A stretch of DNA of 64,000 nucleotides from an uncultured virus (IMG/VR IMGVR_UViG_3300006922_000015). Its lineage: Duplodnaviria > Heunggongvirae > Uroviricota > Caudoviricetes. The notes beneath the pieces are model-generated. The model saw only the letters and a program-made list of their open reading frames with translations, did not search any database and was not told the DNA's origin. Made by a program: the position numbers and the translations under genes. This document shows, in pieces, positions 1-64,000 of the stretch (position 1 is its first letter; each line of letters starts with the position of its first letter). Where the stretch lies: IMG/VR virus record IMGVR_UViG_3300006922_000015. The stretch is one strand, 5' to 3'.

Positions 1-111
1 CCTGAAGAGTATCAACTCAAACTTGAATGTTATTCATTGAATGATTTACTCGAAGAAACCTCCACTGGTGAAGGATATACCTTAGATGAGTTTATGGAGA
101 ACTGGTTATGA
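1..111 (+). CDS. 3' end of a small conserved cyanophage hypothetical protein (partial)
   Basis: Frame 1 is open from the window start (PEEYQLKLECYSLNDLLEETSTGEGYTLDEFMENWL) to TGA 109-111, overlapping the next ATG (ATGA). Confidence 0.7.
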   Translation, partial: PEEYQLKLECYSLNDLLEETSTGEGYTLDEFMENWL

Positions 112-638
112 CAGTTGTAACAACATATCAGAATGTATTAACGAAAGAAGAATGGGATACTGTATTTTCTAGTTATCTAATACGTCCAGCATGGATGTTC
201 GGACATAGTTCTACAGGAAGAGAACGTTGTACAATATTTCCTCCCCCACGATATTGGATTATGGATCTCACTGAGGAAGATTACTTCACTCAGTATTTGA
301 GTGAAAAGATCCTAGATCTAGTACCTGTCAAAGGTCTTAAACTTAAGGATGTATATGCGGGAGCTAATACCTTTGGTACGTCTGGTGATATTCATAGTGA
401 TAGCGATATTAATGGTCGTTATACATTTTTATATCATGCCTCACCTGATCTATGGAAACCCATGTATGGCGGTAAGACAAACTTCTATCCAGATAATGCA
501 CCCGCTGAGTATTACGAGTTCACTCCTAATAGTGGTCTTTTCTTTGATTCCACTATTCGACATGTAGGTGAACCAGTGACTAGATACTTTGGTGGGTTAC
601 GCATTTGTATCGCATTTAAACTCATGCTTGAGGAATAA
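108..638 (+). CDS. 2OG-Fe(II) oxygenase superfamily protein
   Basis: HxD motif (DIHSD), distal His (IRHVG) and C-terminal R-x-x-x-x-F-K strand; GGxT..F motif; 176 aa. Confidence 0.85.
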   Translation: MTVVTTYQNVLTKEEWDTVFSSYLIRPAWMFGHSSTGRERCTIFPPPRYWIMDLTEEDYFTQYLSEKILDLVPVKGLKLKDVYAGANTFGTSGDIHSDSDINGRYTFLYHASPDLWKPMYGGKTNFYPDNAPAEYYEFTPNSGLFFDSTIRHVGEPVTRYFGGLRICIAFKLMLEE

Positions 639-644
639 ACAATT

Positions 645-1349
645 ATGTTCAACAATTACATTTATTATTCTGATGATCCTATAGTCACATCAGAGTTCTG
701 TAATAAACTTATTAATAAATTTAATAATGATAAGCATACACATGCTGGTGTATGTGGTACGAATAAGGATGGGGCGAGTGTAAACACTGATATTAAACAG
801 TCTACTGATCTATTCATCTATAATACTACTAAGTATCACTTTGAATCACAAACCCTAGAGAAAGCACTCATGCTATCTCTTAAAGAGTATGGTAGTCTTC
901 TAGAACAGACTGCACCAGAAATGGTATATCCTATGTTTAGAAGGAATGCATATATCACAGGATTTAATATTCAGCATACTAAACCTGAAGAGTTCTTTAC
1001 ATGGCATAGTGATGATTACTGGGAACCAGAACATACTGATGGATACTTCAGAGCAATATCTTATCTTATCTACCTTAATGATGTAACCGAAGGAGGACAG
1101 ACTGAGTTCATTGATGGTCAACTCATTCAACCTAAACAAGGACACATTTGTTTCTTCCCATGTACTTGGTCTTTCGTTCATCGTGGGGTGCCTCCTATTA
1201 GTGGTGATAAGTATCTCATTGCTGGTTGGTGGATGACTGATTCTTCCGTAGGTGCATCGCGGAGACTTGTATCAGATGAATATATGAAGAACATGAATGA
1301 GACAGATTTTAGGATTCAATCGTCTCTTATGTCAACTAAACCAGTATAA
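645..1349 (+). CDS. 2OG-Fe(II) oxygenase, prolyl-4-hydroxylase-like
   Basis: WHSD...YLIYLNDVTEGGQTEF...QPKQG...FFP...HRGVPP.SGDKY motifs typical of cyanophage 2OG-Fe(II) oxygenases. Confidence 0.9.
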   Translation: MFNNYIYYSDDPIVTSEFCNKLINKFNNDKHTHAGVCGTNKDGASVNTDIKQSTDLFIYNTTKYHFESQTLEKALMLSLKEYGSLLEQTAPEMVYPMFRRNAYITGFNIQHTKPEEFFTWHSDDYWEPEHTDGYFRAISYLIYLNDVTEGGQTEFIDGQLIQPKQGHICFFPCTWSFVHRGVPPISGDKYLIAGWWMTDSSVGASRRLVSDEYMKNMNETDFRIQSSLMSTKPV

Positions 1350-1376
1350 TTAAATGTTAATTAAAATATACTTTAG

Positions 1377-1398
1377 TTTTCCACAACCCTGTGGAAAA
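1377..1398. promoter_or_regulatory. Inverted pair of DnaA-box-like 9-mers (TTTTCCACA-N4-TGTGGAAAA)
   Basis: TTTTCCACA 1377-1385 and its reverse complement 1390-1398, preceded by an almost pure A/T tract at 1345-1375. Confidence 0.6.
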
Positions 1399-1518
1399 GT
1401 GTTAGATAAGGGGTGAAATGGTACGGAATGCATGATAATGTACGGAGGTCTTTCTGTCTTAGCGTGCAACGTACCGAAAGTCAAGCCGATGTATAAGATC
1501 TTCACAATTACTCCATAC

Positions 1519-1547
1519 TTGACAAAACTCCCAGAAGGCATTATAAT
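1519..1547 (+). promoter_or_regulatory. Consensus sigma70-type (early) promoter
   Basis: TTGACA (1519-1524), 17 bp, TATAAT (1542-1547); no credible ORF directly downstream. Confidence 0.85.
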
Positions 1548-1631
1548 AACTCTGTAGGGGTTCAAAGGTAGCAAACCCTATAAGATCCTCCGAATGCCCC
1601 TTAGAAGGCATTCTAAGTGCCTCTGAGAGAC

Positions 1632-1661
1632 TTGACAGAACTGTAGTTCCTATGCTATTAT
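1632..1661 (+). promoter_or_regulatory. sigma70-type promoter with extended -10, upstream of tRNA-Leu
   Basis: TTGACA (1632-1637), 18 bp, TGc-TATTAT (1656-1661). Confidence 0.7.
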
Positions 1662-1673
1662 GAAATCTGTTGG

Positions 1674-1753
1674 TTCTGAGGTTTTTATAATTCCTGAGAA
1701 ACTTATAGAACCTCAGAAATTGAAGAAACTGAGGAATTATAAAAACCTCAGAA
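1674..1753. repeat. Perfect 22-bp inverted repeat with 36-nt loop
   Basis: TTCTGAGGTTTTTATAATTCCT (1674-1695) / AGGAATTATAAAAACCTCAGAA (1732-1753). Confidence 0.9.
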
Positions 1754-1806
1754 GTTTAAAAAACTTAAAAAGTTTAAAAGTTAAGTATTTAAGAACTTCA
1801 CAGAAC

Positions 1807-1815
1807 TGTGGAAAA
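1807..1815 (-). promoter_or_regulatory. DnaA-box-like 9-mer
   Basis: TGTGGAAAA, the reverse complement of TTTTCCACA. Confidence 0.5.
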
Positions 1816-1842
1816 CTTTATAATACTATAACTTTATTAACT

Positions 1843-1927
1843 GGGACTATGGTGAAATTGGTAAACACAACAGACTTAAAATCTGTCGAACATTAAGTTC
1901 TTGTCAGTTCAAGTCTGACTAGTCCTA
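1843..1927 (+). tRNA. trnL: tRNA-Leu(UAA)
   Basis: Acceptor GGGACTA/TAGTCCT + A; anticodon arm ACAGA-CT-TAA-AA-TCTGT; long variable arm GAAC-ATTAA-GTTC; T arm GTCAG-TTCAAGT-CTGAC; no encoded CCA. Confidence 0.95.
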
Positions 1928-1973
1928 TTGATAGTATTATAACTATCATTTGTAAACATTAAAGACTAAGAAA

Positions 1974-2129
1974 ATGTCTTCAACTAAATTCGAGTATTAC
2001 TTCGAGACTGACGAAGGTGACAGTAGAGAAGGTTATATTGTTGCTAATAATCACCAAACTGCTGTAAAAAAACTTAAGAAAGAGAATCGAAAACTTAAGA
2101 TCACCTATCTAGATGTACAACCAACCTGA
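1974..2129 (+). CDS. Small hypothetical protein (51 aa, MSSTKFEYYFETDEGDSREG...)
   Basis: Read manually: ATG 1974 to TGA 2127-2129; fills the gap between the tRNA and the next ORF; below the ORF-track cutoff. Confidence 0.65.
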   Translation: MSSTKFEYYFETDEGDSREGYIVANNHQTAVKKLKKENRKLKITYLDVQPT

Positions 2130-2143
2130 TTTATTTGAAGACA

Positions 2144-2389
2144 ATGAAAGAACAATCTGACAACTATGTGGTCTGTGAAGGGTATGCTTACTGGGAAAAA
2201 GATGGCAACTACTTCACAACAACCGTTGACAAACGTAAGAATATCGACTGGAAGAATGCTAGTCGAATTGATATTAAATCCCCTGGTGGACTTGATATCC
2301 CTAGTGTACATCAACTGTATGATTGCCTCCACACAATCAAAACAACTCAACGACAGTTACTTAACGAAACTCGTAAAATCGCCGTTTAA
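2144..2389 (+). CDS. Hypothetical protein
   Basis: ORF track 2135..2389; ATG at 2144 is the more likely start; tightly packed with neighbours. Confidence 0.65.
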   Translation: MKEQSDNYVVCEGYAYWEKDGNYFTTTVDKRKNIDWKNASRIDIKSPGGLDIPSVHQLYDCLHTIKTTQRQLLNETRKIAV

Positions 2390-2393
2390 TAGT

Positions 2394-2546
2394 ATGCATG
2401 ATACAACACTAGATCTCTTCTGTGGTGATAACAACTCAGACGAAGAGAATCATATGTTTGCAGAAGAGTTTGCTGCGAGTTTAGAAGAACGTGCTGCATT
2501 CTATGAGGTCACTGTTGACTACTACATGGAAGAGTTTCTAACATAA
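2394..2546 (+). CDS. Small acidic hypothetical protein (50 aa, MHDTTLDLF...EVTVDYYMEEFLT)
   Basis: 3' part of ORF 2166..2546; ATG 2394 follows the upstream stop by 4 nt; the EVTVDYY..EF ending resembles a recurrent cyanophage mini-protein. Confidence 0.65.
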   Translation: MHDTTLDLFCGDNNSDEENHMFAEEFAASLEERAAFYEVTVDYYMEEFLT

Positions 2547-2584
2547 ACTAAACATCACTAAGTAACACAAACTAGTCAGCCGCC

Positions 2585-2606
2585 TGTGGAAAACTCTTTT
2601 TCCACA
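2585..2606. promoter_or_regulatory. Second inverted pair of DnaA-box-like 9-mers (TGTGGAAAA-N4-TTTTCCACA)
   Basis: TGTGGAAAA 2585-2593 and TTTTCCACA 2598-2606, intergenic, at the border of the GC-rich early region. Confidence 0.6.
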
Positions 2607-2649
2607 GATAATTGAACCATTCTCCCCCCTCAAGGAACCAATTTTGTAA

Positions 2650-2692
2650 GTGTCACACAGTAGCATGTCAGGGGTCGGTGCTGCTGTAGGAT
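2650..2692 (+). promoter_or_regulatory. Early-region promoter copy 1 (TGTCAC box + -10)
   Basis: TGTCAC at 2651; TAGGAT at 2687-2692 (36 bp downstream). Confidence 0.6.
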
Positions 2693-2715
2693 GACTTCAG
2701 TTGAGAGAAAAACCA

Positions 2716-2877
2716 ATGTGGGACGAAATTCAGGACATGATGGGCGAGATTTTTGACATCGGAGACATCACCGATGACATCCCTGAAATCCTTTCCATGG
2801 ATATTGATGACCGTGACGCCATGCCCTTGGACATGCAGGAGGACATCGAGAAGGAAGATCCACTGTTGGACGATTGA
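2716..2877 (+). CDS. Very acidic small early protein (53 aa, MWDEIQDMMGEIFDIG...)
   Basis: Read manually: ATG 2716 to TGA 2875-2877, downstream of a promoter and GAGAG; 21 D/E against 2 K/R. Confidence 0.75.
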   Translation: MWDEIQDMMGEIFDIGDITDDIPEILSMDIDDRDAMPLDMQEDIEKEDPLLDD

Positions 2878-2880
2878 CGA

Positions 2881-2923
2881 ACTGTCACCCTAGCGTGGCA
2901 CAGCACTCAAAATCGACTATTGT
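2881..2923 (+). promoter_or_regulatory. Early-region promoter copy 2
   Basis: TGTCAC 2883, TGGCAC 2896, TATTGT 2918-2923; ATG follows 6 nt later. Confidence 0.7.
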
Positions 2924-2929
2924 AGACAC

Positions 2930-3163
2930 ATGAACAAATTCAACGACCCTTGCACCATTGCCCTTCAGACCGATGAGGCGCTGATGGCGATCCATAACCC
3001 CTACGTGGCAAACCTCGTAGAGATGGGATACGACCGGGCAGACTGTGAGATGGTCGCCGCTGCCGGTCGTGAGGTTTCCTATCCTCGCACGATCTACGGT
3101 CGCACCTTTGACACAAAGGCAGAGTACGATGAAGCACTCGCAGACTACATCGCCGGTCTCTGA
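2930..3163 (+). CDS. Hypothetical early protein (77 aa), probably leaderless
   Basis: ORF track; ATG lies at the predicted transcription start. Confidence 0.8.
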   Translation: MNKFNDPCTIALQTDEALMAIHNPYVANLVEMGYDRADCEMVAAAGREVSYPRTIYGRTFDTKAEYDEALADYIAGL

Positions 3164-3198
3164 TCGCACCCCGTCCCGTCATCCTCTACAATAGCATC

Positions 3199-3381
3199 AT
3201 GCAAACTCTTCACGACAATTTTCGCGCTTGCCTCGTAGCGTTGCCAACGTTCATCAAGCACCACAACCCCACGTTCATGGAGTCCGTTGAGTGGGTTCTG
3301 CGTCAGTGTGGGTGGTGCTACATCTCCAACACCGAATGGAAGATCTTGGAAGCACACTACGAGCACCACTGTGCCGACTGA
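3199..3381 (+). CDS. Hypothetical early protein (60 aa), probably leaderless
   Basis: ORF track; TACAAT 3187-3192 lies 6 nt before the ATG. Confidence 0.75.
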   Translation: MQTLHDNFRACLVALPTFIKHHNPTFMESVEWVLRQCGWCYISNTEWKILEAHYEHHCAD

Positions 3382-3384
3382 CTA

Positions 3385-3427
3385 AGTGTCACACAAAATA
3401 GGCACTGCACCCCAGATGCCTTATATT
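3385..3427 (+). promoter_or_regulatory. Early-region promoter copy 3
   Basis: TGTCAC 3387, AGGCAC 3400, TATATT 3422-3427. Confidence 0.7.
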
Positions 3428-3455
3428 GAACAAGTCAACCAAACGGAGACCAATC

Positions 3456-3782
3456 ATGCGTAAGATCGAAACCCAGATGAACGCTGCCATCAAGAGCAAC
3501 GCCAACTGGAAACTGAAGAATACCACTGTCACCACGACCGATGGCGTGTCAGAGGTTCGCCTACATGGGAACCTGATCGCTAAGGTGGGCGATGATTTCG
3601 TCACCGTGTTCGATGGCGGTTGGCAGTCTACCACGACTAAATCACGTTTGAATGCAATCATTAACGAGTTCTGCAATGCATTCACTGATGGCATCTTTCA
3701 GAAAGATTTTGCATGGTACGTTCGTGACAACAAAGTCGTGAGTGATTTCGTCAATGGTTACACCTTCGCTGAGTTTGCTTAA
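3456..3782 (+). CDS. Conserved cyanophage early hypothetical protein (MRKIETQMNAAI...TTKSRLNAI)
   Basis: ORF 3426..3782; true start probably ATG 3456 behind a GGAG Shine-Dalgarno; LHGNLIA and TTKSRLNA motifs. Confidence 0.8.
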   Translation: MRKIETQMNAAIKSNANWKLKNTTVTTTDGVSEVRLHGNLIAKVGDDFVTVFDGGWQSTTTKSRLNAIINEFCNAFTDGIFQKDFAWYVRDNKVVSDFVNGYTFAEFA

Positions 3783-3792
3783 GTAACAACAA

Positions 3793-3839
3793 CTGGGTAT
3801 CGCTAAATGATACCCAGATTCGGCTGACCGTGGTCGGTT
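3793..3839 (+). other. Intergenic double hairpin
   Basis: CTGGGTATC-GCTAAAT-GATACCCAG (3793-3817) followed by GGCTGACC-GT-GGTCGGTT (3822-3839); no U-tract. Confidence 0.55.
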
Positions 3840-3844
3840 GCCCT

Positions 3845-3887
3845 AGTGTCACAAGGTTTCGGCACTGTCTCTCACAGCCCCTATAAT
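3845..3887 (+). promoter_or_regulatory. Early-region promoter copy 4
   Basis: TGTCAC 3847, CGGCAC 3860, TATAAT 3882-3887; ATG follows 6 nt later. Confidence 0.75.
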
Positions 3888-3893
3888 AAGGAC

Positions 3894-4082
3894 ATGAAAA
3901 ACATCCAACGCCACCACAACGGTCAGTTCATCACTACCGGCACACCGTCCCCACTGATGGAGACCGTGATGCAGAAAATCCTCATGCAACAGCAGGCAGA
4001 GCATGAGTACAGGCAGGCAGTGAGAGCAGGTCGCATCCAACCCGACCAATTCACTAGCTGGAACATCAGCGACCGCCACTAG
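3894..4082 (+). CDS. Hypothetical early protein (62 aa, MKNIQRHHNG...SWNISDRH), probably leaderless
   Basis: 3' part of ORF 3846..4082; ATG 3894 sits at the predicted +1. Confidence 0.75.
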   Translation: MKNIQRHHNGQFITTGTPSPLMETVMQKILMQQQAEHEYRQAVRAGRIQPDQFTSWNISDRH

Positions 4083-4090
4083 GCAACCGA

Positions 4091-4450
4091 GCGACTAGAC
4101 TTTAAAAGAACAAACGAACCGACATCATGCGCTTCAAAATCAACTCCGATCATTCCAGTTCAGTTCACAGTCTCAAAGTCAATCCTATCACGGGCACCGC
4201 TCGCGTCAAGTGGGGCAAGGCAACAAACTGCGAGTATCGCTGCACCAAGGTGTCACGCCGTAAGATCCTCGCCCTGATCCTGGATTCTGATCGCTCGCTC
4301 GGTCGTTGGGTCAACCGCCATGCACAGTGGAAAAACGACCACATTTTCTCCCTGGTCAACCCCATGTACTCCATTCGGATCAACTGATCAACTGGCACAC
4401 AGCAACCCCAGATCTGACGGGGTTGCGACTAGACTTTAAAAGAACAAACG
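4091..4450 (+). repeat. 26-bp direct repeat (two copies) containing a -10-like TAGACT
   Basis: GCGACTAGACTTTAAAAGAACAAACG at 4091-4116 and 4425-4450, each followed within 4-5 nt by GACATCATG, the start of the next gene. Confidence 0.9.
4127..4387 (+). CDS. KTSC-like domain early protein
   Basis: Pattern SS.V..L.......A.V.W.....EY....V.....L......SLG.WVN resembles KTSC domains. Confidence 0.55.
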   Translation: MRFKINSDHSSSVHSLKVNPITGTARVKWGKATNCEYRCTKVSRRKILALILDSDRSLGRWVNRHAQWKNDHIFSLVNPMYSIRIN

Positions 4451-4461
4451 CACAGGACATC

Positions 4462-4710
4462 ATGAACGGTTGGGCAAACTACGAGACTTGGAACGCTTCC
4501 CTTTGGATCGGGAACGATGAGTTCCTATACAACACCGCCATCGCGTGTGTCAAGTATGCCGAAGGCGAGACCCCATGGGAAAAGTTCGTTCGCTGCATGA
4601 CTGACGGTCAGATCGGACGGATGCTCGGCAAGACTGAGGACGGCGTGGCATGGAACGATCCTAAGATCAACGCCGATGAGATGAACGAGATGATGGCAGA
4701 ACTCTCCTAG
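4462..4710 (+). CDS. Conserved phage hypothetical protein (MNGWANYETWNASLWIGNDE...)
   Basis: 3' part of ORF 4306..4710; ATG 4462 behind AGGA and the repeated promoter; NGW.NYETW motif is common in phage early proteins. Confidence 0.8.
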   Translation: MNGWANYETWNASLWIGNDEFLYNTAIACVKYAEGETPWEKFVRCMTDGQIGRMLGKTEDGVAWNDPKINADEMNEMMAELS

Positions 4711-4749
4711 GGCATCCGCCCCACACCCTGACCCCTTCGCATTCTTTCC

Positions 4750-4914
4750 ATGTACAGCATGAGCACCGACATCCAGACCCGCCGCATCGTCTGGACCATG
4801 AACAACAGCACAGCAGATCACCCCATCGGTTCGTCTGCCTTCGCTATCGCCGGTCAGATGGCAGAACTCTGGCACGATGAGGCAATCGCCGCCATCCCAA
4901 CCTTTGAGGACTGA
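4750..4914 (+). CDS. Small hypothetical protein (54 aa, MYSMSTDIQTRRIVW...)
   Basis: Read manually: ATG 4750 to TGA 4912-4914; fills the gap with the same GC-rich codon style. Confidence 0.65.
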   Translation: MYSMSTDIQTRRIVWTMNNSTADHPIGSSAFAIAGQMAELWHDEAIAAIPTFED

Positions 4915-4918
4915 GGAC

Positions 4919-5110
4919 ATGGCGAAAGATCTCATCGCTCCGATCATGAGGGTCAATCAGTTCACTCTGAAGCGTAGCAGCGGCAAGCACCTGGTCTGGC
5001 ATCACTTCAGCGGTGCAACCGTGACGACGGCAAAGACACCGAGCGATCACCGAGCACTTAAGAACATCCAGCGCGACATCAAACGAGAGTTGGCACGGGT
5101 GGCATCCTAG
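4919..5110 (+). CDS. HicA-like (dsRBD-fold) toxin/mRNA interferase homolog, 63 aa
   Basis: ATG 4919 behind GAGGA; basic; F.L.R.SGKH..W.H.SG..V pattern matches the HicA G-x-H motif. Confidence 0.6.
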   Translation: MAKDLIAPIMRVNQFTLKRSSGKHLVWHHFSGATVTTAKTPSDHRALKNIQRDIKRELARVAS

Positions 5111-5121
5111 CACAGATCGAC

Positions 5122-5142
5122 ACCCCCTTCGGGGGGTTATTT
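5122..5142 (+). terminator. Hairpin/terminator ending the early gene array
   Basis: ACCCCC-TTCG-GGGGGT then TATTT; C(UUCG)G tetraloop typical of T4-type phages. Confidence 0.75.
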
Positions 5143-5226
5143 GAAAAACGCCTAACTACCCTAACCTACAAAGGTTCCCAAACGACCGAAAGAATTCCCA
5201 TTCATATAAAAAATTTTTACCCCCAC

Positions 5227-5299
5227 GCTTCCTTAGCAATCTGGTGAATGCAGCAAACTCATAATTTGCCTAAGGAGAGTTCGATCCTCTCAGGAAGCA
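5227..5299 (+). tRNA. trnM: tRNA with CAU anticodon (elongator Met, or Ile2)
   Basis: Acceptor GCTTCCT/AGGAAGC + A; anticodon arm GCAAA-CT-CAT-AA-TTTGC; T arm GAGAG-TTCGATC-CTCTC; paired G1-C72 and no 3xGC anticodon stem, so not initiator. Confidence 0.9.
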
Positions 5300-5300
5300 T

Positions 5301-5349
5301 TCTAAAATCCTCTAAGTTCTCTAAGTTTATCTAAGGTATTCTAAAAATT
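5301..5349 (+). repeat. Five tandem TCTAA(G/A) repeats, 9-10 bp period
   Basis: TCTAA at 5301, 5311, 5320, 5330, 5340. Confidence 0.75.
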
Positions 5350-5515
5350 TTCGGAGAAGTTTCACCCACCCAAACTAAAAATATTTCGGAGTAATGGGGG
5401 AGGTAATAAGAGTGTATGGCATATGCCAGTATTTCTTATAAATTCCCAAGGGTCTTATACGCTTTGAGCCTTAAGTATAAAGAATACTATATAAAATTAA
5501 TTACACAAAATAGTT

Positions 5516-5683
5516 ATGGAAAGTATTCATATAGATTTGTCAGAGCATGAGATGGATGTAGTTCTGAATGCATTAGAGATTGCGGTCAATAATGCTGACG
5601 AGTATGACAGTGGTGAGTATGAGGAAGTATTGTTTGGCGTACAGCGAAAGCTTGACGAACAGTATGAGCTTGATGTAGAATAG
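5516..5683 (+). CDS. Small acidic hypothetical protein (55 aa, MESIHIDLSEHEMD...)
   Basis: Read manually: ATG 5516 to TAG 5681-5683. Confidence 0.65.
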   Translation: MESIHIDLSEHEMDVVLNALEIAVNNADEYDSGEYEEVLFGVQRKLDEQYELDVE

Positions 5684-5702
5684 TAGTTTACCACTAGTAA
5701 AA

Positions 5703-5939
5703 ATGCCTTACAAGATTTACAGTAAGAGAAATTGTTCTTACTGTGCCACTATCAAGAAAGTTTTAGAACAGGTAGGGGAGAGTTATATTGAATTAACATT
5801 AGATAATAATTTCACGAAGGAAGAATTCATTAGGAAGTTTGGATATGGCGCATCGTTTCCGAGGATAATGGAAGGCGATCAATTAATTGGTGGAGCGAAT
5901 GAAACTATCATGCATTTGCGTAAGCAAGGATTAGTATGA
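5703..5939 (+). CDS. nrdC: Glutaredoxin
   Basis: CSYC active site, SFPRI cis-Pro motif and IGG motif; 78 aa. Possible promoter TTGACG(5652)-18-TAGAAT(5676). Confidence 0.9.
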   Translation: MPYKIYSKRNCSYCATIKKVLEQVGESYIELTLDNNFTKEEFIRKFGYGASFPRIMEGDQLIGGANETIMHLRKQGLV

Positions 5940-6082
5940 AGGTAGGAGTTCAGATTGGAGAGAATAGCGAGATGATCTTTGATAGTTATGATGAAGCAAT
6001 GGATTACATTGAAGTTGTCATACCAGAGGTAGAATCGTTAAATATAAGTACCGATGACATTAAGGTAAAGTATTATGGCTAA
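5936..6082 (+). CDS. Small hypothetical protein (48 aa, MKVGVQIGENSE...)
   Basis: ATGA overlap with the glutaredoxin stop; TAA 6080-6082 overlaps the next gene's start. Confidence 0.6.
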   Translation: MKVGVQIGENSEMIFDSYDEAMDYIEVVIPEVESLNISTDDIKVKYYG

Positions 6083-6257
6083 GAAATGGCATATCAGAGA
6101 AAAGAACTCTTCACGTTACGTTGAGGGTGATTGGATCTATTACGTTCAGGGTAACATCTGGGGTGGATATGAAAAAGCAAATTATTGGAGAACCAAAAAG
6201 GAAGCGACAGCTTATCTTACTGACATTTTGAAGCGTGGGGAAGTTTATGGCAAATGA
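6075..6257 (+). CDS. Hypothetical protein (60 aa)
   Basis: ORF track; overlapping start/stop with neighbours. Confidence 0.65.
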   Translation: MAKKWHIREKNSSRYVEGDWIYYVQGNIWGGYEKANYWRTKKEATAYLTDILKRGEVYGK

Positions 6258-6444
6258 AGAATACTTTGACTTTGAGGAGGTACTTGAGCGCATAAATAAT
6301 CTCGAAGTAGTTGTATCACAGTTAATTACCCCAGAGTTAAATTACAAACGACCTGGAAGCGAAGAGTATGAAAGACTTACTGATACATTAGATTATCTCC
6401 ACAATAAGATAGCAGAACTAGAAAACAAATGTCATACACCATAG
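6247..6444 (+). CDS. Conserved cyanophage hypothetical protein (coiled coil, YKRPGSEEY motif)
   Basis: ORF 6235..6444, likely ATG 6247; contains late-promoter-like CATAAATA at 6291-6298. Confidence 0.7.
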   Translation: MANEEYFDFEEVLERINNLEVVVSQLITPELNYKRPGSEEYERLTDTLDYLHNKIAELENKCHTP

Positions 6445-7466
6445 TATACAGTGATTATAATGGTCTCCCTGGTGGAACAGGTAACTATGATTTTTTAAGT
6501 GGTGCTCAGGCACCAATACTACCTGCTGTAGATTTATTCAACAGTTTTAATTTTAAGATCTTATCAACCACAGCAGAAGTTGCAACACCCCCGACACAAG
6601 TAACTGGTGCGGGAAGATCTGGAACATCATATAATAGGAATTCAAACTATAGAACCAGAGGTACTAGGTATGGTGCTAGCACTAGGAAACCTGCAGGTGC
6701 ATATTCCGGTATTCATGTTGCCAGGATTCCTACCGAGATGAGATGGGTAGATACTGGCGGTCCTGATGGTGATGGTATCGCACAGAATGAGAAGGGCGAT
6801 TGGTTTAATCGTGAAGTATTATCTAAAGCAGATGGAAGGGGTGGTGGAGTTTCTTTCATACAGAATGCAGCGCCATCAGGTAATACTAGTTTTTCATTTG
6901 TTACTAGTGTTGATGAAGATGGAATAACAGATGCAGCTTCATTCACTGTACCTGATTGGAATACTTTAAGTATTCAAGGTTCTTATAATGGTGGTGTATT
7001 TTGTTATAATGAATTTGGATATCTTGATGAAGATCCAAATACATATGGAAATGCAAATTACACATCTAAAACATTTGAAGTAACTAGTCTTTATGAATTA
7101 CCAGAAAGGTTTGATAACCTTTATAAATTTATTCCAGACCAAAGAGAAAGTACAACACTTACATTTACAATTGAAGTAGACTGGAAACTTTATGTCAGTT
7201 ATGGAGTATATGCAGGGTATATTAATACAGCAAATGAAAATAAAATTTTAGATAGAATGGGATATAATAGTATCACTGATACTGGTACTGATACTCATGT
7301 TATTACCCATGTAATTAATAATGATACTGGTGATTGGCCTAGGATCTTAGAAGGAATTATTAATGAAAGGCAAAGACCTCAGGAAGAACAGAATGATCGT
7401 TTAGGACAAACATTTCCCACTACAGATATTGAAGTTACTTTACCTAAAAAAATAGAGGCGAAATAA
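6429..7466 (+). CDS. Hypothetical protein, probably virion-associated
   Basis: 345-aa ORF, G/T/S/N-rich, directly upstream of the PAAR gene and downstream of a late-type promoter. Confidence 0.7.
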   Translation: MSYTIVYSDYNGLPGGTGNYDFLSGAQAPILPAVDLFNSFNFKILSTTAEVATPPTQVTGAGRSGTSYNRNSNYRTRGTRYGASTRKPAGAYSGIHVARIPTEMRWVDTGGPDGDGIAQNEKGDWFNREVLSKADGRGGGVSFIQNAAPSGNTSFSFVTSVDEDGITDAASFTVPDWNTLSIQGSYNGGVFCYNEFGYLDEDPNTYGNANYTSKTFEVTSLYELPERFDNLYKFIPDQRESTTLTFTIEVDWKLYVSYGVYAGYINTANENKILDRMGYNSITDTGTDTHVITHVINNDTGDWPRILEGIINERQRPQEEQNDRLGQTFPTTDIEVTLPKKIEAK

Positions 7467-7467
7467 T

Positions 7468-7773
7468 ATGAGAGCTGCTGGTAGGATCGGAGATGTTTAT
7501 ATAAACAGGTGTACTACACCAATACAGGGCACAGGTGCTCCAACTGTTTTTATGGAACAACTTGCTGCCAGTAGAATTGGTGATCGGACTATTCCTTATC
7601 AGGAAATAGTTCCCTGTCCGAAATGTTGTAAGACTTTTAAAGCAACTGTTCTTTCTGGATCCAAGAAGGTATTTTCTCAGGGACTGGCGCAGGAAGCAAT
7701 TGCAGATAAGGCATTAGGTATTACTGGATCATTTCCTTTACTTAAAGGCGCTAAAACAGTATATGTAATATGA
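7468..7773 (+). CDS. PAAR-like spike-tip protein (T4 gp5.4-like)
   Basis: AAGRIGD / AASRIGD / EAIAD repeats with G..TVF, GSKKVF and GAKTVY strands; Cys-rich; 101 aa. Confidence 0.8.
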   Translation: MRAAGRIGDVYINRCTTPIQGTGAPTVFMEQLAASRIGDRTIPYQEIVPCPKCCKTFKATVLSGSKKVFSQGLAQEAIADKALGITGSFPLLKGAKTVYVI

Positions 7774-10700
7774 AAATAATTCCATTTAGCAATCAAGTTA
7801 AATTTATTCCTAAAGACAATAATGGTGATGGGATAATTCCTGCTGCTTGGTTTACTGTAACTGAAACAGATATTGCTATTGCTGAATCTGGTTCAGGCGC
7901 TACGACTGCTGATATTGCTGATCCTAATAATGCTCCTGGAGGAGGATCTGCTGGTGGAGGTGGTGGCGGTGGCACAAGATTGGTTGACTTAATACCACTT
8001 ATCATTAATGTAGCGCCATCTGAAGATACCGTTATTCAATTATCTGAACCAACAACTGTTCCATATGTATTAACAGCAACTGCCGATACTAACTTGGCAG
8101 ATCCATTATTACTGGGATATCAGTGGCAATTGAAAGATTCTGGAACTAATAGTTATGTTGATATTGCTAATGCTAATTCTACAACATATTCAATTCCTGC
8201 AGGAATGACTGTAGCAAATGCTGATGGTGATAGTTATAGATGTAAAATTACTCATAGTGGTACTGCAGTAAATACTCCTCAATTTACATTTCCTTTTGTA
8301 TTTGATATTCGCAGAACAATTACGATTACATCACAACCTGAATTAGTAGGATCTGGAGTTGCTGGTGATACACTTACTTTAAGTGTTGCGGCAACAATTA
8401 GCAGTGATGTAATTAGTTTTCAGTGGCAACTGAAAGAAAATAATACTAATACTTTTATTAGTATTATTGGTGCTAATTCAGCAAGTTATACTACACCAAT
8501 ATTAGACACCTATGAAGATAATGGGGATCAATATAGATGTATTCTAACTAATCCATTTGCAAACACTGTAACATCATCTATTGTTACGCTGATTGTTGAT
8601 GGTGCTGATTTTAGAGTAGTTCCTCCCATTTACAGAATTGATTCTGAGGGTGTTGGATATGATACAGAATTTTGGAGTTTGGAAAAAGATGGTGCATTAA
8701 TCTTAGATCCATCAGTAAGTTCTGATTATACTCTTACTTCATTGGATAGTAAAAGATCTAAATTTCTTTCTCATCTATGGGGTCAGGGAACATGTGCTGG
8801 TAAAGGTGGTTACACAAAAGCAGGTGTTCCTATTGCATCAACTGAAAGTGTTTCTGCTAGATTGAATGCTGGTGCAGGTGCTGCTGGATCTTCTGATAGT
8901 GGACGCTATGCTGAAGCAGGCGGTGGGTATGCTGGTATTTTTGAAGGCACTGTCATATCTCATGCAACTGCTCTTGCTGTCGCAGGTGGTGCTGGGGGTT
9001 CTAGTCTTAATACATCTTCTTCTTGTACTGGATCACAATCATCAATATCATATCCTTATACTGTTACTACTTCGTATCAGCAAGCATATGATTGTTCGAC
9101 AACTGAGTATAAAAACAATTCAGGAACCATCCGTCATCTCTTTGATTGGCCTGGTAATCGTACTTTATCTTTAACGCATACTGGAACCCCACTGCAGGCT
9201 CGTTTCGCCACTGGTGGGCAACATGCGGCAAGAAGATATTATGTATTTTTTGCTCCAGGCCATTATATGTTGGATAATAATTATTCTTTGAGCATTTCTA
9301 GTAGTGGATGTACTGCTGGAACTAGACCTAGATGCCCTGGGATGTATTATACTATTAATATGAAATACTTCCACTTTTTCTCCGTTACTTTTTATAGATA
9401 TGATAAGAATGTTACTTCATTCGTATCAAGTTTCTCTTATTCGGCTTCACAATCAAAAAGAACTCCAAGAACATGCTATAGAACTGCTTATACTAGCACT
9501 ACTAACTATTATACTCATACACCAACTGCAGCAGTCTCTGGTGGGTCTGGAGGTGGTCTAACAGGAACTGATGGTGGTGATAGTTCGCAATCAGTAATTT
9601 CTGCTAAGGGAGGTGATGCTGGATCCCAGTCTGCGGGAGGTGCAGGAGGTACAACTTCATCTGCTGGATCGACTAACGGATCTGATGGTTCTGCGCTGCA
9701 GGGTGGTAGTGGTGGTGCTAACAGCGGATCTTATGCTGCTCCTGGAGGCGGTGGCGGCGGTGGAGGATATTATGGTGGTGGCGGTGGTGCCGGTGGTTAT
9801 GATGGATATAATGGAAGTAGTAATCCTGGAAGAGGAACACAATCAGGTGGCGGCGGTGCTGGTGGTGCAGGTTATATTGATACCAGTGTAGTTGGAACTA
9901 CAGGATCATTTGCTAATGAAACTAATACGAATAGAGGAACTGCTGGTGAAGAAAGTCAAAATTCAAGAATTGTTATTAATGCAACATATATTGAAATAAC
10001 AGCAGAACCAGAATCTTCTGTAGTTAATGAAGGAGATACAGTTACATTTACTGTAGGAGCATCAGTAATAAATGGTGAAGGTGAATTAGTAAGTTTTCAG
10101 TGGCAGAAAAAGACATCTGGTATTTGGAATGATATTTCTGGAGCAAATTCTGCTAATTATGTTACACCTTCATTAACTCTTTCAAATACTAATGAATCTT
10201 ATCGTTGCGTTTTAAATAATGACTATTGTGCAGAAAAAATTAGTGGAGAAGCTCTTACTGTTGTAGCAGGAGCAGCGGAAACTAATTTTGTAATTACTAA
10301 TACTGGTCAGACGAATATACCAATACCATCTGCCGCTTCTGAGTTTACGTTTAAAATTTGGGGTGCTGGTGGTGCAGGTACTGGGGAAGGTTTCAATGTT
10401 AGAGGTGGATCTGGTGGATTTGCGATGGGTACTATACTTATTCCTGATAATAATACAGATAGTATTAATGTATTTGTTGGTGCTTCCGGTTTAGGTTCTC
10501 CTGTTGGTATGTCTGGATATGGCGCAGGGCGTGGTGGTCAAAGATCGGAAATGACATTCGGATCAAATGTTGTTTATGTTGGAGGTGGTGGAGGATCAGC
10601 ACAGGCAGGTAATGGTGGATTTGGCGGTGGTGCTAACAGACCTGGTGGTGCTGGTGATGGTACATTTACTGTTGGTAGTGGTGCTAGCACTTCAGGAGGT

Positions 10701-11804
10701 GGAAGCACTGGTGGTACTACAGGTCGTTCTGGTGGTGGAGCTGGTGGTGGATTCCCTTACAACACTGGTAACCGTGGAGGCGGCGGCGGATCAGGATATT
10801 ATGGTGGCGGCGGTGGCAGCGGCGGCAATGGCACCACAGGAAAGTCTGGCGGCGGCGGCGGTGGATCAGGATATAAAACTGGAACCACCATTACTAATTT
10901 TGTAACTGCTGATGGTTCCAGAGGATCTACTATTGCTCCATATTCAACTGATCCAGACTATGTTTCTGGTCGTGGTGCTGGTGGAGGTGGAGATGGTCTT
11001 GCAGTAATTAATTTCCTTGTAGAAAATCAATTAGTCATGACTGGTCTTAGTACTTCTTCTACAACCGATATTAGTGCTTTATCTTCACCTATAACTCTCT
11101 CTGAGAATGTTCTTTTATCGCCGCTCGATGGCGATTATGATGTAGTTGTAAGATGTCGTGGCGGAAGTCCATCTGGAACAGGTGCATATGTTCAGGGATC
11201 AATTCGCATGACAAGTGGAAATATTTACAGACTTTATTATGATGCCAAGATTGCTGCAGTTTTCTTCGGGACCGATAAAAAAGCAGATAAATGTATAATG
11301 CTTGGCGCTCAAGGTGGATCTGAGGGCAGGGGTGTATATGGTGGAATTGGTGCCGGTGGTAATGCTGGATATCCGTCTGGAAGTTCTGGAAGTAATCTCA
11401 ATGCTTCTGGCGGCGGAGGTGGTGGGACAACATCTGGTTACAGATCAGGATCTGGTGGTGGTGGTGGATATGAGGGAGCTAGTGATGGATATAGTGGATC
11501 CCCTGGAACTGATGGTGGGTTCTTCAAATCTGGCAGAAAAGGTCGTGGTGTTGATGGTAATGGTGGTAATGGTGGTATGGGATATTTCGGTGGCGGCGGC
11601 GGTGGCGGCGGTTGGGATTTAGAATATAATGCTGGCGGTGAATTTGGTGGCGGTGGCGGTGGCGGATCTTCCTATTATGGAGGTCTTCCAAAACCTTCTA
11701 TTAATTCTAATAGTCCAGCAGAAGTTGTTGTCAGTAATCCTTCCGCTGGAAATGAAGCAGGAGGAGTTGAACTTAAAATTATCAGTGTCACTCTTGTGCC
11801 TTGA
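7770..11804 (+). CDS. Glycine-rich virion fibre/adhesin with Ig-like domains
   Basis: Three Ig-like repeats (YQWQ/FQWQ...I.GANS..Y.......YRC) and three polyglycine domains (WGAGG, GGGGGGYYGGGGG) of the ALK/LTK-like or gp38-like type. Confidence 0.8.
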   Translation: MKIIPFSNQVKFIPKDNNGDGIIPAAWFTVTETDIAIAESGSGATTADIADPNNAPGGGSAGGGGGGGTRLVDLIPLIINVAPSEDTVIQLSEPTTVPYVLTATADTNLADPLLLGYQWQLKDSGTNSYVDIANANSTTYSIPAGMTVANADGDSYRCKITHSGTAVNTPQFTFPFVFDIRRTITITSQPELVGSGVAGDTLTLSVAATISSDVISFQWQLKENNTNTFISIIGANSASYTTPILDTYEDNGDQYRCILTNPFANTVTSSIVTLIVDGADFRVVPPIYRIDSEGVGYDTEFWSLEKDGALILDPSVSSDYTLTSLDSKRSKFLSHLWGQGTCAGKGGYTKAGVPIASTESVSARLNAGAGAAGSSDSGRYAEAGGGYAGIFEGTVISHATALAVAGGAGGSSLNTSSSCTGSQSSISYPYTVTTSYQQAYDCSTTEYKNNSGTIRHLFDWPGNRTLSLTHTGTPLQARFATGGQHAARRYYVFFAPGHYMLDNNYSLSISSSGCTAGTRPRCPGMYYTINMKYFHFFSVTFYRYDKNVTSFVSSFSYSASQSKRTPRTCYRTAYTSTTNYYTHTPTAAVSGGSGGGLTGTDGGDSSQSVISAKGGDAGSQSAGGAGGTTSSAGSTNGSDGSALQGGSGGANSGSYAAPGGGGGGGGYYGGGGGAGGYDGYNGSSNPGRGTQSGGGGAGGAGYIDTSVVGTTGSFANETNTNRGTAGEESQNSRIVINATYIEITAEPESSVVNEGDTVTFTVGASVINGEGELVSFQWQKKTSGIWNDISGANSANYVTPSLTLSNTNESYRCVLNNDYCAEKISGEALTVVAGAAETNFVITNTGQTNIPIPSAASEFTFKIWGAGGAGTGEGFNVRGGSGGFAMGTILIPDNNTDSINVFVGASGLGSPVGMSGYGAGRGGQRSEMTFGSNVVYVGGGGGSAQAGNGGFGGGANRPGGAGDGTFTVGSGASTSGGGSTGGTTGRSGGGAGGGFPYNTGNRGGGGGSGYYGGGGGSGGNGTTGKSGGGGGGSGYKTGTTITNFVTADGSRGSTIAPYSTDPDYVSGRGAGGGGDGLAVINFLVENQLVMTGLSTSSTTDISALSSPITLSENVLLSPLDGDYDVVVRCRGGSPSGTGAYVQGSIRMTSGNIYRLYYDAKIAAVFFGTDKKADKCIMLGAQGGSEGRGVYGGIGAGGNAGYPSGSSGSNLNASGGGGGGTTSGYRSGSGGGGGYEGASDGYSGSPGTDGGFFKSGRKGRGVDGNGGNGGMGYFGGGGGGGGWDLEYNAGGEFGGGGGGGSSYYGGLPKPSINSNSPAEVVVSNPSAGNEAGGVELKIISVTLVP

Positions 11805-11829
11805 CAGATTTCGTTTATGTTGGTATACT
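11801..11829 (+). promoter_or_regulatory. sigma70-type promoter
   Basis: TTGACA (11801), 17 bp, TATACT (11824-11829). Confidence 0.8.
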
Positions 11830-11853
11830 ATTTGAGTAGTCAATAATTCAGTA

Positions 11854-11997
11854 ATGGCAAGTAGACCAAGCTTTAGTTCAAACGAAAATATTGAGTCAAA
11901 ACCAAAAAGAACACGTCAGGGAACTGGTAAACATACTAAATATAGTGCAACCTCCAGTAATGGAAAGCGTAAACGTTATCGAGGACAAGGAAGATGA
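11854..11997 (+). CDS. Small basic conserved cyanophage protein (47 aa, ...PKRTRQGTGKHTKYSATSSNGKRKRYRGQGR)
   Basis: Read manually: ATG 11854 to TGA 11995-11997; the KRYRGQG ending is characteristic of a T4-like cyanophage mini-gene near g25. Confidence 0.8.
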   Translation: MASRPSFSSNENIESKPKRTRQGTGKHTKYSATSSNGKRKRYRGQGR

Positions 11998-12092
11998 GCG
12001 AAGAAACACCAGCACCAAAGTCTTATGGTTATGTTGTAGGCAAAAAACCTTCTGAGCAAGATCACCCAGATAAAGAAAAGTCTGATGAGTGA
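11994..12092 (+). CDS. Very small hypothetical protein (32 aa, MSEETPAPKSYGY...)
   Basis: ATGA-coupled to the upstream gene; stop overlaps the next gene's start. Confidence 0.45.
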   Translation: MSEETPAPKSYGYVVGKKPSEQDHPDKEKSDE

Positions 12093-12534
12093 AATTGAAG
12101 AGCATATTAAAGAGTGGATTGGTAAAATTTCTGAGTTCAGACCAGAACTAAACAATTTTGCAGTCTGCCCTTTCTCTTCAACAGCAACTTACAAGATTAT
12201 TGAAGTGCCTATTGACGATATCATGCCTTTAACTGGGTATGATGTCGTCATTTTTGTTGTTGAAGACTATTTGGATGTCAATGCTATTCAAATGTGGTGT
12301 GAAATTTACAATACCATCTACCCTGAATACATTTTTTTGGAGGATTGCGCTTATTCTCATACCTTCATCAATGGTATTCAGACAAATAATGCAAAATATA
12401 ACTTGCTATTGTGTCAAAGTAAACAAAAACTACGTCAAAGTCGTGAAATTTTAGTAAAAAATGGATATTACCATCATTGGAGTGACAAAATGTTAGAAGA
12501 AATTCTTGGAGATGATTACGAGATAGTAAAATGA
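12085..12534 (+). CDS. Conserved cyanophage hypothetical protein
   Basis: 149 aa; LNNFAVCPF and R..L...GYY..W motifs. Confidence 0.75.
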   Translation: MSEIEEHIKEWIGKISEFRPELNNFAVCPFSSTATYKIIEVPIDDIMPLTGYDVVIFVVEDYLDVNAIQMWCEIYNTIYPEYIFLEDCAYSHTFINGIQTNNAKYNLLLCQSKQKLRQSREILVKNGYYHHWSDKMLEEILGDDYEIVK

Positions 12535-13130
12535 CTGAAATTATCCCCATTTTTCCTACTCTTATTGTCAAAAATGATACTAATCCTGCTTTTGGGCGAA
12601 TAGAAGAGTCATTTTTAAATTATGCATACTCGGAAATGGCATCTAGTCCGGGTGTTCTGAAATCAAATAAAGGCGGTTGGCAATCAGTGTCAACACTTAA
12701 GGATAGAGAGGACTTTATCCCATATTCTCAATTTTTATTAGATCAATCACATATAGCTTTAGGTAAATTATTCACGTATAATACTAAATTAGAACTTCTC
12801 AGTTGTTGGTTTAATTGTAATCGTGATGATAATGGAAATGAATGGCATATTCATCCATCTGCTGATGTTGCTGGATGCTTATGGTTAAAGACTACAGAAA
12901 ATTCGGGACCATTATCTTTTATGAATCCTCATCAATATGATCATTATTTGTGGCATGAAAAATGCAAATCAATTATGAAAGAAAAATATGCATTTGATGG
13001 AAATCTTTTTATTAAACCTATTGCAGGTACAATAATTTTATTTCCACCAAACACATTTCATAAGGTAATGCCTAATGATACTGATGAAGAAAGAATGTCC
13101 ATAGCCTTTAATTTGAGGATAAAGATGTAA
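12531..13130 (+). CDS. Putative 2OG-Fe(II) oxygenase (TIGR02466-like)
   Basis: IFPT start, SN.GGWQS, W.N......N..HIH, ILFP...H.V.PN...ER.SIAFN. Confidence 0.85.
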   Translation: MTEIIPIFPTLIVKNDTNPAFGRIEESFLNYAYSEMASSPGVLKSNKGGWQSVSTLKDREDFIPYSQFLLDQSHIALGKLFTYNTKLELLSCWFNCNRDDNGNEWHIHPSADVAGCLWLKTTENSGPLSFMNPHQYDHYLWHEKCKSIMKEKYAFDGNLFIKPIAGTIILFPPNTFHKVMPNDTDEERMSIAFNLRIKM

Positions 13131-13156
13131 TGATTATAACGTTTCAGATAAACCAC

Positions 13157-13164
13157 TATAAATA
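13157..13164 (+). promoter_or_regulatory. T4-type late promoter
   Basis: TATAAATA 20 nt upstream of g25. Confidence 0.8.
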
Positions 13165-13184
13165 ATTGAAACATTCTGTCTCAA

Positions 13185-13589
13185 ATGGCATTAAAAGCAT
13201 CAAGATCCTATAAGGACTTGAGTTTCACATTTAAAACCAACCCATTACGGAAGGATTTAAACCTTTTGAAGGATGAAAATGCGATTAAGAGATCACTCCT
13301 TAATCTTTTTTCTTACAGGAAGGGTGAAAAGTTTTTTAATGCTAGTTTTGGTAGTGGAATTCCTGAATTGTTATTTGATCCGTTTGATTTTGTTACTGCT
13401 GGATCAATAAAAACTGAAATAGAAAATCTGATTACATTATATGAACCAAGAATTAACCTTATTGAGGTAGTTTTGGATTTGAATGAAGATCAATATGAGT
13501 ATGATATTCAAGTAATTTATAGTATTCCTGATACAGATCCTCAAATCTTTACTACTTCATTAACATTAACGTCATCATCAAAGATATAA
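13185..13589 (+). CDS. g25: Baseplate wedge subunit gp25
   Basis: KDLSFTF..NP...D....KDENAIKRS..NL....GE..F...FGS, YEPRI; directly upstream of gp6. Confidence 0.92.
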   Translation: MALKASRSYKDLSFTFKTNPLRKDLNLLKDENAIKRSLLNLFSYRKGEKFFNASFGSGIPELLFDPFDFVTAGSIKTEIENLITLYEPRINLIEVVLDLNEDQYEYDIQVIYSIPDTDPQIFTTSLTLTSSSKI

Positions 13590-13592
13590 TCA

Positions 13593-15443
13593 ATGGCATT
13601 CGCACAAGTTAGTTCCCTAGATTACGCTGATATCAAATCTGCCTTAGTTGATTACCTGAGGCGAAATACTGATTTCACAGATTACGACTTTGAAGGATCA
13701 ACACTATCTTCTATTGTTGACCTCTTAGCATACAACACTTATTATACTGCCTTCAATACTACGATGGCAGTTAATGAGAGTTTTTTGGCATCTGCCTCTT
13801 TAAGAGACAATATCGTAAAAGTTGCCAAACAACTTGGATATAGTCCAAAGTCAACAACGTCAGCAACAGCATTTCTTAAATTAAAAGTTGATTTTAGTAG
13901 TGTTGCTGCAGTTGACCAAAGATTAGTGCCATCATTCCTTACTCTCAAGAAAGGTAACTGTTTTATTTCATCAAATCCAGAAAATAGAAACGAAACATAC
14001 CAATTTTCTATTTTAGAAGATGTTGTATCTCCGGTAACGAATAATATTGGATATATTTCAAATGTTTCATCGGATCAATTGCAAGTAACCGAAGGAATTT
14101 ACTTAAATTTTAGTTATGTCGTAGATAATACAATTCCCAATCAAAAATTTATCATTCCTACTGCTAATGTAGACACTGAAACCATTAAAGTAGTAGTAAG
14201 AGAAAATGCTGCGGCGTCAAAAACTGAAATTTTCACAAAAGTTGAAAATATCCTTGATGTGACTGCAGTCGATAAAGTATTCTTCGTTCAGGAGACTGAT
14301 GATGCAAGATATGAATTAATTTTTGGTGATGATGTACTGGGTAAGAAAGTTACTGACGGACAGATTATCGAAGTTACATATATTGCATCATCTGGTAAAA
14401 CAGCAAACAAATTAAAGAATTTTGTTTTCTCTGGTGAAATTTATGACGAAAATTTGAATCGAGTTTTGACGGGTATTACAACAACAGTTGTAGTTGGTTC
14501 TGAAGGTGGTGATGATATTGAAGATAATGAAGTAATTAAAAAAAATGCTCCTGCATTCTATTCTTCACAGAATAGAGCAGTGACATTAGAAGATTATAAG
14601 GTAATTACTCAAAGACTTTACTCAGCAATTGCTGATATTATTGTATATGGTGGCGAAAGTGAAGAACCACCTGAGTATGGTCGTGTAAAAATTGCCATCA
14701 AACCAAAATTTAGCGATATTTTAAGTAATTCTACTAAAAGAGATATTATTACTAAACTTAAGAAGTATACAGTTGCTTCTGTTACTCCAATTATTGTTGA
14801 TCCATCGATTGTTGATGTAGTTTTAAACACTAAAATTTATTATAGGCAAACTGAAACTAATTTAACATCCGAGCAAATTAGAAACGTTGTAATTCAAAAT
14901 TTAACTGAATATAGAGATACTAATAATATTAGTAAATTTGGTGGAGTGATTAGAAAAAGTAAAGTAACTACAGTTGTTGATGCTTCCGAAAGTTCAATTA
15001 CAGGTAATGTTACTGATTTTGTATTGAGGAAAAAATTAGTACCAGCACTTAATACTACAGCTCAATACTTGTTATGCTATGTAAATCAATTCCAAACATC
15101 ATGTGCTGGAAAAACCACTATCACAAGTTCCAAATTTAGAACTGTAAATTATCCAAATGATGATTCATTCATGGAAAATACTGAGGATGGTGCAATTAGA
15201 ATATATACTATTGATTCTGCTACTGCATCTAAAAAAATTCTAGTTGAAAATGCAGGAACTGTTGATTTTATTAATGGCAAAGTGAATATAAATTCAATTC
15301 AATTTGTTAGTGGCAGCAATGAAGATAATGAAATCTTTATTAGCGCCATTCCCTTTAATGATGATGTGAGTGCAGTGAGAGAAGTATACTTAAATCTCTC
15401 AATAGAAGATAGCATTCTCCAGGTATTCCAAGAAACAGCATAA
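13593..15443 (+). CDS. g6: Baseplate wedge subunit gp6
   Basis: FTDYDFEGS.LS...DLLAYNTYY, QNRAVT..DY, PPEYG.V.I.IKP motifs; 616 aa. Confidence 0.95.
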   Translation: MAFAQVSSLDYADIKSALVDYLRRNTDFTDYDFEGSTLSSIVDLLAYNTYYTAFNTTMAVNESFLASASLRDNIVKVAKQLGYSPKSTTSATAFLKLKVDFSSVAAVDQRLVPSFLTLKKGNCFISSNPENRNETYQFSILEDVVSPVTNNIGYISNVSSDQLQVTEGIYLNFSYVVDNTIPNQKFIIPTANVDTETIKVVVRENAAASKTEIFTKVENILDVTAVDKVFFVQETDDARYELIFGDDVLGKKVTDGQIIEVTYIASSGKTANKLKNFVFSGEIYDENLNRVLTGITTTVVVGSEGGDDIEDNEVIKKNAPAFYSSQNRAVTLEDYKVITQRLYSAIADIIVYGGESEEPPEYGRVKIAIKPKFSDILSNSTKRDIITKLKKYTVASVTPIIVDPSIVDVVLNTKIYYRQTETNLTSEQIRNVVIQNLTEYRDTNNISKFGGVIRKSKVTTVVDASESSITGNVTDFVLRKKLVPALNTTAQYLLCYVNQFQTSCAGKTTITSSKFRTVNYPNDDSFMENTEDGAIRIYTIDSATASKKILVENAGTVDFINGKVNINSIQFVSGSNEDNEIFISAIPFNDDVSAVREVYLNLSIEDSILQVFQETA

Positions 15444-15444
15444 A

Positions 15445-18400
15445 ATGAATTTTAACAAGTTAACTATCTCAGACTTAGTAGATCAGCAACTGCCAGAGTT
15501 TGTTGTCAATGAATTTCCTACATTTGTAAAATTCTTTGAGGAATACTATAAATCATTAGAATTATCCGGTGGTCTACTTGATATCACCCATAATTTCCTT
15601 GATTATAAAAATATTGATAATTTAAGAAAATATAATCTTGTTACAACTTATAAATTACAGCAAGCAATTTCTGCTACTGACGAAAGCATTGTTTTAGACA
15701 GTCTTGATGGACTTCCTTCTGAGAATGGTCTAGTTAGTATAGGTGATGAGATTATTCTCTATGAGACCGTCAATTTATCGTCTAGAACGCTCCTAAATTG
15801 TAAAAGGGGATACTCGGCAACAACTAAGTTTGATAGCACTGCTACGACTGTAGAGAGCACTGTAGCAGCATCTCATCAATCAGACGATACTGTAACAAAT
15901 TTATCAAATCTTGTTCTATTTCTTATCTTAAGAAATTACGAACATCAATATCTTGCTGGGTTCCCATTCGAGAATATTTCTTCTAGTATCGACAAAGATA
16001 CCTTACTTAGAAATATTAAAGATTTCTATAATTACAAGGGAACTGATGTTTCCATTGAATTTTTATTCAGAGCTTTATTTGATGAAGAGGTTACAGTAAA
16101 ATATCCAAAGGATTATGTAATCAAATCTTCTTATTCAGATTTTACTGTTGATGACATTATCAAAGTAGAGGCAATTGAAGGAAATCCATATGATCTTATC
16201 GGAAATCGATTAAATCAAAGTGATGCTAGTGGAGTATTGACAAGTAGTGCTGTAATTGACGAAATTTTAATTAATAATATTTCAAATTATGCTTCTGCTA
16301 ATAAAAATGTTTATGAGTGTAGATTAAACGTTCTTAATCAGCAGTTTTTTCAAATTCCAAGGGAAACTCTTCTTAGGGGAGTTTTGTCGTCTACAGATTC
16401 TGTAATTACTGTTGATAGTACAATTGGATTTCCTCAGTTAAATGGAATTATCCAAATTGATGATGAAGTTATTACTTATCGATATAAAACGTTCAATCAA
16501 TTTATTGATTGTGGAAGAGGTACTTATAATACAGTTGCTGTCAATCATGCCGACTTAAGTGATGTCAAAACCACAGAATTTCTTTTTGGATATAGTGATG
16601 GTATAGAACTTGACTCAAATAAAGTAACTATGAGGTTACTTGGTGTTTCTTCTAGTGTTATTATTAATGATGGCGCTGCTTATTTTGAGGAAGCTGAAAA
16701 AGTAGAGTTATCACTTGATGGGGATATTGATTCAAGGCAACAATTTACAACATGGATCAAAAATGAAACCGGAACTCTGTCAAGTAGTTCTGATGTTCAA
16801 ATAAACAATAATGTCAGTACTATTACCACTGAAATATCAAATATTTACAAAGATGAAAATTATGCTTATATTGTCTCGTCTGGACTTCCCGTACATCCAA
16901 TCGGAGACTTCATTGGAGCTGGTTTTAATGTAAATAATCAAAATCTTTTAAAAACAATTCCACTTTCGACTGAAAAAAATACTCAAACTCAATTTACTGG
17001 AAATAAAGCAGTTGGTTTGTTTATTAATGGTGTAGAAGCATTTAGTTCTCAAGATTATGAAGATGTTTCATTCGGTAATATTGAAAGTGTTGAAATTATC
17101 CAAAAAGGATTTGGTTTCGAGACTGATATTCAACCAGTATTCAGAGTAGCAAATTCTTCCGGCACAGGGGCTACATTTAATGCGGATATTATAGATGGAA
17201 AAGTATTTTCAGTATCAGTAGTAAATGGTGGAAATGGATATATTGAAAATCAATCATTAGAAGTTACATATGGATTTGACGCTACTGCAACAATTGCCAA
17301 TGATTTAGATATCATTAATGGTTCTATTAAAACAATTACAGTAACCAATCCCGGTCAAGATTATGTTGCTACACCTAATGTAGAAATTATCGATAGTACT
17401 GGTAAGGGAACGGGAGCTTTTGCTATCGCTGAAGTAACTAATAATCAGTTGACTGGTGTAATTGTTCTTAATGGAGGTGTTGATTATAGTGATAAAGATA
17501 CTATCACCGTGAGGATTGTTTCCAAAGGTAGTGGTGTTGTTGCTAATGCTATCGTTAAAAAATGGTCTTTTGATAGAGTATTTAAGACAAAAAATTCTAT
17601 TGATGTAAATGGTAACTGGGCACCTGCACAAACAATTAAATCTGATACTGGTAACGGTTATCTATATCCAAGTAGAAATATTGCGTACAATCTTCAATAT
17701 GCATATCCATCAAATCCAAAACTTCTTAGACATTCGTTATCTGATAACGTCCAGGGTGTAAATGCTAACTATGATGAAGTAACATCTGGGTTTGTTCACT
17801 CTCCTATTTTAGGATGGGCGTATGATGGTAATCCCATTTATGGTCCTTATGGATATCTTACTCCAACCGTTCCTGCTAATGGTATTTCTAGGCAAACTAG
17901 TTCTTATGTATTAAAAACCACTGCAGAAGTTACTAGACCTAATGTAGTAAAATATCCTTTAGGTTCTTTTGTAAATGACTATGAGTTCATTCAAGGATCT
18001 GGAAGTCTTGATATCAATAATGGTCGTTTTTGCATCACTCCAGAATATCCTGATGGAAGATATTGTTACTTTCTCACAGTAGACAGTTTTGGTTCTGGTG
18101 TTTATCCATATATTCTCGGAAAGACATATCATTCTGTTCCAGCAGAAAATAATTTCAATATTGAGTTTAATCAGCAGAACGAAAATAACTTACCCAAAGA
18201 AGCAAGAAGAATTAGAAGTTCTGCTACTCCAAGTAAAGGTTTTGATGCTATTTTATCAGTATCTAATGTTGAAAGAGGAACTATTGATGATTTTGTTGTT
18301 TACGAAAGCGAAAATGTATTCAAAGTATTAGATGCTTTGTATATTGACAATGATGACACCGAAGGTTCTAGAGCATTCGGTAGAGTTGCATCAGTTAAAG

Positions 18401-21400
18401 GTGAAAATGTAACTACATTTTCATATGAAGTTACTTCGGGATCCACTATTCCATCAACAAATGGAATTCCTGATGCCCCATGGCCTGCTGTAATTAGTGC
18501 CCCTCAATATACAGATACCAAATATGATGTAACTGTAGAAACTTCAGAACCACATTTATTATCTGATAATGATGTAGTTACATTGGCATTAGATAGAGAT
18601 GCCATATCATTAACAAAAACTTTTGATGTAAGAGTATCTAATTACCAGACAGTAAATTATATACCTCCTGTTATTGAAAGTTTATTGGTTGTTGATGTTG
18701 CTTTCAACCAAACCACTATTAACGTAGATAATTCTGATGATTATAGAGAAAACGATTATTTAAAAGTTAATGATGAAATTTTAAAAATTGTTTCGATTGA
18801 TTATAATTCAGATCAAATTACTGTCGAAAGAACTCAGTTTGGAACTCCATTAAGATTACATGCAGCTACTAACAAAGTAGAACTTTTTATACCTGATGAT
18901 CAACCAGATTATAGATTAACTGTAGGGTCGGCAATCACAAGTAGTGGTGTATCAGGGACGATTTATAATATTGATAAAGCGAATTCGCTTATTGAAGTAA
19001 GAGTTGGTTCGGGCACGCTTACAAATTCTAGTGTTCTGTTAGACACATCTTCACCAACAGGAAGAACTATTAATGTCAGTAGTGTAAGTGATACTGAGAT
19101 TTATTGGGAATTCGATCCTACTGGAACTAACACTCATTATGTTCGTGATTTAGAGTTCAAATTAATGAGGGGAACTGAGTATATTTTTGACTTAAGTGAT
19201 GGAAGTATTTTTGGTAATAGCATTATTTTCTCCGAAGATTCAGCAAATATCAATACTCTTACTGGAGTAACAAGTGTAGGAACTCCAGGTACTTCTGGAG
19301 CATCAGTAACTATTACGAAAGATGCATTATTAAATCTTGATGTTTCTAGAGTATACTATTACGAACAAAATGGTCAAATTCTTAATAATAAAACATTTTT
19401 ATCAGTAACCACATTTCCTGATGGTGTTAAAACAATTAAAGTTGTTGACGATAACAAATTTAAGTTTGTTATAGACGAACAACCCGAACAAAGTACTTAC
19501 ACAAATTTAATTTCGTATACAACAACTTCACAAACTAGTATTGGTGCAATTAATACTGTCGCGGTAGTTGATGGCGGGGAAGGTTATAAAAAACTGCCAA
19601 ATATTTTTGGAGTTACCCATACAGAATTAGATGCGGCAAAATTAGCATATTCGATTACTGGAGGTTCATTCAATGACACATTCAGTGTTGTAAATCCGGG
19701 AAATAGATATTCAAATAATACAAAAATTATTGTTAATACTCTCACTGGTAGTGGAGCAGTTTTAACACCAACGATTGTGGGTGGTAAAATTATTTCAGTA
19801 AAGGTTGATGTTGCTGGTAATGGATATGATGAAAATGATACTATCTCAGTAATTGATACTGGTGCTAAAATTTTCCCAGTCAGTAATAGTATTGGTAGAA
19901 TTAAAACAATTAGATTTAATAATAGTGGAAGTCAGTTTAATCCTGATAGAACATTTTCTAAATCTTTAGTATTCAAACAAAAAATAATTATTACTGGTAT
20001 TACTGGTGGTGTCTATAAACTTTCCGAAAATATAACATCTTCTGGTGGATTATCTGCTAAGATTGACAAAATAAGACAAATTGGTGTTGATATTTTCTTG
20101 CTTGATTTGAAAATCAACTCAGGAATTCCTAAAGTAGGTGATACTATCACTGGTTCTATTTTACAGGTAACATCTACAATTTATTCTGTAACAAATCCCG
20201 ATATTATCGGAACTATTTCTGGATTTATCTCAAAAGTCGGTTTCTTTGATTCTGATTTAGGTAAGATTAGTGCTTCATCGCAAAAAATTACTGATAGTTA
20301 TTACTATCAAGATTTCTCTTATGTCATCAGAAGTACAAAATCTCTGAGTGATTATAAGAAATATGTTGATGAAACAACACACCCACTTGGATTTAAATTA
20401 TTCGGTGAGGTATCTGTAGAAAATGATGTTGACTTTGCAGATACTGTAACAGGAAATGCATTTAGTATCGGTCTTGCTGATGATCCTACTGCCAATGAAG
20501 TTATTATTACATTACCTAATGTAAATGTAGAGTCAGATATTGTTTTCAAAAAATATGAAATTTCCACACTTAATACAGCTAATATAAAAGCTTATCGTGG
20601 CATAGGAGCTGCTCGTCTTAATTTCTTAGATAACCAAATTGAAGCAGTGCAAATAGCAGATCTTTCTGCAGATCTTGATGCTAGCACTCAAACATATACT
20701 TTGACTACACAGGATGGCAATTTTCCGTTAGATACTTCCAATACTTCTATTCTTCTTTCATTGAATGATGTATTCCAAGAACCATTCCAAACATCTACTG
20801 TAACTGGAATTAGTTACTCTGGTGGAATTGCGACTGTTACTACTGCTGCAGATCATAATTTAGCAACTACATCAGTAGGTCAAACATATCCAAATCAAAA
20901 ATATATTCATATTTCTGGTGTAACCAATACTGGCAATTTAAATTTTAATGACCAGTTTGAAGTATATGATGTACCATCAACAACAGAAATTAGAGTTCTG
21001 TTTAATAACCCCAATGGTTTTCTGACGAACAATGATCCTGCAGTTTGTGCTGATGTTAAATCAACTATTGATAACTTGGTTACTATTCTAACATATTATT
21101 TAAATAATCCATCTGATGCACTTCCTACAAATAACACAGGCGTTTGGTTAGATGAAGAATCATCAACCGTTGTTAGTGCTAATAGACACAGAGATGGTGC
21201 TAATTTAATTGATGTCAATAGATTTGAAATTATCGATAGATCTAATGCAGAAATTTCCTTACAGTATCCTGATTTTTACTATCCAAATGATACTCAAACA
21301 TCTGGATATAGCAGACAGAAAGATTCTTATAGATTAATTCAACAAAACCGCAAAGAATTAATTGATAGAGGTGCTGCTGAAATTGCAGTTCAGTATCCTG

Positions 21401-24400
21401 ATTTTGTATATCCTGGTGATCCTGCTACTGCAAGTGATTATCGCTTCAAGGATGCTTACAGACTCATTCAGCAGAATAGAACTGAGATTATTGATAATGC
21501 ATATGCTGTAGTAGCAGCAAATCCTCCTGTTCCAGCTCCGGCAGATCTTGAGAACAAATGTAAGCGTGATATTGGATTATTCATTGATTATACATCAATT
21601 GATCTTGTCAATGGTGGTAATGAGTATGCGCGTAAGTTTGCCCTTCAGTATTTTGATGATGCTGGAAATCCTCTCACAAATGGATTACTTAATGAGGAAG
21701 TAGCATCAGTTGCTGCATTTACTGCCGCTAAGGATAATATGATCCTTGCGTTTACTAATCAACTTACAATTACTGATACTACAATCACTGTAGACCCTGC
21801 TGGTGCTCCTTTATGTGCTAACGTAACATCTGCTATTACAGTTCTTGCTGGTATTGTAAATGATGCTATCACAGCAGGATCTATTACTGGTCTTCCAGCA
21901 GAAACTATCGGTTCTGATACTACTGGCGAAGCAAAATGTAAGCGTGATCTTGGAATGTTTATTGATGCCGTATCACTAGATGTTCATACTGGCGGTAATG
22001 TATACGCTATTAAATTCCTTAAAAAATATTTCAACGCTCAAGGAACATCATTTATCGCAAATGGTCTTTCCGGTGAAATTCTAGAATCTAATACTGCATT
22101 CAATAAAGTAAGAGATCTGATGAAGCAAGCAATTGTAAATCAACTTCTCGTTAAGGATCTTACTATTACTGCTGGTAATGCTAGTTACTGGGGAGATGCA
22201 GTTGGAACACCGACAAATGTAACCTATGATGCTAATACTGGCATCTCAGTTATCACGATTGCTAATCACGGATTATCTAATGGTGAAGATGTTAAGATCA
22301 GAGATAATGGTCTGACATTTACCTGTGAAATGGATGGGAATGTTAAAGAAAAATCTTATCCAAGACTTCTTGATGGTAATTCAAATACAGCAATGCCTGT
22401 TTCTAATGTTACTACAGATACATTTGAAATTAATGTTGGCACTTCACCAATTGTAAATTTCAACGTTAGTGATGCTACTTACACTCCTTCTACTGGAGAT
22501 GTAGAAATTAACATTGGCGCTCACACATTACGTGCAGGAACATCTATTAAACTTGCTGACGAAGCACTCACATTCACTTGCGATTTCGATAACAATCAAA
22601 CTCAGCATAGTTATCCCAAGACTGCTATCTTAAGTGAAACAATCACAGATGCTTTCTATGATCCCACACTTGGTATTCTTACTGTTACTGTTAAAAATCA
22701 TGGATGGGAAAATGGAGATCTTATTAAATTTGATAATAACTCCTTAGTCTTTACTTGTGGAATGGATGGAAATGCTACTAATCACAGTTATCCTCGCGCT
22801 GGTATCGATCCTTATGCAGACAAGTGGATCCCCATTTATGCTGTAACCGGCAATACTTTTAAAGTTGCAGTAGGAGTTTCATCTAATACTTCTACACATA
22901 CATTTATCAGTGCAACTGAAGATGGTCTGAAGAAGAAAAAGGATAAGACATACGATACCGCTGTAAATATTGTCACAGTCACGGCAGATACAATTACGAT
23001 CAACGTAGGTAGTTCAACAGATACATCAGCACATACATTTATTTCTGCTGTCCCAAATGCTGTTATTTCTGGTGGTGATTATCCACATACATTTGTAAGA
23101 GCAGTTACTGATGCTATTGTCAAGACACAAGTTAGTTCTCCTGTTTCAAATAACAGTGATGGCGCATGTGCTGACATTAAATCAAATATTGACACTCTCG
23201 TTGAAATTGTAACAGTATACTTAACCCAAGGATCGTTGAATTTTCCAAATGCTTTACCAGCACAATCTGTGAGAGTTCCTTCTGCTGGTGAAGCCAAATG
23301 TAAAAGGGACTTAGGTTTAATTATTGATGCTGTTATTGGTGATATGAGAACAGGTGGTAATTCTAATATCAGAAGTTCTACTCAAAAATATTTGGATGGA
23401 TCTGCTTTATTGAGTAATGGTCTTGCTGGTGAATTAAATGAATCAATCACTGCTTTTGAAAAAGCAAGAGATATGATGAAACTTGCAATTGCTAACCAAC
23501 TTTATATTCAAGATTTAACTATCTTACCTGATTTCCTTACTACTTCTGGAACCATTGAGGCATCGAGTCTTACCAATTCTGTTTTTACTGAAGGTCAGTT
23601 TGAATATTCTAATTCAATACTTAAACTGTATGAAACTGTAAGAGAAGGAACTGTATTCCATAGTACTTTCTTTAAATTTGTTTCTGCTGGAGATGATGCT
23701 CGATATTCATATAAAGTAAAAAATATCTTGTTTGATGGTGTCAGTACAGACTATCCTTTATATAAAATTAATGGTTCTAATGTTACTACAGAAGCAGATG
23801 AAAATCTATTAGTGTTTATTGATGGTGTTCTTCAACTTTATGGAGAATCTTATACCATTGATAGAAGTGTAAATCCAAATATAATTAAATTTACCAGTGT
23901 AATAGAAAAAGACAGACACTTCTTCTCCTATACATTCAGTAAATATAAAGTCTTAAATAATTTTGCAGATAAATTTAATTCGAGTGCAAAATCATTTGAA
24001 TTTGCGTTTGGTGAAGACAATATTCTTCCTCCAGATGATCATCAAATGTTGGTGATGCTTGATGGTGTTCCTCAAGTAGAAGGATCTTCATATACTATTG
24101 TTGATAACGTAATTACATTTACTGAAGCACCCACTACAGGGAAAAAATGTTTTGTATTATATTTCTATGGTAAAGTATTTGAAAAGACTATTTCAATCTG
24201 GAATGGTGAAGTATTTGAAAACTTAGAATATATTGGAGATAATAGTCCCGAAGGATGTCAGTATTTAACTAAGGTTGCAAATACTGGAGATATTATCAAA
24301 CCTGGCGATAAAATCAGGATTGATGGAGAATCTGTAAAAGAAATTATCAAAATTGAAAAAAGGGCACTTAAGAATACTGACAACTTAGTTTATACAGCAT

Positions 24401-25422
24401 TGGTATATACCGATAATTCATATATTCGCGGTAAAAATGCTGTTGCTAATGCTGTAATAGATCCTAGTGCTACTACTGTTTCAGGTGGTAATCCGGTTGC
24501 TATTGAGGGAACTATAGGTGTTGAATTTGGAATGGGTATTCCTACAGTATTTGCTCCAGGACCAATTACCAGTATTAATATAACAAATCCTGGTCTTGAG
24601 TATGACGTAGCTCCTATCATTTTATTCAAAACAGAATGCGATAATCCAGGAACTGGTGCAGAAGCTATCGCTCAAATTACTAATGGCAAAGTAACTAATG
24701 TCATTATCACAAATGGTGGTTCTGGATATACAGAAGCACCTGAATTAATTTTTGCTAAAAAGTATGAGATCATCAGACCTCATACACCACTGTTTATGAG
24801 AAATGACACAGTTGTTGATATTTCTTTAGCAAATGCATTATTGCCTGGGTTTAATGTTGTAAATGAAAGTGGATTGGAAGATATCATTCCTCTAGTTTCA
24901 ACTCAACTCACCACTTCACGCACTAATGTAATTCAAGTTGAACGTAAAACTAACCGAGATACATCACGTCCTGGACTTTCTTATGTTCTGGAGACATTTG
25001 ATAATAACAAATTCTCGTATGAACCTCAAGAACTTAATGATCCATTGGCATCTTACCTCGGTACTGGTGTTACTATTGAAATGATTAACAGATATGCCCC
25101 TGCTCTTACAGTTGGTGATTTTACTACACATAGAGGAGCTACGCAAGGAGCGACTGAACCAGCAATTATCAACATTGGACCAGAAGCATATGTAGCATAT
25201 GGTCTTACACTGAATGGTAATATCAATGATACTGTTACTACAATTACAGTTACTGGCGATGTTTCTAATTTCCCTCCAGCGGGATATTTGGAGTTTGGAG
25301 ATGAAATTGTTGAATATACTTCAATTTCAGGACAAGATTTTACTGTTGTCCGAGGAGTAAAGGGAACTACAGCAACATCACATACAGATACAGATTATTT
25401 GAGACTCGCTTGGCGAGGGTGA
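15445..25422 (+). CDS. g7: Baseplate wedge initiator gp7, greatly enlarged by inserted domains
   Basis: Between g6 and g8; N-terminal QLPEFV...F..F..EYY and IKDFY..KGT..S..FLFR.LF; DSYYYQDFSYVIRS...HPLGF motif; YHYH-like, phycobiliprotein-like and FCCH-like inserts. Confidence 0.88.
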   Translation: MNFNKLTISDLVDQQLPEFVVNEFPTFVKFFEEYYKSLELSGGLLDITHNFLDYKNIDNLRKYNLVTTYKLQQAISATDESIVLDSLDGLPSENGLVSIGDEIILYETVNLSSRTLLNCKRGYSATTKFDSTATTVESTVAASHQSDDTVTNLSNLVLFLILRNYEHQYLAGFPFENISSSIDKDTLLRNIKDFYNYKGTDVSIEFLFRALFDEEVTVKYPKDYVIKSSYSDFTVDDIIKVEAIEGNPYDLIGNRLNQSDASGVLTSSAVIDEILINNISNYASANKNVYECRLNVLNQQFFQIPRETLLRGVLSSTDSVITVDSTIGFPQLNGIIQIDDEVITYRYKTFNQFIDCGRGTYNTVAVNHADLSDVKTTEFLFGYSDGIELDSNKVTMRLLGVSSSVIINDGAAYFEEAEKVELSLDGDIDSRQQFTTWIKNETGTLSSSSDVQINNNVSTITTEISNIYKDENYAYIVSSGLPVHPIGDFIGAGFNVNNQNLLKTIPLSTEKNTQTQFTGNKAVGLFINGVEAFSSQDYEDVSFGNIESVEIIQKGFGFETDIQPVFRVANSSGTGATFNADIIDGKVFSVSVVNGGNGYIENQSLEVTYGFDATATIANDLDIINGSIKTITVTNPGQDYVATPNVEIIDSTGKGTGAFAIAEVTNNQLTGVIVLNGGVDYSDKDTITVRIVSKGSGVVANAIVKKWSFDRVFKTKNSIDVNGNWAPAQTIKSDTGNGYLYPSRNIAYNLQYAYPSNPKLLRHSLSDNVQGVNANYDEVTSGFVHSPILGWAYDGNPIYGPYGYLTPTVPANGISRQTSSYVLKTTAEVTRPNVVKYPLGSFVNDYEFIQGSGSLDINNGRFCITPEYPDGRYCYFLTVDSFGSGVYPYILGKTYHSVPAENNFNIEFNQQNENNLPKEARRIRSSATPSKGFDAILSVSNVERGTIDDFVVYESENVFKVLDALYIDNDDTEGSRAFGRVASVKGENVTTFSYEVTSGSTIPSTNGIPDAPWPAVISAPQYTDTKYDVTVETSEPHLLSDNDVVTLALDRDAISLTKTFDVRVSNYQTVNYIPPVIESLLVVDVAFNQTTINVDNSDDYRENDYLKVNDEILKIVSIDYNSDQITVERTQFGTPLRLHAATNKVELFIPDDQPDYRLTVGSAITSSGVSGTIYNIDKANSLIEVRVGSGTLTNSSVLLDTSSPTGRTINVSSVSDTEIYWEFDPTGTNTHYVRDLEFKLMRGTEYIFDLSDGSIFGNSIIFSEDSANINTLTGVTSVGTPGTSGASVTITKDALLNLDVSRVYYYEQNGQILNNKTFLSVTTFPDGVKTIKVVDDNKFKFVIDEQPEQSTYTNLISYTTTSQTSIGAINTVAVVDGGEGYKKLPNIFGVTHTELDAAKLAYSITGGSFNDTFSVVNPGNRYSNNTKIIVNTLTGSGAVLTPTIVGGKIISVKVDVAGNGYDENDTISVIDTGAKIFPVSNSIGRIKTIRFNNSGSQFNPDRTFSKSLVFKQKIIITGITGGVYKLSENITSSGGLSAKIDKIRQIGVDIFLLDLKINSGIPKVGDTITGSILQVTSTIYSVTNPDIIGTISGFISKVGFFDSDLGKISASSQKITDSYYYQDFSYVIRSTKSLSDYKKYVDETTHPLGFKLFGEVSVENDVDFADTVTGNAFSIGLADDPTANEVIITLPNVNVESDIVFKKYEISTLNTANIKAYRGIGAARLNFLDNQIEAVQIADLSADLDASTQTYTLTTQDGNFPLDTSNTSILLSLNDVFQEPFQTSTVTGISYSGGIATVTTAADHNLATTSVGQTYPNQKYIHISGVTNTGNLNFNDQFEVYDVPSTTEIRVLFNNPNGFLTNNDPAVCADVKSTIDNLVTILTYYLNNPSDALPTNNTGVWLDEESSTVVSANRHRDGANLIDVNRFEIIDRSNAEISLQYPDFYYPNDTQTSGYSRQKDSYRLIQQNRKELIDRGAAEIAVQYPDFVYPGDPATASDYRFKDAYRLIQQNRTEIIDNAYAVVAANPPVPAPADLENKCKRDIGLFIDYTSIDLVNGGNEYARKFALQYFDDAGNPLTNGLLNEEVASVAAFTAAKDNMILAFTNQLTITDTTITVDPAGAPLCANVTSAITVLAGIVNDAITAGSITGLPAETIGSDTTGEAKCKRDLGMFIDAVSLDVHTGGNVYAIKFLKKYFNAQGTSFIANGLSGEILESNTAFNKVRDLMKQAIVNQLLVKDLTITAGNASYWGDAVGTPTNVTYDANTGISVITIANHGLSNGEDVKIRDNGLTFTCEMDGNVKEKSYPRLLDGNSNTAMPVSNVTTDTFEINVGTSPIVNFNVSDATYTPSTGDVEINIGAHTLRAGTSIKLADEALTFTCDFDNNQTQHSYPKTAILSETITDAFYDPTLGILTVTVKNHGWENGDLIKFDNNSLVFTCGMDGNATNHSYPRAGIDPYADKWIPIYAVTGNTFKVAVGVSSNTSTHTFISATEDGLKKKKDKTYDTAVNIVTVTADTITINVGSSTDTSAHTFISAVPNAVISGGDYPHTFVRAVTDAIVKTQVSSPVSNNSDGACADIKSNIDTLVEIVTVYLTQGSLNFPNALPAQSVRVPSAGEAKCKRDLGLIIDAVIGDMRTGGNSNIRSSTQKYLDGSALLSNGLAGELNESITAFEKARDMMKLAIANQLYIQDLTILPDFLTTSGTIEASSLTNSVFTEGQFEYSNSILKLYETVREGTVFHSTFFKFVSAGDDARYSYKVKNILFDGVSTDYPLYKINGSNVTTEADENLLVFIDGVLQLYGESYTIDRSVNPNIIKFTSVIEKDRHFFSYTFSKYKVLNNFADKFNSSAKSFEFAFGEDNILPPDDHQMLVMLDGVPQVEGSSYTIVDNVITFTEAPTTGKKCFVLYFYGKVFEKTISIWNGEVFENLEYIGDNSPEGCQYLTKVANTGDIIKPGDKIRIDGESVKEIIKIEKRALKNTDNLVYTALVYTDNSYIRGKNAVANAVIDPSATTVSGGNPVAIEGTIGVEFGMGIPTVFAPGPITSINITNPGLEYDVAPIILFKTECDNPGTGAEAIAQITNGKVTNVIITNGGSGYTEAPELIFAKKYEIIRPHTPLFMRNDTVVDISLANALLPGFNVVNESGLEDIIPLVSTQLTTSRTNVIQVERKTNRDTSRPGLSYVLETFDNNKFSYEPQELNDPLASYLGTGVTIEMINRYAPALTVGDFTTHRGATQGATEPAIINIGPEAYVAYGLTLNGNINDTVTTITVTGDVSNFPPAGYLEFGDEIVEYTSISGQDFTVVRGVKGTTATSHTDTDYLRLAWRG

Positions 25423-25434
25423 TAAATATAAATA
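25421..25434 (+). promoter_or_regulatory. Overlapping T4-type late promoters
   Basis: GATAAATA (25421) and TATAAATA (25427) upstream of g8. Confidence 0.75.
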
Positions 25435-25470
25435 ACACAAGGAAAACCGTAAACATTAACATTTATAGAA

Positions 25471-27042
25471 ATGCCAGCACTTATTTCTGAACAGTTTAGA
25501 ATTCATAATGCCCAACAGTTTGAAGAAGCATTTTCCGAGGCAGCACCCACGAACATGTATTTCTTCATGGGCAGACCCCAAGACTGGGATACCACTGCTG
25601 TAGCTGGTGCGACTTCATATGTCGGTCAAGCTTCAGGTAGTCAGCACAGTGGATCTTATCTCGCAACTCCTGATGAGAACAATCCACCCACGCCTATCGA
25701 CAGTTTCAATTACGAGAAAGAAATTTTTGATGATATGATTTCTCTCAAGAGAATTCAATCGTCAGATGTCAGATTAGTTGTCAATAGACACAACTGGACA
25801 TCAGGAACGACATATTCAATGTATCGTTCTAACTACAGCGCAGACTTCAAGGCAAACTCTGCCGGTGAGAATGCACCACATATTTACTCAGCAAAATATT
25901 ATGTTGTAAGTGACTATAAGGTTTACAAGTGTATCTACAATGGATCATCACCTGCTAACCCTAATGGTATTGCTTCTACTGTTGCCCCTAGCGGAACTGG
26001 AACTACTATCTTCACAACTGCTGATACTTACAAGTGGAAGTTCCTTTACAGCATTGGAACCGATGATGTAATTAAATTCTACACAACCTCTTATGCACCC
26101 GTTCCCGCTAACTGGGGCGTCGGAACTGCTGGAGACCCCGCCAATGGCGTTGATGTTAAAGCAGCTGCTGTAGACGGTGCTATCGACACTGTGGTGATTA
26201 ACACAGGTGGTACAGGATATACTGATAATGCTTCGACTGGTTATACTAATGTTCCCATCCGTGGAGACTGGGCGCAGAACGGTGGCGTTCAAGCACTTGC
26301 GACAGTTAAAGTTAGTAGCGGTGCTGTAAGTGAAGTAACAATCACCACTCCCGGATCTGGTTATACTTATGGTTACATTAATGTAAACTCAACTGAAATC
26401 TCTGGTATCGGTGCTCCTGGAACAGAAGCAGTTTTAGAAGTTATCATTCCTCCTGCAGGCGGACATGGTTTCAACATCTACAAGGAGCTTGGCACTAAGC
26501 GTGTCATGATCAACTCCAGAGTTCAGTATGATGAGAATCTTGAGTTCCCCGTTGATACTGATTTCAGAAGAATTGGTGTTCTTCGCAATCCTGAAGAATC
26601 TGGTGGTGGCGTTGCTTCTGGTTCTACCTATAATGGTTTGACCGCTATTAAGTTCCCATCTGCAACAGTTGCTTCATTTAATATTGACGAAACTGTAACG
26701 CAAACTACAACTGGCGCTACTGGTAAAGTCGTCTCTTGGGATTCTGCTACTAAAATTCTTAAAGTTTATCAGAGCAGCTACGAGCACATTGTTACCGGTA
26801 ACCAGGGTGGAGATTTAACTCCTTTCTCTGGTTCAAATGCAATCACTGGAGCACTTTCATCATCTGTTGAAACTCCAGATACTACTTACAGTTTGACTAC
26901 TTCAAATCTAACTTTTGCTAATGGTTATTCAGCACCAGAAATTAAAAAATATACTGGTGACATCATTTATGTTGAGAACAGAAGAACTGTTTCTCGTTCT
27001 ATTGATCAAATTGAAGATGTCAAATTGGTCGTAGAATTCTAA
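25471..27042 (+). CDS. g8: Baseplate wedge subunit gp8
   Basis: MPALISEQFRI.NA, VYKC..NG, Y.WKFLY, PP.GGHG, GDIIYVENR...R..DQ.EDVKLVVEF. Confidence 0.93.
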   Translation: MPALISEQFRIHNAQQFEEAFSEAAPTNMYFFMGRPQDWDTTAVAGATSYVGQASGSQHSGSYLATPDENNPPTPIDSFNYEKEIFDDMISLKRIQSSDVRLVVNRHNWTSGTTYSMYRSNYSADFKANSAGENAPHIYSAKYYVVSDYKVYKCIYNGSSPANPNGIASTVAPSGTGTTIFTTADTYKWKFLYSIGTDDVIKFYTTSYAPVPANWGVGTAGDPANGVDVKAAAVDGAIDTVVINTGGTGYTDNASTGYTNVPIRGDWAQNGGVQALATVKVSSGAVSEVTITTPGSGYTYGYINVNSTEISGIGAPGTEAVLEVIIPPAGGHGFNIYKELGTKRVMINSRVQYDENLEFPVDTDFRRIGVLRNPEESGGGVASGSTYNGLTAIKFPSATVASFNIDETVTQTTTGATGKVVSWDSATKILKVYQSSYEHIVTGNQGGDLTPFSGSNAITGALSSSVETPDTTYSLTTSNLTFANGYSAPEIKKYTGDIIYVENRRTVSRSIDQIEDVKLVVEF

Positions 27043-27084
27043 TATATACCATATAAGATCAAAACAACATTCTAGTCTAGTAAT

Positions 27085-30000
27085 ATGCCCCAGAGTACTA
27101 ATCTAAACAAAGCTCCATACTTTGATGATTTTGATCCGAATAGTAACTTTTATAGAGTTCTTTTCAGACCTGGATACTCAATTCAATCTAGGGAGTTAAC
27201 AACTCTACAATCTATTCTACAAAATCAAGTCGAAAGTCTCGCTAAAGCAAACTTTAGACAGGGATCTGTTGTTGTTCCTGGGGAAGTTATTGTAGATAAG
27301 CAGTATAGTTATGTGAAGGTAAGTTCCTTCACAAATAACTTACAAATTACCGATTATATCGGTAAGAAAATGACGGGTAATATTTCTGGTGTAGTTGCTA
27401 CGGTATTAAATGCCACAGCTTCCACATCAACAGATTCTCCTACTTTGTTTGTTAAGTATGAAACTGGTGGTAATAGTAATACTGCAGTTACATTTAGTGA
27501 AGGTGAGACCATCACTTCTAATTCACCAGGAGCTCCTACAGCAATTGTTGGTATTACTGGAAATGTGAAACCTACTCAAAGTGCTGCCATGGGGTATGGC
27601 TCTGCTGTTTCAGTTAGAGAAGGTATCTATTTTATCAATGGATCTTTGGTAAAAAATGAGAATGCTACTATACTTTTAGACAAGTATGGTAATACTCCTA
27701 CTTATAAAGTAGGTTTTATTGTATCAGAGCAACTTATTACTCCAGAAGAGGACTTCTCTCTGCTTGATAACGCTCAAGGTTATTCTAACTATGCTGCTCC
27801 TGGCGCTCACAGACTTAAGTTATCTGTAACGTTAGTAACAAGACCTATTAACTTAGAAGCACAAAAAGATTTTGTAGAGTTACTTCAAGTAAGAAATGGA
27901 AATGTCGATGCTACTGTAGATCTTGTTTCTCCTAATGGTCTTATTGAAGATATTCTTGCTAGAAGAACATTTGACGAATCCGGTGATTATGTCGTCAAAG
28001 AGTTTCTATTAAACTTTAAAGAAAGTTTAGCAACTGCAGATAATAATGGTGTATACTCTGCATCTCAAGGTGGATCAGAAGGTAAATTTGTAGCAGTCAT
28101 TGAACCTGGAAAGGCATATGTAAAAGGATATGAAATTGAAACTACATCAGTAAGATATGTTGAAATTGATAAAGCAAGAACAACTGAAACCCAAGAAAAT
28201 AATTCACTGAGTCCTGGCGAAGGATCCAACTTCACAGTAACTAATCTTTTATCATTCCCTGATGTTGAAAGTAAGTCTTCGTCATTGACTGGTACTGGTT
28301 TACTTAGCACTAATGCTTATCAGGAACTTAAATTATATGATAAGTATACTGACGTTGTATTTGGAGAAACAACTGCTAATCTCGACGGCACTGCACCAGA
28401 AGCAGAAAATTTCTGGATGGTTACAGTCGAGACTTTATCTTCTGCAGATGTAGTTGCATTAAATAGCAACTGGAGTAATGGTGCTCTTTCTGGTCAAGTT
28501 AGATACTACCAATTAAGCAGCAATTTAACTGAGGTAGTTGCTATTCTTACTAAACCATCATCAGTTGGATTTAGTATTGGTGAAAATATCACCATGGGTG
28601 CTGTTTCTGGAACATTGAAAACAGCAGAAAGACTTACGACACCTTATATTGGTATTGGTAAAACTAAATCCATTAAATTTCTAACCGGAACTGCCACAAA
28701 TGGAGTTTATGATAAATCATGCCTTCATAAACTTGGTTTGTTTGGAGTAGAATACTTTACTAAAATTTTATGCCAAAATCCACTAAATTTCTCGGTAGGT
28801 AAATTTATTACCGGACAGACAAGCGGTGCTAGAGGTATTGTAGAGCAATTACTCACTGATACAAATGAATTAATTTTATCCAGAGTTTCCGGTAGTTTTG
28901 CTGATGGGGAAACTTTACTTTCAGAGCAAGATGGAACTACAACACCATATAATTTTGTAGAACCAAAAGGTTCTTTAGCGTCACTTAAAATGATATCTTT
29001 TGGCGCGACATATGCCGCCAATACAGACATCACTGCAATCAATGTTAATGGTGTAAATAGACTTACTGAAATTGGATCTTCAAATGTCACTATTTTAAAT
29101 AATGAAATTAGATCTATTGTGATCACAGATGCTGCAAGAGCAGCAATGGGAACATTTACGACTGCTCCCACTATAGAAATTGTTGACCCAACTGGATCTG
29201 GATGTGTTGTTTCTGCAGATTTGAATGATAGTACTATCGTAAATTATGATTCATCTTTTGTAAAGAGTTTCTTTAATGCTACGACAGGAAATAATTTTGC
29301 AGGTGATATTTACAGTAATGATCTTTCATATTATATCGACAATGGAGCTACATTTAGCGCCAATCCAGGAAACTATTTCATTACTGCAGATAACCTTGGT
29401 TCCAGACCAGATGTAGATCTAGTAAAAGGAGATGTTATTGCTGTTGTTGATAATTCTGGTGTTACCAGAAAATACTTAGTAAAATATTCAGTACCTGATG
29501 GTACTGGAGGTGCTGCCAAAATCTTTATCTATGGTGCTGTTCTTTCAGGTTTTGCAACTAAGAAAATTTCTAGAATTCGTTCAAAACTTTTTGGTGCCGA
29601 ATCCAATACTTTACTATATCCACTACCAAATAAGCATGTGAAAACAATGGTGTTGGATCCCGATAACACCAATATTGATTATACCGTACAGCAAGAATTC
29701 TTAGGAAATCTCGATAATAGTGGTTCTATCAGTATCAGCGTAGGAACGAACGAACAGTTCCTTGGATACACATCAGAAAATTATATAATGTCAAACCCAA
29801 ATACAGGTGAATTACTTGATCTCGGTAATAGTGATCCCAATAGTCCTAAAGTATCTTTGGGTAATAGTGCTCAGAGTATCACACTTGATCTTGGTGCCAC
29901 ATTTGCTGACATTCCGTTTAAGTTAATTGCTCCTGTAAGAAAGGCAGATACTTCTCCGAAGACTAAAATTCTTGTAGAAAATCAAGAATACAATGTATCT

Positions 30001-33000
30001 ACAGGATTTTCCGATCCATCAATTCCAATTGAGTATGCTGATGGATTAAAATTAAAAGCAGTTTACATGTCTGCTACTGCTGCAGATGCTACTAATAATG
30101 ACGTTGAGGTTACTGATCGTTTTGATTTTGACGGCGGTCAAAGAGATACACACTACGATCTTGCTCGCATTACATTAAAACCAGGAGCAATTGCACCTAC
30201 TAGTAAACTTCTTGTAGTATTTGATTACTTTAAGCATATTGGTGGTGTTAACACTGGTGATTACTTTACGGTAGACTCATATACTAATATTACTTATAGT
30301 GATATTCCATATTATAATTCAAGTGTTTATGGAAAGATCTCACTTAGAGATACAGTTGACTTTAGACCCAGAGTTTCTGACTATGATGGTCTAGACACAG
30401 CTACGGTTCTTCCTGGATATAGTGATAAAGTAACTGTAAATGCTCTTAAGTTTACTGGAACCGGATCTTCACCATCCACACTTCCTATTGCAGGAACATC
30501 TTTCGATTCTGGATATGAATTCTATCTGAATAGAATTGATGCTGTTTACATTAGTAAGAGTGGTGGTTTTGTTGTTTCAAAAGGAACTCCAGCATTAAAC
30601 CCACAGACACCTCAAGAAATTTCTGATGGTATTCTTTTATATCACTTAAACATCCCTGCTTATACCTACAGTCTTTCTGACATCACTTCTAAGAGTTTCG
30701 ATAACCGTCGTTACACGATGCGTGATATCGGTAAACTTGAGAAGAGAGTTGAGAAACTTGAATACTATACAGTATTAAGTCTTCTGGAGCAGGATACATT
30801 CAATACCCAAGTCAGAGATGAGTTTGGTAATGATAGATTTAAGAATGGTATTCTTGTAGATAACTTTGAAGGTCATGGAATTGGTAATACAGCATCAACA
30901 GATTATAAATGTGCTGTTGACACTCAGTTAGGAATTTTAAGACCTAGTTATGCTGCCTCTCAAACAAGTCTTATCGAAAAAGATTTAAATGACGCTCAAA
31001 GAGCTGCTAGTGGTTATGTAAGAAAAGGTGAGCTTATCATGCTACCTTATACTGAGATAACAACAGTAGAAAATTTAGCTGCCACTAAAACTATTACAGT
31101 CAACCCAAATAAATCAGCAAAGTTTACTGGGGTGATGACATTAGAACCTAATATCGATGAGTGGAAAGATACTTATACAGCACCTGAATTAATTGTAAAT
31201 GAGAACTCAGTTTTTGATAATATCAAAAATAACAATCCTGAGTTGTGGGGAAGTCTTTGGAATGAATGGCAGATCTCATGGACTGGAACTCCAACATATG
31301 CTCTGAATAACTCTACTAACTTTACTGGTTCTTCCAACCAATTTGCTGCTGTACCTGATGTTGCTATCGCTAGTAAGACTAGAACGAGATCCAGAAATGG
31401 TACATTAAATAGAGTTTCACCTTATGGATCTGCTGCATTAGACAGAGGTCAAAGATCTTTAGCAACTCCTTATAATCCTTATATCAGAACTAAGAAAGTT
31501 GAATTTGTTGTTAGTGGTTTAGAACCAAATACTAAGTTGTATGCTTTCTTCGATGGCATCTCAGTTTCTTCATGGGTAAATCCAGATGATGTAACTAATA
31601 TCACAACACCATTTACTGGTATTGCTGGATATGCTGAAAAAGGTTTTGGTGAAGATATTGTTACTGATGATAATGGAAGCATCAGTGGTATTTTCTTAAT
31701 TCCTAATGGATATGCTCCAATCAAAAGTAAGAAAACAATTGATCTACAAACTTCTCCTGGAACATTTTATGATGTTGCAAGTTCCAAGAAATCGTTTGTT
31801 GTTGGCAGCAAATCATTTAGATTAACATCGAGTGGTACGAATAGTGGTTCTAATGCAGATGTTTCTACTTTTGCAGAAGCATCATATAATGTAACTGGAT
31901 TGCCAGAAACATTTACAACTTCTATCCAATCTACTAGAGTTCCTTATATCAGCAGAAGATCAACTTCAAATTCTGATACGGTTCAGTATGTTGGTAGTTC
32001 CTTAGTTAATATCAACCAGTCTGGATTATTAGATCCTCTCGCTCAAACATTCCGAGTTTCTGGTTTTGAGGAGGGAGTATTCCTTTCTAGTATTGATCTT
32101 TACTTTGCAAATAAAGCAACTCCAACTGAAGAAGATACTAATAGACCTGTAAGTGTATATTTAACCGAAACTAATGGTGGTGTCCCTACAAGAACAGTTT
32201 TACCTTTTAGTGAATGTACTCTGGATTCTGATACTAGACTTAGAATTAAGATTAGTGATGATGTACCTCAAGGTATTACACTCCTTGCTGGGGAAACAAT
32301 CACTGGAAAAACTTCTGGTGCTGTAGGAACAATTAAAACTAATTTAACTGTCACAACAGCAAACGCTAGATATAACTTAATTCTTTCAAACCATAATGGA
32401 ATTGAATTCCTTGCCGGTGAAGAATTTACGGTCAACAGATCTCCTGCAATCATATCTACTGTATTCAATGTAGATGATGATTCTGGTATTGTTGAAAAAA
32501 TTAAAGTTACTAGCTTTGGTTCTCAATACGAAGATTCGACTACAACAGTTAATATTACTGGCGACATTGGTGGTTCATTTGGTTCTTCTGCTACTGCATC
32601 AGCTAAAATTTATAATGGTAAAGTATATGATGTCAATCTATCAAACAAAGGATCCGGTTATTATACCGCACCAACAGTAATTATTTCTGGTGGTGATAAT
32701 TTAGCATCTGCTACAGCGGTATTTAAAGTGACAAATCCAGCTGTTAGAATGGGTATTTCTACTTCAACTGATGCTTCAAATAAAACTAAGTTTAATTTTA
32801 AGTCACCTATTTATTTACGGAATGATGCAACATATGCTGTAGTCGTAACTACATCATCTAAAGATTATACTTTATACAGTTCTGTAGTAGGAGATGCACT
32901 TTTGAATAGTGTTATTGCTGCTGCCACTCAACCAAATGTAGGATCGCTATATAAGTCACAGAATTCTTCAGCGTGGGTCGAAGATAAATTACAAGACCTC

Positions 33001-34659
33001 AAGTTTGTTGCTAACAGATGTGTATTTAATACTGCAGGAACAGCAAATATTGAATTAGTGAATGATGATTTAGATGTCGTAGAACTTCCTGCAAATGCTA
33101 TTTCTGTTGATGAAACTTTAGGAACCTCAGCACTATTTGGTTCAAACCAAAAAATTCTTCGTGTCAATCAACCCAATCATGGCATGAAAGAAGGTGATCT
33201 TGTTGTACTCGATAATGTTGTTGGTGCTGGTGCCGAAAATGGTATTTTTGGAGTTCCTGTATCATTAATCAATGGTTTGCATTCAGTTAGTAATGTTGGT
33301 ATCGATGAGTATTGCATTTTTATTGATACTACTCTTTGGAATGCTGCTAATGTTGCTATGTCTGGAAGTGGTTCTGGAGGTGGAAATGCAATGACAGCAA
33401 CCACCAATAAGTTATATCAAATCGTTTCTCCCCAAGTTGCTCTTCTAAGTTTCCCATCATCAACAGTTTCTCAGAATATCAAAACTGTTTATGGCAAACC
33501 AGTTGATTCAAATACAACTAATGAATATAAAATTTCTCCTACCTACTTCATTACTTCTAATGACAATTATTATTTTGAAGAAAGTAGAGTAATTGCCTCG
33601 GCAGTCAATGAAGTATACAGAGGGCAATCATCTTTAATGAATGGAGAAAGATCTGTAACTCAAACTATTTCACTTCAAACATCAAGAGATAATATCTCGC
33701 CTGTACTTGATGCGAACAGATGTAATTTAATTACTGTTTCTTCCCGAATGGATAATCCAACTGGTAATGAAGATAGGTTTGGTACTGTCTCTCAAACTTT
33801 GAATGTAGATGTAAGTTCAGACTATACAGTATCAACTGTTAGTCCTGATGTAGTTTCTACAGGAGTGTTCACTTATTCTAGTCCGGGTGGTGGTGATTTT
33901 ATCAATACTATTGATACTTCTACTAGATTAATACAGGGTGGTGCGTCAGCTCAAATTGTTGATGTTGATTTATCAAATAGTACATTAAAATTGATTGATA
34001 TTACAGGAACTTTTGTCGCAGGTAATCCTGTTACTCAAAGTGCAGTCACAGCAACATTAGATACTACCATACTCAAATCTGGTATTGTTATTGGTTGGGA
34101 TTCTGGAACTGGATCGCTGAAAGTTAAAGTTACTACTGAGGATTTATTCGCAGCTGGTGACATTATTGATGATAGTAACACAGGAACATCTCCACAAACG
34201 AGTAGACTTATTAATTCAATCACGGGATCTAATGGTTTCTTATATGTTGATGAAAGTTCGTTTAATAGTTCTTCATCTTCTAAGTATCTCACTAAAGAGG
34301 TAACATTAGAAACTCCAGGAACATCTCTTGATTGTAAGATTACTGCAAATATGTTTGATAATAAAAATATCAAAGTCTTCTACAAAGTAAGACCTGATGG
34401 CAGTTCTGACGATTTCAAGAATATCTCATGGGAAGCCTTCAATGGCACAGGATACTCAGACAATACAGATATTGTAATTCCAAGTAATCTTAAATCTTTC
34501 TCTCAATCGGTAGAAGATTTAGGTTCATATCTGGAATATGCTTATAGCGTAAATGATCTGAAACCATTCTCATCATTCGCAATTAAAATTGTGTTTGTCG
34601 GAAATGATCCATCACTTGCTCCAAGAATTGAAGACATTCGTGCCATCGCTCACTCCTAA
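27085..34659 (+). CDS. Large virion structural protein (DUF4815/VrlC-like)
   Basis: MPQSTNLN.APYFDDF, Q.RELTTLQSILQNQ, APGAHRLK, LARRTFDESG.Y, RRYTMRDIGKLEKR, DPLAQTF; 2524 aa. Confidence 0.88.
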   Translation: MPQSTNLNKAPYFDDFDPNSNFYRVLFRPGYSIQSRELTTLQSILQNQVESLAKANFRQGSVVVPGEVIVDKQYSYVKVSSFTNNLQITDYIGKKMTGNISGVVATVLNATASTSTDSPTLFVKYETGGNSNTAVTFSEGETITSNSPGAPTAIVGITGNVKPTQSAAMGYGSAVSVREGIYFINGSLVKNENATILLDKYGNTPTYKVGFIVSEQLITPEEDFSLLDNAQGYSNYAAPGAHRLKLSVTLVTRPINLEAQKDFVELLQVRNGNVDATVDLVSPNGLIEDILARRTFDESGDYVVKEFLLNFKESLATADNNGVYSASQGGSEGKFVAVIEPGKAYVKGYEIETTSVRYVEIDKARTTETQENNSLSPGEGSNFTVTNLLSFPDVESKSSSLTGTGLLSTNAYQELKLYDKYTDVVFGETTANLDGTAPEAENFWMVTVETLSSADVVALNSNWSNGALSGQVRYYQLSSNLTEVVAILTKPSSVGFSIGENITMGAVSGTLKTAERLTTPYIGIGKTKSIKFLTGTATNGVYDKSCLHKLGLFGVEYFTKILCQNPLNFSVGKFITGQTSGARGIVEQLLTDTNELILSRVSGSFADGETLLSEQDGTTTPYNFVEPKGSLASLKMISFGATYAANTDITAINVNGVNRLTEIGSSNVTILNNEIRSIVITDAARAAMGTFTTAPTIEIVDPTGSGCVVSADLNDSTIVNYDSSFVKSFFNATTGNNFAGDIYSNDLSYYIDNGATFSANPGNYFITADNLGSRPDVDLVKGDVIAVVDNSGVTRKYLVKYSVPDGTGGAAKIFIYGAVLSGFATKKISRIRSKLFGAESNTLLYPLPNKHVKTMVLDPDNTNIDYTVQQEFLGNLDNSGSISISVGTNEQFLGYTSENYIMSNPNTGELLDLGNSDPNSPKVSLGNSAQSITLDLGATFADIPFKLIAPVRKADTSPKTKILVENQEYNVSTGFSDPSIPIEYADGLKLKAVYMSATAADATNNDVEVTDRFDFDGGQRDTHYDLARITLKPGAIAPTSKLLVVFDYFKHIGGVNTGDYFTVDSYTNITYSDIPYYNSSVYGKISLRDTVDFRPRVSDYDGLDTATVLPGYSDKVTVNALKFTGTGSSPSTLPIAGTSFDSGYEFYLNRIDAVYISKSGGFVVSKGTPALNPQTPQEISDGILLYHLNIPAYTYSLSDITSKSFDNRRYTMRDIGKLEKRVEKLEYYTVLSLLEQDTFNTQVRDEFGNDRFKNGILVDNFEGHGIGNTASTDYKCAVDTQLGILRPSYAASQTSLIEKDLNDAQRAASGYVRKGELIMLPYTEITTVENLAATKTITVNPNKSAKFTGVMTLEPNIDEWKDTYTAPELIVNENSVFDNIKNNNPELWGSLWNEWQISWTGTPTYALNNSTNFTGSSNQFAAVPDVAIASKTRTRSRNGTLNRVSPYGSAALDRGQRSLATPYNPYIRTKKVEFVVSGLEPNTKLYAFFDGISVSSWVNPDDVTNITTPFTGIAGYAEKGFGEDIVTDDNGSISGIFLIPNGYAPIKSKKTIDLQTSPGTFYDVASSKKSFVVGSKSFRLTSSGTNSGSNADVSTFAEASYNVTGLPETFTTSIQSTRVPYISRRSTSNSDTVQYVGSSLVNINQSGLLDPLAQTFRVSGFEEGVFLSSIDLYFANKATPTEEDTNRPVSVYLTETNGGVPTRTVLPFSECTLDSDTRLRIKISDDVPQGITLLAGETITGKTSGAVGTIKTNLTVTTANARYNLILSNHNGIEFLAGEEFTVNRSPAIISTVFNVDDDSGIVEKIKVTSFGSQYEDSTTTVNITGDIGGSFGSSATASAKIYNGKVYDVNLSNKGSGYYTAPTVIISGGDNLASATAVFKVTNPAVRMGISTSTDASNKTKFNFKSPIYLRNDATYAVVVTTSSKDYTLYSSVVGDALLNSVIAAATQPNVGSLYKSQNSSAWVEDKLQDLKFVANRCVFNTAGTANIELVNDDLDVVELPANAISVDETLGTSALFGSNQKILRVNQPNHGMKEGDLVVLDNVVGAGAENGIFGVPVSLINGLHSVSNVGIDEYCIFIDTTLWNAANVAMSGSGSGGGNAMTATTNKLYQIVSPQVALLSFPSSTVSQNIKTVYGKPVDSNTTNEYKISPTYFITSNDNYYFEESRVIASAVNEVYRGQSSLMNGERSVTQTISLQTSRDNISPVLDANRCNLITVSSRMDNPTGNEDRFGTVSQTLNVDVSSDYTVSTVSPDVVSTGVFTYSSPGGGDFINTIDTSTRLIQGGASAQIVDVDLSNSTLKLIDITGTFVAGNPVTQSAVTATLDTTILKSGIVIGWDSGTGSLKVKVTTEDLFAAGDIIDDSNTGTSPQTSRLINSITGSNGFLYVDESSFNSSSSSKYLTKEVTLETPGTSLDCKITANMFDNKNIKVFYKVRPDGSSDDFKNISWEAFNGTGYSDNTDIVIPSNLKSFSQSVEDLGSYLEYAYSVNDLKPFSSFAIKIVFVGNDPSLAPRIEDIRAIAHS

Positions 34660-34862
34660 TGAATAAGATCAAAGTAGAAGGTCACAGCAACTTATATCGT
34701 GATGCACAAAGTGGTGCTGTGATCAATTCCAATCGTTCGGAATATGAAAAATATATGATAGCCAAACAAAATAGAACTGGCATGAGAAACGAGATAAATA
34801 CTTTGAAGCAAGAACTTGATGAAATCAAGCAGTTACTAAAGAAACTTACAAATGGCAATTAG
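34659..34862 (+). CDS. Conserved small coiled-coil protein
   Basis: KVEGH..L.RD..SGAVIN motif plus a heptad-repeat C-terminus; contains late-promoter-like GATAAATA at 34793. Confidence 0.8.
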   Translation: MNKIKVEGHSNLYRDAQSGAVINSNRSEYEKYMIAKQNRTGMRNEINTLKQELDEIKQLLKKLTNGN

Positions 34863-37086
34863 AGAAGTATTAGTTAGTTTTACATTCGAGCAACAGCGTC
34901 AGATGCTTAATCTGATCGGCGCTGATGTGGGAGATGCAAGTTTATTACTAACACCGACAAATGTTGTAGTTACTGCAATCAATGAGATCATCACTGGTGA
35001 TGTTGATTTATCAAACCAAACTATTGGGATGGATGATGGCACACTAGCATCACCAAGTTTATTCTGGGATGCAGGTCAAGGATTTTATAAGGTAGATGCT
35101 AATAAATTAGGATTAACTACCAGTCTTGCCGTTACTGGTAACTTAGAAGTAGACGGAGATATTACATTTAGAGCTGGTTCTGGAACTGGAGGAACATTAA
35201 CATTCGGTGATCTTGATACTGATAATATTGTAATTAACGCAGATATTCAATCAAGTATCGTTCCTGATAGCACAGCGAATTATAATTTAGGTAGTCTTAA
35301 CAAGCAATGGAATAACTTATGGATTGATGGAACTGCTTCTATTGATACATTAGAAGTAGATTTAAATAGTACACTTACTGGAAATCTTGCAGTAAATTCA
35401 GGTATTATTAAGGTTGATCCTAGTACTGTAACGACAGCAACTATTTTCAATGATTATATTACTACTGCACAAGTCCTTATGGACGCCACTAGTATTACAC
35501 TAGGTAGTGATTCGGTTGGTACTCTTCTTATAAGAAATGGTACTATTAATACACCACAATCTACTATTAATGTTTTCAATACCACAGCAACAACAGTCAA
35601 TGCTTTTAGTGCTGCATCTAATGTAACAACTGGTCTCAGTACTTTTGGAAGCACTGGAGTAAACAGTAACTTTAATATTAGATCTGATGATACCATCCTA
35701 GATGGTGATTTAAATGTCAATGGTGGTGAAATTCTTTCATCAGAAAATACTTTTGATTTACTGATTAATAATAATGATGTTAGGATTGGTGCTAGTAACG
35801 GTGTTGGTGAAACCATAATTAATAATTCACTGAAGGTTACTGAGAATGTAAATCTTGCAAACTCAGGAACAAACATTACTATTAAAGATAATACAGCAAA
35901 CTCTCTTGCTATCAAAGAGGGTGCTAATACTTACATTACCTTTCAGACGACTGATTCATCTGAAAGAGTTATTGTTTATAAAGATCTTTATGTTGTAGGC
36001 AACCTTGATATCTCTGGTACATCAACAGTCATTGATACAACTACTTTAACAGTAGAAGATAAGAATATTGAACTTGGAACTAGCGGATCACCTTCCGATG
36101 CCGCAGCAGATGGTGGCGGAATTACATTGAAGGGAGATACTGATAAGACTATTACTTATAATAATACCAGTGGATTCTGGGAAACTAATATTGGTTTGAA
36201 AGTTACTGGTAATATAGAATCCACTGGTGAAGTTACAGTTGGCGATGACTCAACTAATACTTACACAAAACTCTATGATGGCACAGGCGGTGTACGCATT
36301 TTCCGAGCTGCTAGTAATAGTGAAGGATTGGGACTTTACGATCCTTCTGGCGCAAAAATTTCGTTGGCGATGGACGGCAGCGGCACGTTTGCTGGTACTC
36401 TTACATCCAATGGCATAACTCAATACACTCTGCCAACAATTGGAAATGGTGGACAACTTGGATATGATGATGGCACGAAGAGTTTAAGATTATATGCAAA
36501 CTCTTCTACTAATGCAGACGCTAAAATACAATTTCACTTTAATCAAAGTGGAACTGCCAGTATGACTTTTGACCAGGGTGGCGCTATGGAGTTTCCTGGT
36601 CAAACAGATACTGCTGCTACTGGTGCCACTACATCTGGCACGGGACTTGCCCATTACGAAGAAGGAACTTGGACTCCAGACTTCTTGGGATTATCATCTG
36701 CCTTTACTAGTTATTATAATAAAAAAGGAACGTATGTAAGAATTGGTAGTATGTGTCACATTCACGGATTTATTCAGTTAAATGGCACTCCAGCATTTAC
36801 TGCCCCTAATGATCTACTGAGGTTAGGTCCACTACCATTTAATTATAGTAATCAAAACGGTGGGTATCTTGTTACTGTTGGTGGTGTGGCGTGTCAAAAT
36901 TTCAATTTCCATGATAATGATTATAGCAATACTGGTCAAGTATCTTGTGGTATTAGTAATGATTCTGGTACGAGTTATGTTGTATTCCAAGTATGTGGAA
37001 ATAATAATGTTAGAGGAGTAGTACAAAATTCTGCCATTGGTTCAACCAATTGTATTATAGAATTTGAGTTGTCATACAGAGTCTGA
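34852..37086 (+). CDS. Tail fibre/short-fibre-like structural protein
   Basis: TFEQQRQ..N.I N-terminus, beta-rich repeats, TLTVEDKNIELG...ADGGGITLKG.TDK, C-terminal YEEGTWTP...Y.RIG..CHI module. Confidence 0.75.
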   Translation: MAIREVLVSFTFEQQRQMLNLIGADVGDASLLLTPTNVVVTAINEIITGDVDLSNQTIGMDDGTLASPSLFWDAGQGFYKVDANKLGLTTSLAVTGNLEVDGDITFRAGSGTGGTLTFGDLDTDNIVINADIQSSIVPDSTANYNLGSLNKQWNNLWIDGTASIDTLEVDLNSTLTGNLAVNSGIIKVDPSTVTTATIFNDYITTAQVLMDATSITLGSDSVGTLLIRNGTINTPQSTINVFNTTATTVNAFSAASNVTTGLSTFGSTGVNSNFNIRSDDTILDGDLNVNGGEILSSENTFDLLINNNDVRIGASNGVGETIINNSLKVTENVNLANSGTNITIKDNTANSLAIKEGANTYITFQTTDSSERVIVYKDLYVVGNLDISGTSTVIDTTTLTVEDKNIELGTSGSPSDAAADGGGITLKGDTDKTITYNNTSGFWETNIGLKVTGNIESTGEVTVGDDSTNTYTKLYDGTGGVRIFRAASNSEGLGLYDPSGAKISLAMDGSGTFAGTLTSNGITQYTLPTIGNGGQLGYDDGTKSLRLYANSSTNADAKIQFHFNQSGTASMTFDQGGAMEFPGQTDTAATGATTSGTGLAHYEEGTWTPDFLGLSSAFTSYYNKKGTYVRIGSMCHIHGFIQLNGTPAFTAPNDLLRLGPLPFNYSNQNGGYLVTVGGVACQNFNFHDNDYSNTGQVSCGISNDSGTSYVVFQVCGNNNVRGVVQNSAIGSTNCIIEFELSYRV

Positions 37087-37115
37087 TTGACAGACTAAAT
37101 AAATTGTAGTATAAT
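37087..37115 (+). promoter_or_regulatory. Consensus sigma70-type promoter inside the late region
   Basis: TTGACA (37087), 17 bp, TATAAT (37110-37115). Confidence 0.85.
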
Positions 37116-37138
37116 AACAACTGAAACTGAGGAACCAC

Positions 37139-37336
37139 ATGGAAGCAGCAACACTGCGTGAAAATTTCACACAACAATTCAATAGTGCCATCGAAGAGAT
37201 CAAAAATCTCCAAGCACAAGTCGAAGCAAAGAAAGAACATGCTTTAAAACTCAAAGGTGCTCTTGAAGCAATCGATCTGATGGAACCACCCGAGGAAACT
37301 GTAGAACCAGAAGTAGTAACTCCAGAAGTAGACTAA
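37139..37336 (+). CDS. Small acidic coiled-coil protein
   Basis: 65 aa; GAGGA Shine-Dalgarno; heptad pattern ending LKGALEA. Confidence 0.8.
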   Translation: MEAATLRENFTQQFNSAIEEIKNLQAQVEAKKEHALKLKGALEAIDLMEPPEETVEPEVVTPEVD

Positions 37337-37346
37337 TATAAATACT

Positions 37347-37382
37347 GACCTTCCTTATAAATAACAAGGAAGGTCTTTTTTT
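37347..37382 (+). terminator. Rho-independent terminator with a late promoter in its loop
   Basis: GACCTTCCTT-ATAAATAAC-AAGGAAGGTC then T7; TATAAATA at 37356-37363 and also at 37337-37344. Confidence 0.8.
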
Positions 37383-37386
37383 GTAT

Positions 37387-37725
37387 ATGTCCGCAATTAC
37401 ACTTAACTTAGTGATAGAACAGGGGACTGATTTTTCAGCAACCTTTACTATCAAGAATTCGGATGGCGCACCAGTTAATCTTATAGGTTTTACTGCTGCT
37501 GCTAAACTGAAGACTAGTTATTACACAACCAGTACTGCAACAGATTTTGCAGTCACTTTTGTAAATAGAAGTAGTGGTATAATTAGAATTGATTTATCGG
37601 ATACTGTTACAACTACATTGAAGCCAAGAAGATATGTTTATGATATTGTTCTGACATCAGCGTCTGGAAATAAAACAAGATTTATTGAAGGAATTGCAAC
37701 AGTAACACCAGGAGTGACAGTATAG
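37387..37725 (+). CDS. Small virion structural protein (BppU-N-like beta domain)
   Basis: NLVIEQGTDF...F, RYVYDI, R..EG...VTPGVT motifs; ATG 37387. Confidence 0.75.
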   Translation: MSAITLNLVIEQGTDFSATFTIKNSDGAPVNLIGFTAAAKLKTSYYTTSTATDFAVTFVNRSSGIIRIDLSDTVTTTLKPRRYVYDIVLTSASGNKTRFIEGIATVTPGVTV

Positions 37726-38429
37726 TGCCGAATTACGAAATTAATACCACAAATTTTACTGTAACTCAGGCGGCGACCGATCCTTACAGTATCGGTCTAA
37801 ATTACGAAGCGCCAGTAAAAGGTGTTCAATACCAGAATTTAATTCTGGATGATCTTGCTTCGCAATTTGATGGTGCTCAGACAGTGTTTAATTTGAGTAC
37901 TTCTGGCACATCGTATGAACCATTGAATGATCAGCAATTGATTATTTCAGTGGATAGTACTATTCTTCAACCTGGAGTTGGATATACTGTATCTGGAAAT
38001 CAGATCACATTTGCAACACCACCCGCTAGCACTAGTGTGCCGTTTTTCGGCATTGCTCTTGCTAATACTGCTGATCTGACAAGAACAATTAATTATGTCG
38101 TAGACAATGGTTCACGACCAATGACTACAGGTAACAAAGGTTATTTATCAATTGATGTTACTGGTGTTATTGAATCTTGGATTTTAATTTCTGATGCAGA
38201 TGGGACATTGGATGTGGATTTGAGAAAATCTACATTTGATGACTATCCTAATGTGGTATCAATTTGTGGTGGTAATACTCCACAATTTGCCGCCACTAAC
38301 AAAAATAGTGACGACACTTTGACTGGGTGGACCACTACTTTAAATGCAGGAGACATTATTCAATTTGAAGTTATAAATACTACAGTATCAATTAGTAATT
38401 TTGCTATCGCTTTGAAAGTAAAATTATAA
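37725..38429 (+). CDS. Virion structural protein
   Basis: LDD...QFDG.QT.F.L and LQPG..YTVSG..ITF.TPP module, also seen in the gp7 C-terminus; GTG start overlapping the upstream stop. Confidence 0.75.
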   Translation: MPNYEINTTNFTVTQAATDPYSIGLNYEAPVKGVQYQNLILDDLASQFDGAQTVFNLSTSGTSYEPLNDQQLIISVDSTILQPGVGYTVSGNQITFATPPASTSVPFFGIALANTADLTRTINYVVDNGSRPMTTGNKGYLSIDVTGVIESWILISDADGTLDVDLRKSTFDDYPNVVSICGGNTPQFAATNKNSDDTLTGWTTTLNAGDIIQFEVINTTVSISNFAIALKVKL

Positions 38430-38472
38430 ATATAAACAGATAAATTAACATCAACCGAGAGGAACATTTTAA

Positions 38473-39648
38473 ATGGCACTTTTAGTACCAAATATTGGTG
38501 AGTTAGAATCACTCAGATATCTGCTTAACGCTACTCACGAAATCCCTAGAAATTTAGTTCTAAAACTTTTCACGTCAAATACAGATCCTGCTGAAGGTGA
38601 TGTACCATCATTTACTGCTTATTATGAGCCCTATGCTGATGGTAATACAAATGGATATGGCACAGCAGGGAACACAGGATATCCACTAGTAAACAACAAT
38701 CGCTCTGATCAAGATTATTCTGCTTGTTACGGAATTCTTTTGAATGGTAATCGCTGGGCAATCGCAACTGCTGGTGATCCTATTGCTTCCGGTACTGGTA
38801 CTGGAACTTCTGGAGAATACACGATTTCAGTTGCTTCCGTAACTGGCACAATCAGCGTAGGTAACCTTGTCGCTGGTACTGGTATTGGTGCTGGAGCAAA
38901 AGTCTCTAGAGTAGACGGTTCAACAATTGTTCTTACAGTTGCTAACAGCACTACGGTTTCTGGAACAATTAACTTCAGTGGTGGAGTAACAACTGCCACA
39001 TACCCAGAAGAAACATTCACATTCACTTCTGCTGCCGGTAATGTTTATGGATATTACTTGGCTCGTGCTAACAACATGCCTGTCACCATCCATGGTGTAA
39101 CTGATGCTGCCGCAGCTGCTGCTGGTACAGTTCTCACTAAGGGTGATAATACAGATCCTTCTATCGGTGTTATCGGTAATACCTTCATCACTCTTCCAAA
39201 CGTTGCTAACGTTATGGACGATATTACTGTTGGTATGGTTGTTGGTGGTAACAATGCTGTTCCTTCATCAACTGAAATTATTGGTATCGACATTCTGAAT
39301 AGAATTATTTACATCAATAATGCTCTGACTGATAACATTCAGGTTGCTACTGATTCCTCAATCACTCTATCATACAGCAAAGTTAACGCTACTGCTCATT
39401 CTTTAGTTGCAGGTGATGTTATCTATATTGCTCAAGGATCTACTAATTCTGGTACTACTACCGGAACATATACAATTCATACTGTATATGATGCTAACAG
39501 CTTTAGTACAACTCCTGCTCTTGATGGAACTGGAGACCTAACTCTTCACAGCAGCATCATGTTTGCTGAAAGATTTACAAATGGTCCATACCCCATTCAG
39601 AACAACGGTGACCAAATCAAGATCACATTGAACGTCAGCCTCGACTGA
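38473..39648 (+). CDS. Virion structural protein (MALLVPNIGE...)
   Basis: 391 aa; late promoter TATAAATA 38425-38432, GAGG Shine-Dalgarno, strongly biased codons, followed by a terminator. Confidence 0.8.
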   Translation: MALLVPNIGELESLRYLLNATHEIPRNLVLKLFTSNTDPAEGDVPSFTAYYEPYADGNTNGYGTAGNTGYPLVNNNRSDQDYSACYGILLNGNRWAIATAGDPIASGTGTGTSGEYTISVASVTGTISVGNLVAGTGIGAGAKVSRVDGSTIVLTVANSTTVSGTINFSGGVTTATYPEETFTFTSAAGNVYGYYLARANNMPVTIHGVTDAAAAAAGTVLTKGDNTDPSIGVIGNTFITLPNVANVMDDITVGMVVGGNNAVPSSTEIIGIDILNRIIYINNALTDNIQVATDSSITLSYSKVNATAHSLVAGDVIYIAQGSTNSGTTTGTYTIHTVYDANSFSTTPALDGTGDLTLHSSIMFAERFTNGPYPIQNNGDQIKITLNVSLD

Positions 39649-39683
39649 TATATAGTATACAACTTTTTATTATGTATTTTTGT

Positions 39684-39706
39684 GGGGGGATTATGTCCCC
39701 CCTTTT
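39684..39706 (+). terminator. Rho-independent terminator
   Basis: GGGGGGA-TTATG-TCCCCCC-TTTT. Confidence 0.8.
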
Positions 39707-39723
39707 AATGGCAAAAAACATTA

Positions 39724-42700
39724 ATGAATACATTTCGCTACGATTCAACATCAATTGAATATTTTGATAGTACGGATTTAGGAAGCATCAATGATGCTCC
39801 AACATCCTCGATTGATCGTGGCACAAACTTTTTTGATCTCATTATTGAAGATGGCACAGAAGGTGTTATAAACAATGAGTTCATCCTCGAAACTGGAAGT
39901 GACTTTATTGTCAATGATGTATTAGCATCTGAAGAATATAATTTGATTGTATTCACTGAAACTACATATCCATATGGAAGTATAAATCTGGGTGGTGTAG
40001 AAGAAGAATCTGCTTCTGTAGTCTTTATTGCTAAGCCAAATACAATTGTCCTTAGAGAGAAGGCAATTGTTATTAGAAAGCAAGCTTGGACTGGTTCCGG
40101 GACATTATTTGAAATTGCTAATGGTCTAGAAAGAATTGTTGCTCCTTATATTGGAGGTTCTGGATCCTTACGTGTATCTGGTTCTGCTGATGTTAGCAGT
40201 ACTTTTGAATTCACAAACGAATCAATTAAGACCTATGGTAGTGATGCTGACTATGGACAAGTCACCACTGCCGTAGGTTCTTCTATTGCATATGGTCAGA
40301 TAGACAATATTGTCGATGAAGGAGAATTCGACAATGGTGATATATTAACCGGACAAGGAACACCTTTCGGTCCTCTAAAAATTAGAGGAGTTGAAGTTAC
40401 AAGTAATAGGTTTAGTTCATATACTGGTTCTGGATCATTCTCACTCATCTCAACAGGCAGTGAGCAATTTGATCAACCATCCGTTCAAATTTATGTTGTC
40501 GGATTGGATCAGGCAACAGGACAATTTGTCAGAAAAGATGTTATTGGTTTAACCATTAGTGGAGGCGATGGAGACTCATTTACTCGCACCACATATTATG
40601 GAAGTGGATCATTATTTGATCTTTCCGGTGGATTGGAAAGTAAAGTTTATGATTATAATCCAGGTTCTGTAGTAGAATATTCAATTGGGACAGATAATGG
40701 ATCTGTCAATTTACCGACAAATTCTAGTAATATTGACTACGGTCAAACTTCAGAGCAAGCAACAGCAGGAGAATTTGATAACGGTCAAGTATTAATTGAT
40801 CAGACCACATATCCTCTTACAGGTCTATTCAAGATTACCGGAGGTGATAGTGCTCATGCTAGAACTTACGGAGAAGTTGGTTCTGGGCGCATTAAGACCT
40901 ATAAAGGTCAGGCAGTAGTAAATGCCGGTCAATCAAGTGACTTTGCCTTCCTGCCGCACTGGAGAGGGCGTGGTGGTGCTAGAATATTTAACTCGACTAT
41001 TCCTGATGCATTCAGTAGACCTTATAGTGGTTCTGGATCGCTATTTGAAATCGGACAAAAAGATGAAAGGGCAATATTCGCGTATGATACTCAGACAGTA
41101 GGATCGGAATATCAGTCTCTTCAATTAGAAGATTATCAAACAATTAATCAATCTGCTGGAACTACAGAAAATTACGGACCAATTCTCAGTCCTGCAGATG
41201 CTGGCGAACTAAGTTACGGCGGATTTAATACTAATTTTGCTAGGTTCGGAGCAATTAAAGTTAATGGTTCTGCTACGGTAAGACAAGCAGATGATTATAC
41301 TGCATCTTATGAAAATTCATATGCTTTTGTAAACATCGGTCCTGATGTAGATGTAACAAGTGATTTCGCTTCTTCATCTTCTTATCAGTATAAAAATGGG
41401 GGGATGGGATTTGGATCTACTGGTGGATTCAATATTGGACCCCATTACAAAGTTGATGGCAGAAGCAATGGCATAGCCCAGGCATTATGGGCATTTGATC
41501 TCACTAATGTAACTCATATAACTGTTAGTGGTATCAGAGGTAATGATAGTAACGGTGGAAATGAAAACAATATAAGTCCAGATAGTTTAGATTATTACTT
41601 TACTAAGACAGGATTAACTCAAGTAACTGATGTAGTATTCCCTGGCGAACAAAATTTTGTTGGTCTGGAAGTAGCAACTGATGGTGTTAGCGAAAGAAGT
41701 ATCCCAGTTCCAAGTGAATTCAGAGTTTCTGGTGTTATATTCAGTCTCAGATTATATTTCTCGCAAGATGAATATGGCATAAAACAAGTAGCATTAAGAA
41801 ATGCTGATACAAATTCAGGATTTGTTACAGTTCTTCCAGATGAGTTAGTATCTAATTATAGTGCAAGTCTCACTCATGTTGCAGTTGAAAACTCTGGCAC
41901 TGGATCAGGATCTACTGGCGGATTTAATTCAGGCACAGGAACTAAGTATTTTAGATTCGGCACTTCTAATGTTAATGAGTACAGAGAATTAACTTGGGTA
42001 GCTGATGCTTCAGAACTATCTGAATTTATATTTGATCTTATTGCTGGCAATAATAGTAATGGAGGAAATAGTCCAGAAAGTGCAGACGATCTCGTCTTCT
42101 ATTGGAGAGATGGAAATACTTTCCGTCCTATTGAAGTACTCACAGATTCCAATGAACCTGATGATTGGAAGAAAGTATTTTCTACTATACCACCAGAAGC
42201 TAGAAATGCCGGACAAGAGTTTAAGTTACGTCAATTTGGATCTGGAACATTTGATAATGTTGGCATAAGATCTATTCAATTTGTTCCTACACTGAATACA
42301 GCTAATGTAAATATTGTAACTCCTAATCTTAAAACTGATACTGTTTTCGTTCGCGGTAGTGCTACGGTTCAGTTTGCAGAACCATCTCCACAAGTTTATG
42401 TTTATGGTCATCGCCCACAGGAAGCAAGTCAAGGTGAATTTATTAAGTTTGGTGCTGGAATGTCTTCCATCATCTCAGTCAAAGGAACTTATTTTGGTGG
42501 TGGCACTCTATTCAATGTTGGTCAAAATGATGAGAGAGCAGTATTTGATTATAATGATAGTTCTATTGAGATAGTACAAGATCCTACTGATAATGGATCA
42601 CTATCTTCCGCTGGATCTACATCTGATTATGGTCAAGTTACTCAACCTTCTGTCGGAGAAACAAGTTATGGTCAGGTATTAGTACCATATACCATACAAC

Positions 42701-45700
42701 CATTTGGAAGACTATTTGAAGTTACTGGTGGTGACATTGCTCACTCCACTCCAAAAGCATATCTCGGTGCTACTGCTGAGATTAGAATTACCGGTGGATA
42801 TAGTAATCTTCAGTTCACTTCTCAGGCTGGTGAATCAACTGTTCTCTTTAATACTTCTGGTGAAGATGCTAATAGTTTCAGTAGACCTTTCATTGGTTCT
42901 GGATCACTCTTTAATATTGGTGATCGAATTGAAAGAACTACTTATTCATATAATATCTCATCGATTACAGAATCCTTCACATTTACGGATGCTGAAAGTA
43001 TCACAACTTCTGCATCTTCAGTAGTTGATTACGGTTCTGTAAATCAATCTTATGATGCTGCGAACTCAATTGATAACGGCATTGTAATAACTGATCCCGA
43101 TGATAATAATCCTTTAGGTAGACTTTTCTCTATTACAGGTTCTTCAACTGAGAAATTCTTCCCTAAATTTATTTGGAATAGAAATAGTCCTGCTATTAGG
43201 ATCTTCAACGATCAGCAAGATCCCGCAGACTTCAGATTTGTTCCTCATTGGAGATCTCGTCATCTTCTCGGCACTCCGAAGATCAGCAATGGTCCAGACG
43301 GAGAGTTCAATACTTATGCTCAGTCCAGACCATTCATTGCATCTGGTTCACTGTTCAGTCATGGAGTTAAAACTGAAAGAGCAACGGTTGATTATAATTC
43401 AGCATCTATTGTTGAGTTCTCTCCAGGTGGAGATTATGGTTCTGTTACTAATGCATCAGGAACATCAATTGATTACGGTGCGATTAATGCAATTGTAACA
43501 GGCGGTGAAGTTGATGCTGGTCAGTTAGTAATTACTGAAACTGAATATCCTCTTACTGGATTATTTGAATTCCAAGGTATTGCTGAATCTCAATTCATTC
43601 GTGGACCTTATAATGCCAGACAAGGAATTATTAGGATCTTCAACGAACAGCAAGATCCTGCCGACTTTAGGTTCTCTCCACATTGGAGAGCTCGTCCTTA
43701 CGAACAAGGAAAACTCAGTGGTAATGGAGATACATTCAGATCAAAATCATATGTTGGTGTTGGTTCACTCTTCAATCATGGCACTAAGATTGAGAGAGCG
43801 ACGGTTGTCTATAGTCAATCATCAATTGCAGAGTTCATTTATGGTGGAGATTATGGTTCTGTTACTAATGCATCAGGAACATCAATTGATTACGGTGCAA
43901 TCGACGGAATTGTAACTGAAGGTGAAGTTGATGCTGGTCAGTTAGTAATTACTGAAACTGAATACCCCCTCACTGGATTATTTGAATTCCAGGGTATTGC
44001 TGAATCTCAGTTCATTCGCGGACCTTACAGTGGTAAAGGTAATATTAATATTTCCGGTGAACTTATTGAAAAAGTTTCATCGAATGATATTGCACTTGGA
44101 ACAATTTCGTTTACTGGTGATGCTGAGACACCAAGGTCTAGAGACTTTGTTGGTTCTGGTTCACTGTTCCACATTGGAGATAGAATTGAGAAGGCAGTAT
44201 TCTCATATAATAATTCTTCGATAACAACTGTTGAAACTTCTGAAGATTATCAATCTATCACATCAAGTGCAACCTCGAATATTGACTACGGTGCAGTTGA
44301 TGGAATTGTAACTGAAGGTGAGGTTGATGATGGTCAGTTAGTAATTACTGAAACTACACAACCATTCGGTCTGTTTAACATTACTGGCAATTCCATTGAT
44401 AAGTGGCAGCAGTGCTTTACTAAAATTGGTAGTGGTTCACTATTCTCATTCAATGGTGGAATTGAAAGCAGAACAGATGATTATACAGAAACCACAGTAC
44501 TGTTCAACTTTACTGGTAACCTTACAGAAAGATTTACTAAGGGCAACTACGCTGGTTCTGGTTCGCTGTTCCATATCGGAGAGCAAATTGAGAAGGCAAT
44601 ATTCTCATATAATACAACATCCATTGTTGAAGGATTTGGAACCGATCAGTATGGATCCATTACTGATAATGCCACTACAACTGATAATCTTGGATCTATT
44701 GGTGATGCATATCTACCACCCACTGTTGATCATGGTGATCTGGTTATTCTTCCTGGAGAAGAAAATCCATTCGGTCTCTTTAGAATTACTGGTGTTGCTA
44801 AGAAGAGAGAGATTAATTCTCACGTCGGTGGCGGATCTCTGTTTGGTATCGGTAATGCTGCTGAGGCAGCAATCTGGCAGACACCTGAAGAAACCTTCCT
44901 CCTCAAGATGCGTGGTGGCGCAGTTGAGAAGCATATTGAGAATTGGGTTGGATCTGGAACCATCAAATATCCAGAAGATACTCCCCTCGCTCCCAACGCC
45001 GCTGTTAGATTCCGTCCACATTGGAGAGGACGTGCCTTTGAATCTCCAATTACCCTTAAGGGTGTTTGTGGTGAATTCTTCCGTGGATCTTATGTTGGTA
45101 ATAAAACCAATGTCAGCTTCAAAATTCTTACTCCTAATGAAGGATTTGAGTGGAGACAGTATAGACCATCACCACGTTATGTTAATTCCGTATATGGCAA
45201 GATCGGTGGATCAGCAACTGTTGCTGGTATATCAGTATCTCAAAAAGTTAATGTTTATGGATATTATGGTGATGATAGAGATCCAGGAACATCTGGTGGT
45301 CTCAAAGGATTTTCTGGATCTGCTGAAGCAAGAACTATTATCCTCAGGGGTGATGAGACAACAAATCTCTTCACATTTAGTGGCAAATCTGCTTCTAAAT
45401 GGAACCCGGCATGGACATCACGTCCTGATGGTTCACCCAGACTTTCCGGTACTCCTGGACTTCAACTTAGATTTAACATCTTCACTAACCCTGAAGGTGA
45501 AAGTGCTAAGATTTATGGCGAAGCAGTTCCTGTTCGCACTATTATTCACAATGGTAGTGGATCACTATTTGCTATCAATGGATCCACAGAAATCCGTGGA
45601 TTTAATCCATCAACAGATACAGTTCTATTCAAGGCAAGTGGTACTCCACTCGTTCTATTCTCGCTGTTACATATTGGTTCTGGATCACTCTTCGGATTTG

Positions 45701-47019
45701 GATCGGGAGCAGAATCTGCTGTCATTGAACCACCACAATCTACAGTTTTATTCATACCTTCTGGTTCTGCAGCACCATCAAGATCTCGCGATTATGTAGG
45801 AGAAGGATCCACATCTGTTAATGGAACTCTCACAGAAAGACAAACAGATCACTACAGTGGATCTGGATCACTTTCTGCCTTAAGTGGTGCTGGAGAAAGT
45901 AGAGCAATTTCTCTCGGAGAGAGTACTGTCCTATTCAAGTCTTCTGGTGGAGAAGCAAATGCATTCGTCAGGTCTACCATTGCTGAAGGTAATGTTACTA
46001 TCAGCGACAATCTGGATGAAGCCTTTGCAAGACCTTATGCTGGCGAAGGTTCGCTCTTCGGATTTAATGGTGCTGCCGAAGCGGTAACAGTAGATGAAGA
46101 ATCTACTGGTCTGTTTAACTTTATTGGTGATGCTAATATTGTTAGAGATAGATCTTTTGCTGGCGAAGGTTCGCTCTTCGGATTTAATGGTGCATCAGAA
46201 GCAAGTGTTATCTCACCTGATCTTGAGACTGGTCTGTTTGAGATTACTGGTGATAGTTCAGATTCCAGAAGCAGAATTTCTATTGGTTCCGGTTCAGCAA
46301 CTATTACTGGAAATGCTAACAGTGCCTTCTCCAGACCTTACGAAGGTCAAGGTTCACTTTCTACACTTGGTGGTGGCGCTGAAGTTGTCGGATTTAATCC
46401 TGATGAAGAAACATTCCTATATGAATTTAATGGCAATGCTACTTCTATAAGAGCAAGAGGATTTGCTGGTTCTGGAACTGCAACTGTTCTTAACGATACA
46501 GTTGTTCCAGTCATTGCTCTCAGTTTCGCTGGTGAAGGTACACTTTCAACCTTCGGAGGAGCAGCAGAATCTAGAACAATTGATGTTGAGAATACTACTC
46601 TCTTTGAATTCCGCAATGGCGCTACAGAATCCTTCACTAAAGGGAATTACGATACTGAAGGATCAGCAACAATCTCAGGTGAAGCATCTGATATTAAACT
46701 TACCAGAACCTCATCCGAATTCGGATATATTGCTTCAAATGGTAAGGCAGTTGAGAAGCAAACAGATCATTATACTGGTTCAGGTTCTCTATTCGGTCTC
46801 AGTGGATCAACTATTGCTAGAGCAATTGATTATGATGAGACCCAAATTGGACAGCAAGGTGAAGTAGTTTCCACAAATCTATTCACATTCAGCGGAACAA
46901 ATCCAGGTAGTATTACTAGAATTACTAGACCAGGAACACTTAAGATTAATCTTAGTGGAGATGCAATTCCTGTTCTCAAGCTCTTTAGTCCTTCCAGAGT
47001 ATTTGGTACGATAATATAA
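39724..47019 (+). CDS. Giant repetitive virion structural protein (2431 aa)
   Basis: Many GSGSLF and DYG.V repeats, PHWR motifs, recent internal duplications and two inserted globular domains. Confidence 0.8.
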   Translation: MNTFRYDSTSIEYFDSTDLGSINDAPTSSIDRGTNFFDLIIEDGTEGVINNEFILETGSDFIVNDVLASEEYNLIVFTETTYPYGSINLGGVEEESASVVFIAKPNTIVLREKAIVIRKQAWTGSGTLFEIANGLERIVAPYIGGSGSLRVSGSADVSSTFEFTNESIKTYGSDADYGQVTTAVGSSIAYGQIDNIVDEGEFDNGDILTGQGTPFGPLKIRGVEVTSNRFSSYTGSGSFSLISTGSEQFDQPSVQIYVVGLDQATGQFVRKDVIGLTISGGDGDSFTRTTYYGSGSLFDLSGGLESKVYDYNPGSVVEYSIGTDNGSVNLPTNSSNIDYGQTSEQATAGEFDNGQVLIDQTTYPLTGLFKITGGDSAHARTYGEVGSGRIKTYKGQAVVNAGQSSDFAFLPHWRGRGGARIFNSTIPDAFSRPYSGSGSLFEIGQKDERAIFAYDTQTVGSEYQSLQLEDYQTINQSAGTTENYGPILSPADAGELSYGGFNTNFARFGAIKVNGSATVRQADDYTASYENSYAFVNIGPDVDVTSDFASSSSYQYKNGGMGFGSTGGFNIGPHYKVDGRSNGIAQALWAFDLTNVTHITVSGIRGNDSNGGNENNISPDSLDYYFTKTGLTQVTDVVFPGEQNFVGLEVATDGVSERSIPVPSEFRVSGVIFSLRLYFSQDEYGIKQVALRNADTNSGFVTVLPDELVSNYSASLTHVAVENSGTGSGSTGGFNSGTGTKYFRFGTSNVNEYRELTWVADASELSEFIFDLIAGNNSNGGNSPESADDLVFYWRDGNTFRPIEVLTDSNEPDDWKKVFSTIPPEARNAGQEFKLRQFGSGTFDNVGIRSIQFVPTLNTANVNIVTPNLKTDTVFVRGSATVQFAEPSPQVYVYGHRPQEASQGEFIKFGAGMSSIISVKGTYFGGGTLFNVGQNDERAVFDYNDSSIEIVQDPTDNGSLSSAGSTSDYGQVTQPSVGETSYGQVLVPYTIQPFGRLFEVTGGDIAHSTPKAYLGATAEIRITGGYSNLQFTSQAGESTVLFNTSGEDANSFSRPFIGSGSLFNIGDRIERTTYSYNISSITESFTFTDAESITTSASSVVDYGSVNQSYDAANSIDNGIVITDPDDNNPLGRLFSITGSSTEKFFPKFIWNRNSPAIRIFNDQQDPADFRFVPHWRSRHLLGTPKISNGPDGEFNTYAQSRPFIASGSLFSHGVKTERATVDYNSASIVEFSPGGDYGSVTNASGTSIDYGAINAIVTGGEVDAGQLVITETEYPLTGLFEFQGIAESQFIRGPYNARQGIIRIFNEQQDPADFRFSPHWRARPYEQGKLSGNGDTFRSKSYVGVGSLFNHGTKIERATVVYSQSSIAEFIYGGDYGSVTNASGTSIDYGAIDGIVTEGEVDAGQLVITETEYPLTGLFEFQGIAESQFIRGPYSGKGNINISGELIEKVSSNDIALGTISFTGDAETPRSRDFVGSGSLFHIGDRIEKAVFSYNNSSITTVETSEDYQSITSSATSNIDYGAVDGIVTEGEVDDGQLVITETTQPFGLFNITGNSIDKWQQCFTKIGSGSLFSFNGGIESRTDDYTETTVLFNFTGNLTERFTKGNYAGSGSLFHIGEQIEKAIFSYNTTSIVEGFGTDQYGSITDNATTTDNLGSIGDAYLPPTVDHGDLVILPGEENPFGLFRITGVAKKREINSHVGGGSLFGIGNAAEAAIWQTPEETFLLKMRGGAVEKHIENWVGSGTIKYPEDTPLAPNAAVRFRPHWRGRAFESPITLKGVCGEFFRGSYVGNKTNVSFKILTPNEGFEWRQYRPSPRYVNSVYGKIGGSATVAGISVSQKVNVYGYYGDDRDPGTSGGLKGFSGSAEARTIILRGDETTNLFTFSGKSASKWNPAWTSRPDGSPRLSGTPGLQLRFNIFTNPEGESAKIYGEAVPVRTIIHNGSGSLFAINGSTEIRGFNPSTDTVLFKASGTPLVLFSLLHIGSGSLFGFGSGAESAVIEPPQSTVLFIPSGSAAPSRSRDYVGEGSTSVNGTLTERQTDHYSGSGSLSALSGAGESRAISLGESTVLFKSSGGEANAFVRSTIAEGNVTISDNLDEAFARPYAGEGSLFGFNGAAEAVTVDEESTGLFNFIGDANIVRDRSFAGEGSLFGFNGASEASVISPDLETGLFEITGDSSDSRSRISIGSGSATITGNANSAFSRPYEGQGSLSTLGGGAEVVGFNPDEETFLYEFNGNATSIRARGFAGSGTATVLNDTVVPVIALSFAGEGTLSTFGGAAESRTIDVENTTLFEFRNGATESFTKGNYDTEGSATISGEASDIKLTRTSSEFGYIASNGKAVEKQTDHYTGSGSLFGLSGSTIARAIDYDETQIGQQGEVVSTNLFTFSGTNPGSITRITRPGTLKINLSGDAIPVLKLFSPSRVFGTII

Positions 47020-47060
47020 TAATTTGTATAAATAAAAGAAGAAAATCTCTAGCATAGAAA

Positions 47061-47249
47061 ATGACTACTCAAGTTCAATTCAGAAGAGGGACAACTGCCC
47101 AACATCAGACTTTTACTGGTGCAGAAGGTGAAATCACAGTTGATACTACAAAAAACACTGCTGTTGTTCACGATGGTGTGAAAGCTGGGGGAACCGAACT
47201 CGCTACTAGGCAGGGATCAGTCGCTATGTCCGTAGCATTTGGTCTTTGA
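47061..47249 (+). CDS. Stand-alone Mtd_N-like (major tropism determinant N-terminal) domain protein
   Basis: QVQFRRGTTAQH..FTGA.GE.TVDT.K...VVHDG...GG; late promoter TATAAATA 47027-47034. Confidence 0.8.
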   Translation: MTTQVQFRRGTTAQHQTFTGAEGEITVDTTKNTAVVHDGVKAGGTELATRQGSVAMSVAFGL

Positions 47250-47286
47250 TTAGACGTATATAAACATAACCGAAAGGATTTAACAA

Positions 47287-50200
47287 ATGGCAAAGAAATT
47301 AATTACCTATTATACTTTTGATCCGAATACCAATACGATCAGAATAAAAGGCAATATTCCAAGTAAGCGTTTGCTTCTTGTAACGAATATTACCGATAAC
47401 GTCAACATCTACAATTTTGCTGATGCATTTCTAGGACTAGTTTCTAGGACATATGATGAAGTAACTGAAGAATCTGTTTTTGTATTGCGTTATGATTGTT
47501 CATCAATGTCCGCCGAGGACGAGTTACAAATCTTTTATGAGAAAGATTATGTAGCTATTGAACCATCAGAAACTTATGTTGATGCTGTCTCTAAATTTAG
47601 AGTTTCAAATCCAGAAAACCTGATTGATACCGACTTTGAGTATGGTCCTCAGGCTTCTAAGTGGGAAACCATTCAGACTATTAATAATATTCCTTCATTC
47701 TATGCGTCTACTGCTGATACTACAATCCCATTCATTACTAAGGTAGAAGCAACAGATGGTAGTGAGATTATCACAGTAACATGTGAATTTGAGCATGGTT
47801 TAGTAACTGGTGTTCCAATTACTGTAACTGGTCTTTCTTCACTATCTGCTGAAGGTTCATACCTAATTCAATCAGTTCCATCTAACGAAACATTTACATA
47901 TAAAGGTAGAGCTGCTCAATCTGAAACAAAAGAACTTCAAGGAACTTATACTTCTATTATTCCTGGTAAGTTTTTCCAAGGTGCTCAAGTAAATCTGGAT
48001 ACAACCAAAGGTATTACAGCTGATCTTTTCACCAAAAGAGTTTCAGTAAAAGCTACTACTCTTCTTACATCGACTACACCTTTTGACATTGATGTTGTAG
48101 TTGGTCAACCAGTTTCAGGTCAATCAACTGGTACTGCAGGAACTATTGCTAAAGTAGATGGTTCAACACTTACTGTTATTGCTGTTACTGGTGCTTATGA
48201 TGCTGAAGAAGTAATTACAATTACTGGTGCTGCAGTAGATTATACGCTAGAAACTGCTGCAAATAATGGTGTTGCTGCTGGTGGTAATAAGTATTTCTTA
48301 AATGATTATCTGGATCCAAATTTCTCTTTGAGCAGGAATGCTGTATATATCTTTGATCAATCTGATGCTAGCAATGCTACTCATCCAATTGCTTTCAACG
48401 ATCAGGCAGATGGTGCAGGAACTGCATTAACTCAGTATGTTTATAGTGTAGGAACTCCAGGAAGTGCAGGAGCATATACTAGAGTATTTATTACTACAAC
48501 TTCACCTTCATATAATACACTACACTACCATTGCACAAATCACAATGGAATGGGTGGCACCCTTGCATTAGAATTTGCATCAAATACTAAAGTTCTTCTT
48601 ACAACTAGGGCAGAACATGGATTTGCGGATAATACAAATTTCTACTTCGTAAATACGGTTTCACCAAAAATCCTTGAGATTCCGCTGATTGAAACAAATG
48701 CTCCAGATGGTAGACCCATTGCTGATGATGCAGACCAAGCTAATATTGCTAATGATGAGGATCCTACTCAAAGAGTTCCTTATAACTACGAATCAACTTA
48801 TACCAAGAGGTTCCCAGAATCTGATGTTAATTATGGAACTGACACTATTACCATGATCGGTCATGGTTTCCATAATAAAGCAGCAGTATTATACTATCCT
48901 AATCCTGGTGATTTACCAATAGGTGGTCTGTCCAGAATGCAGGTTTATTATATTGAAAGACTGTCAAATGACACCTTTAAATTAAATCATAGTCAGAGAA
49001 TGAATTACACCGTTAATCTTTCTACTGGCGGTAGTTTTGATCAGGGTGCTCATAATTTAGGACTTGTTTATAACATTCAAAGTGAATATATGCCAAACCA
49101 GAATTGGTATGTTTACTATCGTACTTTCTATCGTACCAACAGAAACACTTATTCTGGATATGATTTTGCTGTAAACAATGGAACCTATGGTTTAGGAGGA
49201 ACACCGTGGGATATTACTGCGTTCTTCTCAACAAGTAGATATGGAGCTGGCATTAGCTCAGGTCATCCTACCAGATATAGATATAAAGCACACTGGAATA
49301 ACTGGGGCACTAGATGGAAAACTTATGGAGATGAACTCCAATCTCTTCCTCTTGGTAATACACAATGGCAAGGAAACTATGATTTCTTGACTGATCATGA
49401 AAACCAAGGTGTTAATGGAGACAATAATGGTAACTATAGCTATGGTTATACCGTAGGTGGATATAGCGGAAGAAACGCTAAAACATACTGGACTGATAAC
49501 ATTTACATGCAGGATGAGAGTGATTACCAATTCCGTCTGCGCGGTAATAACTACTACTTCTGGTATAGACAAGCAGGTTACGATAGTTCTCCAACTACCG
49601 ATTTCCGTGGTATTAATTCTGATGGTAATACCAACGCATATATTGTTCTTCTTAAGAGAAATACATCTACTAATGATTCTTTCTACAAGGAAGACCATGG
49701 TTTCACCACAAATGATCCAGTTGTAATCACAACAACGGGTGCCGTTCATTACTATAATCAAGAAACTGGTAACAGTCAGAGAACTTCGTTCACTTCTGGT
49801 ACTTACTATGTTGAAAAAATTAGTAATGATAGATTTAGAATTAAGACATCAACTGGAGCGTCAGCACTAAGACTTGCTGGTGCTACTGGTGTAACTACAT
49901 TCACTGCTATTATTACAAACCCAACCAGAAACTCTTTCTATATTGCAGATAACCAATTCTCTTCTGGTGAACTTGTAAAATATGAAACTACAGGAACAGT
50001 AGTTAATCCTTTAGTTAGTGGCAATTCATATTATGTGTATCCTATTAATGCAAATAGATTTACATTGTCTTCAACTCAAGGTGGGTCAACTATTGACTTA
50101 ACTGATAATGGAGTAGGTAATCATACGTTTGAAAATACTACTGCTGCTTTTGGCGTAGTTGATGGTTCGTATACGACTACTAAAGCGGTTAGTGAGAATG

Positions 50201-52953
50201 AATTGGAAGTTACAATTCCATTCAAAATTCCACCTACATCAAAAGGATTTGATTCTTCTGCAAGTATTAATACTTCAGATGATAGTATCAATATTCCAAA
50301 TCACTTCTTCTCAACAGGAACTAGAGTTATCTATGATACTGTTGGAGGAACCGAGGTTACTGGATTAACCAACAATGTAGATTACTATGTAATTACTCTA
50401 GATCATAATTTCATTCAACTTGCTGCCACCGAAGCAGATGCGACTGCAGCATCACCTGTTGCTATTTCTCTTACTGGTGCCGGTGTTGGTAATCACAGAC
50501 TTGTTAGTAACAATCTTTCGGGTGAAGTAACTGGTGTTGGTGATATTGAGGTTGTATCTGGATCAAGAGCAATTGTTGGAACAGGAACTTCCTTCGAGAG
50601 ATTCTTCAAAATTGGTGATATTATTAGAATAGTAGATCCTACTACAACTCCAGGTGTAGTTAAAGAAGCAGTTATTACTGCTATTCAAGATGACTTGAAT
50701 CTTCTTGTTGAAGATGCAATTGATTTTACTGGTTCAAGTATTGTCTATCTGATTCCTTCTTACATATATGTACGTCCTGACGGTTTCTTCTTGCATAGAC
50801 CATTTGACGGCGGTATGGAAATTGGTACTTCTAAGTCACCCAACTCTAAAATTTCTAGACAGACTCGTAAGTACTTCCGTTATCAGTCAGGTAAAGGTAT
50901 TCAGACTTCATACGCGATCAACTTTATTCCGTTGATTCCTGTTCTGGATCTTTCATATACAACGAGAGGAACTACTCAAATAATTGCGACAACTGCAGCT
51001 CAAGATTCTGAAATTCTGACTGTTGCTGACACTTCCACCTTACTGAAAAACATGGGAATTTCGGGAACAGGTATTCCCGATGGAACTAGAATTATCGAAA
51101 TTCTTAATTCTACTACTTTTAGAATTACCTCAGATACAACTTCACCACTCTCAGCCGAATCTTTAACTTATAGTAGAATTATTGAAGGTGTTGTAACAAC
51201 ATCTAAACCACATAATTTAAGTGCTGATCTTGAAATTAAGATTATCAAATCTGATGATAGTGCTTGGAATATTTCAAGTCAAGTTACTGAAATCAGTAGT
51301 GATTACGACTTCAAGTATCTCCTGGATACAGAACCAGCTAGAAATAGTTCAGGTGGGTTCCCACAAGCACAAGTCCTTTCTTGGGATGGTTGCCACATTC
51401 GCGCAGGTATGTTTGATGATCAGAATGGTTTCTTCTATGAATTTGATGGAGCTACACTTAACTGTGTAAGAAGAAGTTCTGTTCTTCAACTTCCAGGAAC
51501 AGTTACGGTACAAAAAAATACCAATATCATCACTGGAACTAATACAAAATTCCTTTCCGAACTGGTTACAGGAGAGTATATTGTTGTTCGTGGTATGTCA
51601 TATAAAGTTGTTAAAGTTACTAACAACACTCAGATTACCATCCAACCTGCATATAGAGGTGTTGATGCCACTAACGTTATTTGTACCAAGACACTTGATA
51701 CAAGGGCAGGGCAGAGTGACTGGAATATTGATAAAGTAGATGGTTATGGTCCATCAGGATTTAACTTGGATATCACTAAGATCCAGATGTGCTACATGGA
51801 TTACTCCTGGTACGGTGCTGGTAAGATCCGTTTCGGATTTAAGGATCAGAACGGTCATGTTAAGTATGTCCATGAATTCAAGCATAACAACCGATTAACT
51901 GAATCTTACTTCCGTTCAGGTAACCTGCCTGCACGTTATGAGATCGAAAATACAAGTAATCCAAGTTATGTTGGAACTCTGTTCCACTGGGGTACTTCAG
52001 TTATCATGGATGGTATGTTCCAGAATGATGATGCGTATTTGTTTACTGCTTCAGGAAACGTCCAGAAGTTCACGAACGAATCTTCATCTAACATTAATAC
52101 TACCGCGAACTCTGCTATTACTTCGGAGAGATATCAAGGAAGTAACTACTACAGAACATATTTCTTAGTTCTTTACTTCCCTTCAGGAGATGCTGCAAAT
52201 CTTCCTGTTAACACTCTGATTTATAATAACAGCATTGCTACTGGTTACTTCATTGATGGTCGTGCTATTGATACAAGAACTAGAACATCTGGAAGCTTCC
52301 ATCAAGTTTATATTCAATATTTTGAAGGAACTCAATCAGTCTTCAACAGATACCATACTGATAATATCCAAAGAAATCTTTGCGGATCTAATGGATGTAT
52401 CGTTGTTCCTAATGGCACAACAATGTCAGTTGGTGCTCCAGATGGTGCTGATAACCCAATTCCACAGAATATTCCACTTATCTCAATTAGACTTGCTCCT
52501 TCAGTTGACTCTTCAATTACAGGTGCTCTTGGTGAAAGAGAAATCATTAACAGAATGCAACTTAAACTTGCTTCCGTTGGTATTCTCACCACACACGAAA
52601 CGGAGATTAGTTTGAAACTGAATGGTCAGTTAAGCACAGATGCTTATCAGGATGTTCAGGAACCTTCACTATGTCAGTTGGTGAAGCATGGTCCGAATGA
52701 AACAGTATCTGGTGGTTCTACAATTCTTTCATTCCGCGCCGCTGGTGCTGGTGTTGGAGAATCTACATCAACCGACTATGATCTAAGTGCTATCTCCGAC
52801 ATGGGTAACTCCATTCTAGGTGGTGATGGCACCTATCCTAACGGTCCTGATATTCTTACAGTCGTAGCGAATATCGTTGACTCTACCGGAGTTTCTACAG
52901 CGAACGCATTTGCTGTATCGGCAAGGGTTACCTGGCAAGAATCCCAGGCATGA
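47287..52953 (+). CDS. Large virion structural/tail-fibre-like protein (1888 aa)
   Basis: K.RVSNPE.LIDTDFEYG.Q..KWE, RQTRKYFRYQSGKG, YSWYGAG, LPARYE motifs; repeated H.F.TG..V.Y modules; cupredoxin-like insert. Confidence 0.82.
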   Translation: MAKKLITYYTFDPNTNTIRIKGNIPSKRLLLVTNITDNVNIYNFADAFLGLVSRTYDEVTEESVFVLRYDCSSMSAEDELQIFYEKDYVAIEPSETYVDAVSKFRVSNPENLIDTDFEYGPQASKWETIQTINNIPSFYASTADTTIPFITKVEATDGSEIITVTCEFEHGLVTGVPITVTGLSSLSAEGSYLIQSVPSNETFTYKGRAAQSETKELQGTYTSIIPGKFFQGAQVNLDTTKGITADLFTKRVSVKATTLLTSTTPFDIDVVVGQPVSGQSTGTAGTIAKVDGSTLTVIAVTGAYDAEEVITITGAAVDYTLETAANNGVAAGGNKYFLNDYLDPNFSLSRNAVYIFDQSDASNATHPIAFNDQADGAGTALTQYVYSVGTPGSAGAYTRVFITTTSPSYNTLHYHCTNHNGMGGTLALEFASNTKVLLTTRAEHGFADNTNFYFVNTVSPKILEIPLIETNAPDGRPIADDADQANIANDEDPTQRVPYNYESTYTKRFPESDVNYGTDTITMIGHGFHNKAAVLYYPNPGDLPIGGLSRMQVYYIERLSNDTFKLNHSQRMNYTVNLSTGGSFDQGAHNLGLVYNIQSEYMPNQNWYVYYRTFYRTNRNTYSGYDFAVNNGTYGLGGTPWDITAFFSTSRYGAGISSGHPTRYRYKAHWNNWGTRWKTYGDELQSLPLGNTQWQGNYDFLTDHENQGVNGDNNGNYSYGYTVGGYSGRNAKTYWTDNIYMQDESDYQFRLRGNNYYFWYRQAGYDSSPTTDFRGINSDGNTNAYIVLLKRNTSTNDSFYKEDHGFTTNDPVVITTTGAVHYYNQETGNSQRTSFTSGTYYVEKISNDRFRIKTSTGASALRLAGATGVTTFTAIITNPTRNSFYIADNQFSSGELVKYETTGTVVNPLVSGNSYYVYPINANRFTLSSTQGGSTIDLTDNGVGNHTFENTTAAFGVVDGSYTTTKAVSENELEVTIPFKIPPTSKGFDSSASINTSDDSINIPNHFFSTGTRVIYDTVGGTEVTGLTNNVDYYVITLDHNFIQLAATEADATAASPVAISLTGAGVGNHRLVSNNLSGEVTGVGDIEVVSGSRAIVGTGTSFERFFKIGDIIRIVDPTTTPGVVKEAVITAIQDDLNLLVEDAIDFTGSSIVYLIPSYIYVRPDGFFLHRPFDGGMEIGTSKSPNSKISRQTRKYFRYQSGKGIQTSYAINFIPLIPVLDLSYTTRGTTQIIATTAAQDSEILTVADTSTLLKNMGISGTGIPDGTRIIEILNSTTFRITSDTTSPLSAESLTYSRIIEGVVTTSKPHNLSADLEIKIIKSDDSAWNISSQVTEISSDYDFKYLLDTEPARNSSGGFPQAQVLSWDGCHIRAGMFDDQNGFFYEFDGATLNCVRRSSVLQLPGTVTVQKNTNIITGTNTKFLSELVTGEYIVVRGMSYKVVKVTNNTQITIQPAYRGVDATNVICTKTLDTRAGQSDWNIDKVDGYGPSGFNLDITKIQMCYMDYSWYGAGKIRFGFKDQNGHVKYVHEFKHNNRLTESYFRSGNLPARYEIENTSNPSYVGTLFHWGTSVIMDGMFQNDDAYLFTASGNVQKFTNESSSNINTTANSAITSERYQGSNYYRTYFLVLYFPSGDAANLPVNTLIYNNSIATGYFIDGRAIDTRTRTSGSFHQVYIQYFEGTQSVFNRYHTDNIQRNLCGSNGCIVVPNGTTMSVGAPDGADNPIPQNIPLISIRLAPSVDSSITGALGEREIINRMQLKLASVGILTTHETEISLKLNGQLSTDAYQDVQEPSLCQLVKHGPNETVSGGSTILSFRAAGAGVGESTSTDYDLSAISDMGNSILGGDGTYPNGPDILTVVANIVDSTGVSTANAFAVSARVTWQESQA

Positions 52954-52970
52954 TCCTGGTATAAAAAACC

Positions 52971-53001
52971 AAAAAAATGGGGGGCATATGCCCCCTTTTT
53001 T
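52971..53001. terminator. Bidirectional rho-independent terminator
   Basis: A7-T-GGGGGGC-ATAT-GCCCCC-T6 between convergent genes. Confidence 0.85.
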
Positions 53002-53776
53002 AATGTCCCATATGGGGAATTACTGCAGTAACTAAAGAGTATCGTAAAGGAGATTTTTTTGAATTGTATGTGATACTATGCCAAATATTACCCTTATACA
53101 TATTCATTGAATTATATTCAGAAGGAATTTGTAAATATCTTTCATAAAATGCATCACCTTTAAATTCTTGCCAATCTTCCCAGGTATCTTCATTAGAATA
53201 TATTTGATATCTTTCCCTCAAATCGTCTGCATCTTCTCTCGAAACATATTTTAAGTCAAATTCATTATGAATATATCTACCACTCTTAGTTTTTATTCTA
53301 AAAAAAGAAGTATAAGTATTTGGCACATCAGTTAAATAAACATTAGCAGCAACTCCAAATGAATCTGTATGTGGTAAAAAATTTTTTCCATATGCTAACA
53401 TTCCTGGATAACAGCAATTAGTAAAATTATCAAATTTACACTTAGTATACTTATAAAGTTTGTAGTCTTTACCAATATTAAATATGGATTTATTCCACGA
53501 AGAAAAATAAAAATCTTTAATATATTGCTGGAATCCTGGAGCAGAACTTGTGTTCTCAGTGAAACCACCATCAAAAATTGTTTTATTTCTGTCCTCTGCA
53601 GGAAATTTAGATAAAAATTCTGCCAATTGATCAGGTCTTTTTAGTATATTCGTTGCCCTAATATACTTAATATCACCTTCTTTGATAAGTTTAATTTCTA
53701 CTTCTTCATTAATTTCAGTTAGAAATGCTAATTCCTGTGATGTATATCTATTGAAACTATCTAGAGTTAAAGTCAT
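53000..53776 (-). CDS. DUF6445-like / 2OG-Fe(II) oxygenase-fold protein
   Basis: APG, LPHTD (HxD), AANVYL, TSFFR, YN.M.MYKG..WHS, RYSL. Confidence 0.65.
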   Translation of the reverse strand: MTLTLDSFNRYTSQELAFLTEINEEVEIKLIKEGDIKYIRATNILKRPDQLAEFLSKFPAEDRNKTIFDGGFTENTSSAPGFQQYIKDFYFSSWNKSIFNIGKDYKLYKYTKCKFDNFTNCCYPGMLAYGKNFLPHTDSFGVAANVYLTDVPNTYTSFFRIKTKSGRYIHNEFDLKYVSREDADDLRERYQIYSNEDTWEDWQEFKGDAFYERYLQIPSEYNSMNMYKGNIWHSITYNSKKSPLRYSLVTAVIPHMGH

Positions 53777-53781
53777 CAGAT

Positions 53782-54570
53782 TTAATTATATTTGGGTGCC
53801 ATGAAAGAAGTATTTAATGTATATCTTTCACCTTCACTAAAATTCCTAATATGAAAATAACTACTTTTAAATGCAATTAATCTATTTCGTTTTGATTCAA
53901 TATATTCGGTAGGTTCAAACCATTCGGATCCAGTAAATTCATTATATAATTCTAATCCGCCAAGTCCACTCCCAAAGTCTTTAAGTACTTCAAAAATTTG
54001 TTCTCTAGTCTCATCGTCTTCGATAGAAAAATCATCAAGACATGAATATTTTCTTCCTTCAAAAATAAAATCAAAGAATGTAATACCTAGTTTATTATCT
54101 TCAGTATCATCATCAAAACATAATGTACTAAAGAATTCTCCCCCTGCAGGAGAAGGAACATTACAACTTTTATCTACAACCATCTCTTCATAGAAAAGAA
54201 CTGCTTCGGTGGCAGAAAATGCTACGAGATTGTTGAGAATATTAGGACTAGTATTAGGATTGGGAATTAAATAATCTTTTTCACTGAGACATGTATAAAC
54301 ATCATTAATGTAATGAGGAACCCAGTCTTTAGTTACTGGTTGTGTGATACCAGGAGTTCCTACATATTCAGTTTCTTTTTCCCCATAATAAAAAATTTCA
54401 TTTATTTCATGACAATTAGTTGCAGGAATTTTAAGTAAAGTTTCCTCTATTTTATCTATGTTATAAGTATAATTATCTATAGTTATGCAGTTATCATACT
54501 CAGTAATTTCAAATGGTTTATTTGTTTGAAATAATTCTTGCCCAATGGTTAAAATTTTATCTTTTCTCAT
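53782..54570 (-). CDS. DUF6445-like paralog with degenerate metal site
   Basis: ITIDNY, TPG, GITFF, NRLIAF.S..FH, RYTL align with the neighbouring gene, but PHTD is replaced by PSPA. Confidence 0.55.
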   Translation of the reverse strand: MRKDKILTIGQELFQTNKPFEITEYDNCITIDNYTYNIDKIEETLLKIPATNCHEINEIFYYGEKETEYVGTPGITQPVTKDWVPHYINDVYTCLSEKDYLIPNPNTSPNILNNLVAFSATEAVLFYEEMVVDKSCNVPSPAGGEFFSTLCFDDDTEDNKLGITFFDFIFEGRKYSCLDDFSIEDDETREQIFEVLKDFGSGLGGLELYNEFTGSEWFEPTEYIESKRNRLIAFKSSYFHIRNFSEGERYTLNTSFMAPKYN

Positions 54571-54579
54571 TGAAATTCC

Positions 54580-55020
54580 TCAGTTCACAGTTTCATCTGA
54601 TGTATTTCCTTCCGCCTCATCTGCAAGATTTATTCTTGCTGATAGATTAGTCAGGGCATTATCTACTTCAACACTTACAGTATTCTCTTCTTGCCATTTT
54701 TGAATAATTTCCATATATTTTTCAGTAAGAAAATTTGATGGTTCGTAAATTACTCTAACAAAATCTTTATGAAAATTAAAAGTTCTAGATCTAGCTAGTG
54801 GACCCCAAATCGAGAATGCAATTGATGATGCACCTTCGGGAGATGTATTCTGACTGGATAGATTTTTATCAGCATTAACTACATTGTTGATCACATGCTC
54901 AACTGTAAATGGATTTGTTACGATATATCCCAATGACACATTTGTCTCGGGATCAATTGCTTCTCGAATATCACCAATAGCAGTATCTCCGGTCTCCAGA
55001 AGACAAAGTTGAATACTCAT
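54580..55020 (-). CDS. Sm-like/LSm-fold phage protein (putative)
   Basis: I.L.LL.TG...IGD..E...GY...NP...W.PL...V..I.EP...Y pattern of a common cyanophage family. Confidence 0.55.
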   Translation of the reverse strand: MSIQLCLLETGDTAIGDIREAIDPETNVSLGYIVTNPFTVEHVINNVVNADKNLSSQNTSPEGASSIAFSIWGPLARSRTFNFHKDFVRVIYEPSNFLTEKYMEIIQKWQEENTVSVEVDNALTNLSARINLADEAEGNTSDETVN

Positions 55021-55043
55021 TTTTTTTAAATAAACTATAGTAC

Positions 55044-55071
55044 ATTATAACACAGATTTCAGTCACTTCAA
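55044..55071 (-). promoter_or_regulatory. sigma70-type promoter (extended -10) for the minus-strand island
   Basis: Minus strand TTGAAG, 16 bp, TATAAT, with TG at the extended position (TGtTATAAT). Confidence 0.7.
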
Positions 55072-55115
55072 AGTAACTAAATAATATGTTGTTGTTTTAT
55101 TTAGTAATACTAAAA

Positions 55116-55529
55116 ATGAATTCTGTTACGGATATCCCTCTCTATGATGTAATTAGAGAGATTGAAGATAAGCATGGTGAAGATACCTATATGACGATTG
55201 AAGCAATGCTTGATGACGAAGACACTGAAGAATTTGAAAATACTGAACAAACAGAAATCCCTGTAGAGAAACTTTTATGGTGGTGTGAGTTTCAGGATCA
55301 AGTAAGAGTTTTTGATAATATTGCATCAGTAAAAGATTGGTTTTTAAATCAAGTTGAGAAAGATCCAAATTGGGAAGATTTGGGTGATAAATGTTTTTAT
55401 ACTATGGATGGCAAACTAATTCGTGATGAGCAAGGAAAAATTATTCATGATGATGATGAATTTGTGGCATATCAAAAAAGGAATCCTGATTGGAATTCCG
55501 AATGTGTAGACTGTAATCCCTTATCATAA
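55116..55529 (+). CDS. Acidic hypothetical protein
   Basis: ORF 55086..55529; likely start ATG 55116; C-terminal CVDC. Confidence 0.7.
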   Translation: MNSVTDIPLYDVIREIEDKHGEDTYMTIEAMLDDEDTEEFENTEQTEIPVEKLLWWCEFQDQVRVFDNIASVKDWFLNQVEKDPNWEDLGDKCFYTMDGKLIRDEQGKIIHDDDEFVAYQKRNPDWNSECVDCNPLS

Positions 55530-55545
55530 GGTAAGAATATACAAA

Positions 55546-55578
55546 TATAAATACCTTTAGGAAACTAGGGTATTTTTT
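55546..55578 (+). promoter_or_regulatory. Late promoter overlapping a GAAA-tetraloop terminator hairpin
   Basis: TATAAATA 55546-55553; ATACCTTTAG-GAAA-CTAGGGTAT then T-tract. Confidence 0.7.
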
Positions 55579-55582
55579 ATTC

Positions 55583-56377
55583 ATGGCAAGACCCTCGACA
55601 CGCCAGGAGCTAATTGATTATTGTCTGAGGAAATTAGGTTTCCCAGTATTAGAGATTAATGTAGATGATGATCAAGTTGAAGATCTCGTAGATGATGCAA
55701 TTCAGTTCTTTCAAGAGCGTCATTTTGATGGAAGCGTCAAAACATTTTTAAAACTAGAAGTAACCGATCAGATGATTACCGACGCGAAAGTGAACGGTGC
55801 AATTGCTGGTTCGGATTTTAAGGAGCAAAATAATTTTATAACTGTACCAAACCATGTTCTGGGAATAACCAACATATATGCTTATGACAATAGTTCATCA
55901 GCAGTATCAGGAAATATCTTCAGTATGAAGTATCAGTTATTTTTGAATGATTTCTATAACTTTGGTTCTATGGAAATCTTGAATTATTATATGGTAAAGC
56001 AATATCTGGAAACACTTGATTTTGTGATCGGTAACTTCAAACCGATTAGATTTAATAAGAGAGAAAATAAACTATATCTCGATACTGATTGGGATCAGTT
56101 GAATGGCGGTGATATGATTTTGATTGAATGCTATAGGATGATAGATCCAGAAACTGCTACTGAAGTATATAATGATGTATGGATGAAGCGTTATCTTACT
56201 GCTCTTATTAAAAGACAGTGGGGTCAAAACCTTATCAAATTTAAAAATGTCCAACTGCCTGGTGGAACAACTCTAAACGGTAGAGAGTTCTATGAAGATG
56301 CACAGCAAGAAATTGATACAATTCTTGGTGAATTTAGGTTAGCAGCAGAAGAACCACCACTAGACATGATCGGATAA
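55583..56377 (+). CDS. g13: Neck protein gp13
   Basis: R.ELIDYCLR.LG.PVLEINVDDDQ, KRQWGQNLIKF..VQLPGG.TLNG. Confidence 0.95.
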   Translation: MARPSTRQELIDYCLRKLGFPVLEINVDDDQVEDLVDDAIQFFQERHFDGSVKTFLKLEVTDQMITDAKVNGAIAGSDFKEQNNFITVPNHVLGITNIYAYDNSSSAVSGNIFSMKYQLFLNDFYNFGSMEILNYYMVKQYLETLDFVIGNFKPIRFNKRENKLYLDTDWDQLNGGDMILIECYRMIDPETATEVYNDVWMKRYLTALIKRQWGQNLIKFKNVQLPGGTTLNGREFYEDAQQEIDTILGEFRLAAEEPPLDMIG

Positions 56378-56378
56378 A

Positions 56379-57527
56379 ATGACTAGAAATTTATATTTTA
56401 CACAAGGAACTACAGGTGAACAGAACCTAGTACAGGATCTGGTTGACGAGCAGATCAAAATGTATGGTCTGGAATGTTATTACATTCCTCGTCAGATCTA
56501 CGAAGATAAGTTGTGGAATGATATCTACTATTCTCAGTTTAAAGATAGTTATCTCATTGAGATGTATCTAGAAAACTTTCAGAATTTTGGTGGCAATGGT
56601 GACATGCTATCAAAGTTTGGTCTTCGAGTAACTGATGAAGTAACACTTACACTTTCCAGAAGAAGGTGGCAAGATTTTGTAGATGTCTCTACAAATAAAA
56701 TTGTATCTGGAAGACCTAATGACGGAGATCTTGTATGGTTTCCTTTGAATGAAACTGTATTTGAAATCAAGTATGTAGAAAACCAAAAACCTTTCTACCA
56801 ATTAGGAAGTCTATATACATATACGTTGACGTGTGAAGTCTTTGAATATGGCGATAGTATCTTTGATACTGGCGTTACTTCTATTGATAACACTGAAATG
56901 GAATCTGGAGTATTCCCAATTCTATTGAACCTCAACGGAAGTGGATACTTTACTGAAGATGAAAAAGTTTCTGGAACTAGATTTGATGCTGCTGCAACCG
57001 CAGTCGCTGATTCATCTGGAGTTCTTGGTGCGATTACTATCACATCAGGTGGTGAAAAATACGAAACTGCTCCAAATGCATTTTGGTATTCCCCCACTGG
57101 AACATTCATTACTTCATCTACAACTGCGATCACCAATGGTGTAGTCAGTGCCGTTAATGCTCCTTCAGGATCATACATATATGGAGATGTTGTTTATGAT
57201 GCCAACGATCAAATTGAAAGTATCACCGGATGGAATCCAACTATTATAATTGATGCATCACCAGCAAATATTGTTGGTAAAGTAGCCGAATATGATCCTA
57301 GTACTAGGACATTGAAAGTTGCTTATATGAATGGCAATTTTGATTTAAATGAAGAAATTGTTGGTGCGGATTCAAATGCACGATGGACCGTAGGTTCATT
57401 TGATACTCTCGATATGACTGATAGTTTCTCTGAAAATAGAGAACTTGAAACAGAAGCGGATGACATTCTTGATTTCACAGAAGTAAATCCGTTTGGCGAA
57501 TTTGGCAATTTTACTGGTAGCTTTTAA
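56379..57527 (+). CDS. g14: Neck protein gp14
   Basis: EQNLVQDL..EQIKMYG...YYIPR, LSKFGL, RP..GDL..FP, FEIKYVE...PFYQLG, ILDFTE.NPFG. Confidence 0.95.
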   Translation: MTRNLYFTQGTTGEQNLVQDLVDEQIKMYGLECYYIPRQIYEDKLWNDIYYSQFKDSYLIEMYLENFQNFGGNGDMLSKFGLRVTDEVTLTLSRRRWQDFVDVSTNKIVSGRPNDGDLVWFPLNETVFEIKYVENQKPFYQLGSLYTYTLTCEVFEYGDSIFDTGVTSIDNTEMESGVFPILLNLNGSGYFTEDEKVSGTRFDAAATAVADSSGVLGAITITSGGEKYETAPNAFWYSPTGTFITSSTTAITNGVVSAVNAPSGSYIYGDVVYDANDQIESITGWNPTIIIDASPANIVGKVAEYDPSTRTLKVAYMNGNFDLNEEIVGADSNARWTVGSFDTLDMTDSFSENRELETEADDILDFTEVNPFGEFGNFTGSF

Positions 57528-58333
57528 TGTTAGGAAATTATTTTTATCACCAAATTATTAGAAAGACTGTAACCACTTTTGGTACTCTTTTCAATAACAT
57601 TCAACTAAAGACCCTTGATGCTAATGGTGATCTAGTCACTCAGCAGAAAGTTCCTTTAGCGTATGGACCGGTTCAGAAATTTTTAGCAAGACTTCAGCAA
57701 TCTCCTGATCTTGATAAGAAAGTAACTATTACTGTTCCTAGGTTATCATTTGAGATGACATCTTTGCAGTATGATGCTGGAAGAAAAGTTCCTCCTATTC
57801 AAAGGAACCGAGCAGTTGGTGATGGCGAAACAACCACTACTAAGGTGCAGTATCTCCCAGTTCCTTATACTATCGGATTTGAACTTAACGCTATCGCAAA
57901 ATCTCAAGATGATGCTCTTCAAATCATCGAACAGATTTTACCATTCTTTCAACCACAGTTTACCATGACTGTCAATCTCATTCCAGAAATGAATGAGAAA
58001 AGAGATATTCCAATCATCTTAGAAAGCATTGATTTTACTGATGATTATGAAGGTGATTATTCTACCAGAAGATACATTTATTATACATTAAGATTTAGCG
58101 TCAAGACCTTTATGTATGGTCCTGTTGCTGCTAATGATATCATTAGAAAGTCTATTGCTACTACTTTTGTTGGTGATAGAAATACTAATGGTAGAGCACT
58201 TGAGTATAATGTTACTCCTAAAGCATTAGAAGATAAGAACACTGATGGTGTTATTAATGCTGCTGATGATGCTTTACTACAACCAGATGATGACTTCGGA
58301 TTTAATGAGGGGATGATATATCATGGACAATAA
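57527..58333 (+). CDS. g15: Tail sheath stabiliser/completion protein gp15
   Basis: YFYH.IIRK....FGTLFN, VPLAYGP.QKFLARL, PRLSFE, QIIEQILP.FQP, DDYEGD. Confidence 0.95.
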   Translation: MLGNYFYHQIIRKTVTTFGTLFNNIQLKTLDANGDLVTQQKVPLAYGPVQKFLARLQQSPDLDKKVTITVPRLSFEMTSLQYDAGRKVPPIQRNRAVGDGETTTTKVQYLPVPYTIGFELNAIAKSQDDALQIIEQILPFFQPQFTMTVNLIPEMNEKRDIPIILESIDFTDDYEGDYSTRRYIYYTLRFSVKTFMYGPVAANDIIRKSIATTFVGDRNTNGRALEYNVTPKALEDKNTDGVINAADDALLQPDDDFGFNEGMIYHGQ

Positions 58334-58739
58334 ATTTCAACAGAACATGGAAGATGTTTTTGACATCACTCCTATGGATGAAGAGGAGCAACCTAAACCC
58401 AAAAAGGTTGATGTTACTAGTGCTGACATAGAGACAGATTATAAGTATGCCCGTGGTGAGTTATATGAACTCATTCAGAAGGGTCAGGTTGCCATTGAGG
58501 AGTTGCTTGACGTTGCTAGGAGCAGTAATCACCCAAGAGCATATGAAGTCGCCTTCCAGGGCATTAAGAACGTTGCTGACATCACTGATAAATTATCTGA
58601 TCTTCAGAAGAAGATGAAAGATCTAGGTCAGGAAGAAAAGAAAGGACCAACAACAGTTAACAATACTATGTTTGTAGGATCTACTGCTGATCTTGCTAAG
58701 ATGTTGAAGCAAGCAAAAAATAAATTAGAAGATAAATAA
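58323..58739 (+). CDS. g16: Terminase small subunit gp16
   Basis: DY.Y.R..LY.LI.KG, HPRAYEV, TVNN.MFVGSTADL.KMLK. Confidence 0.95.
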   Translation: MDNKFQQNMEDVFDITPMDEEEQPKPKKVDVTSADIETDYKYARGELYELIQKGQVAIEELLDVARSSNHPRAYEVAFQGIKNVADITDKLSDLQKKMKDLGQEEKKGPTTVNNTMFVGSTADLAKMLKQAKNKLEDK

Positions 58740-58756
58740 TTAAAAATTATAGAACA

Positions 58757-59026
58757 ATGAACGTAGTAAAACTTTTAGGTGAATCAACAGTGCTGTCAGA
58801 CACACCAAACAACATTGACTCTGGGGAAAGAATTCTTCTTCAGCATAATCACAATGGTGGCAATGCTCACCTAGTGACAGTCAAGAATGTTGGTGGTGAT
58901 GTACTTGGTAGTGTATATGTTGCTCCTCATAGACCACTGACAATTCAAAAGCAAAGAACAGATACCATTGAAGTAGCAAATGGTGTTAGTGATTTATATG
59001 CCACATCTGTTGCACATTTAGGTTAA
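58757..59026 (+). CDS. Hypothetical protein (89 aa)
   Basis: ORF track; late-promoter-like GATAAATA at 58731. Confidence 0.7.
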   Translation: MNVVKLLGESTVLSDTPNNIDSGERILLQHNHNGGNAHLVTVKNVGGDVLGSVYVAPHRPLTIQKQRTDTIEVANGVSDLYATSVAHLG

Positions 59027-59060
59027 CACATAAATAAACTAGTAAACCCTCCCTGCTGGC

Positions 59061-59489
59061 ATGAAGTCATTTAAAGAATTTAGAGAACTAAGCGAAGCGA
59101 AACGTGGACTTTATGCCAATATCCACGCAAAAAGAAAACGTGGAGAAGCACCTGCTAAACCTGGATCCTCCGACTATCCAGACAAGGATGCTTTTAAAAA
59201 ATCAGAGAGGACTGCTAAAGAAGAATTTGAACTCACCCAAGAAGGAGCAGCCTGGACAAAAAAGTCAGGAAAAAGTAAGTCAGGAGGACTTAACGCTAAA
59301 GGACGAAAATCTTATGAAAAGGAAAATCCTGGATCTGACCTTAAAGCACCAAGCAAAAAGGTTGGAAATCCCAGGAGGGCATCCTTCTGCGCTCGAATGA
59401 AGGGCATGAAAAAGAAACTAACTAGTAAGAAGACTGCTAGTGATCCCGATAGCAGGATCAACAAATCACTGAGAGCTTGGAACTGTTGA
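59061..59489 (+). CDS. Basic putative internal head protein (DUF6321-like)
   Basis: MKSFKEF..LSE leader; GLYANIHAKR.R; GGLN.KGR.SY, RRASFCARM.G, SRINKSLR.WNC; CATAAATA at 59029. Confidence 0.75.
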   Translation: MKSFKEFRELSEAKRGLYANIHAKRKRGEAPAKPGSSDYPDKDAFKKSERTAKEEFELTQEGAAWTKKSGKSKSGGLNAKGRKSYEKENPGSDLKAPSKKVGNPRRASFCARMKGMKKKLTSKKTASDPDSRINKSLRAWNC

Positions 59490-59492
59490 TAA

Positions 59493-61157
59493 ATGGCTGA
59501 TAAAGTTTATAAAGGTTCGCCCAATCTAAAAGCGGCGAACGTGGAAATGAGTTTCACTCCCAAACAGGTTCAGGAGTGGTTGAAATGTGCTGACGATCCC
59601 GTCTACTTTACTAAAAATTATATCAAGATTGTGTCACTGGATGAGGGTCTGGTGCCATTTAAGATGTGGGACTTTCAAGAAGAGATGATTGAAAGGTTCC
59701 ATAGTAATCGTTTTAACATTGCTAAACTACCACGTCAGACTGGTAAGAGTACCACTGTGGTTTCTTACCTGCTGCATTATTGTATCTTTAATGATAATGT
59801 CAACATCGGTATCCTAGCAAACAAACTAAGTACATCCAGAGAACTTCTCGGTAGGTTGCAACTTGCTTACGAGAACCTTCCTAAATGGATGCAGCAAGGT
59901 ATTGTGTCATGGAATAAAGGATCTCTAGAACTTGAGAATGGTTCTAAGATCATGGCAGCATCTACTTCTAGTTCTGCTGTCCGAGGTATGTCATTCAACA
60001 TCATCTTCCTGGACGAATTTGCTTTCGTTCCAACTCACATTGCCGAGCAATTTTTCTCCTCAGTATACCCTACGATCTCCTCTGGTAAGTCTACCAAGGT
60101 TATTATCATCTCCACCCCTAACGGGATGAATATGTTCTACAAGCTCTGGCATGATGCTGAGAGGGGTAAGAACGAATATATCACTACAGAAGTACACTGG
60201 AGTCAAGTTCCTGGCAGAGATGCTAACTGGAAAGAGCAAACGATTGCTAATACATCTCAACGCCAGTTCACTCAAGAATTTGAGTGTGAGTTCCTAGGAT
60301 CTGTAGATACGTTAATTGCAGCAAGCAAACTGCGAACAATGGTGTATGATGATCCTATTGCCGATAACGGAAAAGGATTAGTAGTTTATGAGAACCCGAA
60401 AAAAGAACACGATTATATTATTACTGTTGACGTTGCCCGTGGTGTGGGCAGTGATTATAGCGCATTTTTGGTTTTTGACATTACAAAGTTCCCTTACAGG
60501 TTGGTAGCACGTTATAAAAATAACGAAATCAAACCTATGATGTTCCCAACCGTTATCACTGATATGGCAAAGGGATATAATAGGGCATATGTTTTAACGG
60601 AAGTAAATGATATTGGAGATCAGATAGCATCGATGATGCATTTTGATTTGGAGTATGACAATATTTTAATGTGTGCCATGAGAGGGCGAGCAGGACAAAT
60701 TGTAGGTACAGGATTTTCTGGAAAGAAAACACAACTAGGTGTCAAGATGTCTAAGACCGTGAAGAAGGTTGGATGCCTAAACTTAAAAACTTTTATTGAA
60801 GATGATAAACTAGTCATCCCAGATTACGATACTATCAGTGAACTTACTACGTTCATTCAAAAAAGTCAATCATTTGAAGCAGAAGAAGGATGTCATGATG
60901 ACCTTGCAATGTGTCTGGTTATCTTCTGCTGGTTAGCAGTACAAGATTACTTTAAAGAGATGACGGACAATGATGTTCGCCAAAGAATTTATGATGAACA
61001 AAAAAATCAAATTGATCAAGATATGTCACCCTTCGGATTTATTTCTGATGGTCTGGAAGATCAAGAAAGTTTTGTAGATAAAGATGGAGATCGTTGGTTC
61101 TTGGATGAGTATGGTGATGTGTCATCAGAATTTACTTACATGGGTTCTTATAACTAA
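59493..61157 (+). CDS. g17: Terminase large subunit gp17
   Basis: Walker A PRQTGKST, Walker B IIFLDEFAF, STPNG, QEFECEF, DVARG, HDDLAM; 554 aa. Confidence 0.98.
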   Translation: MADKVYKGSPNLKAANVEMSFTPKQVQEWLKCADDPVYFTKNYIKIVSLDEGLVPFKMWDFQEEMIERFHSNRFNIAKLPRQTGKSTTVVSYLLHYCIFNDNVNIGILANKLSTSRELLGRLQLAYENLPKWMQQGIVSWNKGSLELENGSKIMAASTSSSAVRGMSFNIIFLDEFAFVPTHIAEQFFSSVYPTISSGKSTKVIIISTPNGMNMFYKLWHDAERGKNEYITTEVHWSQVPGRDANWKEQTIANTSQRQFTQEFECEFLGSVDTLIAASKLRTMVYDDPIADNGKGLVVYENPKKEHDYIITVDVARGVGSDYSAFLVFDITKFPYRLVARYKNNEIKPMMFPTVITDMAKGYNRAYVLTEVNDIGDQIASMMHFDLEYDNILMCAMRGRAGQIVGTGFSGKKTQLGVKMSKTVKKVGCLNLKTFIEDDKLVIPDYDTISELTTFIQKSQSFEAEEGCHDDLAMCLVIFCWLAVQDYFKEMTDNDVRQRIYDEQKNQIDQDMSPFGFISDGLEDQESFVDKDGDRWFLDEYGDVSSEFTYMGSYN

Positions 61158-61384
61158 TGGACTTTGAGGAGGAGTTTCAATTAGAACATCTCCTATTCAA
61201 AGAAAGGAAATGCAGATCTTGTAGTAAAGTCAAAGATCTACTCACAGATTTTTATAGAACTAGGAAAGGAAGATCAACATTATCAGCATACTCTTATGAA
61301 TGTAAAGACTGTACTGTTAAAAGAGTTATGGAGACTAGAAAAAAGAAAGATCGTTTTACTGAAATAGGTTATCCAGACTGGTAG
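61157..61384 (+). CDS. Small C4 zinc-finger protein (endonuclease-associated zinc ribbon)
   Basis: CRSC...K.L..FY.......SYECK.C; no nuclease domain follows. Confidence 0.7.
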   Translation: MDFEEEFQLEHLLFKERKCRSCSKVKDLLTDFYRTRKGRSTLSAYSYECKDCTVKRVMETRKKKDRFTEIGYPDW

Positions 61385-61463
61385 TTCATGCATTGTTTCC
61401 CCAGTTGAAACATAGGATTTCATAAATAATCACAGAATAAAATCTGAACTTTAGAGGTAAAAG

Positions 61464-63401
61464 ATGGCATCTCAATCATCGCCAGGTATTATTGTTCAGG
61501 AGCGCGATTTTACTAATTCACGTCTCCAAGAAACATCTACCAACGTCGGCGCTATTGCTGGTCCTTTCACGAAAGGCGAAGTAGGCGTTGCAAAATTAAT
61601 CACAAACGAGAAAGAACTCGTTTCAACTTTCGGTAAGCCAACCGGAGACAACTACGAATTTTGGTTTACAGCTTCCGAGTTTCTTAACTACGGTGGCAAT
61701 CTTCAAGTAGCAAGAATTTCTAGTTCTGCCGCTGGATTTTTAACCAACGCCACCACAACAGGTGCAGCATCAGTAAACATCAATAACTTAGGTGATTACG
61801 AAGCTAACTTTGAAGGCAGTTCACAAGTCTATGATTTTGCTTCCAAAACTCCCGGAACATGGGGTAATGCACTTCAGGTTGTATCAATCGATGCTGGTGC
61901 GGATCAAATTCTGACACTTGCTAACGGTGTAGCCTTCTCACAAGGAGACGCAGTTACTGACGGAACTGCTACTGGTGTTGTATATGAAGATAACAGCGGA
62001 GACACCACAAAGGTTGCTGTTGTTCTTGATGCTGGTTCTGATAAGTTCGTCAAGGATGGAACAGTAAGCACAGAAAACGTTGATGGTGTTGCTAGCTGGT
62101 ATGACGAGCAGTTTGCTGTCGCTGGTTTAATTAAGTGGAGTGCAATCGCACCTCGCCCTGGTACTTCACCTTTCGCTGCTGAAAAAAGTGGTGCTAATGA
62201 TGAAATGCATTTCGCAATCATCGATGCAACTGGTGGTGTTACCGGAACAGCAAATACAATCCTCGAAAAAATTCTTTTCGTCTCAAAAGCACCTGGTGCT
62301 AAGACTACCGAAGGAGAAGGTAACTTCTTCAAGAACGTCATCAAAGGTCGTTCAAAGTATATCTATGTAACTGCTTACGAAGATACTGCAGTATACACAC
62401 CTACTAATGGTGTAGATATTTCTGATTCTGCTACTGCAGCAAGCGTCTTCAAACTCTACGGTCCCAAGTCTTATACATTGTCTGGTGGTACTGACTATCA
62501 GAATTACAATGTAGGAAACGAAACTCAAACATATCTCGATGTCTTCTCTGACACTGAGACCATGTTGATTGATTATATCCTCACTGGTCCTTCAAGTCTT
62601 GCAAAAGCAAACTCACTGATCAACCTTTCTAATACCAGAAAAGATTGTATCACTCTTGTTTCACCACAAAAATCTGACGTTCTTGGATCTGGTGCTTCTA
62701 CTGGTTCTGCTCAAACAGAAAACGTTGTAGACTTCTTTGAAGCAATCAGCGATAGTTCTTCATACGCTGTTTTCTCAAACAACTACAAGTACATCTATGA
62801 CAGATTTAATGATGCATATCGTTGGATCCCATGTGATGCTGATGTTGCTGGTCTTTGTGTAAATGCTGCTGACACTGCTGAAGCATGGTTCTCACCTGCT
62901 GGTTTCAATAGAGGTAACTTGAGAAATGCGATTAAGATTGCTTACAATCCTAATCAAGCACAGAGAGATGAACTTTATGGAAAGCGTATCAATCCTATCG
63001 TTTCATTCCCCGGTCAAGGTATTGTTCTTTTCGGAGACAAAACTGCTCTTCGCAGTCCTTCTGCATTCGATCGTATCAACGTCCGTCGTTTGTTCCTCAT
63101 TCTTGAGAGAACAATCAAAGAGTTCTCTAAGAGTGTACTTTTTGAGTTGAATGATGTAACCACTCGTAATAACTTTGCTACGCAGGTAAACAACTACATG
63201 CGTGACATTCAGGCAAGAAGAGGCATGACTGATTTCCTCGTAGTTGCCGATGAATCAAATAACACTGCCGATGTTATCGACAGAAATGAATTTGTTGCCG
63301 ACATCTATATCAAGCCTTCTAGATCAATTAACTTCATCACTCTTACATTCGTTGCCACCCGCACTGGTGTTAGTTTTGACGAAGTAGTTGGTAGAGTTTG
63401 A
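61464..63401 (+). CDS. g18: Tail sheath protein gp18
   Basis: SPG...QE.D, FL.YG..L.V.R, WFSPAG.NRG, QRDELY..RINP, GDKT...SAFDRINVRRLF; CATAAATA at 61421. Confidence 0.97.
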   Translation: MASQSSPGIIVQERDFTNSRLQETSTNVGAIAGPFTKGEVGVAKLITNEKELVSTFGKPTGDNYEFWFTASEFLNYGGNLQVARISSSAAGFLTNATTTGAASVNINNLGDYEANFEGSSQVYDFASKTPGTWGNALQVVSIDAGADQILTLANGVAFSQGDAVTDGTATGVVYEDNSGDTTKVAVVLDAGSDKFVKDGTVSTENVDGVASWYDEQFAVAGLIKWSAIAPRPGTSPFAAEKSGANDEMHFAIIDATGGVTGTANTILEKILFVSKAPGAKTTEGEGNFFKNVIKGRSKYIYVTAYEDTAVYTPTNGVDISDSATAASVFKLYGPKSYTLSGGTDYQNYNVGNETQTYLDVFSDTETMLIDYILTGPSSLAKANSLINLSNTRKDCITLVSPQKSDVLGSGASTGSAQTENVVDFFEAISDSSSYAVFSNNYKYIYDRFNDAYRWIPCDADVAGLCVNAADTAEAWFSPAGFNRGNLRNAIKIAYNPNQAQRDELYGKRINPIVSFPGQGIVLFGDKTALRSPSAFDRINVRRLFLILERTIKEFSKSVLFELNDVTTRNNFATQVNNYMRDIQARRGMTDFLVVADESNNTADVIDRNEFVADIYIKPSRSINFITLTFVATRTGVSFDEVVGRV

Positions 63402-63436
63402 TTAACAATAAATACAAATAAGGAGATAATCAAACA

Positions 63437-64000
63437 ATGGCAAACTTAACCGCATTTAAAGGAAAAATTGGTTACGGTCTTCGTCCTAATCTATTCCGTG
63501 TAAGCGTAGTAGATCTTGAGGCAAACATCAGTTCTATTGATGGTGCTTCCGACGTTAAAGCCGGTGATGGCAAATTTTCATTCCTATGTCGTTCTGCTGG
63601 TATCCCTGCCAGCAGTGTTGGAACTGTAGAAGTTCCTTTCAGAGGTAGAGTTATCAAACTTCCTGGAGACAGAACGTTTGAATCATGGACTGTTACCGTA
63701 ATGGCTGACGAAGACATGGCACTCAGAGGATACTTTGAGAAGTGGATGGATCGTCTGAATAAGCATGATGATGGCGCTGGATATACTTCAGCTTTTGCTT
63801 CTACTTTACAAGTTGATCAACTTGGTAGAGGAATTAATTCAGGAGATGATCCTTCCGATCCTCATAACGTAGTAAGATCCTACAAATTCAACAACGCTTT
63901 CCCGAGCAATATTGCTCAGATTGACTTGTCATATGACAACAATAATACTGTTGCTGAGTACACTGTTGAATTCCAGTATGACTGGTGGGAAACTGATGAC
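63437..64000 (+). CDS. g19: Tail tube protein gp19 (runs off the window end)
   Basis: ATG 63437 behind AGGAG; G.RPNLF, VPFRGR..KLPGDRTFE.WTVT, FP..I..IDLSYD, VEFQY..W; AATAAATA at 63407. Confidence 0.95.
   Translation, partial: MANLTAFKGKIGYGLRPNLFRVSVVDLEANISSIDGASDVKAGDGKFSFLCRSAGIPASSVGTVEVPFRGRVIKLPGDRTFESWTVTVMADEDMALRGYFEKWMDRLNKHDDGAGYTSAFASTLQVDQLGRGINSGDDPSDPHNVVRSYKFNNAFPSNIAQIDLSYDNNNTVAEYTVEFQYDWWETDD

Follow-up and report, generated by a model that had tools for sequence, protein, structure and literature searches.

The gp7 baseplate protein of an uncultured T4-like ocean cyanophage almost certainly carries three domains that descend from a cyanobacterial phycobiliprotein (PBP), with core helices A/B, E, F, G, and H and without the X and Y helices. 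Our analysis covered a window of 64,000 nucleotides, the whole stretch of DNA available to us. We found no paper describing PBP domains in a cyanophage baseplate protein.

PBP-like domains in a giant gp7

All PBP-like parts lie in one gene, encoding a gp7-like giant baseplate wedge protein of 3325 amino acids (15445..25422, + strand). The assignment to gp7, made in the original prediction, stands on its position between gp6 and gp8 and on an N-terminal match to the Pfam family Baseplate_wedge (PF23786; aa 181-225, 36 bits versus a cut-off of 27); YHYH (PF14240) was also matched in this ORF. Immediately 5′ lies the gp6 baseplate wedge gene (13593..15443, +), for which tblastn lands on cyanophage genes annotated "baseplate wedge" (best, 43% identity), and immediately 3′ lies a gp8-like baseplate wedge gene (25471..27042, +; phrog_438 baseplate wedge subunit, E 6e-155). 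The gene order gp6-gp7-gp8 and the Baseplate_wedge match in the phage ORF are what it has in common with T4 gp7. The protein is more than three times as long as T4 gp7, in which, to our knowledge, there are no YHYH domain, beta-rich modules, or PBP-like domains such as those found here. A 2OG-Fe(II) oxygenase gene (12531..13130, +; phrog_81 and Pfam 2OG-FeII_Oxy_5) is located three genes 5′ of gp7, with gp25 and gp6 in between; in S-PM2 and Syn1, such a gene is also found immediately 5′ of the giant PBP-like fibre gene. Giant gp7 genes of P-SSM4, P-HM1, and P-HM2 were listed by Sullivan et al. 2010, with coordinates that enclose domain matches found here; the ORF table of that paper carries no proteomic mark for the giant S-PM2 proteins.

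The motifs that had been read from the sequence were all found at the claimed sites. In each of three KCKRD motifs (Cys2039, nt 21559; Cys2165, nt 21937; Cys2619, nt 23299), RD is separated from GG by exactly 14 residues. CA(D/N)(V/I) helices occur at Cys1868 (nt 21046), Cys2124 (nt 21814), and Cys2575 (nt 23167), and NGL...AF...(K/R)D.M helices occur at aa 2079, 2206, and 2658. The D..LI..NR.E(I/L)ID helices start at nt 21184, 21313, and 21442 as described, but YPDF.YP follows only the first two, the third continuing into AANPPVP. The motifs are not a product of chance: when a profile was built from 47 such units on other viral contigs, it matched all three units of gp7 (E 9e-46, 4e-51, and 3e-47) and no other ORF of the window.

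Are these units related to PBPs by descent? The Pfam family PF00502 matches gp7 aa 1864-2262 (E 8e-8) and, at 32.8 bits, clears its cut-off of 22.2, in agreement with the proposed kinship. When the 47-unit profile was compared with the PDB, 43/43 matches at E≤10 were PBPs (best, 2.6e-5), with C-phycocyanin alpha (CpcA) at the top. CpcA is the best sequence relative: hhalign against a CpcA profile (n=21) gave a probability of 95.6% (E 1.3e-8) over 82 columns from helix B to helix G, with an identity of ∼23%, and domain I compared with CpcA gave 95.1% (E 3e-8). CpcA and the phage domain share K-C-x-R-D-I-G-Y, followed in both by GG at the 14-residue spacing. The CpcA and CpcB sequences cited in the original prediction were checked: fetched CpcA genes read KC.RDIGYYLRMVTYCLVAGG with an identical 14-residue gap, and fetched CpcB genes read DAVNRITSNASTIV and GDCSALMSEI. 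The second A/B-type helix pair (B-2) of gp7 aligns to an allophycocyanin-B alpha chain at its helix B and PDF..PG loop. Unlike CpcA, which has a single bilin cysteine, the phage domain has a second cysteine at a beta-type site, and it has a 15-residue helix inserted after GG. The profile match to PBP beta chains is weak (E 0.02).

Structure prediction points to the same family. The AlphaFold2 model of gp7 aa 1994-2147 (pLDDT 91.3, pTM 0.88) shows a globin-like PBP core without X/Y helices, as had been proposed. Foldseek returned 33 PDB matches at E≤1e-3 (TM 0.60-0.72). Of the 39 matches listed, all but one carry phycobiliprotein or phycobilisome in their titles (38 matches); the exception is a "bacterial fluorescent protein." VIA-align reached Z≥8 in 302/999 chains; the best alignment (Z 17.4, rmsd 2.2 Å, 138 residues) places model residues 1..150 on beta chain residues 30..172. 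PBP beta subunits (CpcB, CpeB, and cryptophyte beta; PF00502) share this core with the phage domain, starting at about residue 28-30 and running to the C terminus (Z 15.8-17.4, rmsd 2.2-2.6 Å, 134-141 residues aligned). A helix E cysteine followed by x-Arg-Asp is present in both, and helix H, which comes after a long G-H loop, is capped by a second cysteine, as in PBP beta chains (phycocyanin beta-153 by range). PBP beta subunits are free-standing proteins of ∼170 aa, whereas the phage domains are embedded, and by prediction nested, in a 3325-aa virion protein. In PBPs, the X/Y helices join alpha to beta subunits, and the phage domains, which lack them, would therefore not form alpha-beta pairs of the known kind. 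A cellular counterpart is ApcE, the core-membrane linker, in which a PBP fold with a loop insertion and lyase-free bilin attachment is built into a large multidomain protein. ApcE has one such domain, not nested, in the phycobilisome core; the phage domains differ from it in their second cysteine site and in being part of a baseplate protein.

That a helical repeat came to resemble PBPs by chance or convergence, with no common descent, is highly improbable. This reading would fit an initial single-unit model with wrongly placed borders, which had no Foldseek match and reached no more than Z 4.6-5.5 to five PBP chains among the 50 helical bundles listed (ApcE chains 4xxi_A and 7sc7_BD were among its weak matches), and a single-sequence phmmer search against the PDB, whose best E was 0.15. 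The Pfam gathering score, the exclusively PBP matches of the PDB profile, the hhalign probability, and Z 17.4 over 138/154 residues with correct borders speak against it. As far as computation goes, chance is refuted by the PDB profile, hhalign, Foldseek, and VIA-align results.

Candidate cysteines and a predicted nested arrangement

Cys2039, Cys2165, and Cys2619 take the place of Cys82/84 of PBPs, as originally predicted, and the neighboring Lys, Arg, and Asp are retained. These Lys-Cys-x-Arg-Asp residues are exactly those that contact bilin in C-phycocyanin structures. Among 177 profile-detected units, with pairwise identities of 24-50%, the cysteine is kept in 172, Asp in 176/176, Arg in 160, and Lys in 152. 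The other cysteine, that of the CA(D/N)V helix, had been placed at beta-155, and in the model it caps helix H where beta-153/155 lies. The structural ranges agree, since model Cys131 precedes the last aligned residue, 150, by 19 residues and CpcB Cys153 precedes residue 172, which aligns to model residue 150, by the same 19; the profile comparison of this segment was not significant (probability 1-2.4%). We consider Cys2124 a probable helix-H cysteine of this type, as Cys2575 and Cys1868 may be by architecture. C.[DN][VI] is present in 60/63 helices between successive units. The cysteines are kept in homologs: across 15 full-region homologs, Cys2039 in 15/15, Cys2124 in 14/15, and Cys2165 in 14/14, with Cys1868 in 13/13 ungapped rows.

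One potential explanation for the domains, possible but in our judgment doubtful, is a pigment-free relic: the virus captured a host PBP gene and put its product to use as a rigid helical block decorating the baseplate, its repeats were multiplied and nested, and the conserved Cys, Arg, and Asp are now needed for folding, subunit packing, or stability and not for bilin. The missing X/Y helices, the helix inserted after GG, and the replacement of Arg by Thr or Asp in divergent units of Syn9, S-SM1, P-RSM4, P-HM2, and others are consistent with such a relic. The domain is also carried by structural proteins, as fibre decoration modules often are, and a genome holds from 1 to 19 copies of it. However, retention of both cysteines and Asp in units only 24-50% identical is unexpected for a bare scaffold. 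A disulfide within one domain is also unlikely, because the two bilin cysteine sites of PBP beta chains are far apart.

A different, rather improbable explanation is that the fold was kept for a new function, with a nonbilin ligand (such as a metal ion, a molecule of the host surface, or a different cofactor) or with intersubunit baseplate disulfides, so that the domain would serve host recognition or virion stabilization. The units have invariant residues of their own that are absent from PBPs (Asp68 in 171/174, Asn74 in 172/174, and Tyr84 in 167/168, in unit numbering), the tail end that contacts the host is where gp7 and the giant fibres are located, and carrier protein and copy number differ among phages, as in receptor-binding modules. 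Against this, we have no evidence of another ligand, the kept residues are those that contact bilin in PBPs, and the domain is confined to cyanophages (218/218 matching phage records).

The three domains had been predicted to stand in tandem; our data favor nesting. In a complex prediction between N-terminal and C-terminal pieces of gp7, ipSAE was 0.83 (runs, 0.82-0.84) against 0.00 for the best of three controls, a pass that may in part reflect likeness to solved PBPs; the mark was reached by 116/157 solved complexes and 2/215 mismatched pairs. At least 90% of contacts agreed between runs, and partner pLDDT was at least 78.

The innermost domain I (aa 1994-2147, with Cys2039 and Cys2124; 21424..21885, +) is predicted as a complete PBP-fold core with helices B-3, E1, F1, G1, and H, and appears nested in the loop that joins helices B and E of domain II. 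Domain II would comprise B-2 (aa 1951-1987, NRKELID...YPDF; 21295..21405, +; partial profile match), helices E2-F2-G2 (aa 2157-2237, with Cys2165; 21913..22155, +; the second unit matched by the profile), a beta-rich insertion, and a helix H carrying Cys2575 (aa 2573-2599; 23161..23241, +). We assign B-2 to domain II by elimination; beyond residue 1961 it lies outside the predicted interface with the C-terminal piece. E2-G2 residues 2171-2231 belong to the interface predicted with the C-terminal piece, which holds the CADI helix, and residues 2574-2600 belong to that with the N-terminal piece; helix H at 2575 probably pairs with E2-G2. By this model, the beta-rich segment (aa 2245-2565; 22177..23139, +) would be an insertion in the G-H loop of domain II; it contains three (L/V)(T/V)FTC...SYP(R/K) repeats (Cys2294, Cys2379, and Cys2438) and matched no Pfam family.

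Domain II in turn is predicted to lie inside domain III, composed of a helix H with Cys1868 (aa 1866-1892; 21040..21120, +; motif), B-1 (aa 1908-1944, NRFEIID...YPDF; 21166..21276, +; partial profile match), and E3-F3-G3 (aa 2611-2696, with Cys2619; 23275..23532, +; the third profile match). The lowest-error contacts predicted for E3-F3-G3 are with B-1 and the first Cys-helix: B-1 residues 1915-1936 face E3 (2623-2642) and G3 (2673-2681), and residues 1875 and 1878 contact helices E3 and G3. The helix H of domain III thus precedes its own B helix, and the domain would therefore be circularly permuted. The six cysteine sites per chain originally predicted fit three complete nested domains.

Bilin genes, light, and a possibly pigmented virion

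We then asked whether the domain travels with bilin genes, among 20 isolate genomes (15 domain bearing, 5 domain lacking; 17 of the 20 T4-like). The lyase gene cpeT (PF06206) was found in 12/15 domain-bearing and 0/5 domain-lacking genomes (one-sided Fisher test, 0.0036, or 0.015 for the 17 T4-like genomes, kinship ignored); the three T4-like phages that lack cpeT as well as the domain may form one clade. No cpeT above threshold was found in the domain-bearing isolates P-SSM7, S-ShM2, and S-SKS1 or in one 95%-complete IMG/VR genome, and none was found within the window. In S-PM2, Syn1, and S-RSM4, a giant PBP-like fibre gene is preceded on the same strand by cpeT, at a distance of 0.7-1.5 kb; in one IMG/VR genome, ∼1.6 kb separates cpeT from the nearest matched unit downstream. 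A pigment-free relic leaves this co-occurrence and synteny unexplained, and a new function is likewise disfavored by a domain that tracks a bilin lyase gene. The proposed co-occurrence of the domain with ho1 and pebS/pcyA failed to appear: FDBR was present in 5/15 domain-bearing versus 2/5 domain-lacking genomes and HO in 2/15 versus 2/5, and P-SSM2 and S-SSM7 have both FDBR and HO and no domain. This result favors the relic, as does the absence of a pigmented virion from the literature searched; we know of no report of colored or fluorescent cyanophage particles.

The phage CpeT enzyme was reportedly the subject of a paper by Gasper et al. in 2017. T-type lyases act on the beta-153/155 cysteine, according to PMC10452541. 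The target site of cyanophage CpeT, a T-type lyase, would thus be of the type whose place the phage helix-H cysteine takes; its action on a virion protein is putative.

We consider the chances about even that bilins are bound by thioether at the E-helix and helix-H cysteines of gp7, up to six per chain, a reading based on sequence and predicted models. Bilins would attach while gp7 folds inside the infected cell. At the E-helix cysteine, attachment would be the work of host lyases of the S type or the E/F type, or would be autocatalytic as in ApcE; at the helix-H cysteine, it would be the work of a T-type lyase, for instance phage CpeT. The baseplate would then bear at most six bilins per gp7 chain.

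Adsorption of some cyanophages depends on light. According to PMC6628666, P-HM1 and P-HM2 fail to adsorb in darkness, and adsorption of S-PM2 is light dependent and independent of host photosynthesis. We found 6, 6, and 9 domain matches in P-HM1, P-HM2, and S-PM2, respectively, and 0 in the dark-adsorbing phages P-SSM2 and P-SSP7, a correlation across five phages, about four independent lineages, with one phage a podovirus. In T4, rearrangement of gp7 accompanies baseplate triggering. That light absorbed by gp7 bilins changes gp7 and gates adsorption is speculative, and we regard it as unlikely.

The fold in this baseplate is the one by which the host holds its light-harvesting pigments. With both pigment-attachment cysteines kept, the virus particle may therefore carry pigment and sense light; if this is true, the virion itself may be pigmented.

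The gp7 gene and its relation to phycobiliproteins

All phycobiliprotein (PBP)-like parts of the window are carried by one plus-strand open reading frame (ORF) of 3325 aa at 15445-25422. A gp25-like gene (13185-13589) and gp6 (13593-15443; identified by tblastn onto annotated cyanophage baseplate wedge genes, best identity 43%) precede this ORF, and a gp8-like gene (25471-27042; phrog_438, E 6e-155) lies 3' of it. Its N-terminus matches the Pfam family Baseplate_wedge (PF23786, aa 181-225, 36 bits versus a cutoff of 27). The ORF has both the position of a wedge protein, between gp6 and gp8, and the N-terminal wedge domain, and on the basis of this gene order and domain match we assign it as the counterpart of gp7 in an uncultured T4-like cyanomyovirus. 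A YHYH domain match was found at gp7 aa 777-880. The large terminase of the window was most similar to that of Synechococcus phage S-BM3 (76.7% identity), and megablast of nt 20500-24000 against phage records returned no match.

Other features of the window were also recorded. Between 2001 and 6000, G+C content is 0.47, versus 0.32 to 0.39 across most of the window, and only short ORFs are present, among them a Kyano_Gp96 ORF (PF23790; 3426-3782) and a DUF7249 ORF (4306-4710). A tRNA-Leu (1842-1928) lies just ahead of this stretch and a tRNA-Met (5227-5299) lies within it; an Rfam search of the window returned one tRNA and nothing else. Four further giant structural ORFs, at 27085-34659, 39724-47019, 47287-52953, and 7770-11804 (2524, 2431, 1888, and 1344 aa), matched mostly PHROGs of unknown function, and our profile search found no PBP-like unit in any of the four. 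Directly upstream of the 1344-aa protein, which has tail-protein and Hoc-like matches, is a 101-aa ORF (7468-7773) with a PAAR-motif match slightly below the Pfam cutoff (25.1 bits versus 27).

The original prediction had listed repeated PBP-like motifs in gp7, and a sequence check located every one of them at the predicted residues and nucleotides. The KCKRD motif occurs three times (Cys2039, Cys2165, and Cys2619), each time with 14 residues from RD to GG. Three CA(D/N)(V/I) helices (here, Cys-helices; Cys1868, Cys2124, and Cys2575), three NR.E(I/L)ID helices, and three NGL...AF...D.M helices are present as well. The YPDF.YP extension expected of all NR.E.ID helices was found in two of the three and is absent from the remaining one. 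We drew 47 units (PBP-like modules with the KCKRD motif; alignment A1) from other viral contigs, and the resulting profile recovered the three window units with E values of 9e-46 to 4e-51, together with three partial leading helices in gp7, and matched none of 31 other window ORFs.

Is this region related to phycobiliproteins? The phycobilisome family PF00502 matched gp7 aa 1864-2262 with 32.8 bits (cutoff, 22.2; E 8e-8), as had been proposed; run against the entire 3325-aa protein, the same model gave 21.6 bits, slightly below the cutoff. A single-sequence search of the PDB was weak (best E 0.15), and 11 of its 13 matches were phycobiliproteins or the allophycocyanin-derived smURFP. With the A1 profile, all 43 PDB matches at E ≤ 10 were phycobiliproteins, the best being C-phycocyanin alpha (2.6e-5). 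When A1 was compared by hhalign with 21 cpcA genes taken from cyanobacterial genomes by motif pattern, the probability was 95.6% (E 1.3e-8, 82 columns); phage columns 31-128 fell on CpcA 48-135, with a 15-residue insertion after GG in the phage. No phycobiliprotein reached E ≤ 0.01 in a homologue search with the unit profile at near lengths in a 5.8-billion-sequence database, which yielded 7 short fragments, and a search of the ESM Atlas (best score, 0.76) gave no useful lead.

Predicted fold, cysteine sites, and nesting

Our first cut of a unit comprised a Cys-helix followed by the KCKRD, NGL, and AF helices (E-F-G; aa 2112-2244). Its model (pLDDT 78.9, pTM 0.54) had no Foldseek match at E ≤ 0.001, and a wide VIA-align search gave noise-level Z scores of 4.6 to 5.5 to five phycobiliprotein chains among the 50 rows listed. 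The Cys-helix was taken from this model as the equivalent of helix B, an assignment that we dropped after modeling the Cys-helix behind E-F-G. This second cut (domain I, the inner PBP-like domain; aa 1994-2147, alignment A3, 25 rows) consists of a B-type helix and E-F-G, with the next Cys-helix at the end.

The domain I model reached a pLDDT of 91.3 and a pTM of 0.88 and agreed with the phycobiliprotein fold originally predicted. Foldseek matched it to 33 PDB chains at E ≤ 1e-3; among the 39 rows listed, 38 carried a phycobiliprotein or phycobilisome title and the other was labeled "bacterial fluorescent protein," with TM scores of 0.60 to 0.72 over ∼155 columns. VIA-align gave a Z score of 17.4 with an rmsd of 2.2 Å over 138 of 154 residues, and 302 of 999 chains scored Z ≥ 8. 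The best 50 rows were beta-type chains, with model residues 1 to 150 aligned to chain residues 27-33 through 172-184. The model thus predicts for domain I a globin-like helical core of helices A/B, E, F, G, and H, and both the model and its structural matches indicate that the Cys-helix supplies helix H to the E-F-G module ahead of it.

The N-terminal X and Y helices of phycobiliproteins form the alpha-beta monomer. Their absence from gp7, also part of the original prediction, is borne out by structural alignments that begin only at chain residue 27-33; upstream of each gp7 B helix lies another B helix or a loop, with no N-terminal X/Y helices. Because these helices are missing and the domains are embedded in gp7, assembly into the (alpha-beta)3 discs of the phycobilisome is unlikely.

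Both the PDB profile search and hhalign placed the KCxRD cysteine on CpcA Cys84 and also aligned Lys83, Arg86, and Asp87, which, with Cys84, are the bilin-contacting residues in C-phycocyanin structures. For the second site, VIA-align aligned model residues 1 to 150 with residues 30 to 172 of phycocyanin beta chains. Model Cys131 (gp7 Cys2124) lies 19 residues ahead of model residue 150, and CpcB Cys153 lies 19 residues ahead of residue 172 in the fetched CpcB genes. If helix H is ungapped, these equal distances would put Cys2124 on the beta-153 bilin cysteine, and the alignment ranges therefore suggest that Cys2124 occupies that position at the start of helix H. An hhalign comparison of the G-helix-to-Cys-helix segment with CpcB C termini paired Cys with Cys but was not significant (probability 1%, P 0.054), nor was that of the full domain with eight beta chains (probability 2.4%, E 0.02).

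Conservation was assessed in 177 units that the profile detected in 34 IMG/VR loci and 20 isolate-genome stretches, a count that overstates independence because many rows are close relatives. The E-helix Cys was present in 172 of 177 units, the Asp in 176 of 176, the Arg in 160 of 177, and the Lys of KCxRD in 152 of 177. Asp replaced the Arg in nine units and Thr in six, mostly in divergent units of Syn9, S-SM1, P-RSM4, P-SSM7, and P-HM2. C.[DN][VI] occurred in 60 of 63 helices between successive units. Across 15 homologues of the whole region, Cys2039 was retained in 15/15, Cys2124 in 14/15, Cys2165 in 14/14, and Cys1868 in 13/13 ungapped rows. Within the limits of computation, phycobiliprotein homology, the fold, and the KCxRD cysteine site are established for the gp7 domains, and the helix-H cysteine is, judging by alignment ranges, the probable counterpart of the second bilin cysteine.

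The gp7 region contains three A/B-type helix pairs in succession (B-1 to B-3), together with three E-F-G modules (E1-G1 to E3-G3) and three Cys-helices, an order that suggests nesting rather than beads on a string. We therefore co-folded aa 1864-2244 with aa 2566-2698, omitting the beta-rich part that separates them. The complex had an ipSAE of 0.83 (runs of 0.82, 0.84, and 0.83) versus 0.00 for the best of three controls; the runs shared at least 90% of contacts, and partner pLDDT was at least 78. Among solved complexes, 116 of 157 attain this ipSAE mark, as do 2 of 215 mismatched pairs, a calibration that is rough because we supplied our own alignments. The score may partly reflect how closely these pieces of a known fold resemble solved phycobiliproteins. 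The lowest-error contacts joined B-1 (aa 1915-1936) and the first Cys-helix (aa 1875 and 1878) to E3 (2623-2642) and G3 (2673-2681), and the predicted interface also takes in E2-G2 (2171-2231) and the CADI helix (2574-2600).

These predictions support an arrangement in which the three domains would be nested. Domain I would comprise B-3, E1-G1, and H(2124). Domain II, in the middle, would run from B-2 through domain I to E2-G2, a beta-rich insert (aa 2245-2565), and H(2575). The outer domain III would be circularly permuted, with H(1868) and B-1 followed by domain II and then E3-G3. Going beyond the listed contact pairs, we infer that B-2 belongs to domain II and that H(2575) pairs with E2-G2. 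The beta-rich insert, flanked by E2-G2 and the CADI helix (window 22177-23139), matched no Pfam family. It holds three repeats of (L/V)(T/V)FTC(E/D/G)(M/F)D(G/N)N...SYP(R/K), with one cysteine each (Cys2294, Cys2379, and Cys2438).

Distribution among cyanophages and association with bilin genes

Each of the 218 phage records matched by tblastn with aa 1864-2262 carries a cyanophage name (Synechococcus, 170; Cyanophage, 41; Prochlorococcus, 6; marine virus, 1). The profile detected the domain in 15 of 20 isolate genomes, with 1 to 12 matches each; P-SSM2, S-SM2, S-SSM7, S-TIM5, and the podovirus P-SSP7 had none. In P-SSM4, P-HM1, and P-HM2, the matches lie within genes given as gp7 in the supplementary ORF table of Sullivan et al. 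2010. In S-PM2, Syn1, and S-RSM4, they lie in giant "short tail fiber" genes adjoining gp12. For the giant proteins of S-PM2 (clusters 734 and 830), the proteomics column of that ORF table is empty, so annotation and gp7 homology are the grounds for placing them in the virion. The S-PM2 RefSeq record (NC_006820, 160000-178000) places 16 tRNA features with the same locus tag inside the 11.3-kb "short tail fiber" coding sequence, which looks like a coordinate shift in the record. The largest array among the genomes examined is a single 8077-aa open frame with 19 unit matches in an IMG/VR genome (G005, locus L030, 135530-145642).

The original prediction proposed that the domain might co-occur with phage bilin genes. 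This expectation held for cpeT: PF06206 was detected in 12 of 15 domain-bearing versus 0 of 5 domain-lacking isolate genomes (one-sided Fisher test, 0.0036). Among the 17 T4-like genomes the value was 0.015, or 0.018 with P-HM1 and P-HM2 merged; all of these tests ignore phylogeny. P-SSM7 and S-ShM2 have cpeT candidates below threshold. The excerpt of Sullivan et al. 2010 (PMC3037559) gives cpeT in 12 of 16 genomes, and we found it in 11 of the same set, one fewer. No association was seen for bilin reductase (7 of 20 genomes; 5/15 with the domain versus 2/5 without) or haem oxygenase (4 of 20; 2/15 versus 2/5). P-SSM2 (NC_006883) and S-SSM7 (NC_015287) have haem oxygenase and bilin reductase and lack the virion PBP-like domain and cpeT, which implies that phage bilin synthesis has at least one role unrelated to the virion domain.

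In S-PM2, Syn1, and S-RSM4, cpeT lies 0.7 to 1.5 kb upstream of the giant PBP-like fibre gene on the same strand, and in the IMG/VR genome G004 ∼1.6 kb separates it from the nearest matched unit downstream, in a giant ORF. Between cpeT and the fibre gene, directly upstream of the latter, S-PM2 and Syn1 carry a 2OG-Fe(II) oxygenase gene (5308-5889 in the S-PM2 locus L164; 3073-3645 in the Syn1 locus L260). The window has two such genes (645-1349 and 12531-13130), the second three genes upstream of gp7, with gp25 and gp6 between. The oxygenase may be a recurring neighbour, or its position may be coincidental, since these phages have several such genes. We did not find cpeT among 20 window ORFs scanned. 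The nearest long relative of the window (G002, 71% complete) has both the domain and cpeT; in another genome (G003, 95% complete) the domain is present and cpeT was not found.

Light-dependent adsorption and possible roles of the virion domains

Adsorption of some cyanophages depends on light. Liu et al. 2019 (PMC6628666) report that darkness prevents adsorption of P-HM1 and P-HM2 and lowers but does not stop that of P-SSM2, that P-SSP7 and P-GSP1 adsorb in the dark, and that light-dependent adsorption of S-PM2 is independent of host photosynthesis; a review (PMC2984593) reports the same light dependence for several cyanomyoviruses. Our profile gave nine domain matches in S-PM2, six each in P-HM1 and P-HM2, and none in P-SSM2 and P-SSP7. 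Domain presence was therefore consistent with light requirement in five of five phages, representing about four independent lineages with P-GSP1 left out; this correlation is a lead and not a test.

We consider covalent attachment of bilin to the gp7 PBP-like domains about an even bet. That bilin-loaded domains, in gp7 or in the giant fibres of related phages, act as a virion photoreceptor is a considerably longer shot. Light absorbed by the virion's own pigment would then alter the baseplate, restricting adsorption or firing to the light. Such a photoreceptor, if real, would explain why S-PM2, P-HM1, and P-HM2 show light-dependent adsorption and would supply the missing substrate of phage CpeT. 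The role of cpeT in phages that lack the other genes of the host operon "remains unresolved" in the excerpt of Sullivan et al. 2010 (PMC3037559), and the benefit of phage bilin genes is called unclear in a review (PMC2984593). PBP-like virion domains are not described in the full-text literature searched, a body of work mostly outside subscription journals, or in the excerpt of a 2023 study of phycobiliprotein origins (PMC10151467).

A virion protein with PBP-fold domains and both pigment sites is a candidate CpeT substrate and a candidate light sensor. It makes two old cyanophage puzzles directly testable, namely, why many cyanomyoviruses carry the bilin lyase gene cpeT but no other part of the host operon and how some cyanophages come to have light-only adsorption that is independent of host photosynthesis. 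Should bilin attachment be real, the virion would, to our knowledge, be the first virus particle with a light-absorbing cofactor, and the compact monomeric domains without X/Y helices, if bilin bearing, might serve as small fluorescent tags. Even if pigment free, these domains, apparently nested three deep, would show that a host photosynthesis gene has been recruited as a structural part of the virion.
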